The notes below the pieces were generated by a model, which searched no databases, was not told the DNA's origin, and worked only from the letters and a program-made list of their open reading frames with translations. Of a DNA stretch of 64,000 bases, positions 1 to 64,000 are shown piece after piece; position 1 is the first letter of the stretch; each line of letters opens with the position of its first letter. This DNA is from an uncultured virus (IMG/VR IMGVR_UViG_3300045993_000394) (Duplodnaviria > Heunggongvirae > Uroviricota > Caudoviricetes): the IMG/VR virus record IMGVR_UViG_3300045993_000394. One strand, given 5' to 3'. Position numbers and translations under genes: made by a program.

Positions 1-490
1 GGGACTTAGTAAGGACAAAAAGGCTTTTGGCACTAGCTCTAGAGAAATTGGCGATGCTGTAGTTGAATTACTAAGAAGCATTGTCGCAGATAGACAGGCA
101 ATTGCCGGTAAAGAAGGAAGTGCACACGGTCCTCCAACTGCCATTGGCGACGCCATTAAAGGTATGATAGACAACCTATCTACGTTTAGTGAAGACGAAC
201 CAAAACGGAAACAAGAGGCTGCAGTGGCCGCTGCAAATGCAGCTGCGCTTGCAGCAAACGCTGATAGACTTAAAAAAATGACGGAAGATGCTGCTGCAAA
301 AGTTGCCAATCAGAAAGCCGGGGAAGGAGCACTAGAACAGTTGCAACAAGGTACGCCAGAAGCGCCAAGAGTTAATGTTACAGGTAAACCACATGCAACT
401 AATATTAGAATAATATTCGAGAATAACGGTTCTATTTTTGAAAAGAAGATTGACGGCACTGGTGACGGATCTGAAAACAGTCTAGGATAA
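1..490 (+). CDS. C-terminal end of a longer protein, probably the tail tape measure protein (5' partial)
   Basis: The frame of ORF 164..490 is open back to position 2; Ala/Lys/Glu-rich helical sequence; lies directly upstream of the baseplate genes. Confidence 0.5.
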   Translation, partial: GLSKDKKAFGTSSREIGDAVVELLRSIVADRQAIAGKEGSAHGPPTAIGDAIKGMIDNLSTFSEDEPKRKQEAAVAAANAAALAANADRLKKMTEDAAAKVANQKAGEGALEQLQQGTPEAPRVNVTGKPHATNIRIIFENNGSIFEKKIDGTGDGSENSLG

Positions 491-493
491 AAT

Positions 494-1279
494 ATGTCAA
501 TTATAGATACGATTATTAGAGGTGCCGGTGATGCCGCTTCGTTTGCCGGTGACAATATAGCAGCAGGTACACTCGGTAGAGTCGTAAATTCTACAGTTAT
601 ACCAAGGACACGTGTCGGATTTTATTTTGTCAGTGACAAACAAATGGCAAATAGTAAAGGCGTTTATATGGCCGTAAATCCGCAATCTGTTGCCTTTTCT
701 CAGTCAAAAAGATTTACAAAAGTAGATACTATGAACGGGTCTACTTTTACACACTTTATGGATGAAAGTTTACGTGACTTAGACGTTTTAAAATTGCAGT
801 TCACAGGTTCTACTGGAAATATAAACTTACAATCGTTTAACAAACCAAAACCAGTGTCTACATGGGGTGCATATAATAACCCGTTTGCTAATGCAAACTT
901 TCAGTCTGCTGCAGCATATAACAGTTTAGCCGGTAATAGAGAGCCAGCACCAGAAAAAGAATTGCATGACAAACAAAATTTAAATAAACTATTGCAGTGG
1001 CAAAAGTTATATGCACTAACACGTGAAGAACGCACATATAAAGATGAGTTCGGTCAATATAAAATAAATAATTTTTATGTTGTATATTCAAGTCCTAGAT
1101 TCCCAATAAGGGTTACATTAACCGGATTTTTTGATACAGTTATGTCGTTTACTGACTCTGCAGACGCACCGTTTAATGGTGCATATTCATTTTCGTTCAT
1201 TGCAACAGACTCTACATATTTTAATGATGCAAATCAGATGAACAACGACACGATCGCATACGCCAATAGTCCACGATAA
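494..1279 (+). CDS. Putative tail-tube initiator / baseplate-proximal structural protein
   Basis: MAVNPQSVAFSQSKRFTKVDT and YSFSF segments resemble myophage tube-fold baseplate proteins; positioned after the tape measure gene. Confidence 0.5.
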   Translation: MSIIDTIIRGAGDAASFAGDNIAAGTLGRVVNSTVIPRTRVGFYFVSDKQMANSKGVYMAVNPQSVAFSQSKRFTKVDTMNGSTFTHFMDESLRDLDVLKLQFTGSTGNINLQSFNKPKPVSTWGAYNNPFANANFQSAAAYNSLAGNREPAPEKELHDKQNLNKLLQWQKLYALTREERTYKDEFGQYKINNFYVVYSSPRFPIRVTLTGFFDTVMSFTDSADAPFNGAYSFSFIATDSTYFNDANQMNNDTIAYANSPR

Positions 1280-1284
1280 ATTTT

Positions 1285-3339
1285 ATGAACATTAACGTAC
1301 AAGTTCCAAACTTTAAAGCATACATTTTCGGACTAGATATCACGCTTGATGTGCTTAGTGTGTCATCAAACTGGGGTGCAAACACTAGGCAGCCATCAAC
1401 ATGCACAATTACATTGATATGTGAACATAATAAATATATAGTAACAACACAAGATTTGCTTAAACATGGATTTACGTTTGCTTCAGACATGAACAAGTTA
1501 GTTACACCTAGTGGTGATTTATTCACTGATGCTAATAGACAGTATGACATAACTACTAAATATGCTACAAAAGACAGAATAATAGAAATTAAGAAAAACG
1601 CTATTATAGATTTTACAAAAGTAAAAAGTAAGATGACATTTCGTGTTAACTCCAGTAAACCAGTTAGAGACATAGCGTCTAAATATACTTTCTTTGCCAA
1701 CAAATCTGTATTTCATGCTCAAGATCCAGTTCGTGTGTTTGTAAACAACCCATCTATTGAAGGCGCAGATCTGTGGTACCATTTCTTTTGTGGATTTATA
1801 TCTGATGTATCTATATCACATGACGCTAACGGCAAAACTACATTGACCATCTTAGCAGAAAGTCCAGAAAAGATACTTAGATATTCAAGATTTACATCGA
1901 ACCCCGGCGTTACAGACATAGCTAGTCAAGCCGTTGTTGATTTGATTGCAGAATACAGTACAGACGAATCAATTAGAACTTGCTTTAACAATGTTTTTCA
2001 CGGTAAGTCATTAACTGATACACTGCGTGGCATATTTTATGGCATAGGCTCCAACACGTACGATACAGCAAAATTTAATGATAAAGATTATGCATCAGAA
2101 TGGTTATATGATTTTAGTAGTTTAGATGCACAGCCACAAAGAAAACTCAAATTCGGTATAGGGCACATAAACCCAGTGAAAGAATTTGTGCGTGCCTATG
2201 GAAGCATAGACGCAGCAAGTAAAAATAAAGTAGAATCTATTATTTTAGAAGATTGGAAATTAGAATTAAACCAAAGAGTTTCAGCAAACGACGTTAACGT
2301 AGATGGTTATACATATGTAGATGCAAACACGCCAGATTTAGAATTAGTAAAAATACTTGGTGAACATCCAGTTAGATATCCACCGGGCAACGGCGGTCTT
2401 TTTATTTTAATGCCGAGCGCAATCCTTGGTGCAGATGTCATACAGAAAGATCTGGTGTCCACATTTAATCTGAACACTGAGTGGTCAACCCGTGGAGAGA
2501 TATTATACGCAGCACTAGAGCGACTAGAATTCGTATTCTATACAACACCACGTGGTGACTATGTTGTTGAATTCCCACTGTACGATTTTAAACCATCAGA
2601 CTTTGGGCGTTTGTCGTCACAAGATTATACAATAGACTTAGATAGAACCACAGACGTATCCATCATGGAGTCAGACTCTAAAATATATACTCACATAATA
2701 ACAACATTTGGTCCATTTAGAGACATGGATGGACTACAAGAACAAAATAAAGAGATATTTAGAAGCATAGGTAATTCATATACAGAGTTTGCTTGGTCAT
2801 TAATACCGCTATATGGTTTACGTTCATTGCCTGTTACTACCAAAGGGTATTTAACAACAATGGACGCAGCCAACGTGTACGCCAAGATAGTGATGAATAG
2901 AATGAATTTAGACGCAACAACGTGTGAAGTTAGAACGACATGGCTACATAACATGTGGCCTAATAGACCAGTGTATGTTGAGCATTCGAACATGATAGGT
3001 ACAGTAAAAAGCATAAATAGAAACATTACAGTTGGACAATCTGGTAGAATAAATTGCGACGTTGCATTGTTTGCAATAAGAGGATGGGACGGCACCACAC
3101 AAAAAGACGAGAACGGCAATTTAGTGATGGTATATCAACACGTTGGTGGTAAAGACTCGCACGCTCTTGATTATCATGCAATGTTTGGTGGTAATAAACT
3201 AGACGACAATAACAGATGGTCGAATGAAATGTTTGGTAAACCAAATGACACAGTAGCACCAACACAAACAACACATGCGACAAAAGTAAAAACAAAGACT
3301 AAGCCAGCAGTTAAGCCTAAACCGATTGTTAGGAAATAA
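1285..3339 (+). CDS. Putative baseplate hub protein
   Basis: 684 aa; FCGFISDVSISH and FYTTPRGDYVVE hub-like segments; synteny. Confidence 0.55.
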   Translation: MNINVQVPNFKAYIFGLDITLDVLSVSSNWGANTRQPSTCTITLICEHNKYIVTTQDLLKHGFTFASDMNKLVTPSGDLFTDANRQYDITTKYATKDRIIEIKKNAIIDFTKVKSKMTFRVNSSKPVRDIASKYTFFANKSVFHAQDPVRVFVNNPSIEGADLWYHFFCGFISDVSISHDANGKTTLTILAESPEKILRYSRFTSNPGVTDIASQAVVDLIAEYSTDESIRTCFNNVFHGKSLTDTLRGIFYGIGSNTYDTAKFNDKDYASEWLYDFSSLDAQPQRKLKFGIGHINPVKEFVRAYGSIDAASKNKVESIILEDWKLELNQRVSANDVNVDGYTYVDANTPDLELVKILGEHPVRYPPGNGGLFILMPSAILGADVIQKDLVSTFNLNTEWSTRGEILYAALERLEFVFYTTPRGDYVVEFPLYDFKPSDFGRLSSQDYTIDLDRTTDVSIMESDSKIYTHIITTFGPFRDMDGLQEQNKEIFRSIGNSYTEFAWSLIPLYGLRSLPVTTKGYLTTMDAANVYAKIVMNRMNLDATTCEVRTTWLHNMWPNRPVYVEHSNMIGTVKSINRNITVGQSGRINCDVALFAIRGWDGTTQKDENGNLVMVYQHVGGKDSHALDYHAMFGGNKLDDNNRWSNEMFGKPNDTVAPTQTTHATKVKTKTKPAVKPKPIVRK

Positions 3340-3341
3340 GT

Positions 3342-4736
3342 ATGGTTATTAATACGGTTGACATTTGCAATCCAAACGGCGTACATAACCGCGCATTGCG
3401 TGCTACGCTTGACACCGTTGATTTTCGCAATGGCACAACCACGCTTGCTTTAAATGGTCAGCCGTCATCTGGTAGAATGGCTGCTATACCGTGGATATGG
3501 TGTTCATTCCCAAATAGTGATCCGTATACAAGTTCATGGGGTAGATATTCGCCATATAAAGACGATCGTGTAAAGATAGTTTATGACTATGATAATACAC
3601 CATATATAGTAGGATATGATATCATAGCACCAAACGATGAAAACTTTAATAAGAAACAATACGAAGGATATAGCTTAATATCAGACATAGCATCTGAACG
3701 CTATCCTTTGTTTAAAGAACTGAATCCAGGCGAGTTTGATTTTAAATCGTCAGGCGACGCTTATATCTACGGATCAGATTCAGGCTTATTGTTCTTTGGT
3801 GCTGGCGTTTCAAGCATATCATTAAATAAACCTATCAAGAACATAGCATACAACTCTTATTTGCATAAGTTCAGCAGCACAACAAGTTATTTACGATTTG
3901 GCCAAGTAAGGCGCACACTACCGGGTACGGCCACCGAAGAACCCGAGTCATTCCTACCAGATCCGTCAGTGCCAGTTTCACCGTGGAACCCGACATATAA
4001 CGGTACTGAGTTTAATCTCCATATATCAAACCCAATAAACGGTATAGACGTAGGCATAGTTGATTTTGTTGTAGGCAACGTAGCTGGAAGCGGGGCATTA
4101 GATTCAATAGTTAAAGTTTCTACATTCGTTCCGCCTGGGCGTATAATGTGGTCACTGGCTATAAACGATTTGAATTCTGGTCTAATACCAAGATATACAG
4201 AAGCAATAGACGAGTTTGGCAACGTGAACATTGAAGCATTAATAGCGACAGACCATTCAATAAACATGCCGTTGTGTAGTTTTGATTCCACATACAAGAA
4301 TAGTTCTGAAACAGTCCTGCTAAATAAGTCAATAGATGTTATAGGTCAAGTGGCTATAAATTCAAAACTCACTATGGATTTATCGACAAAGACCATACTT
4401 ACTCTAACCGGCAACATGATAAACCTCGATGCGTCTAAAGGTGCTACAATATCTATCAACGGTGCAGCTGGCGTTTCTGTTGAGTCAAAAACACTTATAC
4501 AGCTATCTGCACCGCAGGTGGCCATAGGGCCTGCGCCTGTTGGCGGTGTTCTCAATGGAGATGTACTCGGTATTGCCATATCGAGTTCAGTTTATCCAGC
4601 AGTTGCTGCTATAATGACAGCAGGTGCTTCTGCCCCGTTTGCTGCTCCTGTTGCAGCAGCCACCGCAGCGGCTTTTTCTGCACTAATCGCAGCTTTTGTT
4701 GCTTCAACTTCAAAGACTGTCATGGTGTCACTATGA
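3342..4736 (+). CDS. Putative baseplate central spike (gp5/gpV-like)
   Basis: N-terminal OB-fold-like region, C-terminal beta-strand repeats and a GGVLNGD plus Ala-rich tail; synteny. Confidence 0.5.
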   Translation: MVINTVDICNPNGVHNRALRATLDTVDFRNGTTTLALNGQPSSGRMAAIPWIWCSFPNSDPYTSSWGRYSPYKDDRVKIVYDYDNTPYIVGYDIIAPNDENFNKKQYEGYSLISDIASERYPLFKELNPGEFDFKSSGDAYIYGSDSGLLFFGAGVSSISLNKPIKNIAYNSYLHKFSSTTSYLRFGQVRRTLPGTATEEPESFLPDPSVPVSPWNPTYNGTEFNLHISNPINGIDVGIVDFVVGNVAGSGALDSIVKVSTFVPPGRIMWSLAINDLNSGLIPRYTEAIDEFGNVNIEALIATDHSINMPLCSFDSTYKNSSETVLLNKSIDVIGQVAINSKLTMDLSTKTILTLTGNMINLDASKGATISINGAAGVSVESKTLIQLSAPQVAIGPAPVGGVLNGDVLGIAISSSVYPAVAAIMTAGASAPFAAPVAAATAAAFSALIAAFVASTSKTVMVSL

Positions 4737-5239
4737 ACATAGTGCAGAAGTCAAATCTGCTTATCTGTTTGTCTGCTTCGTTGGGTCTATTGCCAGACTC
4801 GTCCATTGATGCAATAATAACAGTTATAGACTTCATGACAGTAGGCATTAACATACAGATAGCTAAGCTAACTAGTGATGCTGTGCAGCAGGTGTATGAA
4901 GTCACTAAACTAAAAATCAGTCGAGAAGTAGCTCAGCAAGCAATAAATCAAGTAAACTCAGGTATCAACCTTATAGCTGGAAAAGCAGCCAACGCTACTG
5001 CATCGTGTCCATATGTAGGTCAGTTCATAAACGTAGGTACATCATATACGAACAGCGCCACTGGTGCGCTGAACAATTTTATCAACATGATTGACTACAA
5101 GAACTCACTGGTCACAGCTGTCAATAACGACATAGCTAAGTTGCAGATTTACACAACGTTCTTGAAAGACTTTAAAGAAGCAATGCTCGCCATGAAGGCG
5201 TTGCGTACTTCTGTGCAGGCTATGGCCTCGGTGAGGTAA
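4733..5239 (+). CDS. Hypothetical helical protein in the baseplate module
   Basis: 168 aa ORF with ATGA overlap to the upstream gene. Confidence 0.6.
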   Translation: MNIVQKSNLLICLSASLGLLPDSSIDAIITVIDFMTVGINIQIAKLTSDAVQQVYEVTKLKISREVAQQAINQVNSGINLIAGKAANATASCPYVGQFINVGTSYTNSATGALNNFINMIDYKNSLVTAVNNDIAKLQIYTTFLKDFKEAMLAMKALRTSVQAMASVR

Positions 5240-5240
5240 T

Positions 5241-5684
5241 ATGAGCGTCACACTTAAAATACAGACGAACAAGAATGGCGCTCCAGCAGGCGACATAGAT
5301 ATATCTGAAGCGAACGGAAGACCACTTCTCGTAAGCGATAGACAGAAATTGGGGCAAGATATCGTCTGCAATTTAGAAACAGACGTGAGGGCCAACGGCG
5401 TCGGTGCCGGTATATCAAGCTTAGTAGGTACAGTGCCGCGTGATTATTACTCGATGTCCATTATGTTTTCAAACCAGATAAAGAGCAGTTTCGACACCAT
5501 TATTGCACTGCAGAAAGCAACATCGTCAACCAGAACTGCGCTTGAAATGCTGTCTTCAGCCACAGTAAGCAATATGTCAGTGGACAGCAACGATCCACGC
5601 GTGTTTATTTATAAGCTTAACATAACTAGCGTAGCCGGTCGTGCTTTGCAGATAAACGGTGCCATAAACGGTCTTGGAGCATAA
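5241..5684 (+). CDS. Baseplate wedge subunit, gp25/gpW-like
   Basis: 147 aa; GDIDI...LLVSDRQKLGQDI pattern; immediately upstream of the baseplate J-like gene. Confidence 0.6.
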   Translation: MSVTLKIQTNKNGAPAGDIDISEANGRPLLVSDRQKLGQDIVCNLETDVRANGVGAGISSLVGTVPRDYYSMSIMFSNQIKSSFDTIIALQKATSSTRTALEMLSSATVSNMSVDSNDPRVFIYKLNITSVAGRALQINGAINGLGA

Positions 5685-5685
5685 T

Positions 5686-7143
5686 GTGACAATAGAACAG
5701 ATATCTGCGGCTACGTTCTCAGACACCATAAGCAACACAATAACGTCAATAAATAGTAAATACGATGTAAATATAGGGCCAATACCTGACCTTATTATAA
5801 ACCCGGTATCAGCTGTCCTCGAAGAGCAGAACAACAGAATTATTCATCTACAAAACTTACTTATGTTGCTCGATGACGGTTCTATAAGTCGAGCCGACAT
5901 AGAAGCATTCGTGGCCAACGAAGGCATCAAACCAAGCAATGGCACTCCGTCTACCGTAATACTTACTTTTTATGTAACAAAGAATTCGTCAACTGATCTT
6001 ACTATACCGGCTGGCTTTCCTGTTGGAACCGGGCAAGACGCCAACGGTAGTCAATACACATTTTCTACAAATGTCTCTGCCACGCTATCGTCCATAGCTG
6101 GTGTAGGTCTTAACGGATTGAACAGTCAACTCAAGAGATGGGAACTTCAGGTTCCTGCTACTTGTACAAAGACAGGCTCTGAAACAAACATCTCGGCCAA
6201 CTTAGCTACAAAGCTTCTACGTGGTTGTGCATTCAGCAACGTAACAAATACATCTCCTGCCACTGGCGGTCGCGACTCAACAACTAACGCAGAACTTATA
6301 GAACAGTACACCATTGCCATAACCGGAGCAAACGAAGCTACTGTAGATGGTACCAAGCGTGTTGTTCGCGACATGTTTACGTCTGCTGAGGATTCTTTCT
6401 TGGTTTATGGTAACGATTCGTTGCTTGAACGCGCAGCAACCGATGCCGGTGCAGTAGATATGTGGGTTCTAGGTAGTGTACCTTATAGCCATACAGACAT
6501 AGGCACGTTTTATTCTGCAGATACGCCAATTTACATGCTAAATCAGCCTGTGGATTCTATAGCGTCTATTACTTATGGAAGTACAACACTGTTGCCTGTA
6601 AACCTAGGTGTTGACTTCTTCTTTAATAAAGATGCGTCAGGCTACTCAGACTCGATGTTATCTAAAGACAATATAACATTTAGGTCTAACATTGGTATAT
6701 CAGTTGGTACGCCAATAACAATAAACTACGTACAAAACAGCATTGCGGCTTCTATCCAAGCTACTATGAATACACCAGACAAGCTGGTGCTTGGTAGAGA
6801 TCTTCTCGTACGAGTAGCACACAAAGTCAACATAGCTGCATCTGCAACTATTACGTTCAGGTCTGGCGCTGTTTCAGACCAAATAATCAAGAACGCTAAG
6901 ACAGCCATTTTTAATTTCATCAACGGACTGATGCTCGGAGCACGTATTCCAGATCAGTCCAGCGGTGGGTCGGTGCAGTTGTCTGACTTGGATTATGAAG
7001 TTCGTAAACTGTCCGGTGTAGACAACTTTACCATAACAGGCCTTTACAAAAAAGGTGAAACACCAACAACGCCAGTGACTGACTACGTTATTTACAATAA
7101 TGAGTATCCTCGTATAACCTTAGACGATATCTTCATTACATAA
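5686..7143 (+). CDS. Baseplate J-like wedge protein
   Basis: TIPAGFPV, VPATCTKTGSETNI, VTNTSPATGGRDSTTNAEL and GAVDMWV motifs typical of baseplate J; GTG at 5686 with GGAG RBS preferred over TTG at 5674. Confidence 0.85.
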   Translation: MTIEQISAATFSDTISNTITSINSKYDVNIGPIPDLIINPVSAVLEEQNNRIIHLQNLLMLLDDGSISRADIEAFVANEGIKPSNGTPSTVILTFYVTKNSSTDLTIPAGFPVGTGQDANGSQYTFSTNVSATLSSIAGVGLNGLNSQLKRWELQVPATCTKTGSETNISANLATKLLRGCAFSNVTNTSPATGGRDSTTNAELIEQYTIAITGANEATVDGTKRVVRDMFTSAEDSFLVYGNDSLLERAATDAGAVDMWVLGSVPYSHTDIGTFYSADTPIYMLNQPVDSIASITYGSTTLLPVNLGVDFFFNKDASGYSDSMLSKDNITFRSNIGISVGTPITINYVQNSIAASIQATMNTPDKLVLGRDLLVRVAHKVNIAASATITFRSGAVSDQIIKNAKTAIFNFINGLMLGARIPDQSSGGSVQLSDLDYEVRKLSGVDNFTITGLYKKGETPTTPVTDYVIYNNEYPRITLDDIFIT

Positions 7144-7150
7144 GGCAAAT

Positions 7151-10100
7151 ATGTCAGATACTGACTTCATAATTTGGGCAAGAAACAAAGCAAAAAATGC
7201 AGAGTCTGTTGCTGAATACACAGCGCGACGCACCGCAATTATACTTAATGGTGGTTCTTTAAGTGATCTAAATGAAGAAAACAACGGCATAACGCATGGT
7301 TTTATTGGTAAACTATATGCCACTACGCCGTATGGCATTCCAACATATTCTATTCCATTTACTATATTGTACAACTATACGAATAGTGGGTCCGGTGCCA
7401 TATCAATACCAGACGGCAATAGTTCACATGTTGTATATATAGACGGATATCTTGGATACGCATTTATAATACCCGATGGACTTGATTGGTCAATAACAGG
7501 TTCAACATTACAGTATGGTATGTTGTATTCTTCTGAGCCAACTGGCGTTCGCACTTCAATGTTAAATGGTGATATGAGAATATGGCAACAAGCTCTTGGT
7601 TTAACATATCAAGCATGTAGTGACGGAATATTTACTTACGATCCATCAGTGAATGTTTTTAATTTTACTGTTAGCAGCACGCAGATGGGCATATTTCAAT
7701 CGTTTTTAACAGTGAGCATTGTAAATGCCGATGGTACAACATTAGCGTCACCTTGGTCTTATGATATAGCTTCAAGCTTATCGTCAACTAATTCAAAAAG
7801 AATAAACATGTCGTTGAGATACAACGGCACACTGCCATTCGGTCCAACCTATAGATTTTTAGTTTCATTGTCTACGGACACACACCTACAAACAATACCC
7901 ATTAACATATACACACCGCAACAAGATTTTATCTATACACATTATATTGGCGCAGGTGACCCAACACATGTGGATGGCAACATTATAAACGCAGCAGGCG
8001 CAGTTGATGTGATTGGCATTAAAAACGGCAACTGGCCTAATTGTTATGCAGGCGACATAATAGAAATAATGGTTGATATATCTGCAGCTGATGGATCATA
8101 CTTAGCATATCACCAACCAACGATAACTTGCACACAAGGCGAAGGCGTGTACGCCACAACGGTTCCGAACTACGCTTATTATTTTACAAATGGCGCAAGC
8201 ACAAGAATAGAAAAACTAACCGACGTAACAACACCAGATGGCTATCAAACATTTAATGTAAACATGGTAAGCCCAACGAACACGCACCTTGATGCAATAC
8301 AGGTATATGTTCATAATGATGATTTTTCGTTGAGCACCAACAGTAGCACAATAGTTGTTGCAAATGCTGCGTCGTTGTCAACTGCGTTAACATTCCTCGT
8401 GTGGCCAACATTTCCATACAGATCAACTCCGTTACCGTCTTCTGCGTTCACTTTGACCAACGTTTCTACAGACTTTACGTTCATATACTTAACAGTAGCC
8501 ATAACTGACACAACAGGCAACCCACATGGAGACACCACAAAATTAATATCGATACAAAGTACAACTGCAACGCCAAGCGGTGGTAAGCACGACTTAGTGT
8601 TGCGTGGAACTTCAACGAGCGGTACGCACCACTGGATACACGACATAACAATACCTGTAACTATATATAGAGATTACGACTTCTCTATGAGTTGGTCTAG
8701 TGCTCATTCATTTTCATCAACTAGCACTTCTGCAACCGAAACAACTGGCGCAAAGAATTTTTACGTCGGTTATTCGTATACATTAGGGTCTATATTAACA
8801 TATTTTGGCACTAGTTCTAATACAGTAGACACGTCTTGGTCTGTATCCATTGACGACACTAACATATCCTGTGGTGCTGTTTTTACAACAGCAGAAATAC
8901 ACGATATTACAATATCCGTACCAAACACTGTAACACCTGGAAATAAGCACATTACGTGCACGGTCACATCAATAATAACCGATGCAACATATGAAATTAG
9001 CCACACGCACACATTTGACATATATATAAAAGTGTGGGGAACAAATATATCAATAACAACAGATAGGAATAGTACCGGTGTTGCCTTATCTATTCTTAAA
9101 GATACGTCTGCAACAATAAACTATACAATATCACCGCTTAATGCGGACAACTTCCCACATGCGCTGTTGCTCACAGCAACGAGCGTAGCATCGGGTGCCA
9201 GCGTTAACGGTGTAATGCACGGTACTGTTGCTTTAGATCTTGGGTATGGTGGTGCTGGTGCATATGTATATACACCATCAATAGATTATGCCACGGATGT
9301 AACAAATGCGTTTAGCAACCTAACTACGAATCCAACAACAGACATCTCAACTGGCAGTGTAGTTCTTTATGTTCCGCCCAGTGCAACTGTTGGCGCTGCA
9401 ACATTCTCATTAAACGCACTAACGAATGACGTCACAAACACAGTTGGATTTAACTACCGATCTACGATAGTTTATTATGAAGTGCGTGGAAGAGACTTCA
9501 CTGCTACACCAGATGCGACCACGATAAATATCACGGCTGGTCAGTCAATCAGTGTTTTATATACGTTTGCGCCAACAACAGTGTATGATAGCGTCCCTAC
9601 TATAACATCGTGTGCGCACACGTGGACAAGAACTTCACCGACGTCTGGTGCTGCAGCCGACACGACTGCTCCAGGTGTTTCAAATATCGGGGTCTTACTC
9701 AGCGGTAAGTATCAAATAAATATAGGCACCACAGCACACGATTCATATCACGGTGGTACTGAGTCATATACGTTTACGGCAAGCTTCAATGGCGTCACGA
9801 CCGCCACTGCTGTAACCATAAACATTTTAAATTATGATTTTAACTTAGCTTATTGGTCAGGAAGCGCCACTGGCAGCAACAAGGTTGGCAACACAACAAG
9901 TCGTGGCATATATGCTTATCCGCTTACATACGCTGCGTTTTCACCATCAAATATGGTATGGACATATACAGTAATAGATACTGGTGGTGTTACTAGATCT
10001 TCAGCTTACTCTACGTCTACATATGGATTAACTGCTGTTATAACAGATAGCGGCGTATATTCAAGCTTTTATGGTATGAGTATGGACGTAACTTCATCGG

Positions 10101-10909
10101 CATTAACACCACTTGGTACATATACATTTACAATAAATGCAGCTAACAGCTTATTTAACCATGATATAAACTTTACTTTAACTATTACTGCACGTTACGA
10201 CTTCAGTGAAGAAACACGTACGGCAGACAATACGTCCATTTATACATTACCTGGATCAATTACTCTGTATGCAAATTCAACCTATAGTTACATAATTAGA
10301 ACAAGACGCTTATATACAGACCATGCGTTTGCAATGTGGCCACGCAACGACACCACGCATATACAGATCAACGGCGATGTTAACGGTAAATTCTTCGGAT
10401 CTGAAGACCAAGACGTGACAGTGACAGTGAGCATACCGCCCACGGAAACTAGTGGTAATATATTCACTTATTGGGTACAGATGGGGCCAGCAGATTCTCT
10501 TGTAAATGCAAAACTTGGTACATATACCGGAGGCACATTTACAAATACCGCATCTCAGACTGTTAACGTGCCGTACTTGTCGTTTGATGCTCGCATAGGA
10601 ACATCTGGCGCTGCAACATCGGCATCTGGATTTGCTACCACCGGTACTCCATTTACTCCATATATAAATACAATACCATTTACTAGTGCAGCGACAAGTA
10701 ATGTTACATGGAGCGCTGGCGGGGCTGGCTTATTTGCTGTGTCATTGGATATGTCGCACTTACCAACCACAACCAACCAAGTTGGTACTGGTTACTACGT
10801 GATTGTAACAAAGAATACGTCAATCCCAGGTCCGTACGTATTTACTCTTACTGCGACAAATCAAAACAATCAATCTGTTACATTGACGTTTAACATGCTT
10901 ATAACATAG
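7151..10909 (+). CDS. Large Thr/Ser-rich virion protein with tandem Ig-like beta-sandwich repeats
   Basis: 1252 aa; recurring (Y/R)DF(S/T/N) domain starts; located in the tail module. Confidence 0.6.
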   Translation: MSDTDFIIWARNKAKNAESVAEYTARRTAIILNGGSLSDLNEENNGITHGFIGKLYATTPYGIPTYSIPFTILYNYTNSGSGAISIPDGNSSHVVYIDGYLGYAFIIPDGLDWSITGSTLQYGMLYSSEPTGVRTSMLNGDMRIWQQALGLTYQACSDGIFTYDPSVNVFNFTVSSTQMGIFQSFLTVSIVNADGTTLASPWSYDIASSLSSTNSKRINMSLRYNGTLPFGPTYRFLVSLSTDTHLQTIPINIYTPQQDFIYTHYIGAGDPTHVDGNIINAAGAVDVIGIKNGNWPNCYAGDIIEIMVDISAADGSYLAYHQPTITCTQGEGVYATTVPNYAYYFTNGASTRIEKLTDVTTPDGYQTFNVNMVSPTNTHLDAIQVYVHNDDFSLSTNSSTIVVANAASLSTALTFLVWPTFPYRSTPLPSSAFTLTNVSTDFTFIYLTVAITDTTGNPHGDTTKLISIQSTTATPSGGKHDLVLRGTSTSGTHHWIHDITIPVTIYRDYDFSMSWSSAHSFSSTSTSATETTGAKNFYVGYSYTLGSILTYFGTSSNTVDTSWSVSIDDTNISCGAVFTTAEIHDITISVPNTVTPGNKHITCTVTSIITDATYEISHTHTFDIYIKVWGTNISITTDRNSTGVALSILKDTSATINYTISPLNADNFPHALLLTATSVASGASVNGVMHGTVALDLGYGGAGAYVYTPSIDYATDVTNAFSNLTTNPTTDISTGSVVLYVPPSATVGAATFSLNALTNDVTNTVGFNYRSTIVYYEVRGRDFTATPDATTINITAGQSISVLYTFAPTTVYDSVPTITSCAHTWTRTSPTSGAAADTTAPGVSNIGVLLSGKYQINIGTTAHDSYHGGTESYTFTASFNGVTTATAVTINILNYDFNLAYWSGSATGSNKVGNTTSRGIYAYPLTYAAFSPSNMVWTYTVIDTGGVTRSSAYSTSTYGLTAVITDSGVYSSFYGMSMDVTSSALTPLGTYTFTINAANSLFNHDINFTLTITARYDFSEETRTADNTSIYTLPGSITLYANSTYSYIIRTRRLYTDHAFAMWPRNDTTHIQINGDVNGKFFGSEDQDVTVTVSIPPTETSGNIFTYWVQMGPADSLVNAKLGTYTGGTFTNTASQTVNVPYLSFDARIGTSGAATSASGFATTGTPFTPYINTIPFTSAATSNVTWSAGGAGLFAVSLDMSHLPTTTNQVGTGYYVIVTKNTSIPGPYVFTLTATNQNNQSVTLTFNMLIT

Positions 10910-10944
10910 TCCTAAGTTACATATCTTATGACATTATTTCTTGT

Positions 10945-11454
10945 ATGACAAAGCCAAAAGCTAAAAAACCAAAGAAACCAAAACAGCCACAAGTTCATGA
11001 GGAAGATATGTCACAGAAGATACCCGAATCGCAGCAATCTAGGCAGAACATTCAAACCATAGATGTAAGAGAAACACTGCGCATGGATGACTCTGTAGGT
11101 AAGCTGCTTGATAAACAGTTCCAGCCAGCCGCGATGTTACTCGGTGGTCTTATAACCGTAGTCGTTTTCGTTGCATCTGGTCTATTTTGGTTTGATGGTA
11201 CTATTAGAACTAAAGTGCATGATTCAATGCAGAACGAACTAACGCTTCTACATACCCGCGATGACGAAATCTCTCGTGGCGTAGGCGGACACGAAGAGCG
11301 CATTAAGAAGCTTGAAAGCCTAGTTGGCGACACGCAGCAGGTTCTTGCCGTAATGCGTCAGGTGCAAGAAGGCATGCGCGAAGACGTTAAAGATATTAAA
11401 GAGTTTATGCGGCGCAATGGTGCAAACACAAGAAGTAGGAACGGCGATAGATAA
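10945..11454 (+). CDS. Holin-like single-TM protein with C-terminal coiled coil
   Basis: One hydrophobic segment (AAMLLGGLITVVVFVASGLFWF) followed by heptads; second in-frame ATG at 11008 with GAGGA RBS. Confidence 0.45.
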   Translation: MTKPKAKKPKKPKQPQVHEEDMSQKIPESQQSRQNIQTIDVRETLRMDDSVGKLLDKQFQPAAMLLGGLITVVVFVASGLFWFDGTIRTKVHDSMQNELTLLHTRDDEISRGVGGHEERIKKLESLVGDTQQVLAVMRQVQEGMREDVKDIKEFMRRNGANTRSRNGDR

Positions 11455-11483
11455 TAGTAAATACCTTCCACACGGAAGAGAGC

Positions 11484-14400
11484 ATGTCACATACTTTAGC
11501 ACTGCCAGATATTGCTACTTTATCTCCGATAAACATATACAATAAGCTTATATCAAATGTAGTAAACGGTCCGTTCTACGCTAAAGACAACAATGTACTT
11601 CCGTACTCAGATTCGCCAACCAATTTTACGTTGTCGTCGCCAGAACTATTATCAAGTAACACGTTTAATATAATTTTGAATGATGTTGTGGTTCCGGTGT
11701 TGCTGCCGTCTGGTGCAAAAAGAACAAACATAACCAGTGCAACAAATCCGGTTATTATAGGCATTGACTTACCGCTTGGTGAATCAAAGATAGCAATAGT
11801 AAACACGAACACAAATTCATCTATTACTATATACGTAATCACTAAGAATTGGGCGACGTTACTCGCTGGTCTTGCCAAACCAATTCAAAATATAGAATCC
11901 AACATCACCGAGCTTAGTCTCAATAGAGACATCAATACAGTAGTTGACACTACCGCAGCCGATGCTATTTGGGGCAAAAGACTTAGAAACAATAACGCAC
12001 TAACGCATTCAACCGAAGCATACAGAGAATTGCTTCAGACGTTACGGCAGGCTTACCGTGTTTATGGCGGCAAGATGTCAGGTCTTATGCAGGTTGTTGG
12101 GGCGTTTACGCACGTAAATCCGCTTGTTGTAGAACGCAAGTTTGGCCCAACTTGGTTCCTTGGCAACCAATTCATAAATAACTCAAGCTTGCTGAACTAC
12201 ACTAAATCCGTATCTGGGTTTACTTTAAGCAACAGCGTACAAGGCAGCATTGATGTTACCAATTCAAATTTTGGTAGCATGCCAGCAACACAATATGCCA
12301 TATCTATAAATGGCATTACTGGCCTTGCCACTATAAAGACAAGTTCAGACAATGGAGCAACACTAACACTGTCTGGGTTCGTGGATCCTACAAACACAAG
12401 CAGTCAGAAAGTGCATTTTAATGCAAGCTCTATGGCTACAGTACAACCATATATGCTTAGCAAAGCAAGCAACGGATCAAATCAGTTCATGTTTCCGTCT
12501 TCTGGCGTGTTGACTATTGGCCTAACTGGAGTATGTACGACGTCCACGTATGGTCTAAATAGCGTACCTGGGTCATCAACAATCTGTATTCAACTATCTG
12601 GTGCACAAGCAATAACCGATGTTGTTGCAGCAATAAACAACGCAATAAGTTCTACCACTTATGGCGTTCCAACGGTAGCTTCTATATCTGGCAATAGAGT
12701 AAAACTCACTGGCGCGCTTACAGTTTACGACGCATCAATCTTTGGTTATACAGACGCTGGTGCTACGTTATTCAGCCCAGCTGGTGGCGGCAGCTATTAT
12801 CCTTATTCAACGTCGCCTGTAACAATAGATAAGGATATAGATTTAGTACTGAACGTAACAAACACAGCGCTTACATATACCGGTTCATTTACACTGGTGT
12901 CTCAGTCGTTGCCGTCTAATTGGTATACAGACACGTCTGGTGCAACAACAACAAAAGAACTGTATGGCTGGTTTACTAATTCTGTCACAACCGTCTCATT
13001 CGACAACACGCAACCAACCATCTTTACTAAACTAAAATCCAATACGTGGAACTACGCATTTTATGATTTAAAGCTTACTGTTTGGATAAGCAGTCATCCA
13101 GACAACGGCTCAACAACCGAATCGGTTGATCTAATTGTGTCGTTCGATGGTGCTACATGGCTACCGACAACCGGTAACACGTTTAACGTAAGTGACACGA
13201 ACGAACCGGTAGCTTGTTCAATTACTGTAACAATACCACAAAAAGCAAATGCCGCAAACGACATACGATTTGGTATTAAGCCACATATAGCTACTGCATT
13301 TAAAATAAAAGTACACAAAACGTCGGCACTTGTTGATGTACATAATGGATTAGTTCTTGGCGCGGGGTCAGTTCCACGTGGAGAGCATCGCTCAAAACGC
13401 GGCTATGAAGCGTTTATTTGGGGACCAGAGATGTTGTCTGCAAACCAAAAGAAACTGCTTGGCGTATATGACCCAATAACAAACATAGCTCAAGATCCAA
13501 GCACTGTATCTAAACGATTTCAAGGCCATATAGATACGGTAGCTTCTGCGTCATCCTATATAGACAGATTTGAAGTAAACAAGCTTGATGTATCTAATGC
13601 GCCAAAATCTAAAAATGTAGTCGGTGATTTTACAACGACAGATTTTGCTAATGGTATTCTTACAAACATGCAAGTTGTAAATAGACTACCAAGTTCAAAC
13701 CCAGGCATAAACGTTTATTCTTCTTATCTGCAGCCAACTATGTCTTCACAGGTTCGTGATGAAGTTGTGGTTCCAGTATCAAATGTTATTACTACTGCCA
13801 ATAAATTTTATGTATCAAGCACAACGCCACTGAATGTACTTGAAGACGGAGTTCCTGTTCCAAGCGACAAATTTATCATTAGTGGCACTAACACGATTAC
13901 GTTTAGTGGATTTACACCAGACACAACTAAAGCTTACACGGTAAGCTATACTGCGTTGATACAGTACGAAACAGGTATAAAGACATCTTTTGATCCTACC
14001 GACTATGTTTGTTATGCCGATGCGTTTCACATCATAGAAAACGACTTCAATACAGGCATGGCCAACGTAGATCAGATCATAAACTTTAATGCAAACAACA
14101 TCGCAATACTGCCTGAGATATCAAACCAGATCGTTGCAACATCTACTTTGATGATGGACGACACATTTAGAATAACTAAAATACTTAATAATGGTTGGTC
14201 TTACGTAAACAGTAGTTCAATAAGAATAAGTTCTGCGTATTTCAACTCAAATAATGTTTATGTGTTTAAGTACAAGTCTATTACGCAGCACCCAGGCAGA
14301 AGAGCGAATTACATCCTAGAATTTAAGACAGCAGTTGATTCCGGTGCGCTTACTTCAGCTACGTGGCAACAAGTAAACATAAATACACCAGTAGCGTTGA

Positions 14401-14549
14401 ATTCCGTATTCAAAATGCGCATGACATATACTGGTCTAACAGCATTCGATGATGTTAAATTGTATAGTTTGCTAGTAAAAGGTCTGAACATAAGAGAACT
14501 GAACAACACTACTCCAATATTCAATCAGACCATAAACGTACCGGCCTAA
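11484..14549 (+). CDS. Baseplate wedge / fibre-attachment protein (gpI-like N-terminal motif)
   Basis: DAIWGKRL...TEAYRELLQTLRQAY..GG motif resembles P2 gpI-type proteins; beta-rich remainder. Confidence 0.55.
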   Translation: MSHTLALPDIATLSPINIYNKLISNVVNGPFYAKDNNVLPYSDSPTNFTLSSPELLSSNTFNIILNDVVVPVLLPSGAKRTNITSATNPVIIGIDLPLGESKIAIVNTNTNSSITIYVITKNWATLLAGLAKPIQNIESNITELSLNRDINTVVDTTAADAIWGKRLRNNNALTHSTEAYRELLQTLRQAYRVYGGKMSGLMQVVGAFTHVNPLVVERKFGPTWFLGNQFINNSSLLNYTKSVSGFTLSNSVQGSIDVTNSNFGSMPATQYAISINGITGLATIKTSSDNGATLTLSGFVDPTNTSSQKVHFNASSMATVQPYMLSKASNGSNQFMFPSSGVLTIGLTGVCTTSTYGLNSVPGSSTICIQLSGAQAITDVVAAINNAISSTTYGVPTVASISGNRVKLTGALTVYDASIFGYTDAGATLFSPAGGGSYYPYSTSPVTIDKDIDLVLNVTNTALTYTGSFTLVSQSLPSNWYTDTSGATTTKELYGWFTNSVTTVSFDNTQPTIFTKLKSNTWNYAFYDLKLTVWISSHPDNGSTTESVDLIVSFDGATWLPTTGNTFNVSDTNEPVACSITVTIPQKANAANDIRFGIKPHIATAFKIKVHKTSALVDVHNGLVLGAGSVPRGEHRSKRGYEAFIWGPEMLSANQKKLLGVYDPITNIAQDPSTVSKRFQGHIDTVASASSYIDRFEVNKLDVSNAPKSKNVVGDFTTTDFANGILTNMQVVNRLPSSNPGINVYSSYLQPTMSSQVRDEVVVPVSNVITTANKFYVSSTTPLNVLEDGVPVPSDKFIISGTNTITFSGFTPDTTKAYTVSYTALIQYETGIKTSFDPTDYVCYADAFHIIENDFNTGMANVDQIINFNANNIAILPEISNQIVATSTLMMDDTFRITKILNNGWSYVNSSSIRISSAYFNSNNVYVFKYKSITQHPGRRANYILEFKTAVDSGALTSATWQQVNINTPVALNSVFKMRMTYTGLTAFDDVKLYSLLVKGLNIRELNNTTPIFNQTINVPA

Positions 14550-14569
14550 CGAAAGTGTAGGGTATCTAT

Positions 14570-17500
14570 ATCAACCGCAGCCTATGGCCAGAAGGCGTCG
14601 AAGTACACAGCGTTGATCTTCAGCGCGATACGAACGAACGCATAAAATCAATAAATCAAAGACATACCGACACCAGCACCATGGGTGTTGTAGAAGGTCT
14701 TGTCGTAACAGTAAACGACATAAATACTGTAAATGTAACTTTTGGTTACGGATATGCACCAAATGGTGAGAAAGTAACGTTACTTGTCGGTAGGAACGTA
14801 GCTCCAGGTCCATCAAGCGATATAATTAATTACTATTATATTTGTCTAACATACACTGAACAGTTTACGAACCCAGAGCCGCACGAAGATCAGTCGAAAA
14901 CGTATTACACCGCAGTCAATGAAGATGTTCTTGGCTCAAGACTATCCGCAAAGACAGTTGCAGCTTACGACGCGCTGTCTGGTAGCAATTCAGACCTTAC
15001 GCTTGACGCTAAAGACAGAACATTGATTCTGGCTGTCTGCAAGCGTGAAAGTAGCACAATAAAGATATACAGTCCGCCGCAATTCAACGCTCTCTTAAAG
15101 AGTGTCACTCAGCCAAGCAACATGACGGGCATTGTTGTAAACAGCATTAGCCCAAATACGCCGTGTGGCACTGGTACACTAAAATTAACTTACACCGACA
15201 ATAAGCCATATGCATCATGGAAAGCATATGGAGATAGTTTTGGCGCATCTGTTGAATTGCAAATAGACAAAGAAAGTAAAGATATACCGTCCAGTGGCGG
15301 CACTTTTATAAACATCACACCGATGTTTAAAGATCTACCGGACACAGATACATCAAGCGATATAAATATACAGTATCTTTACGAAGCTGAACAGTCGTCT
15401 TACTTACCACACGCGTATAATGCACAACTAAAGGCGTTTACTGCTGTTGATGAGCATCATAGAAACTTGATCGGCTCTGGCCAACCGTCGATCAATAACC
15501 CGCATGGCCTGTCTTGGAAAGACATTGCAGATTTTGACGCTAACGTAATAGCGCAAGACAATAACGTTGTGTTTAACTCAACAGGTATAGCAAAGAATAG
15601 CCTTCCGCCTACAAGTCGTGACGATCTTAAGATAACGTTTATAACCAATGACGGCGTATCGCCGTCAACATTTACGGTAACAGATTTTACCGCAACAACA
15701 AACACAAATATAACCGACCTTAATCTAGCTGTTATAAACGGCATTCAGGTAAATAAACTAACTAATGCAACAGCGCAAACGTTTTATGAAACGGCAACAG
15801 ACACATACGGTTTATATGGAGTTTATGTAACCGACATTGGAACCATAGTAAAGAAACTGCGCTGTGATTTTAGTTACGCCAACAACGTTAAACTTGTAGA
15901 TATATCAGATAACTGGCAGCCAGCTGTAAATGAAACAATTGCGTTTAGTTTTATTAAATCTGGTACTGCTGCAACAATACAAGTAGGTAATGGCCCTGTA
16001 GTTGCTGTAAACTATTCTACAGATAACGTAATGACAGTATATGCAGACGCAAACAGATGGGTTAAATTTTACATAGATTCAATGGCAATTAGTGGATTAC
16101 CAAATACTACTTCATCTGGATTCAATATAGTCGTTTATCCAGTGGCTCCATCCAGTAAATTCTTACTATCTGGATATGTTCATTTTACTGGCGGCAGTGC
16201 CACAGGCAAGCTTGGATATGGTAATCCAGCTACATATGTAGACAAGCGCACTTTCGGTACTCTTACAGCAGATAAGCTTGCAGATTCTGCTATAAACGCG
16301 CTTTCTGCAACGCCATTTAGCGAATACTTCGTAAACCATATTGTCCGTGGATTTGACTATGCGCAATCTGCTTTAAACTTTACGTTGTATCCTGGTCTGG
16401 CATATGTAGCAGGCAACAGATATGAAGTATTATCTTCATCAACGTTGACTGTTCCTCCTAGCACGACTAGCTATATTTATTTAGTAAGTCTTACTCCATA
16501 TACATATAGTTTTGTTGCCACGCAGACTATAGTAAATGACCCAACTTATCTACAATTATATACTGTATCAAGTACAGACATTAGCATTACTGTTTTAGGT
16601 AAAACTGCTAAAGTTATCACTGGCGTTGGTGGTGATTATTCGCTTACTGTTGATGTAAACGGCAATGGCAATTTTACTACAATAAAAGACGCACTAAGAT
16701 TCATTACCAATGATCGAACAGCAAGAAGTATATCTACTTCACAAAAATATACAATAACACTTAAGCAAGGCACATATGCTATAAGCGATGGAACTGTTAT
16801 TGATAGTAGTGTTGCTTTTATAGGTGAATCTGCGTCAATACAGATGGGCACTGGTATTTCAATAGCAATAAACATTACATCTAATGGTGTGTCATTTAAG
16901 AATGTTACGTTTACATCTGGCACAACTGCGCTTACAAACTATATATCAACAGCATACGACACCAGTTTTGTTGATTGTACCTTTTATTGGTGTCAAGTGC
17001 AGATAGTGCGCACTGGTGTACTTTATGTATTGCCATTAAACATAGTTGGCTGTTCGTTTAACCACTCAGTAGTGAACACGAACCTCACAACAACAGGTAC
17101 TCTTAACATAGACAGATGTTCGTTTGATGCTTCTTATATAACCGGGAATTTACTCAGCGTAAATATAGCAAATTGCCTAATCTCAAATATATCTAAATTT
17201 ATACTTGCAGATATTTCGACATATACAACATCAAATTTACGTATGTATGCATGCACGTTTACTAATTCAAGTGCACTTTTCATTAAGCGCTCCATGATTT
17301 CGTCATCGAATATAGCTATATCTGCGTGTTCGTTCAACGGCACACATGGATCAGATCCATTATTTGCCATAAATAACTGTTCTGCAATAAACATATCAAA
17401 CAACACTTTTATTGGAACGAACGCAATACTTGATTTATCACTGTCAGACACGTTTGAAACAAGCGTTTTTGATATAAGTGGACTTACGTTCTCTAAAAAC

Positions 17501-19462
17501 ACAGTAAGTGAAGTTATAGGCAACATAATAAGCAATAGCGGCTCAATTACTGTGCTACGACTATCTAACTTATCTGTGTGTTCCAACGAAATAACATTTG
17601 GCAACACAGCGTCAAAGTTTATTGATCTAACGTGCGATAAACTTACTTCTGTTAATGTGTCAAACAATTCGTTAATGTCAGCAGCAACTGCATCATATCT
17701 TATATCGCTAGCTACGCATAAAGTATCAAGTGACTATGGTATAAACAGTGTGTCTATTTCAAACAATACTGTATCATTTGTTGCCAACAGCAATAATCAA
17801 TCGGGTGGTTTTGCTATCACTAGTGATATAGATTCTGTAGTTTGGCCTGTACAAATACGCACTGTAAATATAAATGGAAATACTTTAAACGATTGTAGAC
17901 CTATTTCTTCGTTAATATCTATTGCAGGATCTAACTGCAACGTTTCTTCAAACACCATTTCTATAGCAAGTGACGCAAATTCAAGCACAACTTCGTGTAT
18001 CGATTTCAACGCTGTTGTAAACGGTGCAGCATCAAACAACAACATAGTAAGTTATGCATCGTGTAATATTAATGGCATATTTTTACACGATGCGGCGATT
18101 AATCCACAAAACTTTACAACAACAAATTGTTCAGCTGTTGGGAACAACATATCGAGCGTTGGTGGCTCTGCCATAAGAGTATTGTCTGGTGGGACAATTA
18201 CTTCTATAAAAATAGATTCAAACAACTGTGAAGACTGTGGCGCAAACATTGTGGCCAGTACCGGCAACGGTATTATATCTGTATTTGGTAAACTGTCGAT
18301 GATTGACGTTTCAAACAATAACGTTCACATTACAAAACGCATAACAGGTTCTGCTAACAGCACAAGCATAGGCTTTATTTACATAAATGGTTCGGCAACA
18401 TCAATGGCAGACGGTACATTAAACATATCGAACAATGCTATATCAAACGCAGATTTAAATTCATTAACAGCATTTGGAAATAACGATCTTAAATGGAACG
18501 GCATTAAATTAGTAGATATAGGTTCTGCTGGCGTCACCAGCAATTCAGCCAGAATAGCTAATAATATGGTAAGTCTGCAAAATAAAGACAACGATGACGT
18601 ATCACCAAATAACGTGCACGGAATATATCTAAGTACTGGCGCAAATGGCTTCAACATAGTAAATAACATTGTGTCTAGTATAAATATACCATTATATGTC
18701 ACAACGACTGACGGTTCACAAGTATACAACGCAACAATATCTGGTAACGTAATAAACTCATATTCAAGCCATGTACAGGCTGTCGCTATAGACACAAACA
18801 GCCAAGCAAGATTTGTTGGTCTTGAATTCACAAAAAATAAAATCACACGTACACTAACTGTTAATGATAAACCACTAGTTGATATAAATACAACTGTTGT
18901 AACTGGTATATTTACAAATAATGTATTTTATATAAAAACCGACAGCAACGCATATACATCAAGTATATTGAAGTTTTATCATATAGACGCCGGTTGCGTC
19001 GTTGACAATGTTTTTACTAGGCCGCATGGATTTCCAGGCGTTGATTATAAGCCGAATGATAATACAGTTGTTGACTCTATAACAAATTTCATAAGCACAT
19101 CTGGTTTTGCGTCTAGTGCCGGTGACAGTACTGCTAATCCAATATTAAAAATAATGCATCCAGGCACACATTGCACATCGTCGTTACTTAGTAACTTCGG
19201 TGTAGCACTAGATCGTGTGCAAACAAATAATCAACAAAATGCAAAAATAGCAAGCGGAAATCAAGGCCTTAATGTAAACGATTACGACCACAAGGCTGCG
19301 TTGTACGCAAACGCAACTGTTGTGCGTGCACAAGGTGGTTCAGCCGACACATCAATATACCTTGGTACGTTATCATATGGCGGCGCTGGTGTTTATCCAG
19401 ATGCGTTTACTCAATCATTGTTTCTATTTCGTAACGTAATTACAGACAACATTGCAGGATAG
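14570..19462 (+). CDS. Tail fibre / tailspike with long right-handed beta-helix (putative depolymerase)
   Basis: H...NNPHG fibre motif, VDVNGNGNFTTIKDAL pectin-lyase-like cap, and Asn/Ser/Ile-rich xSNNx repeats; frame is open about 40 codons upstream of ATG 14681. Confidence 0.75.
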   Translation: MNRSLWPEGVEVHSVDLQRDTNERIKSINQRHTDTSTMGVVEGLVVTVNDINTVNVTFGYGYAPNGEKVTLLVGRNVAPGPSSDIINYYYICLTYTEQFTNPEPHEDQSKTYYTAVNEDVLGSRLSAKTVAAYDALSGSNSDLTLDAKDRTLILAVCKRESSTIKIYSPPQFNALLKSVTQPSNMTGIVVNSISPNTPCGTGTLKLTYTDNKPYASWKAYGDSFGASVELQIDKESKDIPSSGGTFINITPMFKDLPDTDTSSDINIQYLYEAEQSSYLPHAYNAQLKAFTAVDEHHRNLIGSGQPSINNPHGLSWKDIADFDANVIAQDNNVVFNSTGIAKNSLPPTSRDDLKITFITNDGVSPSTFTVTDFTATTNTNITDLNLAVINGIQVNKLTNATAQTFYETATDTYGLYGVYVTDIGTIVKKLRCDFSYANNVKLVDISDNWQPAVNETIAFSFIKSGTAATIQVGNGPVVAVNYSTDNVMTVYADANRWVKFYIDSMAISGLPNTTSSGFNIVVYPVAPSSKFLLSGYVHFTGGSATGKLGYGNPATYVDKRTFGTLTADKLADSAINALSATPFSEYFVNHIVRGFDYAQSALNFTLYPGLAYVAGNRYEVLSSSTLTVPPSTTSYIYLVSLTPYTYSFVATQTIVNDPTYLQLYTVSSTDISITVLGKTAKVITGVGGDYSLTVDVNGNGNFTTIKDALRFITNDRTARSISTSQKYTITLKQGTYAISDGTVIDSSVAFIGESASIQMGTGISIAINITSNGVSFKNVTFTSGTTALTNYISTAYDTSFVDCTFYWCQVQIVRTGVLYVLPLNIVGCSFNHSVVNTNLTTTGTLNIDRCSFDASYITGNLLSVNIANCLISNISKFILADISTYTTSNLRMYACTFTNSSALFIKRSMISSSNIAISACSFNGTHGSDPLFAINNCSAINISNNTFIGTNAILDLSLSDTFETSVFDISGLTFSKNTVSEVIGNIISNSGSITVLRLSNLSVCSNEITFGNTASKFIDLTCDKLTSVNVSNNSLMSAATASYLISLATHKVSSDYGINSVSISNNTVSFVANSNNQSGGFAITSDIDSVVWPVQIRTVNINGNTLNDCRPISSLISIAGSNCNVSSNTISIASDANSSTTSCIDFNAVVNGAASNNNIVSYASCNINGIFLHDAAINPQNFTTTNCSAVGNNISSVGGSAIRVLSGGTITSIKIDSNNCEDCGANIVASTGNGIISVFGKLSMIDVSNNNVHITKRITGSANSTSIGFIYINGSATSMADGTLNISNNAISNADLNSLTAFGNNDLKWNGIKLVDIGSAGVTSNSARIANNMVSLQNKDNDDVSPNNVHGIYLSTGANGFNIVNNIVSSINIPLYVTTTDGSQVYNATISGNVINSYSSHVQAVAIDTNSQARFVGLEFTKNKITRTLTVNDKPLVDINTTVVTGIFTNNVFYIKTDSNAYTSSILKFYHIDAGCVVDNVFTRPHGFPGVDYKPNDNTVVDSITNFISTSGFASSAGDSTANPILKIMHPGTHCTSSLLSNFGVALDRVQTNNQQNAKIASGNQGLNVNDYDHKAALYANATVVRAQGGSADTSIYLGTLSYGGAGVYPDAFTQSLFLFRNVITDNIAG

Positions 19463-19470
19463 GAGATCAC

Positions 19471-20151
19471 ATGCCAGAATTTGACCATCATCGTCGGCCA
19501 GTAGCTCAATCAAACTTCACTGTTGGTCGTGGCGGTCGCGCCATCGACACAATAATTATACATACACAGCAGGGAAGCGAACAGGGCACCGAAGCTTGGT
19601 TCGCAAATCCGGAGGCGCACGCATCTGCGCATTACGGCATTGGATTTGACGGTAAAGTTGCCGATTTTGTAGACGACGCCAACACCGCGTGGCATAGCGG
19701 GTCGGCAGAGTACAATAAGCGCTCTATTGGAATTGAACTCGAAGGCTTTTACGAGCGTGGCCGGTTTTTACCTGAAATGATGCAGTCTCTGATTACTCTA
19801 CTTGAGACGCTGATCGTCAGATACAACATTCCACGCGATCGTAAGCACATCATTGGGCACAACGAAGTGCCAGATCCTAAGCATCCAGGTCAGTTTGGTG
19901 GGCTTAATCACCACCAAGATCCAGGAATAGACTCTCGTAAGGGCGGTTTATTCCCTTGGGGACGAATTGAAGACGCTTGTAAATTGGTTGCTGACGTTAC
20001 TCAGTCAGCTGAACCGGTTGTTGCTGTGACTACGACTGCCACAGCTACCGAACCGGTTGTTTCAACTGAACCGACTACACAATCCGTAACAATAGAGTCA
20101 AAACCAATTCTGTTATCAAAAAAGCCTCAAGGTAAGAAAGGCCTCGTTTAA
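19471..20151 (+). CDS. Endolysin, N-acetylmuramoyl-L-alanine amidase (Amidase_2 family)
   Basis: IIIHT, ASAHY, AWHSG, SIGIELEG, IIGHNEV and DPG motifs; AGGAG RBS. Confidence 0.92.
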   Translation: MPEFDHHRRPVAQSNFTVGRGGRAIDTIIIHTQQGSEQGTEAWFANPEAHASAHYGIGFDGKVADFVDDANTAWHSGSAEYNKRSIGIELEGFYERGRFLPEMMQSLITLLETLIVRYNIPRDRKHIIGHNEVPDPKHPGQFGGLNHHQDPGIDSRKGGLFPWGRIEDACKLVADVTQSAEPVVAVTTTATATEPVVSTEPTTQSVTIESKPILLSKKPQGKKGLV

Positions 20152-20203
20152 GTGTCAGCATTTGTATTAGACACTTCTTGCCTGTCTCAGACATCATTTT
20201 ATT

Positions 20204-20235
20204 AGCGGCAAGTCGGCCTCTACCGACTTGCCGCT
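20204..20235. terminator. Perfect 13-bp GC-rich hairpin between the convergent structural and replication arms
   Basis: AGCGGCAAGTCGG-cctcta-CCGACTTGCCGCT; no U-tract on either strand. Confidence 0.55.
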
Positions 20236-20288
20236 GTGCCATGTGCATTCCGCAGTTTTCGGCTTTATCGCCTGGGCGTAGTTTGATC

Positions 20289-20495
20289 TTACCTACGCCA
20301 CGCTGAGGCGGCTGAGCGATCGATCCCAACTGCTGAAATTTGTCTAACTGCAGGTTGGTCGCAGTCCGCATGGCGTATACTCCCAGCTGATATTTCGCTC
20401 TCTGAAGCAAACGCCTCAAAGACATGCTCACACTTTGGGCACTTAAAGTCAAACAGCTTTTGGCTTGTTGACTGTGACATCGGCTTACGCGACAT
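20289..20495 (-). CDS. FmdB-family zinc-ribbon protein
   Basis: FDFKCPKCEHVFE...CDQPAVRQISA. Confidence 0.75.
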   Translation of the reverse strand: MSRKPMSQSTSQKLFDFKCPKCEHVFEAFASESEISAGSIRHADCDQPAVRQISAVGIDRSAASAWRR

Positions 20496-22590
20496 TTGTG
20501 TCTCCCGTCTTGATGATGCTTAAATGATTCTGCTTCGTAACGACCCAGCTTTGGTCGCAGTCAAGCAAATCTTTGATGCGACTGTCGTGACTTATCAAAA
20601 TAATTGTACCGCGACTAGACTCTCGTAACGTATCAATAAGGGATATAGCAAGTCCCGCTGTAGGTCCGTCGAATACACCGAAAATCTCGTCAAGGAATAA
20701 TACGTTAGTGCCGTTGCCAGACTCACTAGCTAAGTCATGAAATGCAGATATGATCGCCAAGGTAATTTGCTGGCGCTCTGCGCCAGAGTACAATGTGAGA
20801 TCAACTTCTGACTTGACGCCTTCTTTAACAAAGATCTGTATCTCAGCCACAACGCTTGACGCGTCTTTGGAATTGGCCCTTTCACGCCAAGGAGAGAACC
20901 ATACTTGTACTTGGCCTGAGGTAAGAATTTTGATGTATTTGTCAACAAGCGTGTTTAGCCTTTCAATGATTGAACCGAACTTGTGTACTTTGATACCACG
21001 GTCTGAGAAACCTTTAATTAACACTTCATAATTTGAACAAGCCTTGGTGTATTCTTCTACTCTATCTTTTGTTGCGTTTACGGCTAGTTCTGCCTTCTCT
21101 GTGTTATTTATATTGTGTTCGTTATTCTCAATAATGCTATTTACAGCACCTATTTTTATTTTAAGTGTGCTTTCTTTTTCTTTATGTTCTACCCATGTAC
21201 GCTGATGTAGTTTATTTGTGTCTTCTATGTTTGAAATAGATATGAACATCTGATTCTTTATTACAGTAAGTATAGCAATCTCTTCTTCAATGGATATGAT
21301 GTCTTGTTTAAGCAATATGCGTTTTTCTTCGTGTGTCGCATGAACGGCTTCTACTTTGCTGTCTTGTTCTATCTTAAATGTTTTATTCTTATCTGAAATC
21401 GCATTCTCAACTCTACTTTTCTTGTCTAATAATAACGTCTTTTGCTCCTGTAGATTATCTACTTTTGATGTAACATATCCAATGGACAGTTCAGACTCAC
21501 ACTCGTTGCACTGCCCATTCATACTCTCAAACTGATTCATCCTATCGTATATATGTTTTATATCCATATCGAGTTTATACAGGTCATACAACAGACTTGA
21601 ACAGTCTGCCTTTGAATTCATTATTGCGTTGACAGTGTTGAACTCTTCTGTGTTGTTCTTATTTAACTCTGACATCAGAACCTGCACTTTACTCTTTAAA
21701 CTAAAAATGTTTTGTTCTTGTTCGCTTATATTTTTACGTGCTGCATTTATCTTATTATTGTCTTCGTTTATCACTGCCGTTATTTTGTCGGCTCCTGCCA
21801 TACACTCTTGCAATTCTGTCTCAAGTATAGACAACTGATCCATGTATTCTATGACTTGAGTTGGCTCAAGAGGCGCATTGAGAGACTGCATAAAAGACAA
21901 TTGACCCAACAATATGCCGTTTTGCTCAACACGTTTCTTTGATGCCTCGTCATGTCTTTCTTTGGCAAGCTTTAACGCACGGTCCCACACATAAAGATTA
22001 AGCAACTCAGATATTATCTGCATCCGGTCTTTGTTCTTGCCAGATACAAACTGCGCACCGCGTTGCTGCGCCAGATATGATGTAGTTAAAAACTGATCAT
22101 AAGAAATACCCAACGATGCCACTACCGCATGACGTGTTTCAACCATCTTTGTCTTACGTAAATCTACCCACTTACCGTTTACAAATTCATCAAAGTATAA
22201 ATCTGTACCTATATATTTTTCATTTTGTTCGTGTATTTGACTAGGTTCGTTACCAAATGCAGCGTCTGGATAGACGTCGCCCCACTTACGCGACATAATA
22301 ACGCGGTACATTCTACCGTGTCCGTTAGTAAACTTTATGTAACCCCACGCGCCTTTACTCCATGTGGAATTGACGATGCTGGTGTCGCTAGCGCCAGATG
22401 GATTCTCTCCAAATAGTAAATGACAGATGGTATTTAGTAGACTTGTTTTCCCAGATCCGTTAGCCGTTGTTACTATGCGATCGTTGTTGACGCCGGTAAG
22501 TTCTACAAGACCTTGTTCGTTTAAGTTTATTGTAGGATTGATGCCATAACTAAAGAAGCCTGTTGGATTGCAGCAATGTAAAGTTAACAT
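20485..22590 (-). CDS. sbcC: SbcC/Rad50 (gp46-like) recombination ATPase
   Basis: Walker A NGSGKT, zinc hook CNEC in the coiled coil, signature YSGAE, Walker B FLDE, ISH. Confidence 0.9.
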   Translation of the reverse strand: MLTLHCCNPTGFFSYGINPTINLNEQGLVELTGVNNDRIVTTANGSGKTSLLNTICHLLFGENPSGASDTSIVNSTWSKGAWGYIKFTNGHGRMYRVIMSRKWGDVYPDAAFGNEPSQIHEQNEKYIGTDLYFDEFVNGKWVDLRKTKMVETRHAVVASLGISYDQFLTTSYLAQQRGAQFVSGKNKDRMQIISELLNLYVWDRALKLAKERHDEASKKRVEQNGILLGQLSFMQSLNAPLEPTQVIEYMDQLSILETELQECMAGADKITAVINEDNNKINAARKNISEQEQNIFSLKSKVQVLMSELNKNNTEEFNTVNAIMNSKADCSSLLYDLYKLDMDIKHIYDRMNQFESMNGQCNECESELSIGYVTSKVDNLQEQKTLLLDKKSRVENAISDKNKTFKIEQDSKVEAVHATHEEKRILLKQDIISIEEEIAILTVIKNQMFISISNIEDTNKLHQRTWVEHKEKESTLKIKIGAVNSIIENNEHNINNTEKAELAVNATKDRVEEYTKACSNYEVLIKGFSDRGIKVHKFGSIIERLNTLVDKYIKILTSGQVQVWFSPWRERANSKDASSVVAEIQIFVKEGVKSEVDLTLYSGAERQQITLAIISAFHDLASESGNGTNVLFLDEIFGVFDGPTAGLAISLIDTLRESSRGTIILISHDSRIKDLLDCDQSWVVTKQNHLSIIKTGDTNVA

Positions 22591-23735
22591 TACGAACTTG
22601 CCTCATGTATTAACTCAATACCCAATTTAACTACGTCTTCAAGAGAAGAAGTGCCTAAATCAAGCTGTCCAGACTCTATATAGCTACACCAATCATCTAT
22701 CGGAGTTGCAGCTTTAGTAAAGTACACTAGTGGCTTGAATTCTATCTTTGAATCAACAACCAAAGTCGCTGTTCTACATCTTGTTGTATAAATAAACTCT
22801 TGCTTCATCTTGTCTAAATCAAGTCTACCTACTACATTTGGTGAACAACCAATAGTTACATGTACTATATTATTTACATACGACGTGTCGTTGACCAATT
22901 CGCTTACTTTGTACGACCAATCTTTTCTAGATTCAACACCGATATTAACTTTGATGAACTTTGGATGCTTAGTTTGGACGAATCTTACTTCGGTGTCTAT
23001 GGCAAAATCACCAAGCGTAACGTGTAAAAAGCCACGTTCTTGACCAGAGTCGCCCCAATTGTGCTGACACGGCGCTCCAATATAATAACCAGTGGTGTTA
23101 GATAAGTTTAACTTTTGATTTACGTGGTTGTCACCACCAAGAACTATGCTGAAAATGTCTGAGTCTATTAGTGATGAATCTGCTCCATGCAGAGCCTCAG
23201 TCCCGCCACCGAGTGTAGACCCTCTAATAATATCATGAAATATCATTATGCGGTGTTTAACTTTATTATTTATTACGTGCTTATAGTCTTTTTCGTATGT
23301 AGTTATCTGTCCAGCCGGTACGGCATGGAATTCTACATCTGGAATACCGTTAAACGAATACACGCCAACTTTGTCTATAATATGTAAGTAATTTAGGTCT
23401 ATAGTGTTTGCAAACAACAATGGAAAATGCATCATCGAATGACCAGAGAAAGCATTCTTGCTTTCTCTGTCGTGATTACCAAGTAGATAAACTAGTGGGA
23501 AGTGATTGATCTTTGCAACCAGCTTTTCGTCTGCCAGTGCACGAATGTGACTGATTGGATTACGCAGTAAAAATCTATCGCCAAGATTAAGTATGAAATC
23601 TACTTTGTGTTCAATTGCATATTCGAGCACTTGATCTTCAACATTTAGAAGATCTTCTTCCTGTAACCCGTTATTAAACCCACTATGATGGTGTATATCA
23701 CTATAGGCAACAAAATTAATAGACCCATTTGCCAT
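22590..23735 (-). CDS. sbcD: SbcD/Mre11 (gp47-like) metallophosphoesterase nuclease
   Basis: SDIH, LGD, GNHD and GDNH motifs; coupled to sbcC. Confidence 0.88.
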   Translation of the reverse strand: MANGSINFVAYSDIHHHSGFNNGLQEEDLLNVEDQVLEYAIEHKVDFILNLGDRFLLRNPISHIRALADEKLVAKINHFPLVYLLGNHDRESKNAFSGHSMMHFPLLFANTIDLNYLHIIDKVGVYSFNGIPDVEFHAVPAGQITTYEKDYKHVINNKVKHRIMIFHDIIRGSTLGGGTEALHGADSSLIDSDIFSIVLGGDNHVNQKLNLSNTTGYYIGAPCQHNWGDSGQERGFLHVTLGDFAIDTEVRFVQTKHPKFIKVNIGVESRKDWSYKVSELVNDTSYVNNIVHVTIGCSPNVVGRLDLDKMKQEFIYTTRCRTATLVVDSKIEFKPLVYFTKAATPIDDWCSYIESGQLDLGTSSLEDVVKLGIELIHEASS

Positions 23736-23745
23736 TGTGCACCCA

Positions 23746-24375
23746 TTATTCTCTCAATTTGTTTAGTTCTTCTGTATCGAAAATGGCTGGCAGTATATGC
23801 TCAAGCTGTGTGTGCAGTAGACGTGCGACTATACGCATGTCTGGGTGCGCCGATTTATCAAGTCTAAGCTTTAGTATGTGCAGCCACTCACGAGCGTTCG
23901 CCGTGACAACCAGTTCGGTCTTAAGACCCAATGGCAATAGAGCTCTGGCTTGCTGTGGAGTGCACCCGGCAGCTATCGCGTCGTTGTATGCTTTTTCGCT
24001 TACTTCGTAACCATGTTGGAATAATAACCTTTGAGCAACAGACAGTCCAACAGGCAATATAAACTTAATATCTCCTGCGCCATGTCTGTCTTTTGTGTAG
24101 TTTACGTACCGCGTAGATTCTTGCGAAATAGACGTAAGCCTGTGCCTGCAAAGCTCGTGGCTTATTGCTCTATCGCAAATTATTCTGAACGATATTGAAA
24201 CGTGCTCAAGGACACTTTCGTGTCCTTTCTGTGAAACCATAACACAAAACTTATTCGCTGAATCTTCGGTTATTTTATCTTCTGATTTATAGCAAGTCCT
24301 ACCGCTCAGTTCGATCATCTTCAGCGGGTCTGGTGTTGACCATAGTAGGCTTACCTCTGGTTCTATAGTTGTCAT
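23746..24375 (-). CDS. thyX: FAD-dependent thymidylate synthase
   Basis: GHESVLEH, RHRxxxxSQESTRY and ARALLP motifs. Confidence 0.95.
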   Translation of the reverse strand: MTTIEPEVSLLWSTPDPLKMIELSGRTCYKSEDKITEDSANKFCVMVSQKGHESVLEHVSISFRIICDRAISHELCRHRLTSISQESTRYVNYTKDRHGAGDIKFILPVGLSVAQRLLFQHGYEVSEKAYNDAIAAGCTPQQARALLPLGLKTELVVTANAREWLHILKLRLDKSAHPDMRIVARLLHTQLEHILPAIFDTEELNKLRE

Positions 24376-24482
24376 CTATGATCACCTCGGTTAGTTCTCG
24401 CATTAATTTTGTAATTTCTTCTATTGTTTCAGCTTGTTTGTGCATTGCTGTTGCTAATTGATCTATTATTTGAAGTATCTCT

Positions 24483-24647
24483 CTATTGCGCATATGTATT
24501 CACCATGTTATCTATACGTTTATGTTCGGCGTATGCTTCAGACATAGTGTACTGTTTACATTTTGAAATGTGCTTATGAAGTAGCGCTCGCACTGCTTCC
24601 GGCGTGTCACTTATGATAATGCCACACTTTATACATTTGATAGTCAT
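24483..24647 (-). CDS. Small putative Zn-finger protein (54 aa, below the ORF track cut-off)
   Basis: Hand translation MTIKCIKCGII...LHKHISKC; fills the gap between neighbours. Confidence 0.55.
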   Translation of the reverse strand: MTIKCIKCGIIISDTPEAVRALLHKHISKCKQYTMSEAYAEHKRIDNMVNTYAQ

Positions 24648-24650
24648 TTA

Positions 24651-24860
24651 CTAGCCGTTTTCAGCGCCTTTCGGTACAATTATGACGCTATCGCACACCG
24701 GGCACTCTAGATGTACTGCGTTATCAAGATCGTGCTTGATATACAGCGGATTCTTGCCGTTACTGCACGTTGAACACATGCGCTTTGTTTTACCTTTGTA
24801 CTGGTCTTTATTCTTCGGTTCCATGTTGCCAAGCGCATCAGACCTTCTGATTTCGGCCAA
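24651..24860 (-). CDS. Small zinc-ribbon protein
   Basis: CSTC...CPVC. Confidence 0.6.
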   Translation of the reverse strand: MAEIRRSDALGNMEPKNKDQYKGKTKRMCSTCSNGKNPLYIKHDLDNAVHLECPVCDSVIIVPKGAENG

Positions 24861-25137
24861 GACGGTGCTCCATTCTGTGGGTAAGTTCGGTTGTGTATTT
24901 CAGCAGGATGTCTCTATACGTATCTGAGTTTTCTATGTCACGAAGCAATTCAGCAGCTACATTAGCGGAACTGTCCGCTGCAGACATTGTATTGAGTATA
25001 CTCTTTTGCACTGCTTCATCTTGGATATATTCAAGTTTCGATGCAAGCCAGTGTATGTTATCTAATGCGTTTATGTGCGTACGTAGTCTTTTTACCATGT
25101 CTATGACATCGGTTTCTGTTACATTTTTAATTGGCAT
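24838..25137 (-). CDS. Hypothetical helical protein
   Basis: 99 aa ORF directly after dnaE. Confidence 0.6.
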   Translation of the reverse strand: MPIKNVTETDVIDMVKRLRTHINALDNIHWLASKLEYIQDEAVQKSILNTMSAADSSANVAAELLRDIENSDTYRDILLKYTTELTHRMEHRLGRNQKV

Positions 25138-25140
25138 ATG

Positions 25141-28100
25141 TTATATGGCTAGTATGAATTTACAGTCAACAGCGACACAGCTTTCAAAATCTTTAATTGA
25201 TACCATCATTGGGGCCTTGAGCATACCAACTATGCTACCTGCCAGTACGTTGTTAGCGCACGTGAGTTTACTATTTAAAACTGTCTCAACGTGGGTGATG
25301 TGCTGATTGCTGTCTACTATTACGCCACTTACTGGGATGCTATTCCCAACAGATACCATTGCCTGCACTTTGATGTCAAGCCGATCACCATGAAACTTAT
25401 CGTGCACAACAATGCCCTTTAATATAGCCATGTGGTTGTCCACCAAGTATGGCGTAATGTCGTCACACATTGGTGACCAGATGCGTGCGTAAAGATCGCC
25501 AAACTGATCTTGTAGCTTTACAGTCAAATACGGATTGCCTGTCTTTGCTGTTTTTATTTCTTTATTTACAAGTAGTCCAAGCACAAGAACGCCTTCGTTC
25601 ACCTCGCAACTGCTCATTTGTGATGGTGAGATGATTGTTCTGTCTGAATAAAAATTATTCACATACTTCATATAGATAGAGGCTGGATGGTCTGATATGT
25701 AGAAGTTTAGCGCAGACCGTTCATTCTCAGACATTTCTATTTTTGAGTACTCTTCATTTGTGATCGATTCATGGATCGAATTCAATACTTCAAGTTCATT
25801 TGCACTTGGATGCTTCTTTACGTATTTTTGAATATCCGGTAGTGTATTTATTCTATCTTTGTCAGTCATCAAATCGTCAAATTTAAAGCATCCAGCCTTT
25901 ATCAAGTTTTCAATAACTGTTTTATTAAGAGTCTTAAGCTGATATGATGTAGTGCCAGCAACAACCTTGTCAGATCCAATAAGACGTAAAAAGCGAGAAT
26001 CGCTAGTAGATACTGACCCTGGGTTGCTAACACGAGAGACAAAGTCAATAAAGCTAGAATAGCGCCCATTTAACTCCTTATCTACTAACATCGTAGCCGT
26101 AGCGGAGCCACCAAGCTTTGACACTGATGAAATGCCCATGTAAATATTCTTGCCGTCAGTTGTATAAAGTTCAGCTGAATCATTGACGTTAGGTGGCTTA
26201 ATCTGAATATTGTGCTGCATGATTGACGCCATCAGAACAGATATGATCTTTGAATCGTCGTTGTTATTGAGCAGCGCAGTATAGTATTCACACGGATAAT
26301 GTGCTTCAAGATATGCTGTAATATAAGAAATGGTACTATAACTAATGCTGTGTGAAATGTTCCAAGCGTAACGCGCGAAACCAACAAGCTTAGCCGCAAG
26401 ACTCTTCATGAAATCCATCGTGTGGCCGTGCTTCGTGCCGCCATCTACGAATTTATCGATGGCCTTCTGGAACTTAACAGCATCTTTTTTGCCTACTGCA
26501 GACCTAAATTCATCAGCCTCGGTGTCAGTAAAACCGGCGATTATTTTCGCCATTTCACTGATCTGTTCCTGATAGAGAGGCATTCCGAACGTGCGTTCCA
26601 TTACCGCACTAAGCGATTGATGCCACGCTTCCGGCTGCTGCCTACCATGTCTGCATTCGATATAAGTATCGCAGATAGATTGTGTCTTGTGTTCTTTACC
26701 GTTCTCGTCCACTCGTACTTGTGGCTCCATGGGGCCTGGACGATATAGTGCGTTCAGTGCCACCATGTGATCAAACGTCTCTGGGCATAGTCTCTTCGCA
26801 AGTGCACGCATGCCCTGCGAGTCGTACTGGAATACAGATACGAAGTTTGCCGCCTGCATTAGCTTAAATACAGAAGCGTCTTCCAGATTCATGTTATATA
26901 TGTCAATATCTACGTCGTGCCGTTCTTTTACTTGTGTAATGGTATCGTAGATGACATCCAGAGTACGAAGCCCAAGCATGTCAAGCTTAAGTAGGCCGAG
27001 CAAGGCGCAGTCGCCCATGTCGTATTGAGTAACCGCAAATTCATCTTCATCTCGACCAAGTGGAGAATACGTATCGACTGCTTCGTTGGCGATAACGATT
27101 CCTGCTGCGTGTGTCGATTTAGTTCTAAACGTACCCTGTAGCTTAATTGCGTTGTCTATCCAGCCTTGGTACTGGCTCATCGCAGATCTTGCATCCGGAT
27201 GCTCTCTCAGCAGGTCTTCTACCTGCTCGTCCTTGGTGACGTCTTCACCGAGCATCTTGGACACAGCCTTGCGATTTACAGCAGGTACATTAAGTACACG
27301 GCCTACGTTATCAATGGCGCTCTTGGCTGCCATTTGCTGGTAAGTGCAGATCTGCGCTACCTTGTCTGCGCCGTACTTGTTCTGAATGTACTTGATAACG
27401 TCGCCACGGTGACGACGCGAAATATCTGTATCGATATCTGGAAGGTCTTTACGTCCTTCGTTGATGAAACGATAAAATGGAATATTGAATCTGATAGGGT
27501 CGAACGCCGTAATACCGAGCGTATAACATACCATTGCACCGGCAGAAGAGCCTCGACCCAGTGGTGCTAGCATGCTACCGTGGTTTTTAATGTAAACGAT
27601 AATATCAGCAATAATTAAGAAGTAGCTTGAGAAATTCTTGCGTTTGATTACATCAAGCTCGTACTCAAGACGCTCAACGTACGACATGTCGTCAATCTTA
27701 CCGACGCGCTCAAGACCTTCGTAGCACATTCTTACCAATGTGTCGTGAGATTCGTCCGACGTGTACGACTTGTTGCCTTCTTTGAACTTCGGCACCATGA
27801 ATTTCTTAAGCTTGAAAGCATAATCTTCAATCTTGTTCGCAATCAGCATCGTGTTTGAGATGCACTCGTCTGGATATCCAGAACGCTTAGCTAAAGCAAC
27901 CATCTCTGCAGGTGACTTGTACCAGTATCCAGTACCGTCAAACTTAAACCGCGTTGTGTCGTCGATAGTCTTACGCGTGTTGATGCATAGTGCTATTTCG
28001 TGCGCGAATGCATCACCTTCGTTTGTAAAGTGCGAGTCGTTTGTCAAAACCGTACCAATGCCAAGTTCCTTGCTGAAATCAATCAAAGCTTCACTAATAA

Positions 28101-28668
28101 TCTTGTCTTGCGGCATATCGTGCTGCATCAACTCCAGATAAAAGTCTTCACCAAACATATAGCGAAACTTATTGATGTACTCACGTGCCCTATCTTTATT
28201 TCCATTTAAGATAGCCTGCGACGTGATGGACCCAATGCAGGCTGACAGCGCAATCAAGCCCTTGCTGTATTGTTGTAGAATTTCAAGATCGATGCGTGGC
28301 TTGTGATAAAAGCCTTCTCTATAAGAGATTGTAGACAGCTTTTTTAGATTTTGATATCCATCAGCATTCTTAGCAAGCAAAATCAAATGTGAGTACTTGT
28401 CACTGAAGTCTTTTACTTCTTCTGTGGGTCCTGCCTTTTTATCAAAGCGTGAGTTTGGGGCAAGGTAAGCCTCCATGCCCAAAATTGGCTTTATTCCTGC
28501 GTCTACACACTGCTGATAAAAACTAATGTGGTTTGATAAGTTGCCGTGATTGGTACATGCTGTAGCTGTGATGCCATGCTCTTTGCATTTGGCAATGATA
28601 TCAACACGTTTAGATATTCCATCAAGTAAGCTCAGGTCGTCGTGCACGTGTAAATGAGTGAAGTTCAA
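25141..28668 (-). CDS. dnaE: DNA polymerase III alpha subunit (family C)
   Basis: PHP domain HLHVH and NDSH, GRGSSAG, PDIDTD, HAAG, KLDMLGL, ALYRPGP, YQEQ, C-terminal OB fold. Confidence 0.97.
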   Translation of the reverse strand: MNFTHLHVHDDLSLLDGISKRVDIIAKCKEHGITATACTNHGNLSNHISFYQQCVDAGIKPILGMEAYLAPNSRFDKKAGPTEEVKDFSDKYSHLILLAKNADGYQNLKKLSTISYREGFYHKPRIDLEILQQYSKGLIALSACIGSITSQAILNGNKDRAREYINKFRYMFGEDFYLELMQHDMPQDKIISEALIDFSKELGIGTVLTNDSHFTNEGDAFAHEIALCINTRKTIDDTTRFKFDGTGYWYKSPAEMVALAKRSGYPDECISNTMLIANKIEDYAFKLKKFMVPKFKEGNKSYTSDESHDTLVRMCYEGLERVGKIDDMSYVERLEYELDVIKRKNFSSYFLIIADIIVYIKNHGSMLAPLGRGSSAGAMVCYTLGITAFDPIRFNIPFYRFINEGRKDLPDIDTDISRRHRGDVIKYIQNKYGADKVAQICTYQQMAAKSAIDNVGRVLNVPAVNRKAVSKMLGEDVTKDEQVEDLLREHPDARSAMSQYQGWIDNAIKLQGTFRTKSTHAAGIVIANEAVDTYSPLGRDEDEFAVTQYDMGDCALLGLLKLDMLGLRTLDVIYDTITQVKERHDVDIDIYNMNLEDASVFKLMQAANFVSVFQYDSQGMRALAKRLCPETFDHMVALNALYRPGPMEPQVRVDENGKEHKTQSICDTYIECRHGRQQPEAWHQSLSAVMERTFGMPLYQEQISEMAKIIAGFTDTEADEFRSAVGKKDAVKFQKAIDKFVDGGTKHGHTMDFMKSLAAKLVGFARYAWNISHSISYSTISYITAYLEAHYPCEYYTALLNNNDDSKIISVLMASIMQHNIQIKPPNVNDSAELYTTDGKNIYMGISSVSKLGGSATATMLVDKELNGRYSSFIDFVSRVSNPGSVSTSDSRFLRLIGSDKVVAGTTSYQLKTLNKTVIENLIKAGCFKFDDLMTDKDRINTLPDIQKYVKKHPSANELEVLNSIHESITNEEYSKIEMSENERSALNFYISDHPASIYMKYVNNFYSDRTIISPSQMSSCEVNEGVLVLGLLVNKEIKTAKTGNPYLTVKLQDQFGDLYARIWSPMCDDITPYLVDNHMAILKGIVVHDKFHGDRLDIKVQAMVSVGNSIPVSGVIVDSNQHITHVETVLNSKLTCANNVLAGSIVGMLKAPMMVSIKDFESCVAVDCKFILAI

Positions 28669-28679
28669 TTGCTGCTCCG

Positions 28680-29009
28680 TTATTTGTTGCCGATGCTAGA
28701 CACGCACACGGCGAGTAGCGCTAGTGCCATTCCAATGGCTGGATATAATCCTGGGATTTTCTTTGTTAGTAAATATACAATGATTGGTTCTGCTATGACA
28801 ACCGATGCAACCGACGCGACGCTAACTATCCATATGTCGCCCAGCTTCTTCAATCCATGATTGTATAAAATCAGCAACGCCATGGCAGAGGCCATTTGCA
28901 ACGTGACTACAGACGGCGACCACCATTTACTGGCTGACGACATAACCTCGGCGCAAATCATGGCCGACTCGGCTGCCATCATGGCAACACAAAACAAAAA
29001 CAGTGTCAC
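28680..29009 (-). CDS. Small four-TM protein, SMR/DMT-like
   Basis: 109 aa, four hydrophobic segments, Glu in TM1, IGMALALLAV ending; GTG start with AGGAG RBS. Confidence 0.5.
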   Translation of the reverse strand: MTLFLFCVAMMAAESAMICAEVMSSASKWWSPSVVTLQMASAMALLILYNHGLKKLGDIWIVSVASVASVVIAEPIIVYLLTKKIPGLYPAIGMALALLAVCVSSIGNK

Positions 29010-29169
29010 TGTTCTCCTCTCCAGCTTATGTTAAAAGTGATCCAGCCAACAACTATATCAAGTTCATGTAAGTTATTTGGTACAAAATAACGTCTTATTG
29101 CCAATCCTACCCAATTATGAAATGTTAAACAAAGCCTTTTGCAAATACACACGTGCTTAAAGTACGTCA

Positions 29170-29439
29170 TCACCTACGTCCACCGTATCCGAACAGACGA
29201 CCAATTAATGCAGGTATAGACGCAAATAACACAATGGCAGCAAGCATATAAGTGTCTGATTGTATATTTGTTCTTTTAGTCGGCCACATCAACAGCGGCA
29301 TATTATTCACTGCACGTCGTTTATTTACTACGTGCAGTGGTTCACCACGTCGTAAGTTGAAATGGTCATTACATAGGGTTGGATGTTCACTGTTACCAAA
29401 TTGCATCGTTGCGTCATTGCAATACATACACTTTTTCAC
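29170..29439 (-). CDS. Zn-finger protein with C-terminal TM
   Basis: CMYC...LCNDH plus hydrophobic C-terminus. Confidence 0.5.
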   Translation of the reverse strand: MKKCMYCNDATMQFGNSEHPTLCNDHFNLRRGEPLHVVNKRRAVNNMPLLMWPTKRTNIQSDTYMLAAIVLFASIPALIGRLFGYGGRR

Positions 29440-29536
29440 AATTTGCCCCGTTTGTCAGCTTCGGCCAACGCAAACATAAACCCAACAATAGACCAAAGCA
29501 CAGCGGCCATTATAATAAATAAAGAGAAACCATCGC

Positions 29537-29920
29537 TCACGGTTTGTGTCCGTCGATAAGAACTTGACGCTCTTGCAGGACAACATCTACGGCCAACTTC
29601 GTTGCTTCTTCGTATCCGACTTCAACTATCTTATGCCCACCGTCTCTGTGAATACGACAGAGTAATTCACCAAGCAGATACTGGTAGTTTATTTTTTCTC
29701 TTTCGTAAATAGCTTGACGTAAATAGACAACCAGATCGAGCGCCTCCTGATAGGCATCGATCAGTACATCGCGACCATTAAACGGTTGCAGTGGTGTACC
29801 ATATTTCGCACGGCCTTCTTTATCGCGGCCATGCATGTCCTTGATGACAAGATCCCATACTGCAGGCAGATTGTTTTTGATTGGACCGGCCTGTTCACCA
29901 ACCAGTTTATTTTCTGGCAT
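29537..29920 (-). CDS. Putative MazG-like all-alpha nucleotide pyrophosphohydrolase
   Basis: GRAKYGTPL...DAYQEALDLVVYL resembles the ExxD metal motif of this fold. Confidence 0.5.
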   Translation of the reverse strand: MPENKLVGEQAGPIKNNLPAVWDLVIKDMHGRDKEGRAKYGTPLQPFNGRDVLIDAYQEALDLVVYLRQAIYEREKINYQYLLGELLCRIHRDGGHKIVEVGYEEATKLAVDVVLQERQVLIDGHKP

Positions 29921-30160
29921 TTTCTAAATTATCCTTGCAGTAGAAGTCAAACCACGTTTCGGCCATGGTTTTGATTTCTTCATCGTCTATAAGACGTCCT
30001 GGCTTTACCAAATCTTTTAAGCGATCTATCTCTTTTGTTGCGCTTGCAAGCATGTGCGTTAATTCAGCCACCTGCGCTTGCAAGCCTGCTATCTTTGCCG
30101 AATCTTCATTCTCGCTCATATGCGAACCATACATCAATTCGCTATTCGCGTTTAGTGTGT

Positions 30161-30712
30161 TTAGCGCTTCATTCGTTTCGAAAGACACTTTTTTGCACAT
30201 ATATACTTATCTTTTATTTCCATCCACTCGGCCACCTTATCGTGGCATATATCGCATTGCACCATGTCTACTGCACTGTCTGTTCTCTTTATTGTGTACT
30301 GAGATAGTTCATTCACAATCTTTGACATGTCTTCATACATTTCTTTTGGTATATTTTTATTATTAATTGATGCAGCTTCAACGTATTCTTGTTTGTGTAT
30401 TATGAAACCAATTATGTCGTATCTCTTATCTACAGATATACCTTTATCAAACTTTGGTTCTACTCTATAAACAGTGTTACTATCTGAATATAATTTATAC
30501 CATCCATCTGACGCCAATGTAAATTCGACCGATGATAGAACATTGTTTGCCGCGCTTACTAAATTTTCTTCTGTCGATGCTTTGGCCTTTTTGGTTTTAC
30601 ACTTTTCGCATCTTTGCTTGTTTAAAGACCACTTAAACACCTTAAATGTGTTTTTGCAAGATGCATTGGCACACTTGATCTCTTTAGTTTCAGAACTTTT
30701 TACGTTAGCCAT
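30161..30712 (-). CDS. Hypothetical protein with N- and C-terminal Zn fingers
   Basis: CANASC...CEKC and CDIC...CAKKC. Confidence 0.55.
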   Translation of the reverse strand: MANVKSSETKEIKCANASCKNTFKVFKWSLNKQRCEKCKTKKAKASTEENLVSAANNVLSSVEFTLASDGWYKLYSDSNTVYRVEPKFDKGISVDKRYDIIGFIIHKQEYVEAASINNKNIPKEMYEDMSKIVNELSQYTIKRTDSAVDMVQCDICHDKVAEWMEIKDKYICAKKCLSKRMKR

Positions 30713-31589
30713 CTATTAGCCCTACCTCATGGAATCTGATGCTGTTTATTAAGTCGTCCACTTCATCAAGTTCACAATTCTGGCCTAAATACAGGATTCT
30801 AAGTTTTTCACGCGCTCGTTTAAACAATCTGGTTGCACGCGGCCTAGAAACACGCATGCGCATGGCTTGATGTATGTGTATACCGTCTATCATGCGTACT
30901 TCGTTTGAGTCGTTTGCATTCTGTAGAGCAAAACGCATGACTCTATATTCGTTCATATTCAACGTTAGACCATCTTCGATTATCTTAAGAGAGTCGTCTA
31001 CTATTGAAGTAGCGAACGGATCTTCAAAGTTTACGTGTTCTTCTTCTTGCGGCTTCTTGTATAGGTAGTGCGCTTCTGAGTCGTCTACGTTTGATTCTTC
31101 TGTATTTTCGTCTTCTGTATCGGATTTTATATTGTCTATGTGTTGATGTCTCTCGTGCCACTTTACAGTTCTATTTACGTACCATATACACCATTTTGGT
31201 AAAAATCCGGTTTTGAAATCGAACAAAAACGATGTTATTGGATTTAATTCACCAAGAGAATACTTGGTCATTATACATTCTATAATATATGCATTTATCT
31301 CCATATGCATATCGTTATAGTTTATGTCTTGATCGTCTGCGCGTTTCTTTGTGTGCGTTATTAAATTTAGTACACCGTACTTGAAAATGTCTAACAGTGT
31401 CCTTGTTGTCTCGTTTACGTTTATGCTTAATTTTAATCTACACACCAGTATATTTATTGTGTCGTTTTTGTCTGAAAGAGTTTTACCACCAAACGCTTTC
31501 CTAGATCTACACCTGCCAATGTGCTTGCACTTGCTACATTCTTGTTTTGCTGGAGCCGGTTTAACTTCAGCGGCAAGTGCAAGCATCAT
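30705..31589 (-). CDS. Divergent sigma-70-like factor with N-terminal Cys cluster
   Basis: Region-4-like LNMNEYRVMRF...MRVSRPRATRLFKRAREKLR; region-2-like core. Confidence 0.6.
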   Translation of the reverse strand: MMLALAAEVKPAPAKQECSKCKHIGRCRSRKAFGGKTLSDKNDTINILVCRLKLSINVNETTRTLLDIFKYGVLNLITHTKKRADDQDINYNDMHMEINAYIIECIMTKYSLGELNPITSFLFDFKTGFLPKWCIWYVNRTVKWHERHQHIDNIKSDTEDENTEESNVDDSEAHYLYKKPQEEEHVNFEDPFATSIVDDSLKIIEDGLTLNMNEYRVMRFALQNANDSNEVRMIDGIHIHQAMRMRVSRPRATRLFKRAREKLRILYLGQNCELDEVDDLINSIRFHEVGLIDG

Positions 31590-31614
31590 TTGTTACCTCA
31601 TTGAGTGTCTTGTG

Positions 31615-32271
31615 TCACGAGCCTGAACTGCCGAAGCCAGCAGTGCCACGAATGTTGTACTCTGGGCTGACTTCTTTGACTTCAATGAAGTCAGCAGAAA
31701 TAAGCTTATGCAGCACCATTTGAGCGATTCTATCGCCCTTGGAGATATGGTACGCGGTGGTGCTGACGTTCATTAGTGTAACCATCATTGTACCAGTATA
31801 ACCACCGTCTATGATGCCACGGAACGGTACTACACCAACTTTATACAGGCTTGAACGACCTTCAATGGTAATATAGTAGCCACATGGTGCCACAACTGCC
31901 AGCCCTGGGTCAATATTTACGATGTCGCCTGGACTGATCGTGACATCATCCAATGAATGGATGTCGTATCCGGCATCTGATGCGCGTGACCTATGCGGAA
32001 TGATTGCTTCTGGATTCCGCTTCATCACTTCGATGCGCGGGATCCGCTCTACGTATTTGTCTCCACCGTTAAGACAATGATGCGGTGTTGATACGTTACG
32101 AAATTCACGTAAAAACTCTTCGTCGCAATCGATGCATCGCACATACACCTTAGTGTGAGATGTCGCAGGCAATGTAGATACGTCAACCTTAAGTGAAAAT
32201 AGCGTCTTCTCGTCAAGGATTGCAAGGATACCAGCTGGATTACTCATTGGGTTCACCGTTTGGTTGTTCAA
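31615..32271 (-). CDS. dut: Trimeric dUTPase with N-terminal zinc-ribbon extension
   Basis: AGYDI, GRSS, GIIDGGYTG, RIAQ and RGTAGFGSSG motifs. Confidence 0.93.
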   Translation of the reverse strand: MNNQTVNPMSNPAGILAILDEKTLFSLKVDVSTLPATSHTKVYVRCIDCDEEFLREFRNVSTPHHCLNGGDKYVERIPRIEVMKRNPEAIIPHRSRASDAGYDIHSLDDVTISPGDIVNIDPGLAVVAPCGYYITIEGRSSLYKVGVVPFRGIIDGGYTGTMMVTLMNVSTTAYHISKGDRIAQMVLHKLISADFIEVKEVSPEYNIRGTAGFGSSGS

Positions 32272-32719
32272 TAAGTTTATTGATCGCCACCACTACGTCA
32301 GCCATTGCCGTTTGCACGCTTTCTACATTGCCAAGAATTGCAGTAAAATATTTGTCTGGCATGACGCGCGACGTCAGGTAGGCCGATGTGCCATACGGAA
32401 TGTCAGTTATGATGATAATTTCTTTGCATTGAGCGTGTGCACGATTGATCTCTATTGGGGTACCAATGGACATAATGTTTGATGGGACGTGCGCAATCAA
32501 CAAGTCGCACGAATCTACTGCCGCATTATTGATTGTTTCTATCCAACGAGCCCTGTGCACATGATGCTTGCCGTTTGCGCACAACGCATATGGCAACGAT
32601 GCATTATACATTGTGCAAGGTAGATGACTATCATCTAGCGCCGTTTTGAGTATGCTCTTCCATATGTGCCACGAGTCTTTATTTAAGTCGATTGGACCGG
32701 CGAGGTATATGTTTAGCAT
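32240..32719 (-). CDS. Nucleoside 2-deoxyribosyltransferase / dNMP N-glycosidase family protein
   Basis: IYLAGP, VDSCDLLIA and SIGTPIEI motifs. Confidence 0.8.
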   Translation of the reverse strand: MLNIYLAGPIDLNKDSWHIWKSILKTALDDSHLPCTMYNASLPYALCANGKHHVHRARWIETINNAAVDSCDLLIAHVPSNIMSIGTPIEINRAHAQCKEIIIITDIPYGTSAYLTSRVMPDKYFTAILGNVESVQTAMADVVVAINKLIEQPNGEPNE

Positions 32720-32727
32720 TTAATATC

Positions 32728-33309
32728 CTAAATGGCGTCAATAAATTCTTTAAGCTTATTCTTGTTGATCCACTGCATGGCGTTTGATACGGCGAGAGTG
32801 GTGTCTACGTTCATGATTGTTCTGTAAGGCAGCGCGTAATACTGGATCATGGACTCAGCGGCGCTAAAAAGCTTGCGCTGTTCAGATAGACGCTGCTTGA
32901 ACTTCTCTGGTTGATCAAATTCGTCACGATTGCGAAGTGAAGCACGTTTGACTAATTCAAAGTCGTCTTGTGCGCGCACTTCATAAAATTCAAGCGGGCT
33001 GGCGTAAAATGTCTGCCTGAGCCAACGCACTTGATCGTCAAACCGTGGGAATCCATCGAGCAGGATAAGCTGTGTACCGAGGGCGTATACCCGCTCGATA
33101 CAGTAGCCGAGTTCTGCGCGCAGTTCAGTCTCACGCGGAAACAACACACCATTCTTCATGATTTCTTTATCTTCTTCTGTAATGATCTTCTTCACGATGT
33201 CCGATGTACTGATGACCGTAGTACGGTAGACATCAAGAAGTTTCTCGTGTAGTGCTTTAACAATGGTGCCTTTACCAGAGCAAGGCATACCCATGAAACA
33301 GATTATCAT
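32728..33309 (-). CDS. adk: Adenylate-kinase-family nucleoside monophosphate kinase
   Basis: GMPCSGKGT P-loop, STSD, LDGFPR. Confidence 0.85.
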   Translation of the reverse strand: MIICFMGMPCSGKGTIVKALHEKLLDVYRTTVISTSDIVKKIITEEDKEIMKNGVLFPRETELRAELGYCIERVYALGTQLILLDGFPRFDDQVRWLRQTFYASPLEFYEVRAQDDFELVKRASLRNRDEFDQPEKFKQRLSEQRKLFSAAESMIQYYALPYRTIMNVDTTLAVSNAMQWINKNKLKEFIDAI

Positions 33310-33638
33310 TTTGCTTTCCTATTCTTTAGGTTAGTTTTCCTTAGTTCATTTGCTTTTGATGTTACGGTCTTTTTAAGTTCTTTTGCTGTTTTTCTCGACA
33401 TAAGCATTCTGTCTTCTAGTGATAATGCTAATGTGCCGCTGGCGTGATACACTTCACCGTTCCATGTCCTGTGCGAACCTACGTGGTTGTGCTGCAATAC
33501 GCACAGTTTGTCGCCTACTGATTTTGTACAGAATTTTTCATTCAATAGGTCTATGCCACGCTTGTACATCTCCTCATATGCCCCATGCCACTGCTTTATG
33601 CTGTTGTTCACAGCGTCTATGAATTTTACAGGTTTCAT
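33306..33638 (-). CDS. Hypothetical protein with C..C.L...H.G.H Zn motif
   Basis: FCTKSVGDKLCVLQHNHVGSH. Confidence 0.5.
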   Translation of the reverse strand: MKPVKFIDAVNNSIKQWHGAYEEMYKRGIDLLNEKFCTKSVGDKLCVLQHNHVGSHRTWNGEVYHASGTLALSLEDRMLMSRKTAKELKKTVTSKANELRKTNLKNRKAK

Positions 33639-34114
33639 TTTGCATCCCGTGTTCTGAGTGGAATTTCATATGGAACAAGCTTCACTAACCTAAAACCATC
33701 TTGCGTGAATTCCATCGGTGAATAATACTTGGTAACAAGTTCATTGTCATACTGTCTAACGTAATACACCTTATGGATTCCAGCGTTTACGATTAGCTTA
33801 AAGCAAGCAAAACATGGTCTATCTGTAACATACATGGTGGAACCATTGATAGGCGAACCAAGCTTTGCTGCCTGCGCTATGGCATTTACTTCACTATGTA
33901 CAGTTCTAACACAGTGCTTTTCTACCATGTCGTGTCCAGCATTGTCACAATGGTCAGCACCAACCATGGAACCATTATATCCGGTCGATATGATGTGTAC
34001 GTCATTAACAATTACAGATCCTACATATCTACGATCACACGTACCTCTTTCTGATACTTTAAAAGCTAAATCCATGAAATACTCATCCCAATTCTGTCTC
34101 ATCGTGGCATCCAT
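33635..34114 (-). CDS. dCMP deaminase
   Basis: STGYNG, HSEVNA and PCFAC zinc motifs. Confidence 0.92.
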   Translation of the reverse strand: MDATMRQNWDEYFMDLAFKVSERGTCDRRYVGSVIVNDVHIISTGYNGSMVGADHCDNAGHDMVEKHCVRTVHSEVNAIAQAAKLGSPINGSTMYVTDRPCFACFKLIVNAGIHKVYYVRQYDNELVTKYYSPMEFTQDGFRLVKLVPYEIPLRTRDAK

Positions 34115-34321
34115 GGAGGTAGTTTAGGCAACTCAACATCGATGGCTAGGCATATCATACGCACAGTCACTGGGTCCAATGTGACTGTAGCTGTAATGTT
34201 TAGCGTGTCTCCGTCGCACAATACGCGTGTTTTATTAAAATCTTCTAGTTTTTGCGTAGCCAAGTGCGTCACCCTATCTGCTATGATGCGTTTAAATGCA
34301 TCTATCGTCTTATCATCCATG

Positions 34322-37084
34322 TTAGTGTGCCTTTAGTTGTTTGGCTTTGATTGCCTTGATGATATTAGCCGGTGTCTGAGCACCGTGTGACATAGCCCCG
34401 GCTGCGACCACTTGCTCAGGCGTCCTATCGTGACTAATGTTGAATCCGGCTACTTCCTGTGGTGTGCAGCACTCTGTAAACCTGAGTGATGCTCGCTGCT
34501 TGTCGTCAAGCATTGCGTTGATCGCTACGTTAGATGGACCACCACGGCGCTTGTCTACGTATATTACGCGGTTGCCCTTCTGAATGCCATGCTCTTCGAT
34601 CTGTTCTTGCGTCTTCTCGGAAATAGTAATCAGATCGTCTGCGTCCTGAGAAATCTTATACGATCCGGCCATATTCTCGGCTTCACGGATAGCACCTTTC
34701 TGGAAGCCGGTCCTGTTAAGCTGACTGATGCACATGCTAACCAGATTCAGCTGTTTAGCTACTTTGTTAGTCATGATTGTCGTGGCTTCAGAAATTACTT
34801 CTTCCTTGGACATGCCACGCTGGTCTTTTGACGCCATTACCAACTGAATATAGTCCCAGGTGACTCCAACAATACCATACCTAAATACGTGTTCTTCGAT
34901 TATTGAGTATACCTCATCAATGGTGCCCATCTGAGGCTTCTTGATGATTAACGTGCTTTGCGCATAGGTATCACGAGCTTCACAATACTTATTGTACTCT
35001 TCAATGTCTGTGAACTGACCCAACTGTATGCGCGTGTTAGAGATACCCGATTCAAGTGAGTACATACGCATGGCAAGTTCAACTTCGTCCATTTCGGAAG
35101 CGATCCATAGCCATGGCTTACGTTGCTGCATCACTATTGGCTTTATCATGTTTAATGCCAGCAGTGACTTACCTACACCTGAGTTTGCAGCAATAACGAA
35201 CTGGTGCCCCGGCTGCAGACCGCTCATCGTCATGTTAAGAACTGGCAACGCCGAACCAAAATCGTAGCCTACGATTCTGGAGTCCGACGCCATTCTTTCG
35301 TGAATGATTCTATCCACCTTGTCTGCTACAGACTGTGGAATTGATGCTTGATTCGATCCGACGTCAACAATTGATACTGACGAACGCCTAAACTTTTGTA
35401 TTGCTGCATTTGGTGTGTTGTTTAGGTCCTGCAGCGCCGTTTGCAGCGTCGTAGACTGCGAGATGCACGTCCTACGTAGCCATAGATCCTGAACATACTC
35501 AAGTGCTACGTCAAACTTATATTCAGGCTGCATGCTAACAATCTTATCAATCTTCCTGATGATCCTATCTTTGTCTACTGGATAAAGTAACTCAACCTTA
35601 TCATGTATTACTCGTGCTGTAATTGATGTATCATGCTCTTTGTATGCAGCAAAGATAGCTGCGAATATGAACTTAGTCTCACTCTGTGCAAAGTGGTCTA
35701 CTGTAAAGTTCAGCGCTTTGACTTTTGACCAATTCTTTGGGTCAATGATGATATTGTGAATAACTGTATCTTCTGCTTTATTGTTATATAGCTTAGACGT
35801 TGAAATCTTGATATCGCGAATGAATGTAGATATGCTATTCTGCGTTGACCCAAGAACCGAAGCCAGATAGTCGCAGGTGATATCTATCTCTACGTCCTGC
35901 ATGCGCGCTATCAGCGGTGCCATGTCGAATAGCAGTTGTGACTTCTGCTCAAGCGTGAAATTGGCCACGCCGCCGTACTTTGATTTAATCGCGAATTCGA
36001 TCGGCATCTCGGCGTTCGCGATCACGGCGTCGAGAGCGGTCCGTCCTGAAACGCGCACGAGCGTATCGCATTGCGTATCCATGGGCATGCGTGCGATTTT
36101 CAGAAAAAGTCCTCTGAACTTCGCCATGTCGTCAACGAGCCGCATGGAAGCCAAATACCCAGCTTGATCACCATCAAAACAGGCTAAAACAGATTTGACA
36201 CCGGCTGACTTGAGTGTCTCAACCTGCTCGTCTGAGATGTTTGTGCCCATGACCGCTACACCACCTGCGGCCACGCATGCTTTAAATCCTTCACATAGAA
36301 CGATTCTATAGCCGTTTGCTCTTAGGCTCTTACGCACCTGATATAGACCATATACAAGGCCGCGCTTAAATAGCGGGTGTGCATTACTGGTGCCTTTGTA
36401 CTTGGGTCCGTGCTGCTCAGTTGGCGCTACCTGCTTTGCATAAATGCGATATGTATCACCAGACAGATCGTGTATAGGATACGTTAGCGTGTTTTCAAAT
36501 AGAGACTTGTAGTCAAGCTCGAGCTTGCGTACGTCATCCTGGCTGATTGCGTACTTCGCAGACAGAAAAGACATTAATGCATTTATAGACGGTGAATATC
36601 CGATCTTGTACGCTTCAATCGTATCGTCGTCAAATCCGGTATCGTTCTTGTACCATGTCAACACCGATTCGTTATTCTTCAGTTGTGTGTGGCACCATTC
36701 TCCAACTGAATTGAAGATGTTAACGTATCTGTCTGTAATCGCTTCTTCTTGAGTTGGTGACCTAACATATGCCGAAATATCTATTGCATATGTACTAGAC
36801 AGATGCTCAATGGCTTCACCGTACGACATTGAATGGAACTTTTGCATCCACTTGATAGAATCGCCGTGCTCATGACAACCGAAGCACTTGAAGGCGTTGG
36901 TGGATGTGTTGATGTTTAGCGATGGTGCCTTCTTCTCACCGTGAAATACACAGAAGAAGAAATTGTTTGGTCCAGACTCTTTTACTGGATCGGCACCTAT
37001 TGAGTCTTTCACTACTCGTAGAATGTCTGTGTTGTTTCTTATGTGTTCGTTCAGAAGTTTTAAGTCTGTGTAGTACCGTGCCAT
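34322..37084 (-). CDS. DnaG-type primase fused to DnaB-type helicase
   Basis: CHC2 finger (CVFH...CFGC), TOPRIM EG/DGD, Walker A ANSGVGKS, DYIQL, SQLNR. Confidence 0.9.
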   Translation of the reverse strand: MARYYTDLKLLNEHIRNNTDILRVVKDSIGADPVKESGPNNFFFCVFHGEKKAPSLNINTSTNAFKCFGCHEHGDSIKWMQKFHSMSYGEAIEHLSSTYAIDISAYVRSPTQEEAITDRYVNIFNSVGEWCHTQLKNNESVLTWYKNDTGFDDDTIEAYKIGYSPSINALMSFLSAKYAISQDDVRKLELDYKSLFENTLTYPIHDLSGDTYRIYAKQVAPTEQHGPKYKGTSNAHPLFKRGLVYGLYQVRKSLRANGYRIVLCEGFKACVAAGGVAVMGTNISDEQVETLKSAGVKSVLACFDGDQAGYLASMRLVDDMAKFRGLFLKIARMPMDTQCDTLVRVSGRTALDAVIANAEMPIEFAIKSKYGGVANFTLEQKSQLLFDMAPLIARMQDVEIDITCDYLASVLGSTQNSISTFIRDIKISTSKLYNNKAEDTVIHNIIIDPKNWSKVKALNFTVDHFAQSETKFIFAAIFAAYKEHDTSITARVIHDKVELLYPVDKDRIIRKIDKIVSMQPEYKFDVALEYVQDLWLRRTCISQSTTLQTALQDLNNTPNAAIQKFRRSSVSIVDVGSNQASIPQSVADKVDRIIHERMASDSRIVGYDFGSALPVLNMTMSGLQPGHQFVIAANSGVGKSLLALNMIKPIVMQQRKPWLWIASEMDEVELAMRMYSLESGISNTRIQLGQFTDIEEYNKYCEARDTYAQSTLIIKKPQMGTIDEVYSIIEEHVFRYGIVGVTWDYIQLVMASKDQRGMSKEEVISEATTIMTNKVAKQLNLVSMCISQLNRTGFQKGAIREAENMAGSYKISQDADDLITISEKTQEQIEEHGIQKGNRVIYVDKRRGGPSNVAINAMLDDKQRASLRFTECCTPQEVAGFNISHDRTPEQVVAAGAMSHGAQTPANIIKAIKAKQLKAH

Positions 37085-37108
37085 CGTTTCTCCGTTGTTT
37101 AGACGACT

Positions 37109-37145
37109 CTGCCGCAGTTAAAGTGTCACCTTTAATCTGCGGCAG
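37109..37145 (-). other. Intergenic stem-loop in the leader of the primase-helicase gene
   Basis: CTGCCGCAG-TTAAAG / CTTTAA-t-CTGCGGCAG; 15 bp with one bulge. Confidence 0.55.
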
Positions 37146-37172
37146 TATATACGGCGCTATGTCTGCGTGAAT

Positions 37173-37409
37173 TTAGCGATATTCTGACGTTTGGAATCTT
37201 TCGTCGTCTGGGTCGCGCTCTTTGATCACAATGTTATGCCCAGCATCGATGTCGCTCTTATGCGGATAAATGTCAAAGCGTAACGAATATCCAGGTGCAT
37301 TTTTATGTGGGAACGCTACACCGACACGTACCCACTTTTGACGTTCAATACCGCCGTCGTCATTGTATTTCTTAACAAGGAAAATGTCAGCTAGGTTCTC
37401 AGTTATCAT
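37173..37409 (-). CDS. Small hypothetical protein
   Basis: KWVRVGVAFPHK...YSLRFD pattern resembling small phage/plasmid proteins. Confidence 0.6.
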   Translation of the reverse strand: MITENLADIFLVKKYNDDGGIERQKWVRVGVAFPHKNAPGYSLRFDIYPHKSDIDAGHNIVIKERDPDDERFQTSEYR

Positions 37410-37416
37410 TTTATTC

Positions 37417-38253
37417 CTACCAATCTAGATCAAGCATAACACGGTTAATATCCACTGTTTTACGCCATTCATCATTGCGTTGAAACACGATCTTAGGCGC
37501 TTCATGCATATTTATAATATTTGATATAAGCGCTTCAGAAGTAAGAATCATATCGTCTGTTTTCTGTTTCACCTCGTCCAATTTACGCTTCTTGCTGGCT
37601 AACATGGCAGCAAGAGTGCTTGGTGATTTTGAATCTAGATTGCCAGATCTTTCGCAGATCTCTTTGATTAAATCTAAACTATACTCTTTACAGATTTCGG
37701 ACAGCCTAACCATGTTAAATATGTTGTAGTCGGCTACCATCCATTGAGTCGTTATGTAGTTGTAAGCATCAATCGCAGCAGCGTTGCGCGATATTCTAAA
37801 TGAATAGAATTTTGATATGTACTTATCATTAGTCGGCCATTGCAGCAATGGCGTGTCTGATTCTTCAAACAGATCTGTTAAATTATATATGCGTCTTGCT
37901 ACGTCTAAGTTTGTTATTCTAACTTTATCTAGTCTTGCCATCTTTAATACATTAGGTAAATTCTTGAAGTGATACTTAAGTGCTGTGTTGTCGTAGATCA
38001 GTGGATCAACTTCGTCCATGAAATATTTTACAGCGTTAAATCTACCTAGATCGGCTTCTCTTCTAATATGCGTAAGCACCCAATCAAGTATGACTCTACC
38101 GGCCATACTCATTGGTCGTCTTAGCACTCTGTAATCGTCACTTATGTGTACAAAATCACGTATGTTACCTGCTGCCATAACACAGGGTGCACTGCCGTCT
38201 ATGGACTCTTTTTGTTCTTTTTCTAAGAGATCATCATCTATTGGAGTTATCAT
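37417..38253 (-). CDS. Hypothetical protein in the replication module
   Basis: 278 aa ORF; no recognised motif. Confidence 0.6.
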   Translation of the reverse strand: MITPIDDDLLEKEQKESIDGSAPCVMAAGNIRDFVHISDDYRVLRRPMSMAGRVILDWVLTHIRREADLGRFNAVKYFMDEVDPLIYDNTALKYHFKNLPNVLKMARLDKVRITNLDVARRIYNLTDLFEESDTPLLQWPTNDKYISKFYSFRISRNAAAIDAYNYITTQWMVADYNIFNMVRLSEICKEYSLDLIKEICERSGNLDSKSPSTLAAMLASKKRKLDEVKQKTDDMILTSEALISNIINMHEAPKIVFQRNDEWRKTVDINRVMLDLDW

Positions 38254-38639
38254 GCTATGATCACTGGATATCTAGGATCAAATGGTAATGTGGATAGTTC
38301 CACGCTTTGTATTCTTGTTGGTTTAAACGATTCGATTCGATTATGCGGTAAACACCACGCCATCAAGTGTTCACCGGTCTTGAATTGCTTGAATTCATAC
38401 GGCTCTACGTACCTAGGCACGCCCTTGTATACCATCCATAATAGAGTCTGCTGCATCGCTGACTTGCGAATAGTCTCTCTAATGGACAGCATTACATGTG
38501 GCTGGTGCCTAGGGTCGTATTTGTCCAGTAGTGGTATATTTACAAGAGACGTTGGCTCAGGCTTTACATCATGCGGTATATGATGTATGTCTTTTAGAAA
38601 ACGCTCTATGTTAGTATACCAACTACCGTGCAATGGCAT
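38250..38639 (-). CDS. Stand-alone WYL-domain protein
   Basis: RYVEPY...HLMAWCL....IESFKPTRIQSVE....F. Confidence 0.8.
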   Translation of the reverse strand: MPLHGSWYTNIERFLKDIHHIPHDVKPEPTSLVNIPLLDKYDPRHQPHVMLSIRETIRKSAMQQTLLWMVYKGVPRYVEPYEFKQFKTGEHLMAWCLPHNRIESFKPTRIQSVELSTLPFDPRYPVIIA

Positions 38640-38640
38640 A

Positions 38641-38952
38641 TTATACCTTGGCTGGTGCAGCCGCAGTGGCTGCGATGTTCTTTACCTGATAATCGGCTTC
38701 ACGACGAATCTTAAGATGCTCAAGAATGGCAACGCGACGGTCTTTCTCGGCAGAAATGACGTCGTTGTACGACTCGACGACCATCTTCTTATCGTACTCC
38801 GCGATGCGCTGACGCTCGCACGAAATGGACACGAAGTGTTCAAGCTCTGCGGTGTCATATCCCTGCAATACGACCGCTGCTTCGTCGGTGTCGCTGAACT
38901 GAATCTTCGCAAGCTCTGCTTCAAGCGCTGAGTCTACCTGTAGTCCTGACAT
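38641..38952 (-). CDS. Hypothetical acidic protein
   Basis: 103 aa with GGAG RBS. Confidence 0.6.
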   Translation of the reverse strand: MSGLQVDSALEAELAKIQFSDTDEAAVVLQGYDTAELEHFVSISCERQRIAEYDKKMVVESYNDVISAEKDRRVAILEHLKIRREADYQVKNIAATAAAPAKV

Positions 38953-39011
38953 GTTATGGCTCCGTTGTTTGAGTTACGCGAAAGAATACGCTGACCGGTT
39001 TTCGCGATGAA

Positions 39012-40463
39012 TTACAGCACCAATGCATTTTCTGCCTTGTATTGAGCTAGTCTTTGCGTTCTGTGTGTTTTTAGAAACGAGCATTGCTTATATAAATCTA
39101 CTATATATCCACATTCTTTATTGAATTCTGGACACGATCTTACCACACGACCGGCTATTTGTCTAATGTCCTTCATGTCTGTGGCTATGATGATGGCATC
39201 AAGTGACCTAATATCGAGGCCAACGCCACCAATGTCCGATACTATACACTTAATCTTTTTGCTGTAAACGTCATCAAATAACTTAAATCTGTCTGCTCTT
39301 TTGGTTTTACCCTGTACAAACGGCGCACCAAGCATTTTAGCTATAGTTTCACCGTACTCTATGCGATGCCCAGCATATACGAACACTGTATTACCTGAAT
39401 CTGTAAATTCGTGAGCGGCTTTCTCTATTGCGTGGTGCCACTCTGGATTTAGCAATATCTCAGCTTCTAGGCACTCTCTATATACTTCTGCTTGATTGTC
39501 TTTATATCCACCATATACTTGAGTGACATATGGTACTTCAACTGATTTAACGATGAGAGGGACTCTAACACCCAATCCATAAAAATCATTATCAAAAGCA
39601 CTGTATATTACCTCACCAAATATTTGTTCAAGTCCAATATTGGCGGTCTTCTCTTTCTCTCCATCAAGCTCTTTTGGTGTAGCAGAAAAACCAAAACGTT
39701 TCACTACATGTTTAAACCTATCGTAGATAGCTATACACGTATCAGTTTCACTGGTATGAGCTTCGTCATGGAGCACCAACCTAACCGTCTTTAGATGATC
39801 GTCAAGTTCTTGCCGTCTGTCGTGCTGCTGCTTTTTCTTGCTTTTGGTAATGCCCCATATGGATGCTAGAGACTGTACGGTAGACACGGTTACGTCGCCA
39901 AGTTCAAACTCACCGTCGCCTATGTAGCCTATCTTCTTGCCTGGGAAATACTTACCCATATTACGATACATCTGGTCTGTAAGAACTAAGTCGTTAGTCA
40001 AGAACAGTGTTGGTGTTTTAAGTTCGTCTATTATGATGCCTGCTTGCACGCTCTTACCGGAACCACATGGTCCAGCTATGATACCTATATCGTTCTTGCG
40101 AACAATTTCACGTACCTTATCTTGGTAATCATATGGCTTATATGTCTGCATGTCTAGTGCGATGTCTATAGCAGACATAGCTCGGCTACGCTGGTCGTCA
40201 ACTTGAACTGTGTATCCAAGTTGATTTAAAGCCAGCGTGACGCGATGCAGTAAACCTATTCTGAACGTTTTATTGATTCTATCAAACGTATTTGTATAAC
40301 CGTCCCACTTCTTAGTCTTGAACATCCACTGGTGCATATATCCAGATGGATGAAATCTAGTCTTTACTGTTAAGTATGTAAGTTCTTGATCTGAAAGCTC
40401 GTTCAATATCAAACACGTAGTAGCACTGGCTATGATGCTTGCTGTTTTCATTAGTAAAGCCAA
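39012..40463 (-). CDS. Superfamily II helicase (UvsW/XPB-like)
   Basis: GPCGSGKS, DEAH, SATP, QIAGRVVR. Confidence 0.9.
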   Translation of the reverse strand: MALLMKTASIIASATTCLILNELSDQELTYLTVKTRFHPSGYMHQWMFKTKKWDGYTNTFDRINKTFRIGLLHRVTLALNQLGYTVQVDDQRSRAMSAIDIALDMQTYKPYDYQDKVREIVRKNDIGIIAGPCGSGKSVQAGIIIDELKTPTLFLTNDLVLTDQMYRNMGKYFPGKKIGYIGDGEFELGDVTVSTVQSLASIWGITKSKKKQQHDRRQELDDHLKTVRLVLHDEAHTSETDTCIAIYDRFKHVVKRFGFSATPKELDGEKEKTANIGLEQIFGEVIYSAFDNDFYGLGVRVPLIVKSVEVPYVTQVYGGYKDNQAEVYRECLEAEILLNPEWHHAIEKAAHEFTDSGNTVFVYAGHRIEYGETIAKMLGAPFVQGKTKRADRFKLFDDVYSKKIKCIVSDIGGVGLDIRSLDAIIIATDMKDIRQIAGRVVRSCPEFNKECGYIVDLYKQCSFLKTHRTQRLAQYKAENALVL

Positions 40464-40801
40464 TTGGGGACGCAGAACTGCCTAGGCAATTCGTATGGTT
40501 CTTTGTCTATAACTAATACAAATGGGTCGTTTGTAGACCATTTTCTTTTTAGTTTCTCAAGCGGTCCGTAGTACTCTTCACCCCATGTAACAGTATGGCA
40601 AGTAAAAATACAGACATAGGTACCATTTGTATCAGAACCTGTATACCCGTGCACATTAAGATTTTCTAAAACAGTCCATGAATTATAACGCGCGGTTGCA
40701 TAGTTTAATTGACTACTGAACGGCTGTGCGGGTAAGACAAGATTCGTGGCGTAGTTAAGGTTACCAGATACAATTGCTGTGCTGCCAAAGAATGGAATCA
40801 T
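40451..40801 (-). CDS. Hypothetical protein
   Basis: 116 aa, translationally coupled to neighbours. Confidence 0.5.
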   Translation of the reverse strand: MIPFFGSTAIVSGNLNYATNLVLPAQPFSSQLNYATARYNSWTVLENLNVHGYTGSDTNGTYVCIFTCHTVTWGEEYYGPLEKLKRKWSTNDPFVLVIDKEPYELPRQFCVPNWLY

Positions 40802-41244
40802 GTGTTTGGTCCTTGTATGAACGGTGTGCGGTTCATGCGCGCTGCGTTGTCTAGCGCTCCAAGCATACGACTCGTAGCTTCATATTGTACATGTAGTGTC
40901 TGAATATGCCTATAAATAATGTCTTGTTTTGCTGTCGCGTACATCAGATTGATCTCGATCTCTTTCTTGAGGTCTTTCAAATCTGTCCGCGCCTTGTCTT
41001 CTTTCAGCTTAGATAAGTTGGCGGACACGATAGAGTACAATTCAGTTGCAAATTCCATCTTTGATGGAATCTCGGCCAACAGTTCAACCAATTGTGGCGT
41101 AACAGTGCCAACGCCGAGATTCGGTCCAGGTTTCGGCAGTACAATGCGGAACTCGGCTGCTGTCCACTGCGCAAATTCTTCAATTTCTACGTCGTTGATG
41201 TTAAGAACCGTTACATTTGCAAATGCCATATTATCCCTCTTCAA
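40798..41244 (-). CDS. Helical protein, possible recombination mediator (UvsY-like position)
   Basis: Coiled coil; sits between the resolvase and the SF2 helicase; function by position only. Confidence 0.3.
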   Translation of the reverse strand: MKRDNMAFANVTVLNINDVEIEEFAQWTAAEFRIVLPKPGPNLGVGTVTPQLVELLAEIPSKMEFATELYSIVSANLSKLKEDKARTDLKDLKKEIEINLMYATAKQDIIYRHIQTLHVQYEATSRMLGALDNAARMNRTPFIQGPNT

Positions 41245-41402
41245 GTAGTTTGATTATTAGTCGTGCTTCTGGGGTTCCAGATTCGGGAAGCTTTAACACC
41301 TTTTGTAAGTACTTCATTGCACTGTTTAAATCACTGCGCGCTACGTCTAGTGATATGCCTAAATTTTTGATCTTTATTCGCGCTTCTCTACAATTTACGC
41401 AA

Positions 41403-42125
41403 TCATTCATTACAAGTCTCACGTAGGATTTTAGTGCCAACAGCTGCAAAATTCTCAAGTAATGTTAGTATATACCACCTATTGCCATTGGGTGTCTTGA
41501 TGACGCCATTCGCCCAACCGGGCGTGGATTTACCAAGTGCGTTCTTTAACGCCGTCATCTTATACAGCGACGCGTCACTGTCTGCTATCAGCATAATCCA
41601 TGTCGGCTGACTCGGGCCTGGATTCATGAGCCACAACATTGGAATCTTGTTGTTGTCTGCGTTGTCTTCTTCTACCTGTGCAATGAACTTGATGATGCTG
41701 CCGTTTGAGTTGAAGATGTTTGACAATGAGAAACTTGCGTCACGCTTGCACTCTACACCAAATGGAAAATCCGGCGCAGTTGTTGCGATGTCACCTGACA
41801 TCTTAAACTCTGCAGCCAACGACATACCACCGGATTGAGGTGTTTTCCTCCATGCATACTTCTCTCCGGTTGGAGACGTCCAAAAATCAGTAAAGAAAGC
41901 AACAGCTTTGCGTTCATTGCTAGCGCCCTTAGTGCGATTATGGCGGTTTTGAGCCGAGATGTTCAAGCCGGTAGCGTTGCACCTGGGGCAAACAATCTGC
42001 TTATTCTTTGGTCCAATGATAAGCTTTGCGCCTTCACACTTACGACATGGTTCTTCCATAGCACCAAATGATTGCTTACAGTGTGGACACAGCGTTTTTG
42101 TTGTATCAGCCATTGGTACGCCCAC
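41403..42125 (-). CDS. Holliday junction resolvase (Hjc-type PD-(D/E)xK) with DnaJ-like Zn finger
   Basis: KGASNER, PQSGG, GDI, VECKR; N-terminal CPHC, CRKCEG and CPRCNATG. Confidence 0.75.
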   Translation of the reverse strand: MGVPMADTTKTLCPHCKQSFGAMEEPCRKCEGAKLIIGPKNKQIVCPRCNATGLNISAQNRHNRTKGASNERKAVAFFTDFWTSPTGEKYAWRKTPQSGGMSLAAEFKMSGDIATTAPDFPFGVECKRDASFSLSNIFNSNGSIIKFIAQVEEDNADNNKIPMLWLMNPGPSQPTWIMLIADSDASLYKMTALKNALGKSTPGWANGVIKTPNGNRWYILTLLENFAAVGTKILRETCNE

Positions 42126-42290
42126 CGTAGTTCGTTAGAAGCACCTGCAGTTGGTTATATAGTTCTTTTGCAGACGCTTCAGTGATCCATGGCGATGTAG
42201 TACCGGCTTTAATCTTCGCCATGATCTCTTTAAACTTCTCAACTTCAGCTGGCGTTGGCTTTAGCTCGGCTAGTGGATTTTTTGGCGGCA

Positions 42291-44741
42291 TTATTTACTC
42301 TCGTTGGCAGCAGGCTTCAATTTGGTTACGTTGCTCTCTTCCTCAATTGTACTCTTAATAGCCGACTCGATAGCGGCTGAGTCTACTTCAGCACGGCTGA
42401 GCACTTCAGCACGCAACTTTTGCGTAATTGCTGGATTCTCACGCAAAGCTTCCGCAAACTCAACTGACCCATTGCACTTCAGCTTATCGTATTTGTACCA
42501 CGATGATGTCTTTTCAATCACAGACGACTTGATGCCGATCTCTGTTATGTCTCGATAGATATCCACACCGGGTGAGATTTTAGTACCGTCTTCAAGAACA
42601 GCAAACTCGGTGTACATGTCAAAGCCAACTTCGTCCACAGACTTTGATGCTGTCTTGTTCTTCTTGATGGCAAGACGAACAGAAACGCCAACAGTCTTCT
42701 CAACAACGTTGCCGTCTGGTCGCAGTACCTTCTTGATGATGTCTTTGTTCTTACGAATCTCAAAACCATAAGAACGATAAAACTTGAGCGCATTGCCGCC
42801 CGTCTGTTCTTCTGGTGGTCCAAACATGACGTTTGGCTTACCACGAATCTGGTTAATAAACGTGACAAGTGTACGTGGTGCGCCGGTCAAATACCCGTTG
42901 AGCTTCATCAACTCTTCTGACATGAGTCGTGCATGGGTCGCCTGCTGTCCTTCACCAAAGTTCGTATTGAACTTGGCTGCAGGGACCAACGCAGGGACCG
43001 AATCTACCATGATATAGTGCACGCCCTGTGCTGTCATGTGACGAATAATTTCAAAGAAATCTTCGCCTGTCATGATCTTTTCCGGTGTAGACCTGACGTA
43101 AATAAAATTTTTTACTGTATCAAGTCCGCATGCCTTACCAAATGCTGGCGAAAACGTGTTATGCACAACGATATCGTTTGCAATAAAGTTGTGCCACTCA
43201 GGAACAGTTAAATCATACACTTTGTGCTTCCCAATCGGCACATTGCTTATTACCTTATCCCACCATACGTTTGTAGTACTCCATTTTGTGTAATCAACCC
43301 CATGTTGTTCTTTGATGTCAAATAAAACGTGGTCGCGCACTGTATTGCTACTATTTGAGTGAACGCCAATCGTGCGTAGCTGTGACACGCCAACATTAAG
43401 CTTATTTAATTTTGGAATAATTTGTTCCGTAAGTATATGTCTTGGAACACTAGTAAATGTTGAATGTAATGTGCCGCGCAACGAAGTTTTCAATATACGA
43501 GTTTTCTTGTATCCAACTAGCGGTACGTGCACCATGGCAGCCATGTTTTCAACACCTTGAATCAACACTCTATACATGGTCTTATATGTTGATTTTCTGT
43601 CATCTGGTCGTACAAGCACTTTAGAACAAACACCAATCTTATGTAGTAAATATTTAACTTGATTGGCTAGTGTCTTTGACGAAGAATCAAACGTCATTTG
43701 ATTTCGTGAAGCATGCACGGAGCCATCGCTCATTATAAGTCCAGCCAATAGATGTCTAGTGTGCTCTGTACTGGAATTCATAAAACATTCTGGTATAATT
43801 TTATCGCTATTTATTTTAATTATGCCCAATTCTTTAATGTCACGTACTAGTTCGTTACACGTTCTGTCGCTAGAAGAAAATGACCACGTTCCACGTGTAT
43901 TACCAACTGGTTGCACAGTTATATTAGGATATAGCTTCGATACTAGATCGCACACATCATCTAGTACATCTATGTTATGAATTGACATGCGTGGCGTATT
44001 GGTACTAGTTAAGCATCCATCGCCAAGCAAATATCCAACTAGTTTGTACAATTCTGGTTTGTATTTGCTAGTTACTGCATTGTTGTCAAACATTTTTGGT
44101 CTAGCAACATAATCGCCAACCGCTACTTCGTCTAAACGAACCCAGCCTTTACCAGCAACAACAACTTTGTGATTTAAAGTAGCTTTTAACGTAGCTCCAC
44201 GTTCTGTCGCTAGTTGCATGCAATCTTTGATACCTGTATATACTTTATGCGATATAGTGCCGATTTTTGGTGCTATGTCACCATCGACGTCATAGCATGG
44301 TACTGTGTCTACATTTACTTTATTTAACACTATATCTTCAATTTTATATGTATCACCAGTATTAGCATCTGTGATCAAGGTGTCTCCGGTTACACATCCT
44401 TCACTGTCGCAAAACCCGACGATACCACCTGAGCGCTGAACAGCACCAGCAATGGTCATAGACAGTAGCGTCTTACCGGTGCCTTGCTCTCCCCAGATGT
44501 CCAAAATACGGCCACCAAGTAGACCACCTACACCAAGAGCATAATCAAGAGACAGAATGCCTGTCTGGTATTTATACGTAGGCATATCCTGTACGTCTGT
44601 GTTTACTACGCCAGGAGGCCCACTAAACGATGCCCTGATGGCAGATAAAATTCTGGCTGCTGCGTTGCCTTCGTCCATGTCAACCATCTTCATCTGCGGT
44701 CCAACGGGCTTCTCTTTCTTCGGTTTGCCGTCAAAGGCCAT
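42291..44741 (-). CDS. recA: RecA recombinase with intein
   Basis: TGILSLDYALGVGGL, GEQGTGKT, VDSVPAL, FINQIR, TGGNALKFY. Confidence 0.95.
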   Translation of the reverse strand: MAFDGKPKKEKPVGPQMKMVDMDEGNAAARILSAIRASFSGPPGVVNTDVQDMPTYKYQTGILSLDYALGVGGLLGGRILDIWGEQGTGKTLLSMTIAGAVQRSGGIVGFCDSEGCVTGDTLITDANTGDTYKIEDIVLNKVNVDTVPCYDVDGDIAPKIGTISHKVYTGIKDCMQLATERGATLKATLNHKVVVAGKGWVRLDEVAVGDYVARPKMFDNNAVTSKYKPELYKLVGYLLGDGCLTSTNTPRMSIHNIDVLDDVCDLVSKLYPNITVQPVGNTRGTWSFSSSDRTCNELVRDIKELGIIKINSDKIIPECFMNSSTEHTRHLLAGLIMSDGSVHASRNQMTFDSSSKTLANQVKYLLHKIGVCSKVLVRPDDRKSTYKTMYRVLIQGVENMAAMVHVPLVGYKKTRILKTSLRGTLHSTFTSVPRHILTEQIIPKLNKLNVGVSQLRTIGVHSNSSNTVRDHVLFDIKEQHGVDYTKWSTTNVWWDKVISNVPIGKHKVYDLTVPEWHNFIANDIVVHNTFSPAFGKACGLDTVKNFIYVRSTPEKIMTGEDFFEIIRHMTAQGVHYIMVDSVPALVPAAKFNTNFGEGQQATHARLMSEELMKLNGYLTGAPRTLVTFINQIRGKPNVMFGPPEEQTGGNALKFYRSYGFEIRKNKDIIKKVLRPDGNVVEKTVGVSVRLAIKKNKTASKSVDEVGFDMYTEFAVLEDGTKISPGVDIYRDITEIGIKSSVIEKTSSWYKYDKLKCNGSVEFAEALRENPAITQKLRAEVLSRAEVDSAAIESAIKSTIEEESNVTKLKPAANESK
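43158..44396 (-). mobile_element. LAGLIDADG intein in RecA (413 aa)
   Basis: Starts CVTGDT, block B ATLNH, GYLLGDG and AGLIMSDG, ends VVHN followed by Thr. Confidence 0.93.
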
Positions 44742-44771
44742 TGTGTTCTCCTATAGTGTGTATAATACGAC

Positions 44772-44825
44772 CCAGGCGGCAGGGGCCAAGACCGGTCCAC
44801 CAACCGGAATACCCCTGCCGCCTAG
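44772..44825 (-). other. Long interrupted stem-loop between the SSB-like gene and recA
   Basis: AGGCGGCAGGGG/CCCCTGCCGCCT outer stem and CCGGT/ACCGG inner stem; a G-U pair favours the minus-strand RNA. Confidence 0.6.
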
Positions 44826-44837
44826 CTGCATCAATTA

Positions 44838-46154
44838 CTATGTAGATTGCGTGCGCTCTGTCAGCTTCGTCTTCAGCTTGAGCAGATCTTCGGTGCCCCA
44901 CTTATCGTAGTTGAACACCTTCGGATTAATCGACCGAAGCATTGGAATGAGCATTTTGCTCATGCCAGCGCCCTTAAACTCTGGGATCGACTTAATCGTA
45001 GTGTTCAATTCAGCGATAAGCAACGCTTGTTCAGTTGTCGCCACTGGTGCTGGCGTCGGTGTTAGTGGCTCCGTTGGAGCGCTCTGCACCGGGGCTGGCA
45101 TCGCAGGCTTTACATCTAGCACCTGGGACACTACGCGCTTCATCTCGTCAGAACCCGAAGCGCGCAGAAAGTCAATATACCCAGGGTCAAGTTTGGACAC
45201 TTCTTCTATCGTTTTGCTTGCGTACTTACCGGTGGTTAGAAGAGTGCCCATGAACTTAGGCTGTTCTACTGCTGGCTGCACCACCGGCTTGACTTCAGCC
45301 GGTGGTGCTTGGTGAAAATTTGCGGCACCAATTGCGTTCGCAGCCATTGCCTTTACCTGTTCAATGGACAGGTTCGGGAACATGGTCATAAGCTGCGCTT
45401 CCATTGGCGATAGACCAGGGGGCAGCTGCGCCTGTACTGCCGGTGCAGCGATTTGCGCCTGCTGTGTGGCAGGAGCGCCACGGCTGTACTCAGCCAGACG
45501 ATCGCGCTTGGCTTCGTCTGGTGTCTTGCAGACGATCGCCTTCTCAAGCTCTTCGTTGGACAGTGGCGTGTACGCTTCCAGCATCGCCGCCTTCAGCGCT
45601 GTCTGGATGGCGTCCGGTGTGGTCTGGATTGTGAAGGTTGACGCGTCCAGGCGCATAGACTCATACTTCGTCATCTGCCCGACGCCCGTCTTCCAGACCT
45701 CCCAATCGCAGTCCATGATCGACTTACCAGCGGTGTCGTACTTGTCCATGGCGTCGAAGATCTGCGGCCCGCCGCGTAGTACGGTGACCTGCTGCGCAGT
45801 ATAGTCCCAGACAGGCAGTACATACTGGCAACGCGGTGGGAAATCTACGCGCTGTCCCTTCTTGTTCGTCTGGTCACGCTGCGATAGATACTGCCACGCA
45901 GGGTCAGTCCGATTGTGAAGGCGGCAACCTGCGCCAGACCGTCCAGTGGAAGTGCAGATCTCCCACTTGAAGCCACGGAGGCGAAGGCTCTCGATCTTGC
46001 CGTCTGGTAGTGTGAACGCTACGGTTGGCGACTGAATCTGGTGTCCCCAAAATGTCTGGGGCTTGTGTGCCAGTGGCCTAATGCGCTTCTTGTTTGTCTG
46101 GTCCTCAACTACGAGAAATGCGGTCTGGGTGTCTTTCGTAGATAGAAACGCCAT
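44838..46154 (-). CDS. Putative single-stranded DNA-binding protein (gp32-like) with Pro/Ala/Gln linker
   Basis: YVLPVWDY....VTVL and KTGVGQMTKYE patterns; GKY..KTIEEV...DPGYIDFL small domain; upstream of recA. Confidence 0.55.
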   Translation of the reverse strand: MAFLSTKDTQTAFLVVEDQTNKKRIRPLAHKPQTFWGHQIQSPTVAFTLPDGKIESLRLRGFKWEICTSTGRSGAGCRLHNRTDPAWQYLSQRDQTNKKGQRVDFPPRCQYVLPVWDYTAQQVTVLRGGPQIFDAMDKYDTAGKSIMDCDWEVWKTGVGQMTKYESMRLDASTFTIQTTPDAIQTALKAAMLEAYTPLSNEELEKAIVCKTPDEAKRDRLAEYSRGAPATQQAQIAAPAVQAQLPPGLSPMEAQLMTMFPNLSIEQVKAMAANAIGAANFHQAPPAEVKPVVQPAVEQPKFMGTLLTTGKYASKTIEEVSKLDPGYIDFLRASGSDEMKRVVSQVLDVKPAMPAPVQSAPTEPLTPTPAPVATTEQALLIAELNTTIKSIPEFKGAGMSKMLIPMLRSINPKVFNYDKWGTEDLLKLKTKLTERTQST

Positions 46155-46199
46155 TGTACTGCTCCTTGTGTGTGGGGAATCGCCCCATCGTGTGAAATT

Positions 46200-46697
46200 T
46201 CACGGCCCAAATACGTTTGGCGGGTTATTCGATGAATCATCTGCAGACTTTTTACTGTTTGACGGCGGCGGCATAAAGAAAACGCCGTTATTTGAAGCTT
46301 TTTGCGTGTTGTTTATCTTCATCATTTCATAATGCACTGCGTCTTTAACTATTTGTTCCATCCTTCTATCGTGCATATCAAGCAACATCGACCCAAACAT
46401 GAAGCTTACACATAGTATGGCGAGATGCATCACTGCAGTAATCAATCTTTGCTTTGTAGTCTCGTTTAAAGTTAGGAACTGGTATTTTTGCAGTGATTTA
46501 AGTCTTTTTACTGTATCTGGAGTCGGTATTGCCTGCATTGCTGGCATTGTTTTACTACGCATTGCGTTAGTAGCGCTTATAGTTATGGGCTTGTGTATAT
46601 CCCACGAAGGCGCTGTTTTCACTATTTCTAATACGTCATCACTGTCATTATCACGCGGCATGGTGTCACCTATTATAACATACTGCGATGACACCAT
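46200..46697 (-). CDS. Hypothetical single-TM protein
   Basis: LITAVMHLAILCVSFMFGSMLL hydrophobic segment. Confidence 0.55.
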   Translation of the reverse strand: MVSSQYVIIGDTMPRDNDSDDVLEIVKTAPSWDIHKPITISATNAMRSKTMPAMQAIPTPDTVKRLKSLQKYQFLTLNETTKQRLITAVMHLAILCVSFMFGSMLLDMHDRRMEQIVKDAVHYEMMKINNTQKASNNGVFFMPPPSNSKKSADDSSNNPPNVFGP

Positions 46698-46716
46698 GCA
46701 CGCAGCGACATACGAC

Positions 46717-46986
46717 TTACACTTTAACCATTACTGTACAGCTGTTCACTGCCATGTGTGCAGCCATAACAGGATCGGTTGGGTCGAACGTCCAAATGGT
46801 AGCTACTTCATTCGGAACGCGCTTAACCGTTGTCCCAATGCACGAGCAGATGTGCTGCTGACCGGCAATAGCCGGTTCAGGTGCCGAGTGAACATACTGG
46901 CACTTGGGACACTGCCAATCAATCTTCGGTCGTGTATCTGGCTCAGGTAGTGGAAAGCCCATCGGTCCTACTGTGGTGTCTGCCAT
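46717..46986 (-). CDS. Small Zn-ribbon protein
   Basis: CPKC...CSC; ATG at 46986 with AGGAG RBS. Confidence 0.6.
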   Translation of the reverse strand: MADTTVGPMGFPLPEPDTRPKIDWQCPKCQYVHSAPEPAIAGQQHICSCIGTTVKRVPNEVATIWTFDPTDPVMAAHMAVNSCTVMVKV

Positions 46987-46987
46987 G

Positions 46988-48376
46988 TTATCTCCTGTAA
47001 ATCCAACGAAGTTTTTCGTAACCATAGACCTTAACGTAATTAAACCGTTCTGCAAATTCAGCTTCTTTTAAATGAGCAGCGCGAGCCTTATTATATAATG
47101 CTTTCTTTGAACAAACCCATCCTGCTGCGTCTACATATTTATAGTCTGCTGATACTATTTTATCATTAATGAAATTTGTCGCTTTATATGATGAACCATA
47201 ATGGTTATATGTTTTATCTGAATATGACACTATAACATCAAATTCAACAGGTAACATTTTAATCATTCTTGATAGGCAATATGATACAAGATTCTTTATT
47301 TGATATTTTGGATGCGTGGCCATCCTGGCAAGTTCGATTGGATTCGTTGCATTTTCTATTGATTGTATAACATTTTGTCTACCAAGCGGCAAGAATTTTA
47401 GTACAGTAACAAGCTTTTCGCCTAAAAACGCACCAAAACAATGTCCGCCTGTACGTCCGTGACTAGCATAATGCCAATTGTCCAAGAAAACATCGGCGTC
47501 TTTATGATTTATTTCTTTTATTACTAAGGCAGACAAATCGTACTGAACTATTTCAATTTTTGTTATACCTGTATGGTACTTTATTAATTCAATTACCTTA
47601 TCTTCAAAACTAAACATGTGTTCCCATATAGCCAATAGCTTTAAATTTGGAAAATTGTTTTGTATATAGGATGCTTTCTTTATATCTCTATTGGCGTGGT
47701 GCGGCAACGTGTGCCAATAATCGCCTTGTATTTCAATAAGTAGGTTGTGTTCTTCTATAAAAAAATCAAATGTATATGGTCCTATTGAATGAGCTTTATG
47801 CTTAAGCCCAAGCCCAGTAAGTATGGAAGCCATTTGTTGTTCTGGTGCGGATCTGTTACCTGACTCTGCAAATCGAGCAAGTCCAGCAGCAATACGAGCT
47901 TTATAATCTTCGTCTTTAAATCGTTCTAATGCTTTTGCTCTTTGGTTTTCTAAATATTCTGGCGTGTTTTGTGCAATATGCCTAGTTAGTTTGGCTTCTT
48001 CTGTCCATGGGGCAGCAGACATCTTACTTTTGTATTCCGGATCTTTCCACCATTCCGCATTACGCTCTGAAACCAATTTGCGATGTTCTTCTGATTGAAA
48101 CATCTTTGTTATGCGCGTAATTTCATTGTCGCGATATTCTGGGTCCTGCCATGCTTCTTTAGCTTGTTTAGAACGTTGCGCTTTACCTTCTGATGAATTA
48201 GCACTGCATTTAACGCAGCGCGTTGCGCCGCTTGCTAAATAAGTACGCCAAATAATTTTACGTTCGATTCCACAACAATCGTATTTAACGAATACTGGTA
48301 ACTGTCTATACTTACATGTGTTACCTGCAGGAGTTTCATATCCAAACTCCTGCAGGTTCTTTTCTACTAGAAGCAT
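46988..48376 (-). CDS. Fusion of helical repeats, DUF559/Vsr-like nuclease and Mom-like GNAT domain (Hef-type homing endonuclease architecture)
   Basis: SAPEQQM...FDFFI...IEIQGDYWH; FLDNWHY...IELARM...VSYSD...HYGSSYKATNF; more AT-rich than flanks. Confidence 0.7.
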   Translation of the reverse strand: MLLVEKNLQEFGYETPAGNTCKYRQLPVFVKYDCCGIERKIIWRTYLASGATRCVKCSANSSEGKAQRSKQAKEAWQDPEYRDNEITRITKMFQSEEHRKLVSERNAEWWKDPEYKSKMSAAPWTEEAKLTRHIAQNTPEYLENQRAKALERFKDEDYKARIAAGLARFAESGNRSAPEQQMASILTGLGLKHKAHSIGPYTFDFFIEEHNLLIEIQGDYWHTLPHHANRDIKKASYIQNNFPNLKLLAIWEHMFSFEDKVIELIKYHTGITKIEIVQYDLSALVIKEINHKDADVFLDNWHYASHGRTGGHCFGAFLGEKLVTVLKFLPLGRQNVIQSIENATNPIELARMATHPKYQIKNLVSYCLSRMIKMLPVEFDVIVSYSDKTYNHYGSSYKATNFINDKIVSADYKYVDAAGWVCSKKALYNKARAAHLKEAEFAERFNYVKVYGYEKLRWIYRR

Positions 48377-48377
48377 T

Positions 48378-49673
48378 TTACTCTCTTACGATGAAAGCGG
48401 ATTCAGACGGCCCGGTGCTTAGGTATTTGAAAAATACTCCAGCTTCGTGCTCAAGATTCAGAATCCAGTTCTTTGATTTTTCAGATAATGAATCCCAGGC
48501 ATCCTTATTAAAATCTTCGTAGTTAATGTAGTCTATGAAGGATAACATCATTTCGTCTGGACGGTTAATTGAAATAGCTCGCTTAAACGACGGGATGTGG
48601 AATTCAGACACCCGGCGTTGGCGTTTGGTCGCAGTCGTAATCTCGCGCAGTTCCTTCTTGGCGTTGTTATGGAGCCACTGTGCAAGTTGGTCGTTTGTCA
48701 TGTCTGGCGCAAGGCTATAGTGATATTTTGTTACTTCTTCCCACGTAAGTTCACGACCACCCATCGCACCGGACGCACCGGCCACTCGGATTGGGAACGT
48801 GCGCGTAACACCATAAATCTTATTGCATGTAGCTGGCGACAGGCCAGCTTCCATGAACCAGTTCGACGCGTTCGTGTCACGTGAAGTAGTCTTTGGCCAC
48901 GGACCGTGATGCACGGATAGTGGACTGCCCTGGGTGCCTTCGAGAATGATGCGTTTACCTTCGTCATTTGCTGAGTTCAGCAACTCAACGGTGTCGCACA
49001 TGTACTCGGCTAGATCTGCGTCTTCTTTTGCCAGCTTAACACGCGGTACCTTAGCACCAGATGGATCGCGCAGCATGCCAGCAAATTCACCATCAGCGGT
49101 AATTCTAGCAAGTTTGCGAATGAGGTTATAACCAGATCCATGAGTAGTGGACCCAAGCGACTTGTGTAGTGAGTCTGCAGGATATGCCTCACATCCCATG
49201 CAACCACCGGCTGGCTTCTCTGCGCCAAACTTGCCCTTTGTGCCGTTATGAAACTGACACGTGGTCGGGGCATACCACTCTGGGCCACAAATATCGGCCC
49301 AGCCATTTTCGGCTCGCACGTCCACAGCGTCAATGATGGTAGCATTGGGGTCGATACGTAGACGCGGTTTACCATCAATGAACCATGCATTGCGATCCTT
49401 GAGCCAGCCGATCTCACGGTTGAGGTAGTACTTGTCGATCTGCGCACCGGCACCGAGCACAATCGGTGCCTTTGGGTTATGCAATCCAATACATGTAAGC
49501 TGGTGCCACGGCAGACCTTCGCCATTTATGTAAGTCGTGTGGGCCGCATTCACGGACCCAGTGCGAACCAAGATATCCCACGGCTTACGCATAGCTAACG
49601 AGCTAAGTAACTTGCCTTTGGCCTCGCTGCCAAACGAAAGCCCAACCAGCACATCAACATTCTTAGCTACCAT
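48378..49673 (-). CDS. purZ: Adenylosuccinate-synthetase homologue with PurZ/PurZ0 signatures
   Basis: GSEAKGK (Ser in place of catalytic Asp), NAAHT, EGTQG, RTFPIRVAG, EITTATKRQRR, SFID; ATG at 49673 with AAGGAG RBS. Confidence 0.75.
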   Translation of the reverse strand: MVAKNVDVLVGLSFGSEAKGKLLSSLAMRKPWDILVRTGSVNAAHTTYINGEGLPWHQLTCIGLHNPKAPIVLGAGAQIDKYYLNREIGWLKDRNAWFIDGKPRLRIDPNATIIDAVDVRAENGWADICGPEWYAPTTCQFHNGTKGKFGAEKPAGGCMGCEAYPADSLHKSLGSTTHGSGYNLIRKLARITADGEFAGMLRDPSGAKVPRVKLAKEDADLAEYMCDTVELLNSANDEGKRIILEGTQGSPLSVHHGPWPKTTSRDTNASNWFMEAGLSPATCNKIYGVTRTFPIRVAGASGAMGGRELTWEEVTKYHYSLAPDMTNDQLAQWLHNNAKKELREITTATKRQRRVSEFHIPSFKRAISINRPDEMMLSFIDYINYEDFNKDAWDSLSEKSKNWILNLEHEAGVFFKYLSTGPSESAFIVRE

Positions 49674-49974
49674 TTTGTTCTCCTTCATTGTCTTTGAGCA
49701 GCTTGAAAAACGCATCGATTGATGCTACAGACGGTATTTCATTAATTCTCAACACCAACTTGTTTTTTATGTCTTTATGTACGATTACGAATGTTGGCGT
49801 GTACACTATTCTAAATTTCGACAGCAATGCTAATTCAGACATCTCTGATGTAAAGAAATTTATTACAGTCGTCTTAATACCAAGTACTTCATCAATTCTG
49901 TCTGATAATATGTGCATTTCGCGTATGTCTACCTTAGACAACGCCATAAAATTTAAAAACAAATAGGCTATCAT
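49663..49974 (-). CDS. Thioredoxin-fold-like protein lacking cysteines
   Basis: KFRIVYTPTFVIV cis-Pro-loop-like motif; 103 aa; follows the RNR. Confidence 0.5.
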   Translation of the reverse strand: MIAYLFLNFMALSKVDIREMHILSDRIDEVLGIKTTVINFFTSEMSELALLSKFRIVYTPTFVIVHKDIKNKLVLRINEIPSVASIDAFFKLLKDNEGEQNGS

Positions 49975-49980
49975 TTTGTG

Positions 49981-52900
49981 TTAGCAAAGAGCTAAGCCGC
50001 ACCCGTGGCATGTAAAACAACCCGAATCGTGACTAACGCTACTGCTCTTACATTCGGGGCACTCGGTAATCTTCTTCTTATTTACCTGCCACTTCTTTTT
50101 TGCTGCGGGTTCGGTGTTAGCAAGCTGCACGTCGTCATAACGAAGGTGCGTACCTTCTTTGATTTCAACTGGCGACTTATGCTCAACAATAGAAAGTACC
50201 TGTCCGGACCTACACTTATCGCGATATACCGTAACGCCTTTGCAGCCAGACTTCCAAGCTAGCATGTACGCATTGCTTACGTCTTCGAGCGTGGCATTTT
50301 CAGGTAGGTTGATGGTCTTAGAAATGGCTGCGTCAGTGTGCTTCTGAAGAGCCGCTTGCATTAGAATGTGACCGGTTGCAGATATCTCATTTGCTTGTGC
50401 GAACAGAGATTCTGTCTTCTTTGAAATGTGTGGCGCACCAACTATGGTGCCGTTCTTTGAGATGTACTCGATTACTTCATTGTAATTTGTATCGGTAATG
50501 TCGTGCGCGTGCAGATAGTGCTCAAGTGCGGTGTTTACTTCAAGCATCTGCATACCAGCTTGATTGCGATTCATTACAAGTCCAAAGACCGGTTCGCAAC
50601 CAGACGACGCTGGCCCCTGTGGGATGATGATAGACGTGGACCCGGTTGGTGCCCACGTACGACGGCACGCGTTGCGGATGCCACTCGGGAATTTGGCCTC
50701 AAGAGCAGAACCTTTGAAGTTATTAAATGAACCGCGATCTTGAGCAAGTTCTACAGACTCGTCATCTGTAACGCTAGCATGAAATTCTGTTAATTTCATC
50801 GCGAATTCACGTGCCTCTTGTGAATCATACGCAATACCTAACCGAATAAGTGTGTCGGCAAATCCCAAGAAGCCAGAACCGATCTTACGATTGCCGTGCT
50901 TGTGCATCTTTTCTATTTCTGGGATCGGATAACTATTTACGTCGATTACATCATCAAGGAAACGAACCGCCATACGCAGTGCGTCACCAAGCGCCCGCCA
51001 ATCAAGAACAGAATCACCGTTTGTGCCACGAACAAACTGTACTAGATTGATGTGACCAAGTGTGCATGCTTCATACGGCAAAAGCGGCTGCTCGGCGCAC
51101 TGTGAAGTAACTGTGCCATTAACAATAATTTCATTGTTAAGTGGTTCGGTTAAGCAATATGTTGCTTCTTCACCAACGTACTCGATGGACTCTACTTCAG
51201 TTTCAAACTTAACAGCGGAATTGTTAGATCCTGGATGCTCAGCCAGCCAAGCTTGAGCCTTGTTCACTTTTGATGGCTGAATAAATCCAACCTTCTCAAT
51301 AAACATTGTGCACGATCTAATGCCAGAAATAATGATTTCGTGGTTTGCAGCCCTATTGTATTCCTTCATTCCACCCTTGCCGTCGTTCATCATGTGCGTA
51401 CCGGCTGGACGCCTATTGTAGTGAACAGTATTTTTAATTCCAAGTTGCATTAACAGCATACCAACATCACGCAGCAGACTTTCTGCATTCTGAGATAACC
51501 TAACTCCAATGGTACCATTTGATGTAGTGTGCACTGTACCATCTGCGCTAAATAGACCGCGCAAAAATGCAGCAATCGTTTTATTTGTGCCATTCCAAAT
51601 AGAATACGGAACGTTGTGCTTATTGCCGTGGCTAGACACTCCGTCTTCAAGAAGCAATCTACCTAACACAGAAGAAGCAATATTTGCACGTTTATAGTCA
51701 AAACCTTTTTGTGCCTTACCGACCGGATCATTTTGATTCCGATTAAATGTATTTGCAGATGATGTTACAGATTTGCTAAACACGTAGTCCATTGCTTGCT
51801 TTAAAACTGGACCACAAACAGTAATGTCGTCATTCCACATTGTAATGTTTGCTTTATTATATCCGGTTCTGGTGTCTGTTGTGATTGATCCATCGCCAAT
51901 TACCCAACCGGCTAGTAACGCGTATTCTGGGTAATCAAATGTTCCACCGACAAACGTGTCTTGATTGTTTGTAAGTGGTAGCTTATCCCCAACTTCAAGC
52001 TCACTGAGCATCTTCTTACTGCCGTCAGTCAAGAAGAAGTTGTGATTTGCTGTTGCACGAATCTTCTGTCCACTATTTAATGTTACTTCATATACGGGTG
52101 CTTTTAGTGCAGTACGATATACATTAGTTGCGGTTGCTATGCCATGTGAATTCACAACTCCTAATACGCGATCTTTTGAATGTGAATCGTAGTCCTGATT
52201 GCCGCCCTGTTCCCATAGTTCTTCCATTGTACGATAGCCAAAAACAGTCAACAGGCGCATGTCTCCTGTTAGGCAAGGGTTTGTACTAGTATACTGTCCG
52301 ACGTGCGGCGTGGGATTATCACGGTTCATTGCATCAATGAACACGCACCCAGGCTCGCCATTAAACCAAGCTGCGTTGATTATTTTGTTATAAAGGTCAC
52401 GTGCTTTTATTGTTGTTATTGGGTCCTTGAATCTTGGATCTCGAAGACCCCACTGTGAATCAGTTACGACTGCATTCATGAAATCGTCCGTGATAGCAAC
52501 TGAAATGTTAAAGTTTGAAATCTCTCCATCTTTCTTCTTGATGTCAATGAATTCAAGTATGTCTAAATGCCACACCGGCAAGATCCACATGTTTGCTCCG
52601 CGACGTGCGGAACCCTGTGTAATAAAAATTTCAGCCGATGCGTTATATAGCTTTAGAACTGTGTTGCTTCCACCGGAAATCTTACCAGTTGTTGAAACAG
52701 ACGAACCGCGTGGACGTAGATTTGCACCCGAATATCCAACACCGCCGCCAGAAGTCTGAATCAACGCGGCATTCTTCATGGTTTGGTAAATTGCTTCGGT
52801 TGAGTCATCAACTGCAACAACAAAGCAAGCGGCTAGCTGACCTTTATCTTTGCCAGCATTTACTAAAGTCGGTGTATTGGGAATGAACTTGCCTGACGCC

Positions 52901-53133
52901 ATTGAGTCATAAAACTTGCGCGCTATGCTAGCTACTTCATCGTCTGACGCGCCAAACTCTTTCTCAGCAGATGCAACAAAAGTGGCTACACGCCAGAACA
53001 TTTCCTTCGGAGTCTCCTGCGTGTCGCCAGCCTTCGGCCACAGATACAACTGCTTTTTCAGCACCTTCATGCCATTGTCAGAGATTTCGGGCGTCATCAA
53101 GTCAGATGGCATTTCAGGGACGTGAAAATTCAC
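49981..53133 (-). CDS. nrdJ: Class II (adenosylcobalamin-dependent) ribonucleotide reductase with intein
   Basis: PNTPTL, RRGANM, GEPG, TNP/CAEQPL, PTGS, SKTIN, GCKGVTVYRD, C-terminal Zn ribbon; no beta subunit nearby. Confidence 0.92.
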   Translation of the reverse strand: MNFHVPEMPSDLMTPEISDNGMKVLKKQLYLWPKAGDTQETPKEMFWRVATFVASAEKEFGASDDEVASIARKFYDSMASGKFIPNTPTLVNAGKDKGQLAACFVVAVDDSTEAIYQTMKNAALIQTSGGGVGYSGANLRPRGSSVSTTGKISGGSNTVLKLYNASAEIFITQGSARRGANMWILPVWHLDILEFIDIKKKDGEISNFNISVAITDDFMNAVVTDSQWGLRDPRFKDPITTIKARDLYNKIINAAWFNGEPGCVFIDAMNRDNPTPHVGQYTSTNPCLTGDMRLLTVFGYRTMEELWEQGGNQDYDSHSKDRVLGVVNSHGIATATNVYRTALKAPVYEVTLNSGQKIRATANHNFFLTDGSKKMLSELEVGDKLPLTNNQDTFVGGTFDYPEYALLAGWVIGDGSITTDTRTGYNKANITMWNDDITVCGPVLKQAMDYVFSKSVTSSANTFNRNQNDPVGKAQKGFDYKRANIASSVLGRLLLEDGVSSHGNKHNVPYSIWNGTNKTIAAFLRGLFSADGTVHTTSNGTIGVRLSQNAESLLRDVGMLLMQLGIKNTVHYNRRPAGTHMMNDGKGGMKEYNRAANHEIIISGIRSCTMFIEKVGFIQPSKVNKAQAWLAEHPGSNNSAVKFETEVESIEYVGEEATYCLTEPLNNEIIVNGTVTSQCAEQPLLPYEACTLGHINLVQFVRGTNGDSVLDWRALGDALRMAVRFLDDVIDVNSYPIPEIEKMHKHGNRKIGSGFLGFADTLIRLGIAYDSQEAREFAMKLTEFHASVTDDESVELAQDRGSFNNFKGSALEAKFPSGIRNACRRTWAPTGSTSIIIPQGPASSGCEPVFGLVMNRNQAGMQMLEVNTALEHYLHAHDITDTNYNEVIEYISKNGTIVGAPHISKKTESLFAQANEISATGHILMQAALQKHTDAAISKTINLPENATLEDVSNAYMLAWKSGCKGVTVYRDKCRSGQVLSIVEHKSPVEIKEGTHLRYDDVQLANTEPAAKKKWQVNKKKITECPECKSSSVSHDSGCFTCHGCGLALC
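51100..52275 (-). mobile_element. LAGLIDADG intein at the RNR active-site cysteine (392 aa), ending in Ser-Gln
   Basis: NP|CLTGD...ATANH...GWVIGDG...RGLFSADG...TVTSQ|CAE. Confidence 0.92.
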
Positions 53134-53184
53134 AGTAGCCTCTAATGCTACGCTGGCACTCAGTGTCAGGTGTGGGGTGGATTA

Positions 53185-53200
53185 ACAGTATATCTAGTTG
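53185..53200. promoter_or_regulatory. NrdR-box-like operator upstream of the RNR
   Basis: ACAGTATATCTAGTTG versus consensus acaCwAtATaTwGtgt; about 50 bp upstream of the start and overlapping a minus-strand TATACT. Confidence 0.6.
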
Positions 53201-53284
53201 AATCGTCCGGCATCGCAAAAAATGATACAACATCAGCCATGCTGTAGTAACCACTCAGACTCTACGCCGACACACTTGTCTAAG

Positions 53285-53452
53285 TTACCATTCTCGTCTG
53301 CCGTTGATGAGGCAATTAGTATCTGAACACTTATGCAGTTGTTCTATATTACCAACGACATTTTTGAACCTAGCGACACACTTTAGACAGTACCGCTTCT
53401 TGGTCGGTGCAACGAATACGCGCTTGCACCCGTCGCACTTGCAATTCACCAT
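53285..53452 (-). CDS. Small Zn-finger protein (55 aa)
   Basis: Hand translation MVNCKCDGCKRVF....RYCLKC. Confidence 0.6.
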   Translation of the reverse strand: MVNCKCDGCKRVFVAPTKKRYCLKCVARFKNVVGNIEQLHKCSDTNCLINGRREW

Positions 53453-53453
53453 G

Positions 53454-54677
53454 TTATTCGTCATCGATCTGTCTCATGGCGAGTGCGATGTGCTTTGCTG
53501 TCTTATACTTGTGCTTATTCTTGTTCGCAAAGCTGATCACATGCAGCCTTACGCGCTTGACGCGACGATTCGCCAAACTGGCGGTAAAGCCCAAATACTG
53601 TCCAATCTTGGCTGAATAGTTAATACACTGGTCCAACGAGAACGAATTCGCACCACAGCACTGCTTCGGGTCCATCATCTTGGCGTGCGTGCACTGTTCG
53701 CTGCAGTTCTCTACGCAGACGGGGCGCGCATTCTCGTGGCACTTCTTGCAGATGTCGTTGCCTTCTTTTGGGTCTGCAATGATCTTCAAGATCTTTGCGC
53801 TGTTAGACTCGCAGTTGCCAGCTTGAGAGTCCACAGGCAGCGACTTGATGCAGTCTTGCAAGAAGGCAGCAGCATCGTCGTGTAGTTCGTTACAAATGTA
53901 GTTGAACTCTGGCGTGTCTTCGCTGAATTCGACTGACGAATCTGTAATGCTTATGGAATTGCTATCGTTGAGCGATTCTTCTGCACGCACCAACGAGATG
54001 TTAGTGCTGCCGCATCCGTCAGCGTATGTGGTGTCGTCACCATTGACAATAGGTCTACCGCACACGCGCTTCATGTCGCACAGACGGATAGCGCCACAAT
54101 CGTTGCACTTACGACGACGCCTACGCATGACGCCAGCCAGCATGGTGCTGGCGTAGCTGTCACACATGTTGCAGCCGGTGTCAAATTCAAACTTCTTAGC
54201 GAGGTGTGTCGTCTGACCGCAGTCGTTGCAGTGCTGCCGCAGGTGAATGCGATAACAGTCGTTGATGTACTTACGTGCTGCTGCAATACCCTGCATGCGC
54301 AGAAACTTCACTGCGCTCAGATTCGTTGGCTTCGCCGTGTACGTACGGCTGAACTTACCGTCTTCGGCTTTTACGCCAGTGACCTGCTGGTCGCGAACCG
54401 GGACCACGGCACCAGCAGGCGTGGCCTTAAACAGGTTCTCAAACACGCTGTCCCAAAAGCGCGAAATGAGGACGCTAATGTCAATAACGTCGTTTACGTT
54501 CGCTCGCTCAGAAAAGAATCTGCTAAGTACGTATCCCTGTGGACCATCGTGGAACTTATATCCGATAACACCAGACACTGCGTTCATCAACTCCTGTATT
54601 GGTGCCCCGTGCCGTCTGCCGTGTTCTTTGACATGTTGCTGTGCGTCAAGCACCGCTTTGTCTAGATTCGCGGACAT
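53454..54677 (-). CDS. Possible divergent sigma-like / HTH transcription factor with multiple Zn ribbons
   Basis: Several CxxC pairs; C-terminal YSAKIGQYLGFTASLANRRVKR HTH-like segment. Confidence 0.4.
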   Translation of the reverse strand: MSANLDKAVLDAQQHVKEHGRRHGAPIQELMNAVSGVIGYKFHDGPQGYVLSRFFSERANVNDVIDISVLISRFWDSVFENLFKATPAGAVVPVRDQQVTGVKAEDGKFSRTYTAKPTNLSAVKFLRMQGIAAARKYINDCYRIHLRQHCNDCGQTTHLAKKFEFDTGCNMCDSYASTMLAGVMRRRRRKCNDCGAIRLCDMKRVCGRPIVNGDDTTYADGCGSTNISLVRAEESLNDSNSISITDSSVEFSEDTPEFNYICNELHDDAAAFLQDCIKSLPVDSQAGNCESNSAKILKIIADPKEGNDICKKCHENARPVCVENCSEQCTHAKMMDPKQCCGANSFSLDQCINYSAKIGQYLGFTASLANRRVKRVRLHVISFANKNKHKYKTAKHIALAMRQIDDE

Positions 54678-54689
54678 GTATCCCCTTGT

Positions 54690-55013
54690 TTATGCTTGGC
54701 TGTGTTTTGACAACAGAATCGGCGTCCCGTATGCAATTAGTTCTAGCTTCTCGTTCGTGTTTACTACGTCGAACTCATTCAGTGATGCAAGTGCAGTCTC
54801 AATACGGTCTTCATACTGGAACATCGACTTCTTACGCTTGCCGCTCATAAGCCAATCCAAATGCACACAGGCCGCTGCAATGTCGTGGTTCGACGATTCC
54901 CTTGTAAGTTGCCTGCGTAACATAATGAACGTACTGTTGTCTATATCGCTATCGCAGCCGGTGCTAAATGCGATGGTACATTTGTCTAGTAGGTCATTGT
55001 CTTTACGTTCCAT
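54690..55013 (-). CDS. Hypothetical protein
   Basis: 107 aa ORF with purine-rich RBS. Confidence 0.55.
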   Translation of the reverse strand: MERKDNDLLDKCTIAFSTGCDSDIDNSTFIMLRRQLTRESSNHDIAAACVHLDWLMSGKRKKSMFQYEDRIETALASLNEFDVVNTNEKLELIAYGTPILLSKHSQA

Positions 55014-55040
55014 AGTTCCCTTGGTTTATTATATAAATAA

Positions 55041-56612
55041 TTACTTGTTCTTGGTTGATTGGTGCTTGATGCAGTATTTGGTGGTAAATGCCTGCGACGG
55101 CTTCACAAGTTTAACATTTTTGCAGTTATACGCAGTGCATTTTACTTGCACTAGCTTTCCGCCGGTTACGGCCTCAGTGCGTGCAATCGCCGCGCCGTCG
55201 TCACCCATGATGCACTCAAGCGTATCGCGCTCGTCCCACATGGTCTGCAGCAACATGCCAGCAGATTCAGCGATGGCCTCTGGCGTATCTGACAATGCAG
55301 CGATTGCTCTGGTCATGACAGCAATCATCTTTGGCGAGAACGGCTTTTCAGGTGAGATGTCTGACTCAACGTTGAAACCGATTCCGTCTGGTCCGGTCTG
55401 GACATACGTTGTGGTGTCTCCAGTGTGTGACTTTGGCAGCGACACAAACTCAACTTTGATTTCGCGCTGTAGCACAGACTTGAACAAGTGCTCGTACAAA
55501 ACAACCTGACGCACGTTTTCAAGATTCGCCTGCAAATTTACCACAGGGACACGTGCCTTTTCAATCTCTTCTGCCACAGCAGCAGCTGTCGGCAAGACGT
55601 CTTCAAGTGCCGAAGCGACCTGATACGGCATGTCTTCGGTGTTGACGACAGTCATACCGTTTGCTTTAGCTATACGATTGGACTCTGCAGACGGAGACTT
55701 CCTGCAGGCCATATCGCCAACGATCTTCTTTGCGTAAGCACGCTTGGTATTTGACGACACCGAACTCAAGCTGTCGATAACCCAAGCTGCTTGAAGGTCG
55801 CTCTTCTTCAAAAATTCGATCTTCTCATTCAATACCACCGCATACATCTTATTAAGCCAGTACGTAGAGCTTACCGCGTCCCGCATATCATTCAGCGGGA
55901 TGCGCTGCTGCACGTCTACGTGCCACGGGCACGTTATGGTGCAAACCGGAATTCCCATCTCGAACAGTGTACTCGTATTCTCACCAGAACGTCGCTTACG
56001 CAGTATAAGCTTTGTGTGCTCATAGTGCGACGTCTGCACGTCGTTCTTGAAGACAACCGTGTCGAGGCACACGCTCTCAATTACGAGATCTGTCTCACGG
56101 TGCTTGATTTCGCTACCGTTCACGAAATACTGGATCCCAGGCGGAGGCTCAAATCCAGACAGGTAGGCTTCAGCTTCGTCAAGCTTCTGTCCGTCCCATT
56201 CAGAATTGTGTACAGTGACTTCAGTACCCGAAGTTACTGTAGGCGGACCGTCATGACGGGTTCCGTCGTTATTGAACATGACGGTACCCGATGACGTAGA
56301 AATGGTGGCCGATTCTCCAGCTGAGATGAACTCCTTGATGCCGAGTCCCTTGCGACCACGCTTCAAGTGCGAATCCTGCTTACTGGTCATGAATACTGTA
56401 GTGAGTAGAGAAACATCGGACACGCCATCACCGTCGTCGCGTACGGATACGATGCCGGGGTCGAGTGTGACGCGAACAGTCTTTGCACCGGCAGAATCAA
56501 ATGCATTAGACACAGCCTCGCGTACGAGGTGTCCAAGTGGACGGTTTGCGTGACGAGCTTTGAAGCCACTGTTATCTATGGTGAACCAGCAACGATTCAT
56601 AGTATTTTCCAA
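55041..56612 (-). CDS. GHKL (HSP90/MORC-like) ATPase with C-terminal CCCH finger
   Basis: REAVSNAFD, VRDDGDG, RGRKGLG and GTEV Bergerat-fold motifs. Confidence 0.8.
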   Translation of the reverse strand: MENTMNRCWFTIDNSGFKARHANRPLGHLVREAVSNAFDSAGAKTVRVTLDPGIVSVRDDGDGVSDVSLLTTVFMTSKQDSHLKRGRKGLGIKEFISAGESATISTSSGTVMFNNDGTRHDGPPTVTSGTEVTVHNSEWDGQKLDEAEAYLSGFEPPPGIQYFVNGSEIKHRETDLVIESVCLDTVVFKNDVQTSHYEHTKLILRKRRSGENTSTLFEMGIPVCTITCPWHVDVQQRIPLNDMRDAVSSTYWLNKMYAVVLNEKIEFLKKSDLQAAWVIDSLSSVSSNTKRAYAKKIVGDMACRKSPSAESNRIAKANGMTVVNTEDMPYQVASALEDVLPTAAAVAEEIEKARVPVVNLQANLENVRQVVLYEHLFKSVLQREIKVEFVSLPKSHTGDTTTYVQTGPDGIGFNVESDISPEKPFSPKMIAVMTRAIAALSDTPEAIAESAGMLLQTMWDERDTLECIMGDDGAAIARTEAVTGGKLVQVKCTAYNCKNVKLVKPSQAFTTKYCIKHQSTKNK

Positions 56613-56627
56613 TTTTGCCTCGGTTTG

Positions 56628-57344
56628 TCATTCTTTGTGTGGACAAATTCCATTATTCTGCGCTCTACCAGAATTGCAATTCCAACACAAAATACGTATG
56701 GTACTTGGGAAATTGTTTTTTATTATCCATTTTAAAAAATCATTTCCCTTTAGTCTTTTACCATTTACTTTACTATCGTTATTAACGTGATCAAATGTTA
56801 GAAACTTAATGTGAAATATGCCACAACATTCACATTTATTGCCATATTTATCTAAACAAGTTTGCTTTAGCCGTTTTCTTGCTTCTTTCTGTAGATTTGA
56901 ATATTTATTCCTGCATTCGTCACACGCAAAAAACAATCTTGATTTAAGCTTGGACCCACATTGTCTACAGCATCCAGCCTTTTTTCTCTTATTAACTACT
57001 TTAATTGTTGCCTGCGTATAGAGTTTTGAACACCTTGTGCAGCATGTCTTTCCGTGTGCCGCTTTATTTGAACATCTAGCACACATTCCGTTTTCTTTCT
57101 TTTTGTTTATATAGTCTTTATGTGATTTTACTAATCTATCTGAGTTTGCTTTGTGATGAATTTTAGCTTGCGCATTGTGAAGCACTGCACACTGTTCACA
57201 GCGCGTTTTCCCATTTGCTGCTTTATTGTCACATTTTACACATATTCCATTCTTTATTTTTGATTTTCTTTTATTTTTATGCCATAAAGCCACTTTTTGT
57301 TTATTGGCTTCATACCAACGCTTATTATATTCTATAGTGGACAT
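56628..57344 (-). CDS. HNH homing endonuclease with three Cys-rich repeats
   Basis: G.CxxC......GKT.CxxC repeats; CECCG...LTFDHV...ILCWNCN; strongly AT-rich. Confidence 0.8.
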   Translation of the reverse strand: MSTIEYNKRWYEANKQKVALWHKNKRKSKIKNGICVKCDNKAANGKTRCEQCAVLHNAQAKIHHKANSDRLVKSHKDYINKKKENGMCARCSNKAAHGKTCCTRCSKLYTQATIKVVNKRKKAGCCRQCGSKLKSRLFFACDECRNKYSNLQKEARKRLKQTCLDKYGNKCECCGIFHIKFLTFDHVNNDSKVNGKRLKGNDFLKWIIKNNFPSTIRILCWNCNSGRAQNNGICPHKE

Positions 57345-57412
57345 ACTAAATATTATAAATGCTGGTATACACTGGTAATTATAATGCTGGGTTTAAGGCC
57401 ACGTCGGTTGAG

Positions 57413-57712
57413 TCATTTTGTCATCCTTTCAGCGATTGCAAGAATTGCCATGTACAGTCTATCAGTTACGATATTACGCTCACGCAATGCATCAAGCCCA
57501 TACTTGATGTCTCTTTTTGAAAACCCGAGTCTAGTGAGTTTGCCTCTCTCGTCTGTTGTCTCAATTCGTCTTGTTGGTTTATCTATTGCCTTTGGTTTAG
57601 GTGGGTCGTTATGATTCTCTCCATTGCCTGTTATGGCTTTTCCAATCCATGTAACTACGCGAGTTACTATTACTAACGTACACCCAAGGAGAAAACATTC
57701 TATTATGGGCAT
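57413..57712 (-). CDS. Hypothetical protein with N-terminal TM
   Basis: Hydrophobic N-terminus; GGAGG RBS. Confidence 0.6.
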   Translation of the reverse strand: MPIIECFLLGCTLVIVTRVVTWIGKAITGNGENHNDPPKPKAIDKPTRRIETTDERGKLTRLGFSKRDIKYGLDALRERNIVTDRLYMAILAIAERMTK

Positions 57713-57773
57713 TTGTGTTGCGTCCTCCGTATAATAAATCGATCAAGCCAGCCAACGTAGTTGTACCTTTGCT

Positions 57774-59324
57774 ATGATATTAGAACCGTCTGAAATAAAA
57801 CAATTGATTAGCCGCAGACGGCAACTAGACCCATATACGGAACTTGAGTATAAAGTAAATCCGCAGCTGGTTGGCCATTGTCTAAAATACCGCTGCATGG
57901 ATGCGTTTTATCTTTGGATGTTTGCGCGGGCATACTGCCAAGAGCAATACGGCGAGCAAGTTGCTACGATTAACGATTCTGTTCGCTTCGTGAAAGACAT
58001 CGCCGTTCGCATGCACCGGTCGGAGCGCCACATACGGCGCATCTTGGCAAAGAACACGTGTATAGGCGATACACGCTTGTTCAGTAAAGATGTTAACATA
58101 AACGGCAAGCATCTCATCAAAATAGCCTCTCGTGAGCGTCTAGTTGACGCCATCTGTAGGTTTGAGTCAAACAAAGCGCAACTGAACTATCGCAAAATAA
58201 AGACGCACAGGGACCCGAAAGATCCGGACCTGCGTACGGTTGAAATAGTCCAAGCTGACGTAACTATTATAAATAGCTACGTAAGCAACGAGTTGGTGTC
58301 GTCAATTATAGATGTGGCCCCAGAAGGCAAGTCCAACATTCGCGGGTTCTTCAATAAAGATAATCTGCTTGTTGCTTCGGTTACTATACCGGACATTTGG
58401 GACCCAGACGGTCGCCAGCATAGCCACTCTAAGGCTATGGACCTTGTGCGCGAAGAAAACACGCTGCACGGGTACTCACGCACTGCGTTAGCCGCTCGCG
58501 TTGGAATGCTGCGCAACTCCACTATACGCATAGATCGCGAGCAGAACGTAGACCACGGTCAGGCGTGGCATGCCATACCGTGTACTAGTATATTTACCAA
58601 GTATGACGAACTGCGTAATGACCTTCAGAACGCCAGAACGCTAAAGAAGCCGGTCCTAGTTAGGCATCTTAGCGACAGCATCAAAGTTCTTGAGTCTAGA
58701 TTCGCGGAAATGACGCAAACCCTTGTACACTACTTAGTTAGCTCAACTGTACATGCGTCTTGCGAAATACCACTATATAAGTATGGGTACATACAGCAAG
58801 AAGACGGCTCTATGTTACCTGCTGTATTGGTTGCAGGCACAGTACGTCACTCCACCCCTTTAGCAATGAAAGTAGTAGAAGACAAGTATCTGAAGCATTC
58901 GTTCCCAGACGGCCCGGTAAAGGTTGATAAGCGAAAGTCCAGTGGGCAATTTGACTTCAACCTGTTGAAAGCAATGCCGGTATCGCCTGGAGACGAAGAT
59001 ACGACGAGCAAGGAAGCAAAATCAAACGTCGTGTCGAAGATGGTGCAGTGGGAATTTGCACGTATGCTAACAGCATACAATAAGCCGTTGGTAAGACTGC
59101 TGCAAACGTCAGTGTTTAAGCTACCTAAGAAGTGGCTAAAACGTCTGACGTCAGTTGAAGAAATGCATGAACGAACTCTCTTTATGCACAATCTATGGAA
59201 GAGATCCGTATCGTTCGTTGATGCATGGACATCCGAGATACATAAAAAGCCGGTATCTAAAGAAAGAAAAACAAGAGCTTTTGTTTCTTCTTTCTTTTCA
59301 GAAAACTCTTTTTCTGCATCTTAG
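57774..59324 (+). CDS. Lone plus-strand DNA-binding protein with two HTH-like motifs; candidate replication initiator
   Basis: DIAVRMHRSERHIRRIL and YSRTALAARVGMLRNSTIR; 516 aa; opposite to all neighbours. Confidence 0.45.
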   Translation: MILEPSEIKQLISRRRQLDPYTELEYKVNPQLVGHCLKYRCMDAFYLWMFARAYCQEQYGEQVATINDSVRFVKDIAVRMHRSERHIRRILAKNTCIGDTRLFSKDVNINGKHLIKIASRERLVDAICRFESNKAQLNYRKIKTHRDPKDPDLRTVEIVQADVTIINSYVSNELVSSIIDVAPEGKSNIRGFFNKDNLLVASVTIPDIWDPDGRQHSHSKAMDLVREENTLHGYSRTALAARVGMLRNSTIRIDREQNVDHGQAWHAIPCTSIFTKYDELRNDLQNARTLKKPVLVRHLSDSIKVLESRFAEMTQTLVHYLVSSTVHASCEIPLYKYGYIQQEDGSMLPAVLVAGTVRHSTPLAMKVVEDKYLKHSFPDGPVKVDKRKSSGQFDFNLLKAMPVSPGDEDTTSKEAKSNVVSKMVQWEFARMLTAYNKPLVRLLQTSVFKLPKKWLKRLTSVEEMHERTLFMHNLWKRSVSFVDAWTSEIHKKPVSKERKTRAFVSSFFSENSFSAS

Positions 59325-59516
59325 AAGTCCGTAGCTCTTTAACATCTTGAGATCTAGTATTTGAAAGACCAAGGACAGGTTTGTATCAAAAGCTGGTGCT
59401 TTTGCTGTTGCTTTGGTTCACGGCAAACTCTTTAAAAACTTTTTACGCGTAACCTACTCGGATAGGTGCAGTGGCTTTTACTCTTACAAAAGCTTTAGAA
59501 TGGGAATCACCCCGCG

Positions 59517-59550
59517 CAACCTGAGCAGGTTATTACGCCTGCTCAGGTTG
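59517..59550. terminator. Perfect 13-bp hairpin between convergent genes
   Basis: CAACCTGAGCAGG-ttattacg-CCTGCTCAGGTTG. Confidence 0.6.
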
Positions 59551-59556
59551 GTCAGG

Positions 59557-59928
59557 CTACTTAGATGATTTAGACGATTTGCTTGAGGAATTAGACTCTT
59601 TGACTCGCTGTTCCGCTGCTTCCTTGTTGAACCGGCCAACCGTGAAGACTGTCACGTTCTTCACGTTGGTCACCTTGGCAAGCTGTTCCTCTGTCAGGAA
59701 CTTCTCAACCTTGGTCTTGTCCAACGTGGCGCGTTCCTGGTCGTAGAAGTAAGCAACTGCATAGGCAGTCTCGGGGTCGCCGCCAAGCTCTTCAGAGATA
59801 GCCTTGGTGCCCATTTCATTCAGCTTCTTCTTCAATTCGTCAGCAACTTCGGCCTTCTCGGTTTCCAACTTCTTGATGTCGCGATTGAACTGCAAGTACT
59901 GCTCCATCATGTCTTTGATATTCGCCAT
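59557..59928 (-). CDS. Coiled-coil hypothetical phage protein
   Basis: 123 aa; GGAG RBS; N-terminal heptads. Confidence 0.6.
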   Translation of the reverse strand: MANIKDMMEQYLQFNRDIKKLETEKAEVADELKKKLNEMGTKAISEELGGDPETAYAVAYFYDQERATLDKTKVEKFLTEEQLAKVTNVKNVTVFTVGRFNKEAAEQRVKESNSSSKSSKSSK

Positions 59929-59931
59929 TGT

Positions 59932-60447
59932 TCACTCCATGAACGGTACGATGATCGACATAGCGTCTTCTTCAATGCAACTAACTACGGCTAATACGCA
60001 CGCCTTGATAACTGAATCTGTGTTCAGTATGCCTGTACTATCTGGGTCGTCAACATACGTCTGATGATAGCTATTGATTGTACACAGTAGCTTTCCTGCA
60101 TGGTCGTTACTGCGGACAACCAGAAAATCTGTAAAATCTGTTGAAATTCTAAGCATGTCCTTCACTGCTTCAGCCTTAATATGCTTTACATCAAAATTGG
60201 ATGCAAACTCTTCAAGATAATTAAGCATGCACTCTGCCGTGGCAGCTTCAAGCGCTATTCGCAATGACTCATTGTTAGTCTTTGAAATGTCATCTCTAGA
60301 CATCTTAATGCGCGCAATTGGCTTGTGGCAGCACTCAACGAGTAGAATGTTTCCGTCTAGACTGCCCGCTATGAAGTGACGGCTTCTGATGTACATGGCA
60401 TGTCCAAATACGACTGTGCCCGGTTGACATAAAGTCCAACCGGGCAC
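59932..60447 (-). CDS. Hypothetical protein
   Basis: 171 aa ORF. Confidence 0.55.
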   Translation of the reverse strand: MPGWTLCQPGTVVFGHAMYIRSRHFIAGSLDGNILLVECCHKPIARIKMSRDDISKTNNESLRIALEAATAECMLNYLEEFASNFDVKHIKAEAVKDMLRISTDFTDFLVVRSNDHAGKLLCTINSYHQTYVDDPDSTGILNTDSVIKACVLAVVSCIEEDAMSIIVPFME

Positions 60448-60465
60448 TTTGCCGTAGAAGTGAGT

Positions 60466-61410
60466 TTACTTCTTGGCTTCAACTGCAGCAGCAGACTTCT
60501 TGCCCTTGTGCTTAAGGCAAAGCTTTACCTGAAATAGGTCCGCCATATGTACGCCAGACCGCTTGTCATGGCACCCATCGAATGTGCACTTGATGGTAGC
60601 GACAGTCTTGCTTTCGTGCTCAGCGTCCTTGGCGAATGAGCCGTGCACAACCCAAGGATACTTGGTTTCGATCTCCTTCTGCAGAGCCTTGTCTTGCCAC
60701 ACTGGCGTCTTTGCCTTCTTAGCTGGCTTCACCTTTACTTCTTTTGCAGCCTTCGGCTCGACGGTCTTGGTTTCGGTCTTCAGATCGGACACGCTGACAA
60801 CGATTTTCTTAGCCACGGTATTCTCCTCGGGAGTTACGGTCACAGGTTTTGTTGGTTGTTTATTTAATGATTCAATTCTTGAGTCTTGCAATTCAATTAA
60901 CGTTTTGCGTTTATATCCGACTGTGTGCGTCTTGGTTGAGCCATAGACGTCTGAGAACAGTTTATGGATTTCAGAATCTGTCGCGTCTCTAAGTTTGATG
61001 TCGTCTACGATTTCCGGTTTCTTCGGTTTAGGTATGGCATATCCCCTTAGCATCGCTTTCGTTTCTTCAGACATCGGTTCTTTCTTCGTTTTGATCTTTC
61101 CCTTGGACCATAGGTAGTAATATAAGTTCTCAGCTTTTCTGTATGCCTTAAGTATTGCGTCTGTGAAATCATTTCCATTCATGGTACTGGCAAGCTTTAG
61201 CTGTTTGATGATGTTACCACCGCTGGTTGCATCAAGCGGATCGGCATCATCAAGCAATTCGCATTCTGCGTTCTCAAGTAACCACAGGTTGATCATTGCC
61301 CGATGAATTGATACGTCTGTGATATCGAGCGTGTTTACGTCTAGCCCCATCCCATGCATGATAATGTTTGCTGTGTCAGATCGCTTGACATCAAAATCAA
61401 TCTTTCCCAC
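60466..61410 (-). CDS. Hypothetical protein with Lys-rich linker and CCCH finger; probable internal start at 60816
   Basis: GGAGG RBS before 61410; second GAGGAG RBS before an in-frame GTG at 60816. Confidence 0.6.
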   Translation of the reverse strand: MGKIDFDVKRSDTANIIMHGMGLDVNTLDITDVSIHRAMINLWLLENAECELLDDADPLDATSGGNIIKQLKLASTMNGNDFTDAILKAYRKAENLYYYLWSKGKIKTKKEPMSEETKAMLRGYAIPKPKKPEIVDDIKLRDATDSEIHKLFSDVYGSTKTHTVGYKRKTLIELQDSRIESLNKQPTKPVTVTPEENTVAKKIVVSVSDLKTETKTVEPKAAKEVKVKPAKKAKTPVWQDKALQKEIETKYPWVVHGSFAKDAEHESKTVATIKCTFDGCHDKRSGVHMADLFQVKLCLKHKGKKSAAAVEAKK

Positions 61411-61418
61411 TGTACCTC

Positions 61419-61616
61419 CTACTTGTTGTCTCTAAGTATCACTGTGTGGGCGTATATCAGCGCGCTTGATTTATCGCAGTCTTCATCTACATGTAGCATG
61501 CTGTCTTTATTCACCCATACCCAACCCCACTCAGTGAAGTACGCGGAATTGCACACGTCACAAAGTAAATACTTATAGTGATTTTTGCCCATTGTACTAG
61601 TCTGGTGCTTTTTCAT
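61419..61616 (-). CDS. Small H-CxxC-DC Zn-finger protein (paralog family)
   Basis: MKKH...CDVC...W...VDEDC. Confidence 0.55.
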   Translation of the reverse strand: MKKHQTSTMGKNHYKYLLCDVCNSAYFTEWGWVWVNKDSMLHVDEDCDKSSALIYAHTVILRDNK

Positions 61617-61842
61617 TGTCTTTGTCTCTGTATAAGACAACAACACGGCCAGACTTTTCAATGCGATGAATCTTAGTTTCGTGTTTTATGAATACGAATT
61701 CTTTCATGTCTACTATATTATGTAGTGCCGTGTATAGATCGTTGCTTACTACTTTACCAATAATTAAGCTCTGTCTACTTCTTGATGTAATAAAGGCTAC
61801 TGTGTCGCCATTCTTGATTTCAGTGCCGTTCGCGTCTAGCAA
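61597..61842 (-). CDS. Small SH3/KOW-like hypothetical protein
   Basis: DANGTEIKNGDTVAF motif; GAGG RBS. Confidence 0.55.
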   Translation of the reverse strand: MLDANGTEIKNGDTVAFITSRSRQSLIIGKVVSNDLYTALHNIVDMKEFVFIKHETKIHRIEKSGRVVVLYRDKDNEKAPD

Positions 61843-61851
61843 ATTTACCTC

Positions 61852-62052
61852 CTAGTCAAGCCACGGTGCAGAGTTTTTTACTTTTACGAATTCTTGTACC
61901 TCAAGACAGTCTGAACTCACACGAACAAATCTTGTTCCGCTACGTGCTACCCAATTCCATACTTCTTTTGAAGTGAATTTGTTTGAATAAAAGACTGCGC
62001 CGCACCGCCTGCATTTACCACTGAAGTGGTCAATTTCATGATGTATTTTCAT
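61852..62052 (-). CDS. Small H-CxxC-DC Zn-finger protein (paralog family)
   Basis: MKIH...KCRRCGA...FVRVSSDC. Confidence 0.6.
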   Translation of the reverse strand: MKIHHEIDHFSGKCRRCGAVFYSNKFTSKEVWNWVARSGTRFVRVSSDCLEVQEFVKVKNSAPWLD

Positions 62053-62243
62053 GTTAGTTGTCTGTTGGCGAATTTAAGTACTGCTATCTGTTTTTTAGCT
62101 TCGTCGCAGTCTTGAGACACTCGAACGTATTCTTCGCCGCACACAAAGTCTGCATACCACGGGCTTCTGCTAGATGATCTGGCGCCGCATTCTGTGCACT
62201 TATTAAAAGACCTAAAATCTTGTTCCCAAGAATGTAGTTTCAT
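62049..62243 (-). CDS. Small H-CxxC-DC Zn-finger protein (paralog family)
   Basis: MKLH...KCTECGA...YVRVSQDC. Confidence 0.6.
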   Translation of the reverse strand: MKLHSWEQDFRSFNKCTECGARSSSRSPWYADFVCGEEYVRVSQDCDEAKKQIAVLKFANRQLT

Positions 62244-62279
62244 ATATTGTCATGCGTTCGTGAACGTTCGTGACCTTAA

Positions 62280-62314
62280 TACGACTGTGGCGGCCAGTGG
62301 CCGCCACAGTCATA
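62280..62314 (-). terminator. GC-rich intergenic hairpin
   Basis: GACTGTGGCGGCC-agt-GGCCGCCACAGTC, extendable by a G-U pair on the minus-strand RNA. Confidence 0.55.
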
Positions 62315-62334
62315 CGAGTTCGATGTTTGGCTAT

Positions 62335-62598
62335 TTATTGTGTGAATCTGTGAAAATCGCAGAACTTTGTGTGCCAGCATTCACAGGTCGAAACGCCAGA
62401 CCGTACGCTCTTGCAACCGGGCTCTGCGCACCTGACGGTCACGACGGACTTGGTATTGGATTCAGGATCGCGTGCCCACGTGCCGTGTATAATGTGGGTG
62501 TATTTCATTTCGTACTTCGCCTGGGCCACTGCGTCTTTCCAGATGGGGCTATGCACGGTGCTCTCCTTGGTTAGGCTTGGTGCTGTTTGGTAGTGCAA
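62335..62598 (-). CDS. Stand-alone CCCH finger protein
   Basis: KYTHIIHGT...CAEPGC...RSGV...KFCDFH; similar to the C-terminus of 60466..61410; start uncertain. Confidence 0.6.
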   Translation of the reverse strand: MHYQTAPSLTKESTVHSPIWKDAVAQAKYEMKYTHIIHGTWARDPESNTKSVVTVRCAEPGCKSVRSGVSTCECWHTKFCDFHRFTQ

Positions 62599-62633
62599 TG
62601 CCTAACAAATGCATGTGTTGTGCCACCGACTAC

Positions 62634-62664
62634 AGCCCCCCACGCCTACATAGGCGTGGGGGCT
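62634..62664 (-). terminator. GC-rich hairpin following the orphan gene end
   Basis: CCCCCACGCCT-acat-AGGCGTGGGGG. Confidence 0.55.
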
Positions 62665-62672
62665 TGTTCATG

Positions 62673-62768
62673 CTACCGAATATTTACGGCACGACCAAAG
62701 CTTGGTTCGTACTTCGTATCTTCTGTGATGATCCAACAGACGTCGCAGTGCGGGTGTAGCTCCATGGG
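62673..62768 (-). pseudogene. Orphan diverged duplicate of the last about 31 codons of the upstream vWA/metallopeptidase gene
   Basis: PMELHPHCDVCWIITEDTKYEPSFGRAVNIR* versus PMDLHPHCDVVWLATEETDYKPSFGRLIKLR*. Confidence 0.85.
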
Positions 62769-62773
62769 CCAGA

Positions 62774-64000
62774 TTATCGCAATTTAATTAGTCGCCCAAA
62801 TGATGGCTTGTAGTCTGTTTCCTCTGTTGCCAGCCAGACCACATCACAGTGTGGATGTAAGTCCATTGGCATAACATTGACACACATATCACTTACTATG
62901 CAAATAACATCCCAAGGGCCACCTAGCTTCGTCGGCAGTTCCTTGAAGAACTGCTCGAACACCGTGCCTCCACGTCCCGGTGCGTTGGTACGCTTCAGGT
63001 CTTCCATTCCGCGTACCTTGGTCATCTTATCCCAGTACGGTACGCCGTCGCACGGGACGATAAACCCGTCGCAGTCGTGGGCGACCAGCCTCAGTTCTGA
63101 GATGCCGCGTGCCATGGCAGCGTCCGAGTGCGAGCCCGACGTGTCCAGCAGCGCCACCCACTTCGGCTTAAATTCGAAGTACTTCGGCCACCACTGTTGC
63201 GGCTGCACACCAAACCCACGCCGCCGGAACCGCGTGTAGTTCTTGATGTTGCCCTGGCTTGATGCCCTGCGCTGCAGCGATGCTTTGATGATGTCTGCTG
63301 CCCGCAGCGTGGGTTCAGTCAGTTCCTTGATGATGTTCTCGATGCCAGCAGGCAGCAGTCCGCGTCCCATCGACCGGGCGGTGGCTGCCGCCTTGATGAC
63401 GTCATGCTGCTGTTCTTCGCGTGACAGGACTGACGTCATGTGCTTGTCCATGCCGTCCAGTATGCCGCCGCATGTGCACCCGCCACCGCTGCCTTGTCCC
63501 GAGCCAGACGGAGTACCGCCCTTGCTTTTGCCGCCCTTGCCTGGGGTCTTGCCGCCACCCTGCTGTGACCCTGCTCCGCCGCCGCCGGGTGAATTACCGG
63601 ACTGTGATTGACAGCATGGTCCGTTGCCATGAACCGGGCACTGCGACTGTCTCTTGGCCTGCAGCAGTTCTTCGTAGATGTATTCAGCCGTCTTGTTGGC
63701 GATAGTCAGGTCTACGAAGATGAAGTTCTTGTCTGGTGGTGGTTGCGGTGCCTGTCCTGTCCAGATGTCTTTGACATCTTGCAGCGACATAGGGGTACCC
63801 AGTACACCGTTGAACACTTTGGCTGCTTCGCTGTGAATTGTCTGTCCATGCGATAGCAGCATTGAGTCACCACGGCGCGACATCAGGATGACCGTATTGA
63901 CAACAAAGTCTACGGCCAAGTTCCAGATTTTGGCGTCCTTGTCGCCTACACGCTGCGGGTCGGTGTGATAGAACACGTTGTGCCAGATTTCATGCTCCAC
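62774..64000 (-). CDS. DUF2201-type metallopeptidase plus vWA-like domain protein (5' partial)
   Basis: HEIWH zincin motif, WNLAVDFVVN, Gly/Ser linker, LDTSGS MIDAS, GRGGTVF. Confidence 0.85.
   Translation of the reverse strand: MEHEIWHNVFYHTDPQRVGDKDAKIWNLAVDFVVNTVILMSRRGDSMLLSHGQTIHSEAAKVFNGVLGTPMSLQDVKDIWTGQAPQPPPDKNFIFVDLTIANKTAEYIYEELLQAKRQSQCPVHGNGPCCQSQSGNSPGGGGAGSQQGGGKTPGKGGKSKGGTPSGSGQGSGGGCTCGGILDGMDKHMTSVLSREEQQHDVIKAAATARSMGRGLLPAGIENIIKELTEPTLRAADIIKASLQRRASSQGNIKNYTRFRRRGFGVQPQQWWPKYFEFKPKWVALLDTSGSHSDAAMARGISELRLVAHDCDGFIVPCDGVPYWDKMTKVRGMEDLKRTNAPGRGGTVFEQFFKELPTKLGGPWDVICIVSDMCVNVMPMDLHPHCDVVWLATEETDYKPSFGRLIKLR

Follow-up and report, generated by a model that had tools for sequence, protein, structure and literature searches.

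A putative third PurZ lineage encoded by large phages

To our knowledge, the proven 2-aminoadenine (Z) genomes belong to small sipho- and podophages equipped with a PolA-type DpoZ or PrimPol. Two dGMP-using lineages of adenylosuccinate synthetase (AdSS) homologues have been characterised: PurZ, or DgsS, represented by the enzymes of Vibrio phage phiVC8 (6FM1/6TNH) and cyanophage S-2L (7ODX), and PurZ0, found in the Gordonia phages Archimedes (PDB 7VF6) and Ghobes and in the Arthrobacter phage Wayne. PurZ was bound to ATP or dATP according to the PDB titles, and PurZ0 is said to use GTP, as Tong et al. reportedly described in 2023. The PurZ phages have DatZ and MazZ genes as neighbours, whereas the PurZ0 phages, siphophages of 43–45 kb with a DpoZ-type (DpoZ-1) PolA, carry a helper set of Dut (dutZ), as a rule together with DmtZ (PMC12884076). 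DmtZ has a catalytic triad and an adenine-reading Asp, and in the canonical PurA group Asp13 is essential and 99% conserved (PMC12884076). Z has been predicted in more than 2000 viruses on the basis of PurZ homology, proof being lacking for most of them, as stated in PMC13128860.

The locus described here lies in a 64-kb stretch of DNA (the window) from a contig of at least 125.7 kb of an uncultured virus (IMG/VR IMGVR_UViG_3300045993_000394), for which the original prediction had proposed a PurZ0-like synthetase. No megablast match to the window, that is, no near-identical phage, was found among 50,697 phage records. The translation of window:48381-49673(-) opens MVAKNVDVLVGLSFGSEAKGK, and the protein matches Pfam PF00709 with an E value of 4.3e-35 (121.7 bits). 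A start at ATG 49673 is supported by the Shine-Dalgarno sequence upstream of it (Table 1). The alternative longer ORFs, which begin at 49688 (the 436-aa database call) and 49715, overlap this site.

Table 1. Features of the window that bear on the PurZ-like gene
Feature	Position	Strand	Remarks
Dut-family dNTP pyrophosphatase	31615..32271	(-)	N-terminal extension of ~77 aa; Pfam dUTPase 4.2e-24
DmtZ-like nucleoside-deoxyribosyltransferase (NDT)-fold protein	32240..32719	(-)	159 aa; Pfam, BLASTP, key residues
Adenylate-kinase-like NMP kinase	32728..33309	(-)	First gene of the kinase-NDT-Dut cassette; Pfam ADK 5.2e-9
PurZ-like (Ser-type) adenylosuccinate synthetase homologue	48378..49673	(-)	431 aa + stop; PF00709
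Asp381 codon	48531..48533	(-)	Guanine-recognising Asp (Asp333) of E. coli PurA; replaced by Asn in PurZ
Thr346 codon	48636..48638	(-)	E. coli Gly298, phiVC8 PurZ Thr262
Insert of ~46 aa, residues ~123–168	49170..49307	(-)	Invariant Cys129, Cys139, Cys158, Cys161; near-invariant His142
Ser16 codon AGC	49626..49628	(-)	Position of the PurA catalytic Asp13; invariant in 32/32 relatives
Shine-Dalgarno AAGGAG	49680..49685	(-)	6 nt upstream of the start codon ATG (49673); read from the sequence

Residues were mapped onto E. coli PurA in a MAFFT alignment of 25 sequences. The P-loop has the predicted form GSEAKGK, in which D13 of PurA is replaced by S16, encoded by the AGC codon at the position given for it, with a Phe (F14) two residues ahead. 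The aspartate loop reads E344-I-T-T-A-T-K-R-Q-R-R354, where the expected change of G298 is found as T346, while T301, R303, and R305 correspond to T349, R351, and R353. In the nucleotide box, S378-F-I-D381, K331 is replaced by F379 and D333 is kept as D381, as the original prediction had read it. The S414-T-G-P motif of E. coli PurA is preserved as S419-T-G-P, and the PurA-conserved N42, H45, Q248, R351, and R353 are likewise present. Twelve residues (G15, S16, E17, K19, G20, T346, T349, R351, R353, R354, F379, and D381) are invariant in all 32 aligned clade relatives; considering this together with the E value of the Pfam match, these motifs are due neither to chance nor to sequencing error. 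The relatives are themselves 40–62% identical to the window protein, yet 59 positions are invariant over them, among which are all those of the P-loop, the Arg-rich aspartate loop, His45, and Gln248.

Among the solved structures, PurZ of phiVC8 is the best sequence match of the window protein (6FM1, E 2.1e-32), and PurZ is also its closest protein in phage isolates, though with an identity of only 28.3%. The residues Phe12, Ser14, Pro233, Trp252, Thr262, Phe295, and Tyr298 of phiVC8 PurZ are shared by the two proteins. In contrast, the PurZ P-loop is GSTGKG instead of GSEAKG, Asn297 of PurZ stands in the place of Asp381, and G-F/Y-G-P in that of S-T-G-P; the window protein looks like a GTP-type enzyme rather than one of the ATP/dATP-bound type. 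Of 12 positions that a preprint names for their differential conservation or their closeness to the catalytic site, seven are in the PurZ state in the window protein, which counts for its being a PurZ of a further lineage; at four it is unlike PurZ, which counts against this. PurZ0 shares the P-loop FGSEAKG, the TT(V/A)T aspartate loop, and the Asp at the E. coli D333 position (LSFAD in Ghobes, LSFID here), but it is only 24–27% identical to the window protein by tblastn and is shorter, with 363–379 aa against 431 aa including the four-Cys insert and a second insert. Unlike PurZ0, the window protein keeps Tyr382 and the S-T-G-P motif.

The phylogenetic comparison with PurA, PurZ, and PurZ0 that had been proposed as a check was carried out with a quick PMSF tree and an LG+F+G4 tree with 1000 ultrafast bootstraps. 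On one side of a single 100/100 branch stand the Asp-type enzymes, and on the other a Ser/Gly-type group containing PurZ, PurZ0, and the window protein. By its place in these trees, the window protein is not a canonical PurA; it is on the PurZ side of the family and neither inside PurZ0 nor inside PurZ. This agrees with the original prediction of a PurZ-type rather than PurA-type enzyme, which is also supported by the Ser for Asp13, the Thr for Gly298, and the Phe before the P-loop. The window protein falls in a clade of its own with 100% support, the members of which come from phage contigs of 113–184 kb, and both the PurZ0 clade (Ghobes, Wayne, Spocter; 100/100) and the PurZ clade (100/100) leave it outside. 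The placement of the clade is established. Only a part of the PurZ0 assignment stood: the Asp is kept as in PurZ0, and DmtZ-like and Dut genes are present in the window, but when the window clade was forced as the exclusive sister of PurZ0 the likelihood became 58.2 lnL worse and the topology was rejected (p-AU 0.023). An exclusive grouping of the window clade with PurZ was not rejected (p-AU 0.173), and the two share one weakly supported subgroup (SH-aLRT 89). PurZ and PurZ0 fall in different subgroups of the Ser/Gly group; thus, the common ancestor of the two characterised dGMP-using lineages brackets the window clade. The P-loop could be read in 238 of the 264 proteins from the two large searches and was of Ser type in 235, Gly type in three, and Asp type in none, the other 26 being unreadable. 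All three NCBIfam models scored below their cut-offs on the window protein: the PurZ model NF038379 gave 148.2 bits (cut-off 300), PurA TIGR00184 130.7 bits (395.55), and the short-PurA model NF003295, the highest of them, 181.7 bits (368).

The AF2 model of the window protein had a pLDDT of 89.1, and Foldseek matched it with a probability of 1.00 to at least 35 AdSS chains; 6TNH (TM 0.84) and 7VF6 (TM 0.80) were among its fold matches. Its best fold match was the short archaeal-type AdSS, Pyrococcus horikoshii PurA (5K7X/2D7U), with a TM of 0.91 on the target for 5K7X, and the same enzyme was the second-best sequence match (4.2e-30). The homology, the fold, and the signature residues of the protein are established by these data. 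Two Asp-type short enzymes (L070, L080) resemble it in the GTP-type Asp and the S/T-G-P motif, but their GDEGKG, AAGTGR, and LTKLD motifs differ and they group with canonical PurA across the 100/100 branch. The cysteines of the insert are present in 32/32 aligned relatives, whereas the alignment has a gap at this place in PurZ, PurZ0, and PurA. The insert, modelled with a pLDDT of 71–82, is a putative Zn-binding module and represents a new structural element for the adenylosuccinate synthetase family.

In the window clade the purZ-like gene sits between RNR and RecA-like genes, and it is a fixed part of this RNR-to-RecA module in the relatives L105, L107, L109, and L128. The kinase-NDT-Dut cassette lies ~16 kb from the gene. 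Its order is repeated in two relatives (G008, G010), and an NDT-x-Dut order occurs in a third (G006). As in the DmtZ-DutZ module of PurZ0 phages (PMC12884076), the NDT-fold gene is directly upstream of the Dut gene; however, in the PurZ0 phage Wayne the two are fused, while here they are separate and are preceded by a kinase gene. That the synteny is conserved and that the window contains the cassette is established. The NMP kinase matches the NCBIfam adk subfamily below cut-off (3e-11). The NDT-like protein scores just under the Pfam Nuc_deoxyrib_tr cut-off (27.0 against 28.8 bits) and matches the DmtZ half of the Wayne fusion in BLASTP (5e-10). Tyr6, Asp12, Asn77, and Glu103 of Ghobes DmtZ, that is, the catalytic triad and the adenine-reading Asp, correspond to Y5, D11, N64, and E90 and are invariant in a five-sequence alignment, which argues for a Z-related role of the purZ-like gene. 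Pro57, the water-excluding residue of DmtZ, is replaced by Ala in the NDT-like protein of the window and is Pro in two relatives. In tblastn the DmtZ-like protein matched only six phage records, five of Arthrobacter phages and one of a Bacillus phage, and the latter phage also carries a PF00709 gene. NDT-family genes are tied to dZ phages both in PMC12884076 and in the metaGPA bioRxiv preprint, which again speaks for a PurZ function; against it counts that an NDT-like gene was present in only three of eight related phage records (3/5 and 0/3, the latter set including MaF61). The Dut protein is 33% identical to the Wayne DutZ half and equally similar to ordinary dUTPases in 1168 phage records, thus it may be either a DutZ or an ordinary dUTPase, which similarity cannot separate. 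Moreover, the phage needs a Dut for its ThyX plus dCMP-deaminase route, and this too weakens the link of the cassette to Z.

Neither a DatZ-type HD domain nor MazG, DUF550, or DUF5664 was detected in the 64-kb window of the 125.7-kb contig; HD_3 was found in none of five relatives, and MazG in one of them, as a weak match below cut-off (17.5 bits), results that count against a third PurZ lineage. Over 85–92% of its length, the replicase shares 31–35% identity with phage proteins that carry the annotation DnaE-like Pol III alpha, in contrast to the DpoZ-type PolA of PurZ0 phages. A family B polymerase, suggested by a generic PHROG name, was rejected on account of this similarity.

On balance, we lean towards the window gene representing a third PurZ lineage, which would make N6-succino-2-amino-2'-deoxyadenylate (dSMP) from dGMP, probably with GTP. 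The substrate and phosphate donor, the parts played by the kinase, NDT-like, and Dut proteins, and the presence of Z in virion DNA are what we infer, as follows. The enzyme would phosphorylate O6 of dGMP, and the phosphate would then be displaced by L-aspartate to give dSMP; since Asp381 and S-T-G-P are retained, the phosphate probably comes from GTP. Host PurB may release dZMP, which could be converted to dZTP by the adenylate-kinase-like kinase of the phage and the host NDK, and the DnaE-like replicase would place Z opposite T. The DmtZ-like and Dut proteins might lower dATP/dAMP and supply dGMP, so that pool control would follow the strategy of the PurZ0 phages and not the DatZ/MazZ strategy of the PurZ phages. 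A broader version is put forward only tentatively and is itself rather doubtful: a GTP-type third PurZ lineage with a Zn-ribbon insert would give rise to 2-aminoadenine genomes in phages of 110–185 kb, with a kinase-DmtZ-Dut cassette and DnaE-like replicases in place of DatZ, MazZ, or a DpoZ polymerase, while the operons of its many bacterial and archaeal cousins, which also encode an exonuclease-kinase protein, a DCD-like protein, and dNK, would yield an identical or related 2-aminopurine deoxynucleotide.

The strongest alternative, though unlikely, is that the product of the Ser-type enzyme, a 2-aminopurine nucleotide or a purine nucleotide modified in another way, does not serve bulk A-to-Z replacement but some other end, such as partial or transient substitution, reshaping of the pools, or countering host defence, possibly in parallel with the homologous bacterial operons. 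Ser occupies the Asp13 position in 68 of 80 cellular-genome relatives, and at seven of the 11 loci inspected the Ser/Gly-type homologue belongs to a conserved cellular operon with the order RNase_H_2 + DUF429 + kinase protein, PurA-like gene, DCD-like gene, and dNK. In 3-kb flanks searched by tblastn, the DCD-like neighbour was found at 49/80 loci and the exonuclease-kinase protein at 31/80, and three isolates with such an operon have a normal PurA too. The lack of DatZ and MazZ genes in the window and a DnaE-like replicase in the place of a Z-selective PolA fit the same explanation. On the other side, PurZ and PurZ0, the sole characterised Ser-type enzymes, serve full Z genomes (PMC12884076), in each of the relatives examined the gene lies within the core module of replication and nucleotide genes, and PADLOC gave no matches among the bacterial and phage proteins examined. 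Literature searches on MaF61, on PurZ in large or jumbo phages, and on the bacterial operon retrieved nothing relevant. As Ser-type homologues are common in bacterial operons, the Ser/Thr signature, taken as a hallmark of Z synthesis in the original prediction, is weaker than assumed: alone it does not prove the chemistry and is not to be read as phage Z synthesis.

It is less probable still that the protein acts as an auxiliary adenylosuccinate synthetase, converting IMP, Asp, and GTP to adenylosuccinate for more adenine nucleotides in infection, with Ser taking over the role of Asp13. Asp381, S-T-G-P, N42, H45, Q248, R351, and R353 are as in PurA, the top fold match and the highest NCBIfam score are both to short PurA enzymes, and in two of the five bacterial genomes checked, both small, the Ser-type gene is the sole PF00709 gene, suggesting that Ser may also suit other substrates (ADSL_C was matched in neither of them, in a search that missed the E. 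coli control as well). Nevertheless, the essential Asp13 (PMC12884076) is gone in 32/32 clade members, Gly298 and Lys331 are replaced by Thr and Phe, the scores remain under the PurA equivalog cut-offs, and the 100/100 branch parts the protein from every Asp-type enzyme. A relic of a PurA-like gene that has lost catalysis, or has a purely structural or regulatory role, is very improbable, as the lost catalytic Asp, the large insert, and the high divergence (28% to the nearest isolate-phage protein) are set against 59 positions invariant in 32 relatives, a confidently predicted fold, and a good ribosome-binding site.

If the clade is active as the third PurZ lineage favoured here, Z-DNA would reach phages that are large, replicate with a family-C enzyme, and lack DatZ and MazZ, and the clade would put to the test the need for a dATPase and a Z-selective polymerase. 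The window protein combines the adenine-stacking Phe and Tyr of PurZ with the guanine-reading Asp of PurA, which makes it a natural experiment on the choice of phosphate donor. Should the cellular operons make the same or a related nucleotide, Z chemistry would not be confined to phages, and the phage pathway may derive from such an operon, or the operon may act as a defence.

The gene adjoining the purZ-like ORF (46988-48376) matches Pfam Mom (5e-17) and was considered as a partner in hypermodification of adenine or Z. This was rejected, because no Mom-like gene lies beside the purZ-like gene of the relatives, the gene type is missing from four of five of them and occurs at two other sites in G006, and the family of the protein is annotated as Hef-like homing endonucleases, which are multi-copy in Campylobacter phages.

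The purZ-like gene of the window encodes a conserved, well-folded adenylosuccinate synthetase homologue of the Ser type, which carries the residues of the PurZ dGMP pocket and is fixed in the replication module. The minus-strand ORF stops at 48378 and has three candidate starts (49715, 49688, and 49673), the last of which is the best call since AAGGAG with a 6-nt spacer is read in front of it; thus, the original prediction of a gene at 48378–49673 was borne out, with a product of 431 aa. The translation includes FGSEAKGK, with the Ser16 codon at 49626–49628, as well as EITTATKRQRR and LSFID. When residues were mapped in a MAFFT alignment of 25 sequences including E. coli PurA, the replacements previously read by eye proved exact: Asp13 corresponds to Ser16, Gly298 to Thr346, and Lys331 to Phe379, and Asp333 is kept as Asp381. 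Further residues of E. coli PurA retained in the same alignment are Asn38, His41, Gln224, Thr301, Arg303, and Arg305, along with the C-terminal motif S-T-G-P.

The protein matches PF00709 (E 4.3e-35) and, in PHROGs, phrog_1211, annotated as "2-aminooxy adenylosuccinate synthetase" (1.1e-52). Its best sequence match among solved structures is phiVC8 PurZ (2.1e-32); the others include the short PurA of P. horikoshii (4.2e-30), PurZ0 (7VF6, 7e-17), E. coli PurA (2e-15), and S-2L PurZ (5.5e-15). No curated NCBIfam cut-off was passed, as the scores were 182 bits for the short-PurA model (368 required) and 148 bits for the PurZ model (300 required). The AF2 model built from a 32-sequence alignment was confident (pLDDT 89.1, pTM 0.88) and superposed on 5K7X with a TM score of 0.91, on 6TNH/6FM1 with 0.84, and on 7VF6 with 0.80.

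To place the protein, two trees were calculated from an alignment of 57 rows by 349 columns: one was a quick tree under LG+C20 PMSF, the other used LG+F+G4 with 1000 ultrafast bootstraps and SH-aLRT. In both, a 100/100 branch separated all Ser/Gly-type proteins from the Asp-type enzymes, with the long bacterial PurA and the short archaeal proteins together on the Asp side. PurZ (phiVC8, ZP6, JeffCo, and Bm1) and PurZ0 (Ghobes, Wayne, and Spocter) formed two separate 100% clades and the window protein fell into a third one of nine rows, the backbone linking the three being weakly supported. In the AU test (LG+F+G4, 10,000 RELL replicates), an exclusive grouping of the window clade with PurZ0 was rejected (delta lnL 58.2, p-AU 0.023); its grouping with PurZ was not (delta lnL 30.8, p-AU 0.173). 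The topology places the protein outside canonical PurA, and the PurZ0 label originally given to it was not earned.

The clade is also marked by an insert of approximately 46 residues, which PurZ, PurZ0, and PurA lack in the 25-sequence alignment. It holds four cysteines (Cys129, Cys139, Cys158, and Cys161) that are invariant in the 32 aligned clade members, where His142 is nearly so, and it is probably a zinc module. The nucleotide box is a hybrid, in which Phe379 and Tyr382 are PurZ-like while Asp381 and S-T-G-P are PurA-like. Since the latter correspond to the guanine-reading residues of PurA, GTP is tentatively predicted as the phosphate donor. The PurZ counterparts of Phe379 and Tyr382 are described as stacking on the adenine of ATP (bioRxiv 10.1101/2025.10.22.683976). 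PDB titles name PurZ with ATP or dATP. PurZ0 reportedly uses GTP (Tong et al. 2023). In a sentence of PMC12884076 the donors preferred by PurZ0 and PurZ are given as "ATP and GTP, respectively"; in view of the PDB titles and the GTP use of PurZ0, we take the order to be swapped.

No DNA-level similarity to any phage record was found, and the closest protein from an isolated phage is phiVC8 PurZ with 28.3% identity. The metagenomic family of the protein shares 40–62% identity and comes from contigs measuring 186 kb at most; the one bearing the window protein is 125.7 kb long. A full HMMER scan returned 3278 representatives with E < 1e-3, 181 of them with E < 1e-30. Among 264 proteins from two large searches, the position of Asp13 was occupied by Ser in 235, Gly in 3, and Asp in none, while the P-loop pattern gave no match in the other 26.

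The gene is flanked by those of a ribonucleotide reductase (RNR) and a RecA/UvsX-like protein (see the table). The order RNR, purZ-like gene, ExoX_C-motif protein, RecA recurs in two related contigs (L105 and L107), and the segment from the purZ-like gene to RecA in two others (L109 and L128), which makes the purZ-like gene a stable member of the replication/nucleotide module. Because the window RNR and RecA/UvsX-like proteins exceed their homologues in size and the extra parts give endonuclease-type matches, both probably carry inteins; a further HNH-type gene is also present. The Mom identity of the gene abutting downstream was rejected, as its family is annotated as Hef-like homing endonucleases, is multi-copy (2–5 copies in Campylobacter phages), occurs at two other sites in the related phage G006, and is absent from four of five relatives; the gene looks like a mobile insertion. 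By homology the replicase is DnaE-like, which ruled out family A or B.

Features of the window around the purZ-like gene and in the helper run
Feature	Coordinates	Strand	Remarks
dCMP deaminase		-	helper run, gene 1
Small ORF		-	helper run, gene 2
Adenylate-kinase-like kinase	32728-33309	-	helper run, gene 3
NDT-fold protein	32240-32719	-	helper run, gene 4
Dut	31615-32271	-	helper run, gene 5
Replicative polymerase	25141-28668	-	1175 aa; 31–35% identity over 85–92% of its length to phage proteins with a DnaE-like Pol III alpha annotation
RecA/UvsX-like protein	42291-44741	-	816 aa vs 350–430 in relatives (~400 longer); endonuclease-type PHROG match in extra part
Mom-family-matching protein	46988-48376	-	462 aa; abuts purZ-like gene downstream; weak Vsr-like nuclease match, C-terminal Pfam Mom domain
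Ribonucleotide reductase	49981-53133	-	about 1050 aa vs 765 in relatives (~290 longer); endonuclease-type PHROG match in extra part
HNH-type gene	56628-57344		

A five-gene run lies 16 kb from the purZ-like gene on the same strand. Its nucleoside deoxyribosyltransferase (NDT)-fold protein can be aligned both with Ghobes DmtZ, which has been characterised, and with the half of the Wayne fusion that corresponds to DmtZ. It keeps Tyr6, Asn77, Glu103, and the adenine-reading Asp12 (Ghobes DmtZ numbering); Pro57 is not kept. In tblastn only 6 of 50,697 phage records matched it. Five belong to Arthrobacter phages, where the match lies within a gene annotated as dUTPase, as in Wayne (of these phages, only Litotes was confirmed among the PF00709-homologue matches). 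The remaining record is that of Bacillus phage vB_BpsS-140, a phage with a PF00709 gene as well. Phages of the window clade often carry the DmtZ-like and Dut cassette: the kinase–NDT–Dut order recurs in the related phages G008 and G010 and NDT–x–Dut in G006, and searches for an NDT-like gene gave no match in G007, G009, G011, G012, or the Flavobacterium phage MaF61. Dut alone is without evidential weight, since ordinary dUTPases in 1168 phage records resemble it as closely as DutZ does. HD-type dATPase, MazG, DUF550, and DUF5664 domains were not found in the 64-kb window; among five relatives HD_3 occurred in none and MazG in one, below the cut-off.

Considering these data, the enzyme would convert dGMP, Asp, and GTP to dSMP, from which host PurB would form dZMP. 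Phosphorylation by the phage kinase and host NDK could then yield dZTP, and the DnaE-like replicase would incorporate Z, while Dut and DmtZ may lower dATP. The PurZ-type chemistry is supported most strongly owing to phylogenetic bracketing, as the two assayed lineages belong to different Ser-type subgroups, with the window clade between them. The protein seems to work most like PurZ0 in its P-loop, retained Asp, and helper genes, whereas in sequence it is most like PurZ; it belongs to neither clade, and the system is set apart from both by the insert, the mixed make-up of the nucleotide box, the genome size, and the replicase. The mere presence of a purZ-like gene is not new, since predicted PurZ homologues are stated to be numerous in viromes (PMC13128860). 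No description of the lineage was found in the literature searched, although Tong et al. 2023 or supplementary trees may contain it.

Ser-type homologues are also abundant in bacteria and archaea, thus the Ser/Thr signature should be read as a "PurZ-like pocket" and not as proof of Z-DNA. In 80 cellular-genome loci, a sample biased to relatives of the query as it was retrieved with clade-derived patterns, the Asp13 position was Ser in 68, Gly in 2, and Asp in 2 (8 unreadable or fused). A short Ser/Gly-type PurA-like gene occurs in a conserved operon of diverse bacteria and a Methanosarcinales MAG (L066, L069, L048, L056, L022, L083, and L057). Of the 11 loci inspected, 7 have upstream of this gene one for an approximately 680-aa protein with RNase_H_2, DUF429, and AAA_18 kinase domains; in these seven, a DCD-like (dCTP-deaminase/Dut-fold) gene follows downstream in five and a deoxynucleoside kinase (dNK) gene in two. 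When the 80 loci (L004–L083) were examined by tblastn, 49 had a DCD-like neighbour and 31 the exonuclease-kinase protein; 30 loci had both, and dNK was a neighbour at 16. The operon parallels the PurZ0 and DutZ pair of phages. Three isolates with the operon also have canonical PurA, and PADLOC gave no model or match for the operon proteins.

Fusions of 500–570 aa, joining an N-terminal AAA_17/18/33 nucleotide kinase to a Ser-type PurA-like domain (L027, L034, L068; P0099, P0105, P0115, P0135, and others), constitute a separate clade (SH-aLRT 99, UFBoot 100); one example is from Cellulomonas hominis, and the next gene in Cellulomonas is DUF7002. The sole PF00709 match in two small genomes, a Saccharibacteria genome of 0.6 Mb and a MAG of 2.2 Mb (G004 and G005, behind loci L006 and L005, respectively), is a Ser-type protein of 335–338 aa, which may be a housekeeping enzyme despite its Ser. 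With a score of 371.8, L006 lies above the cut-off of the NCBIfam short-PurA model (368); a Ham1 (ITPase) gene adjoins it.

The isolated phage MaF61 (167.8 kb; L085) encodes at 8968–10311, between scaffold and terminase genes, a 447-aa PurZ-type protein with a long unique insert and the motifs GSSGKG, TTLTK, and MNFVNY; the paper on this phage makes no mention of the gene. The protein grouped with PurZ on a long branch in the first tree (SH-aLRT 99) and was omitted from later ones. Finally, a 183,765-bp Candidatus Paceibacterota MAG scaffold (L004) is identical in length to a viral contig of IMG/VR (L106) that has direct repeats at its termini. Both have the purZ-like gene at 175363–176667. 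L004 carries phage genes (SbcCD, a LAGLIDADG endonuclease, and the purZ-like gene) and probably represents a phage genome that was assigned to a bacterial MAG during binning.
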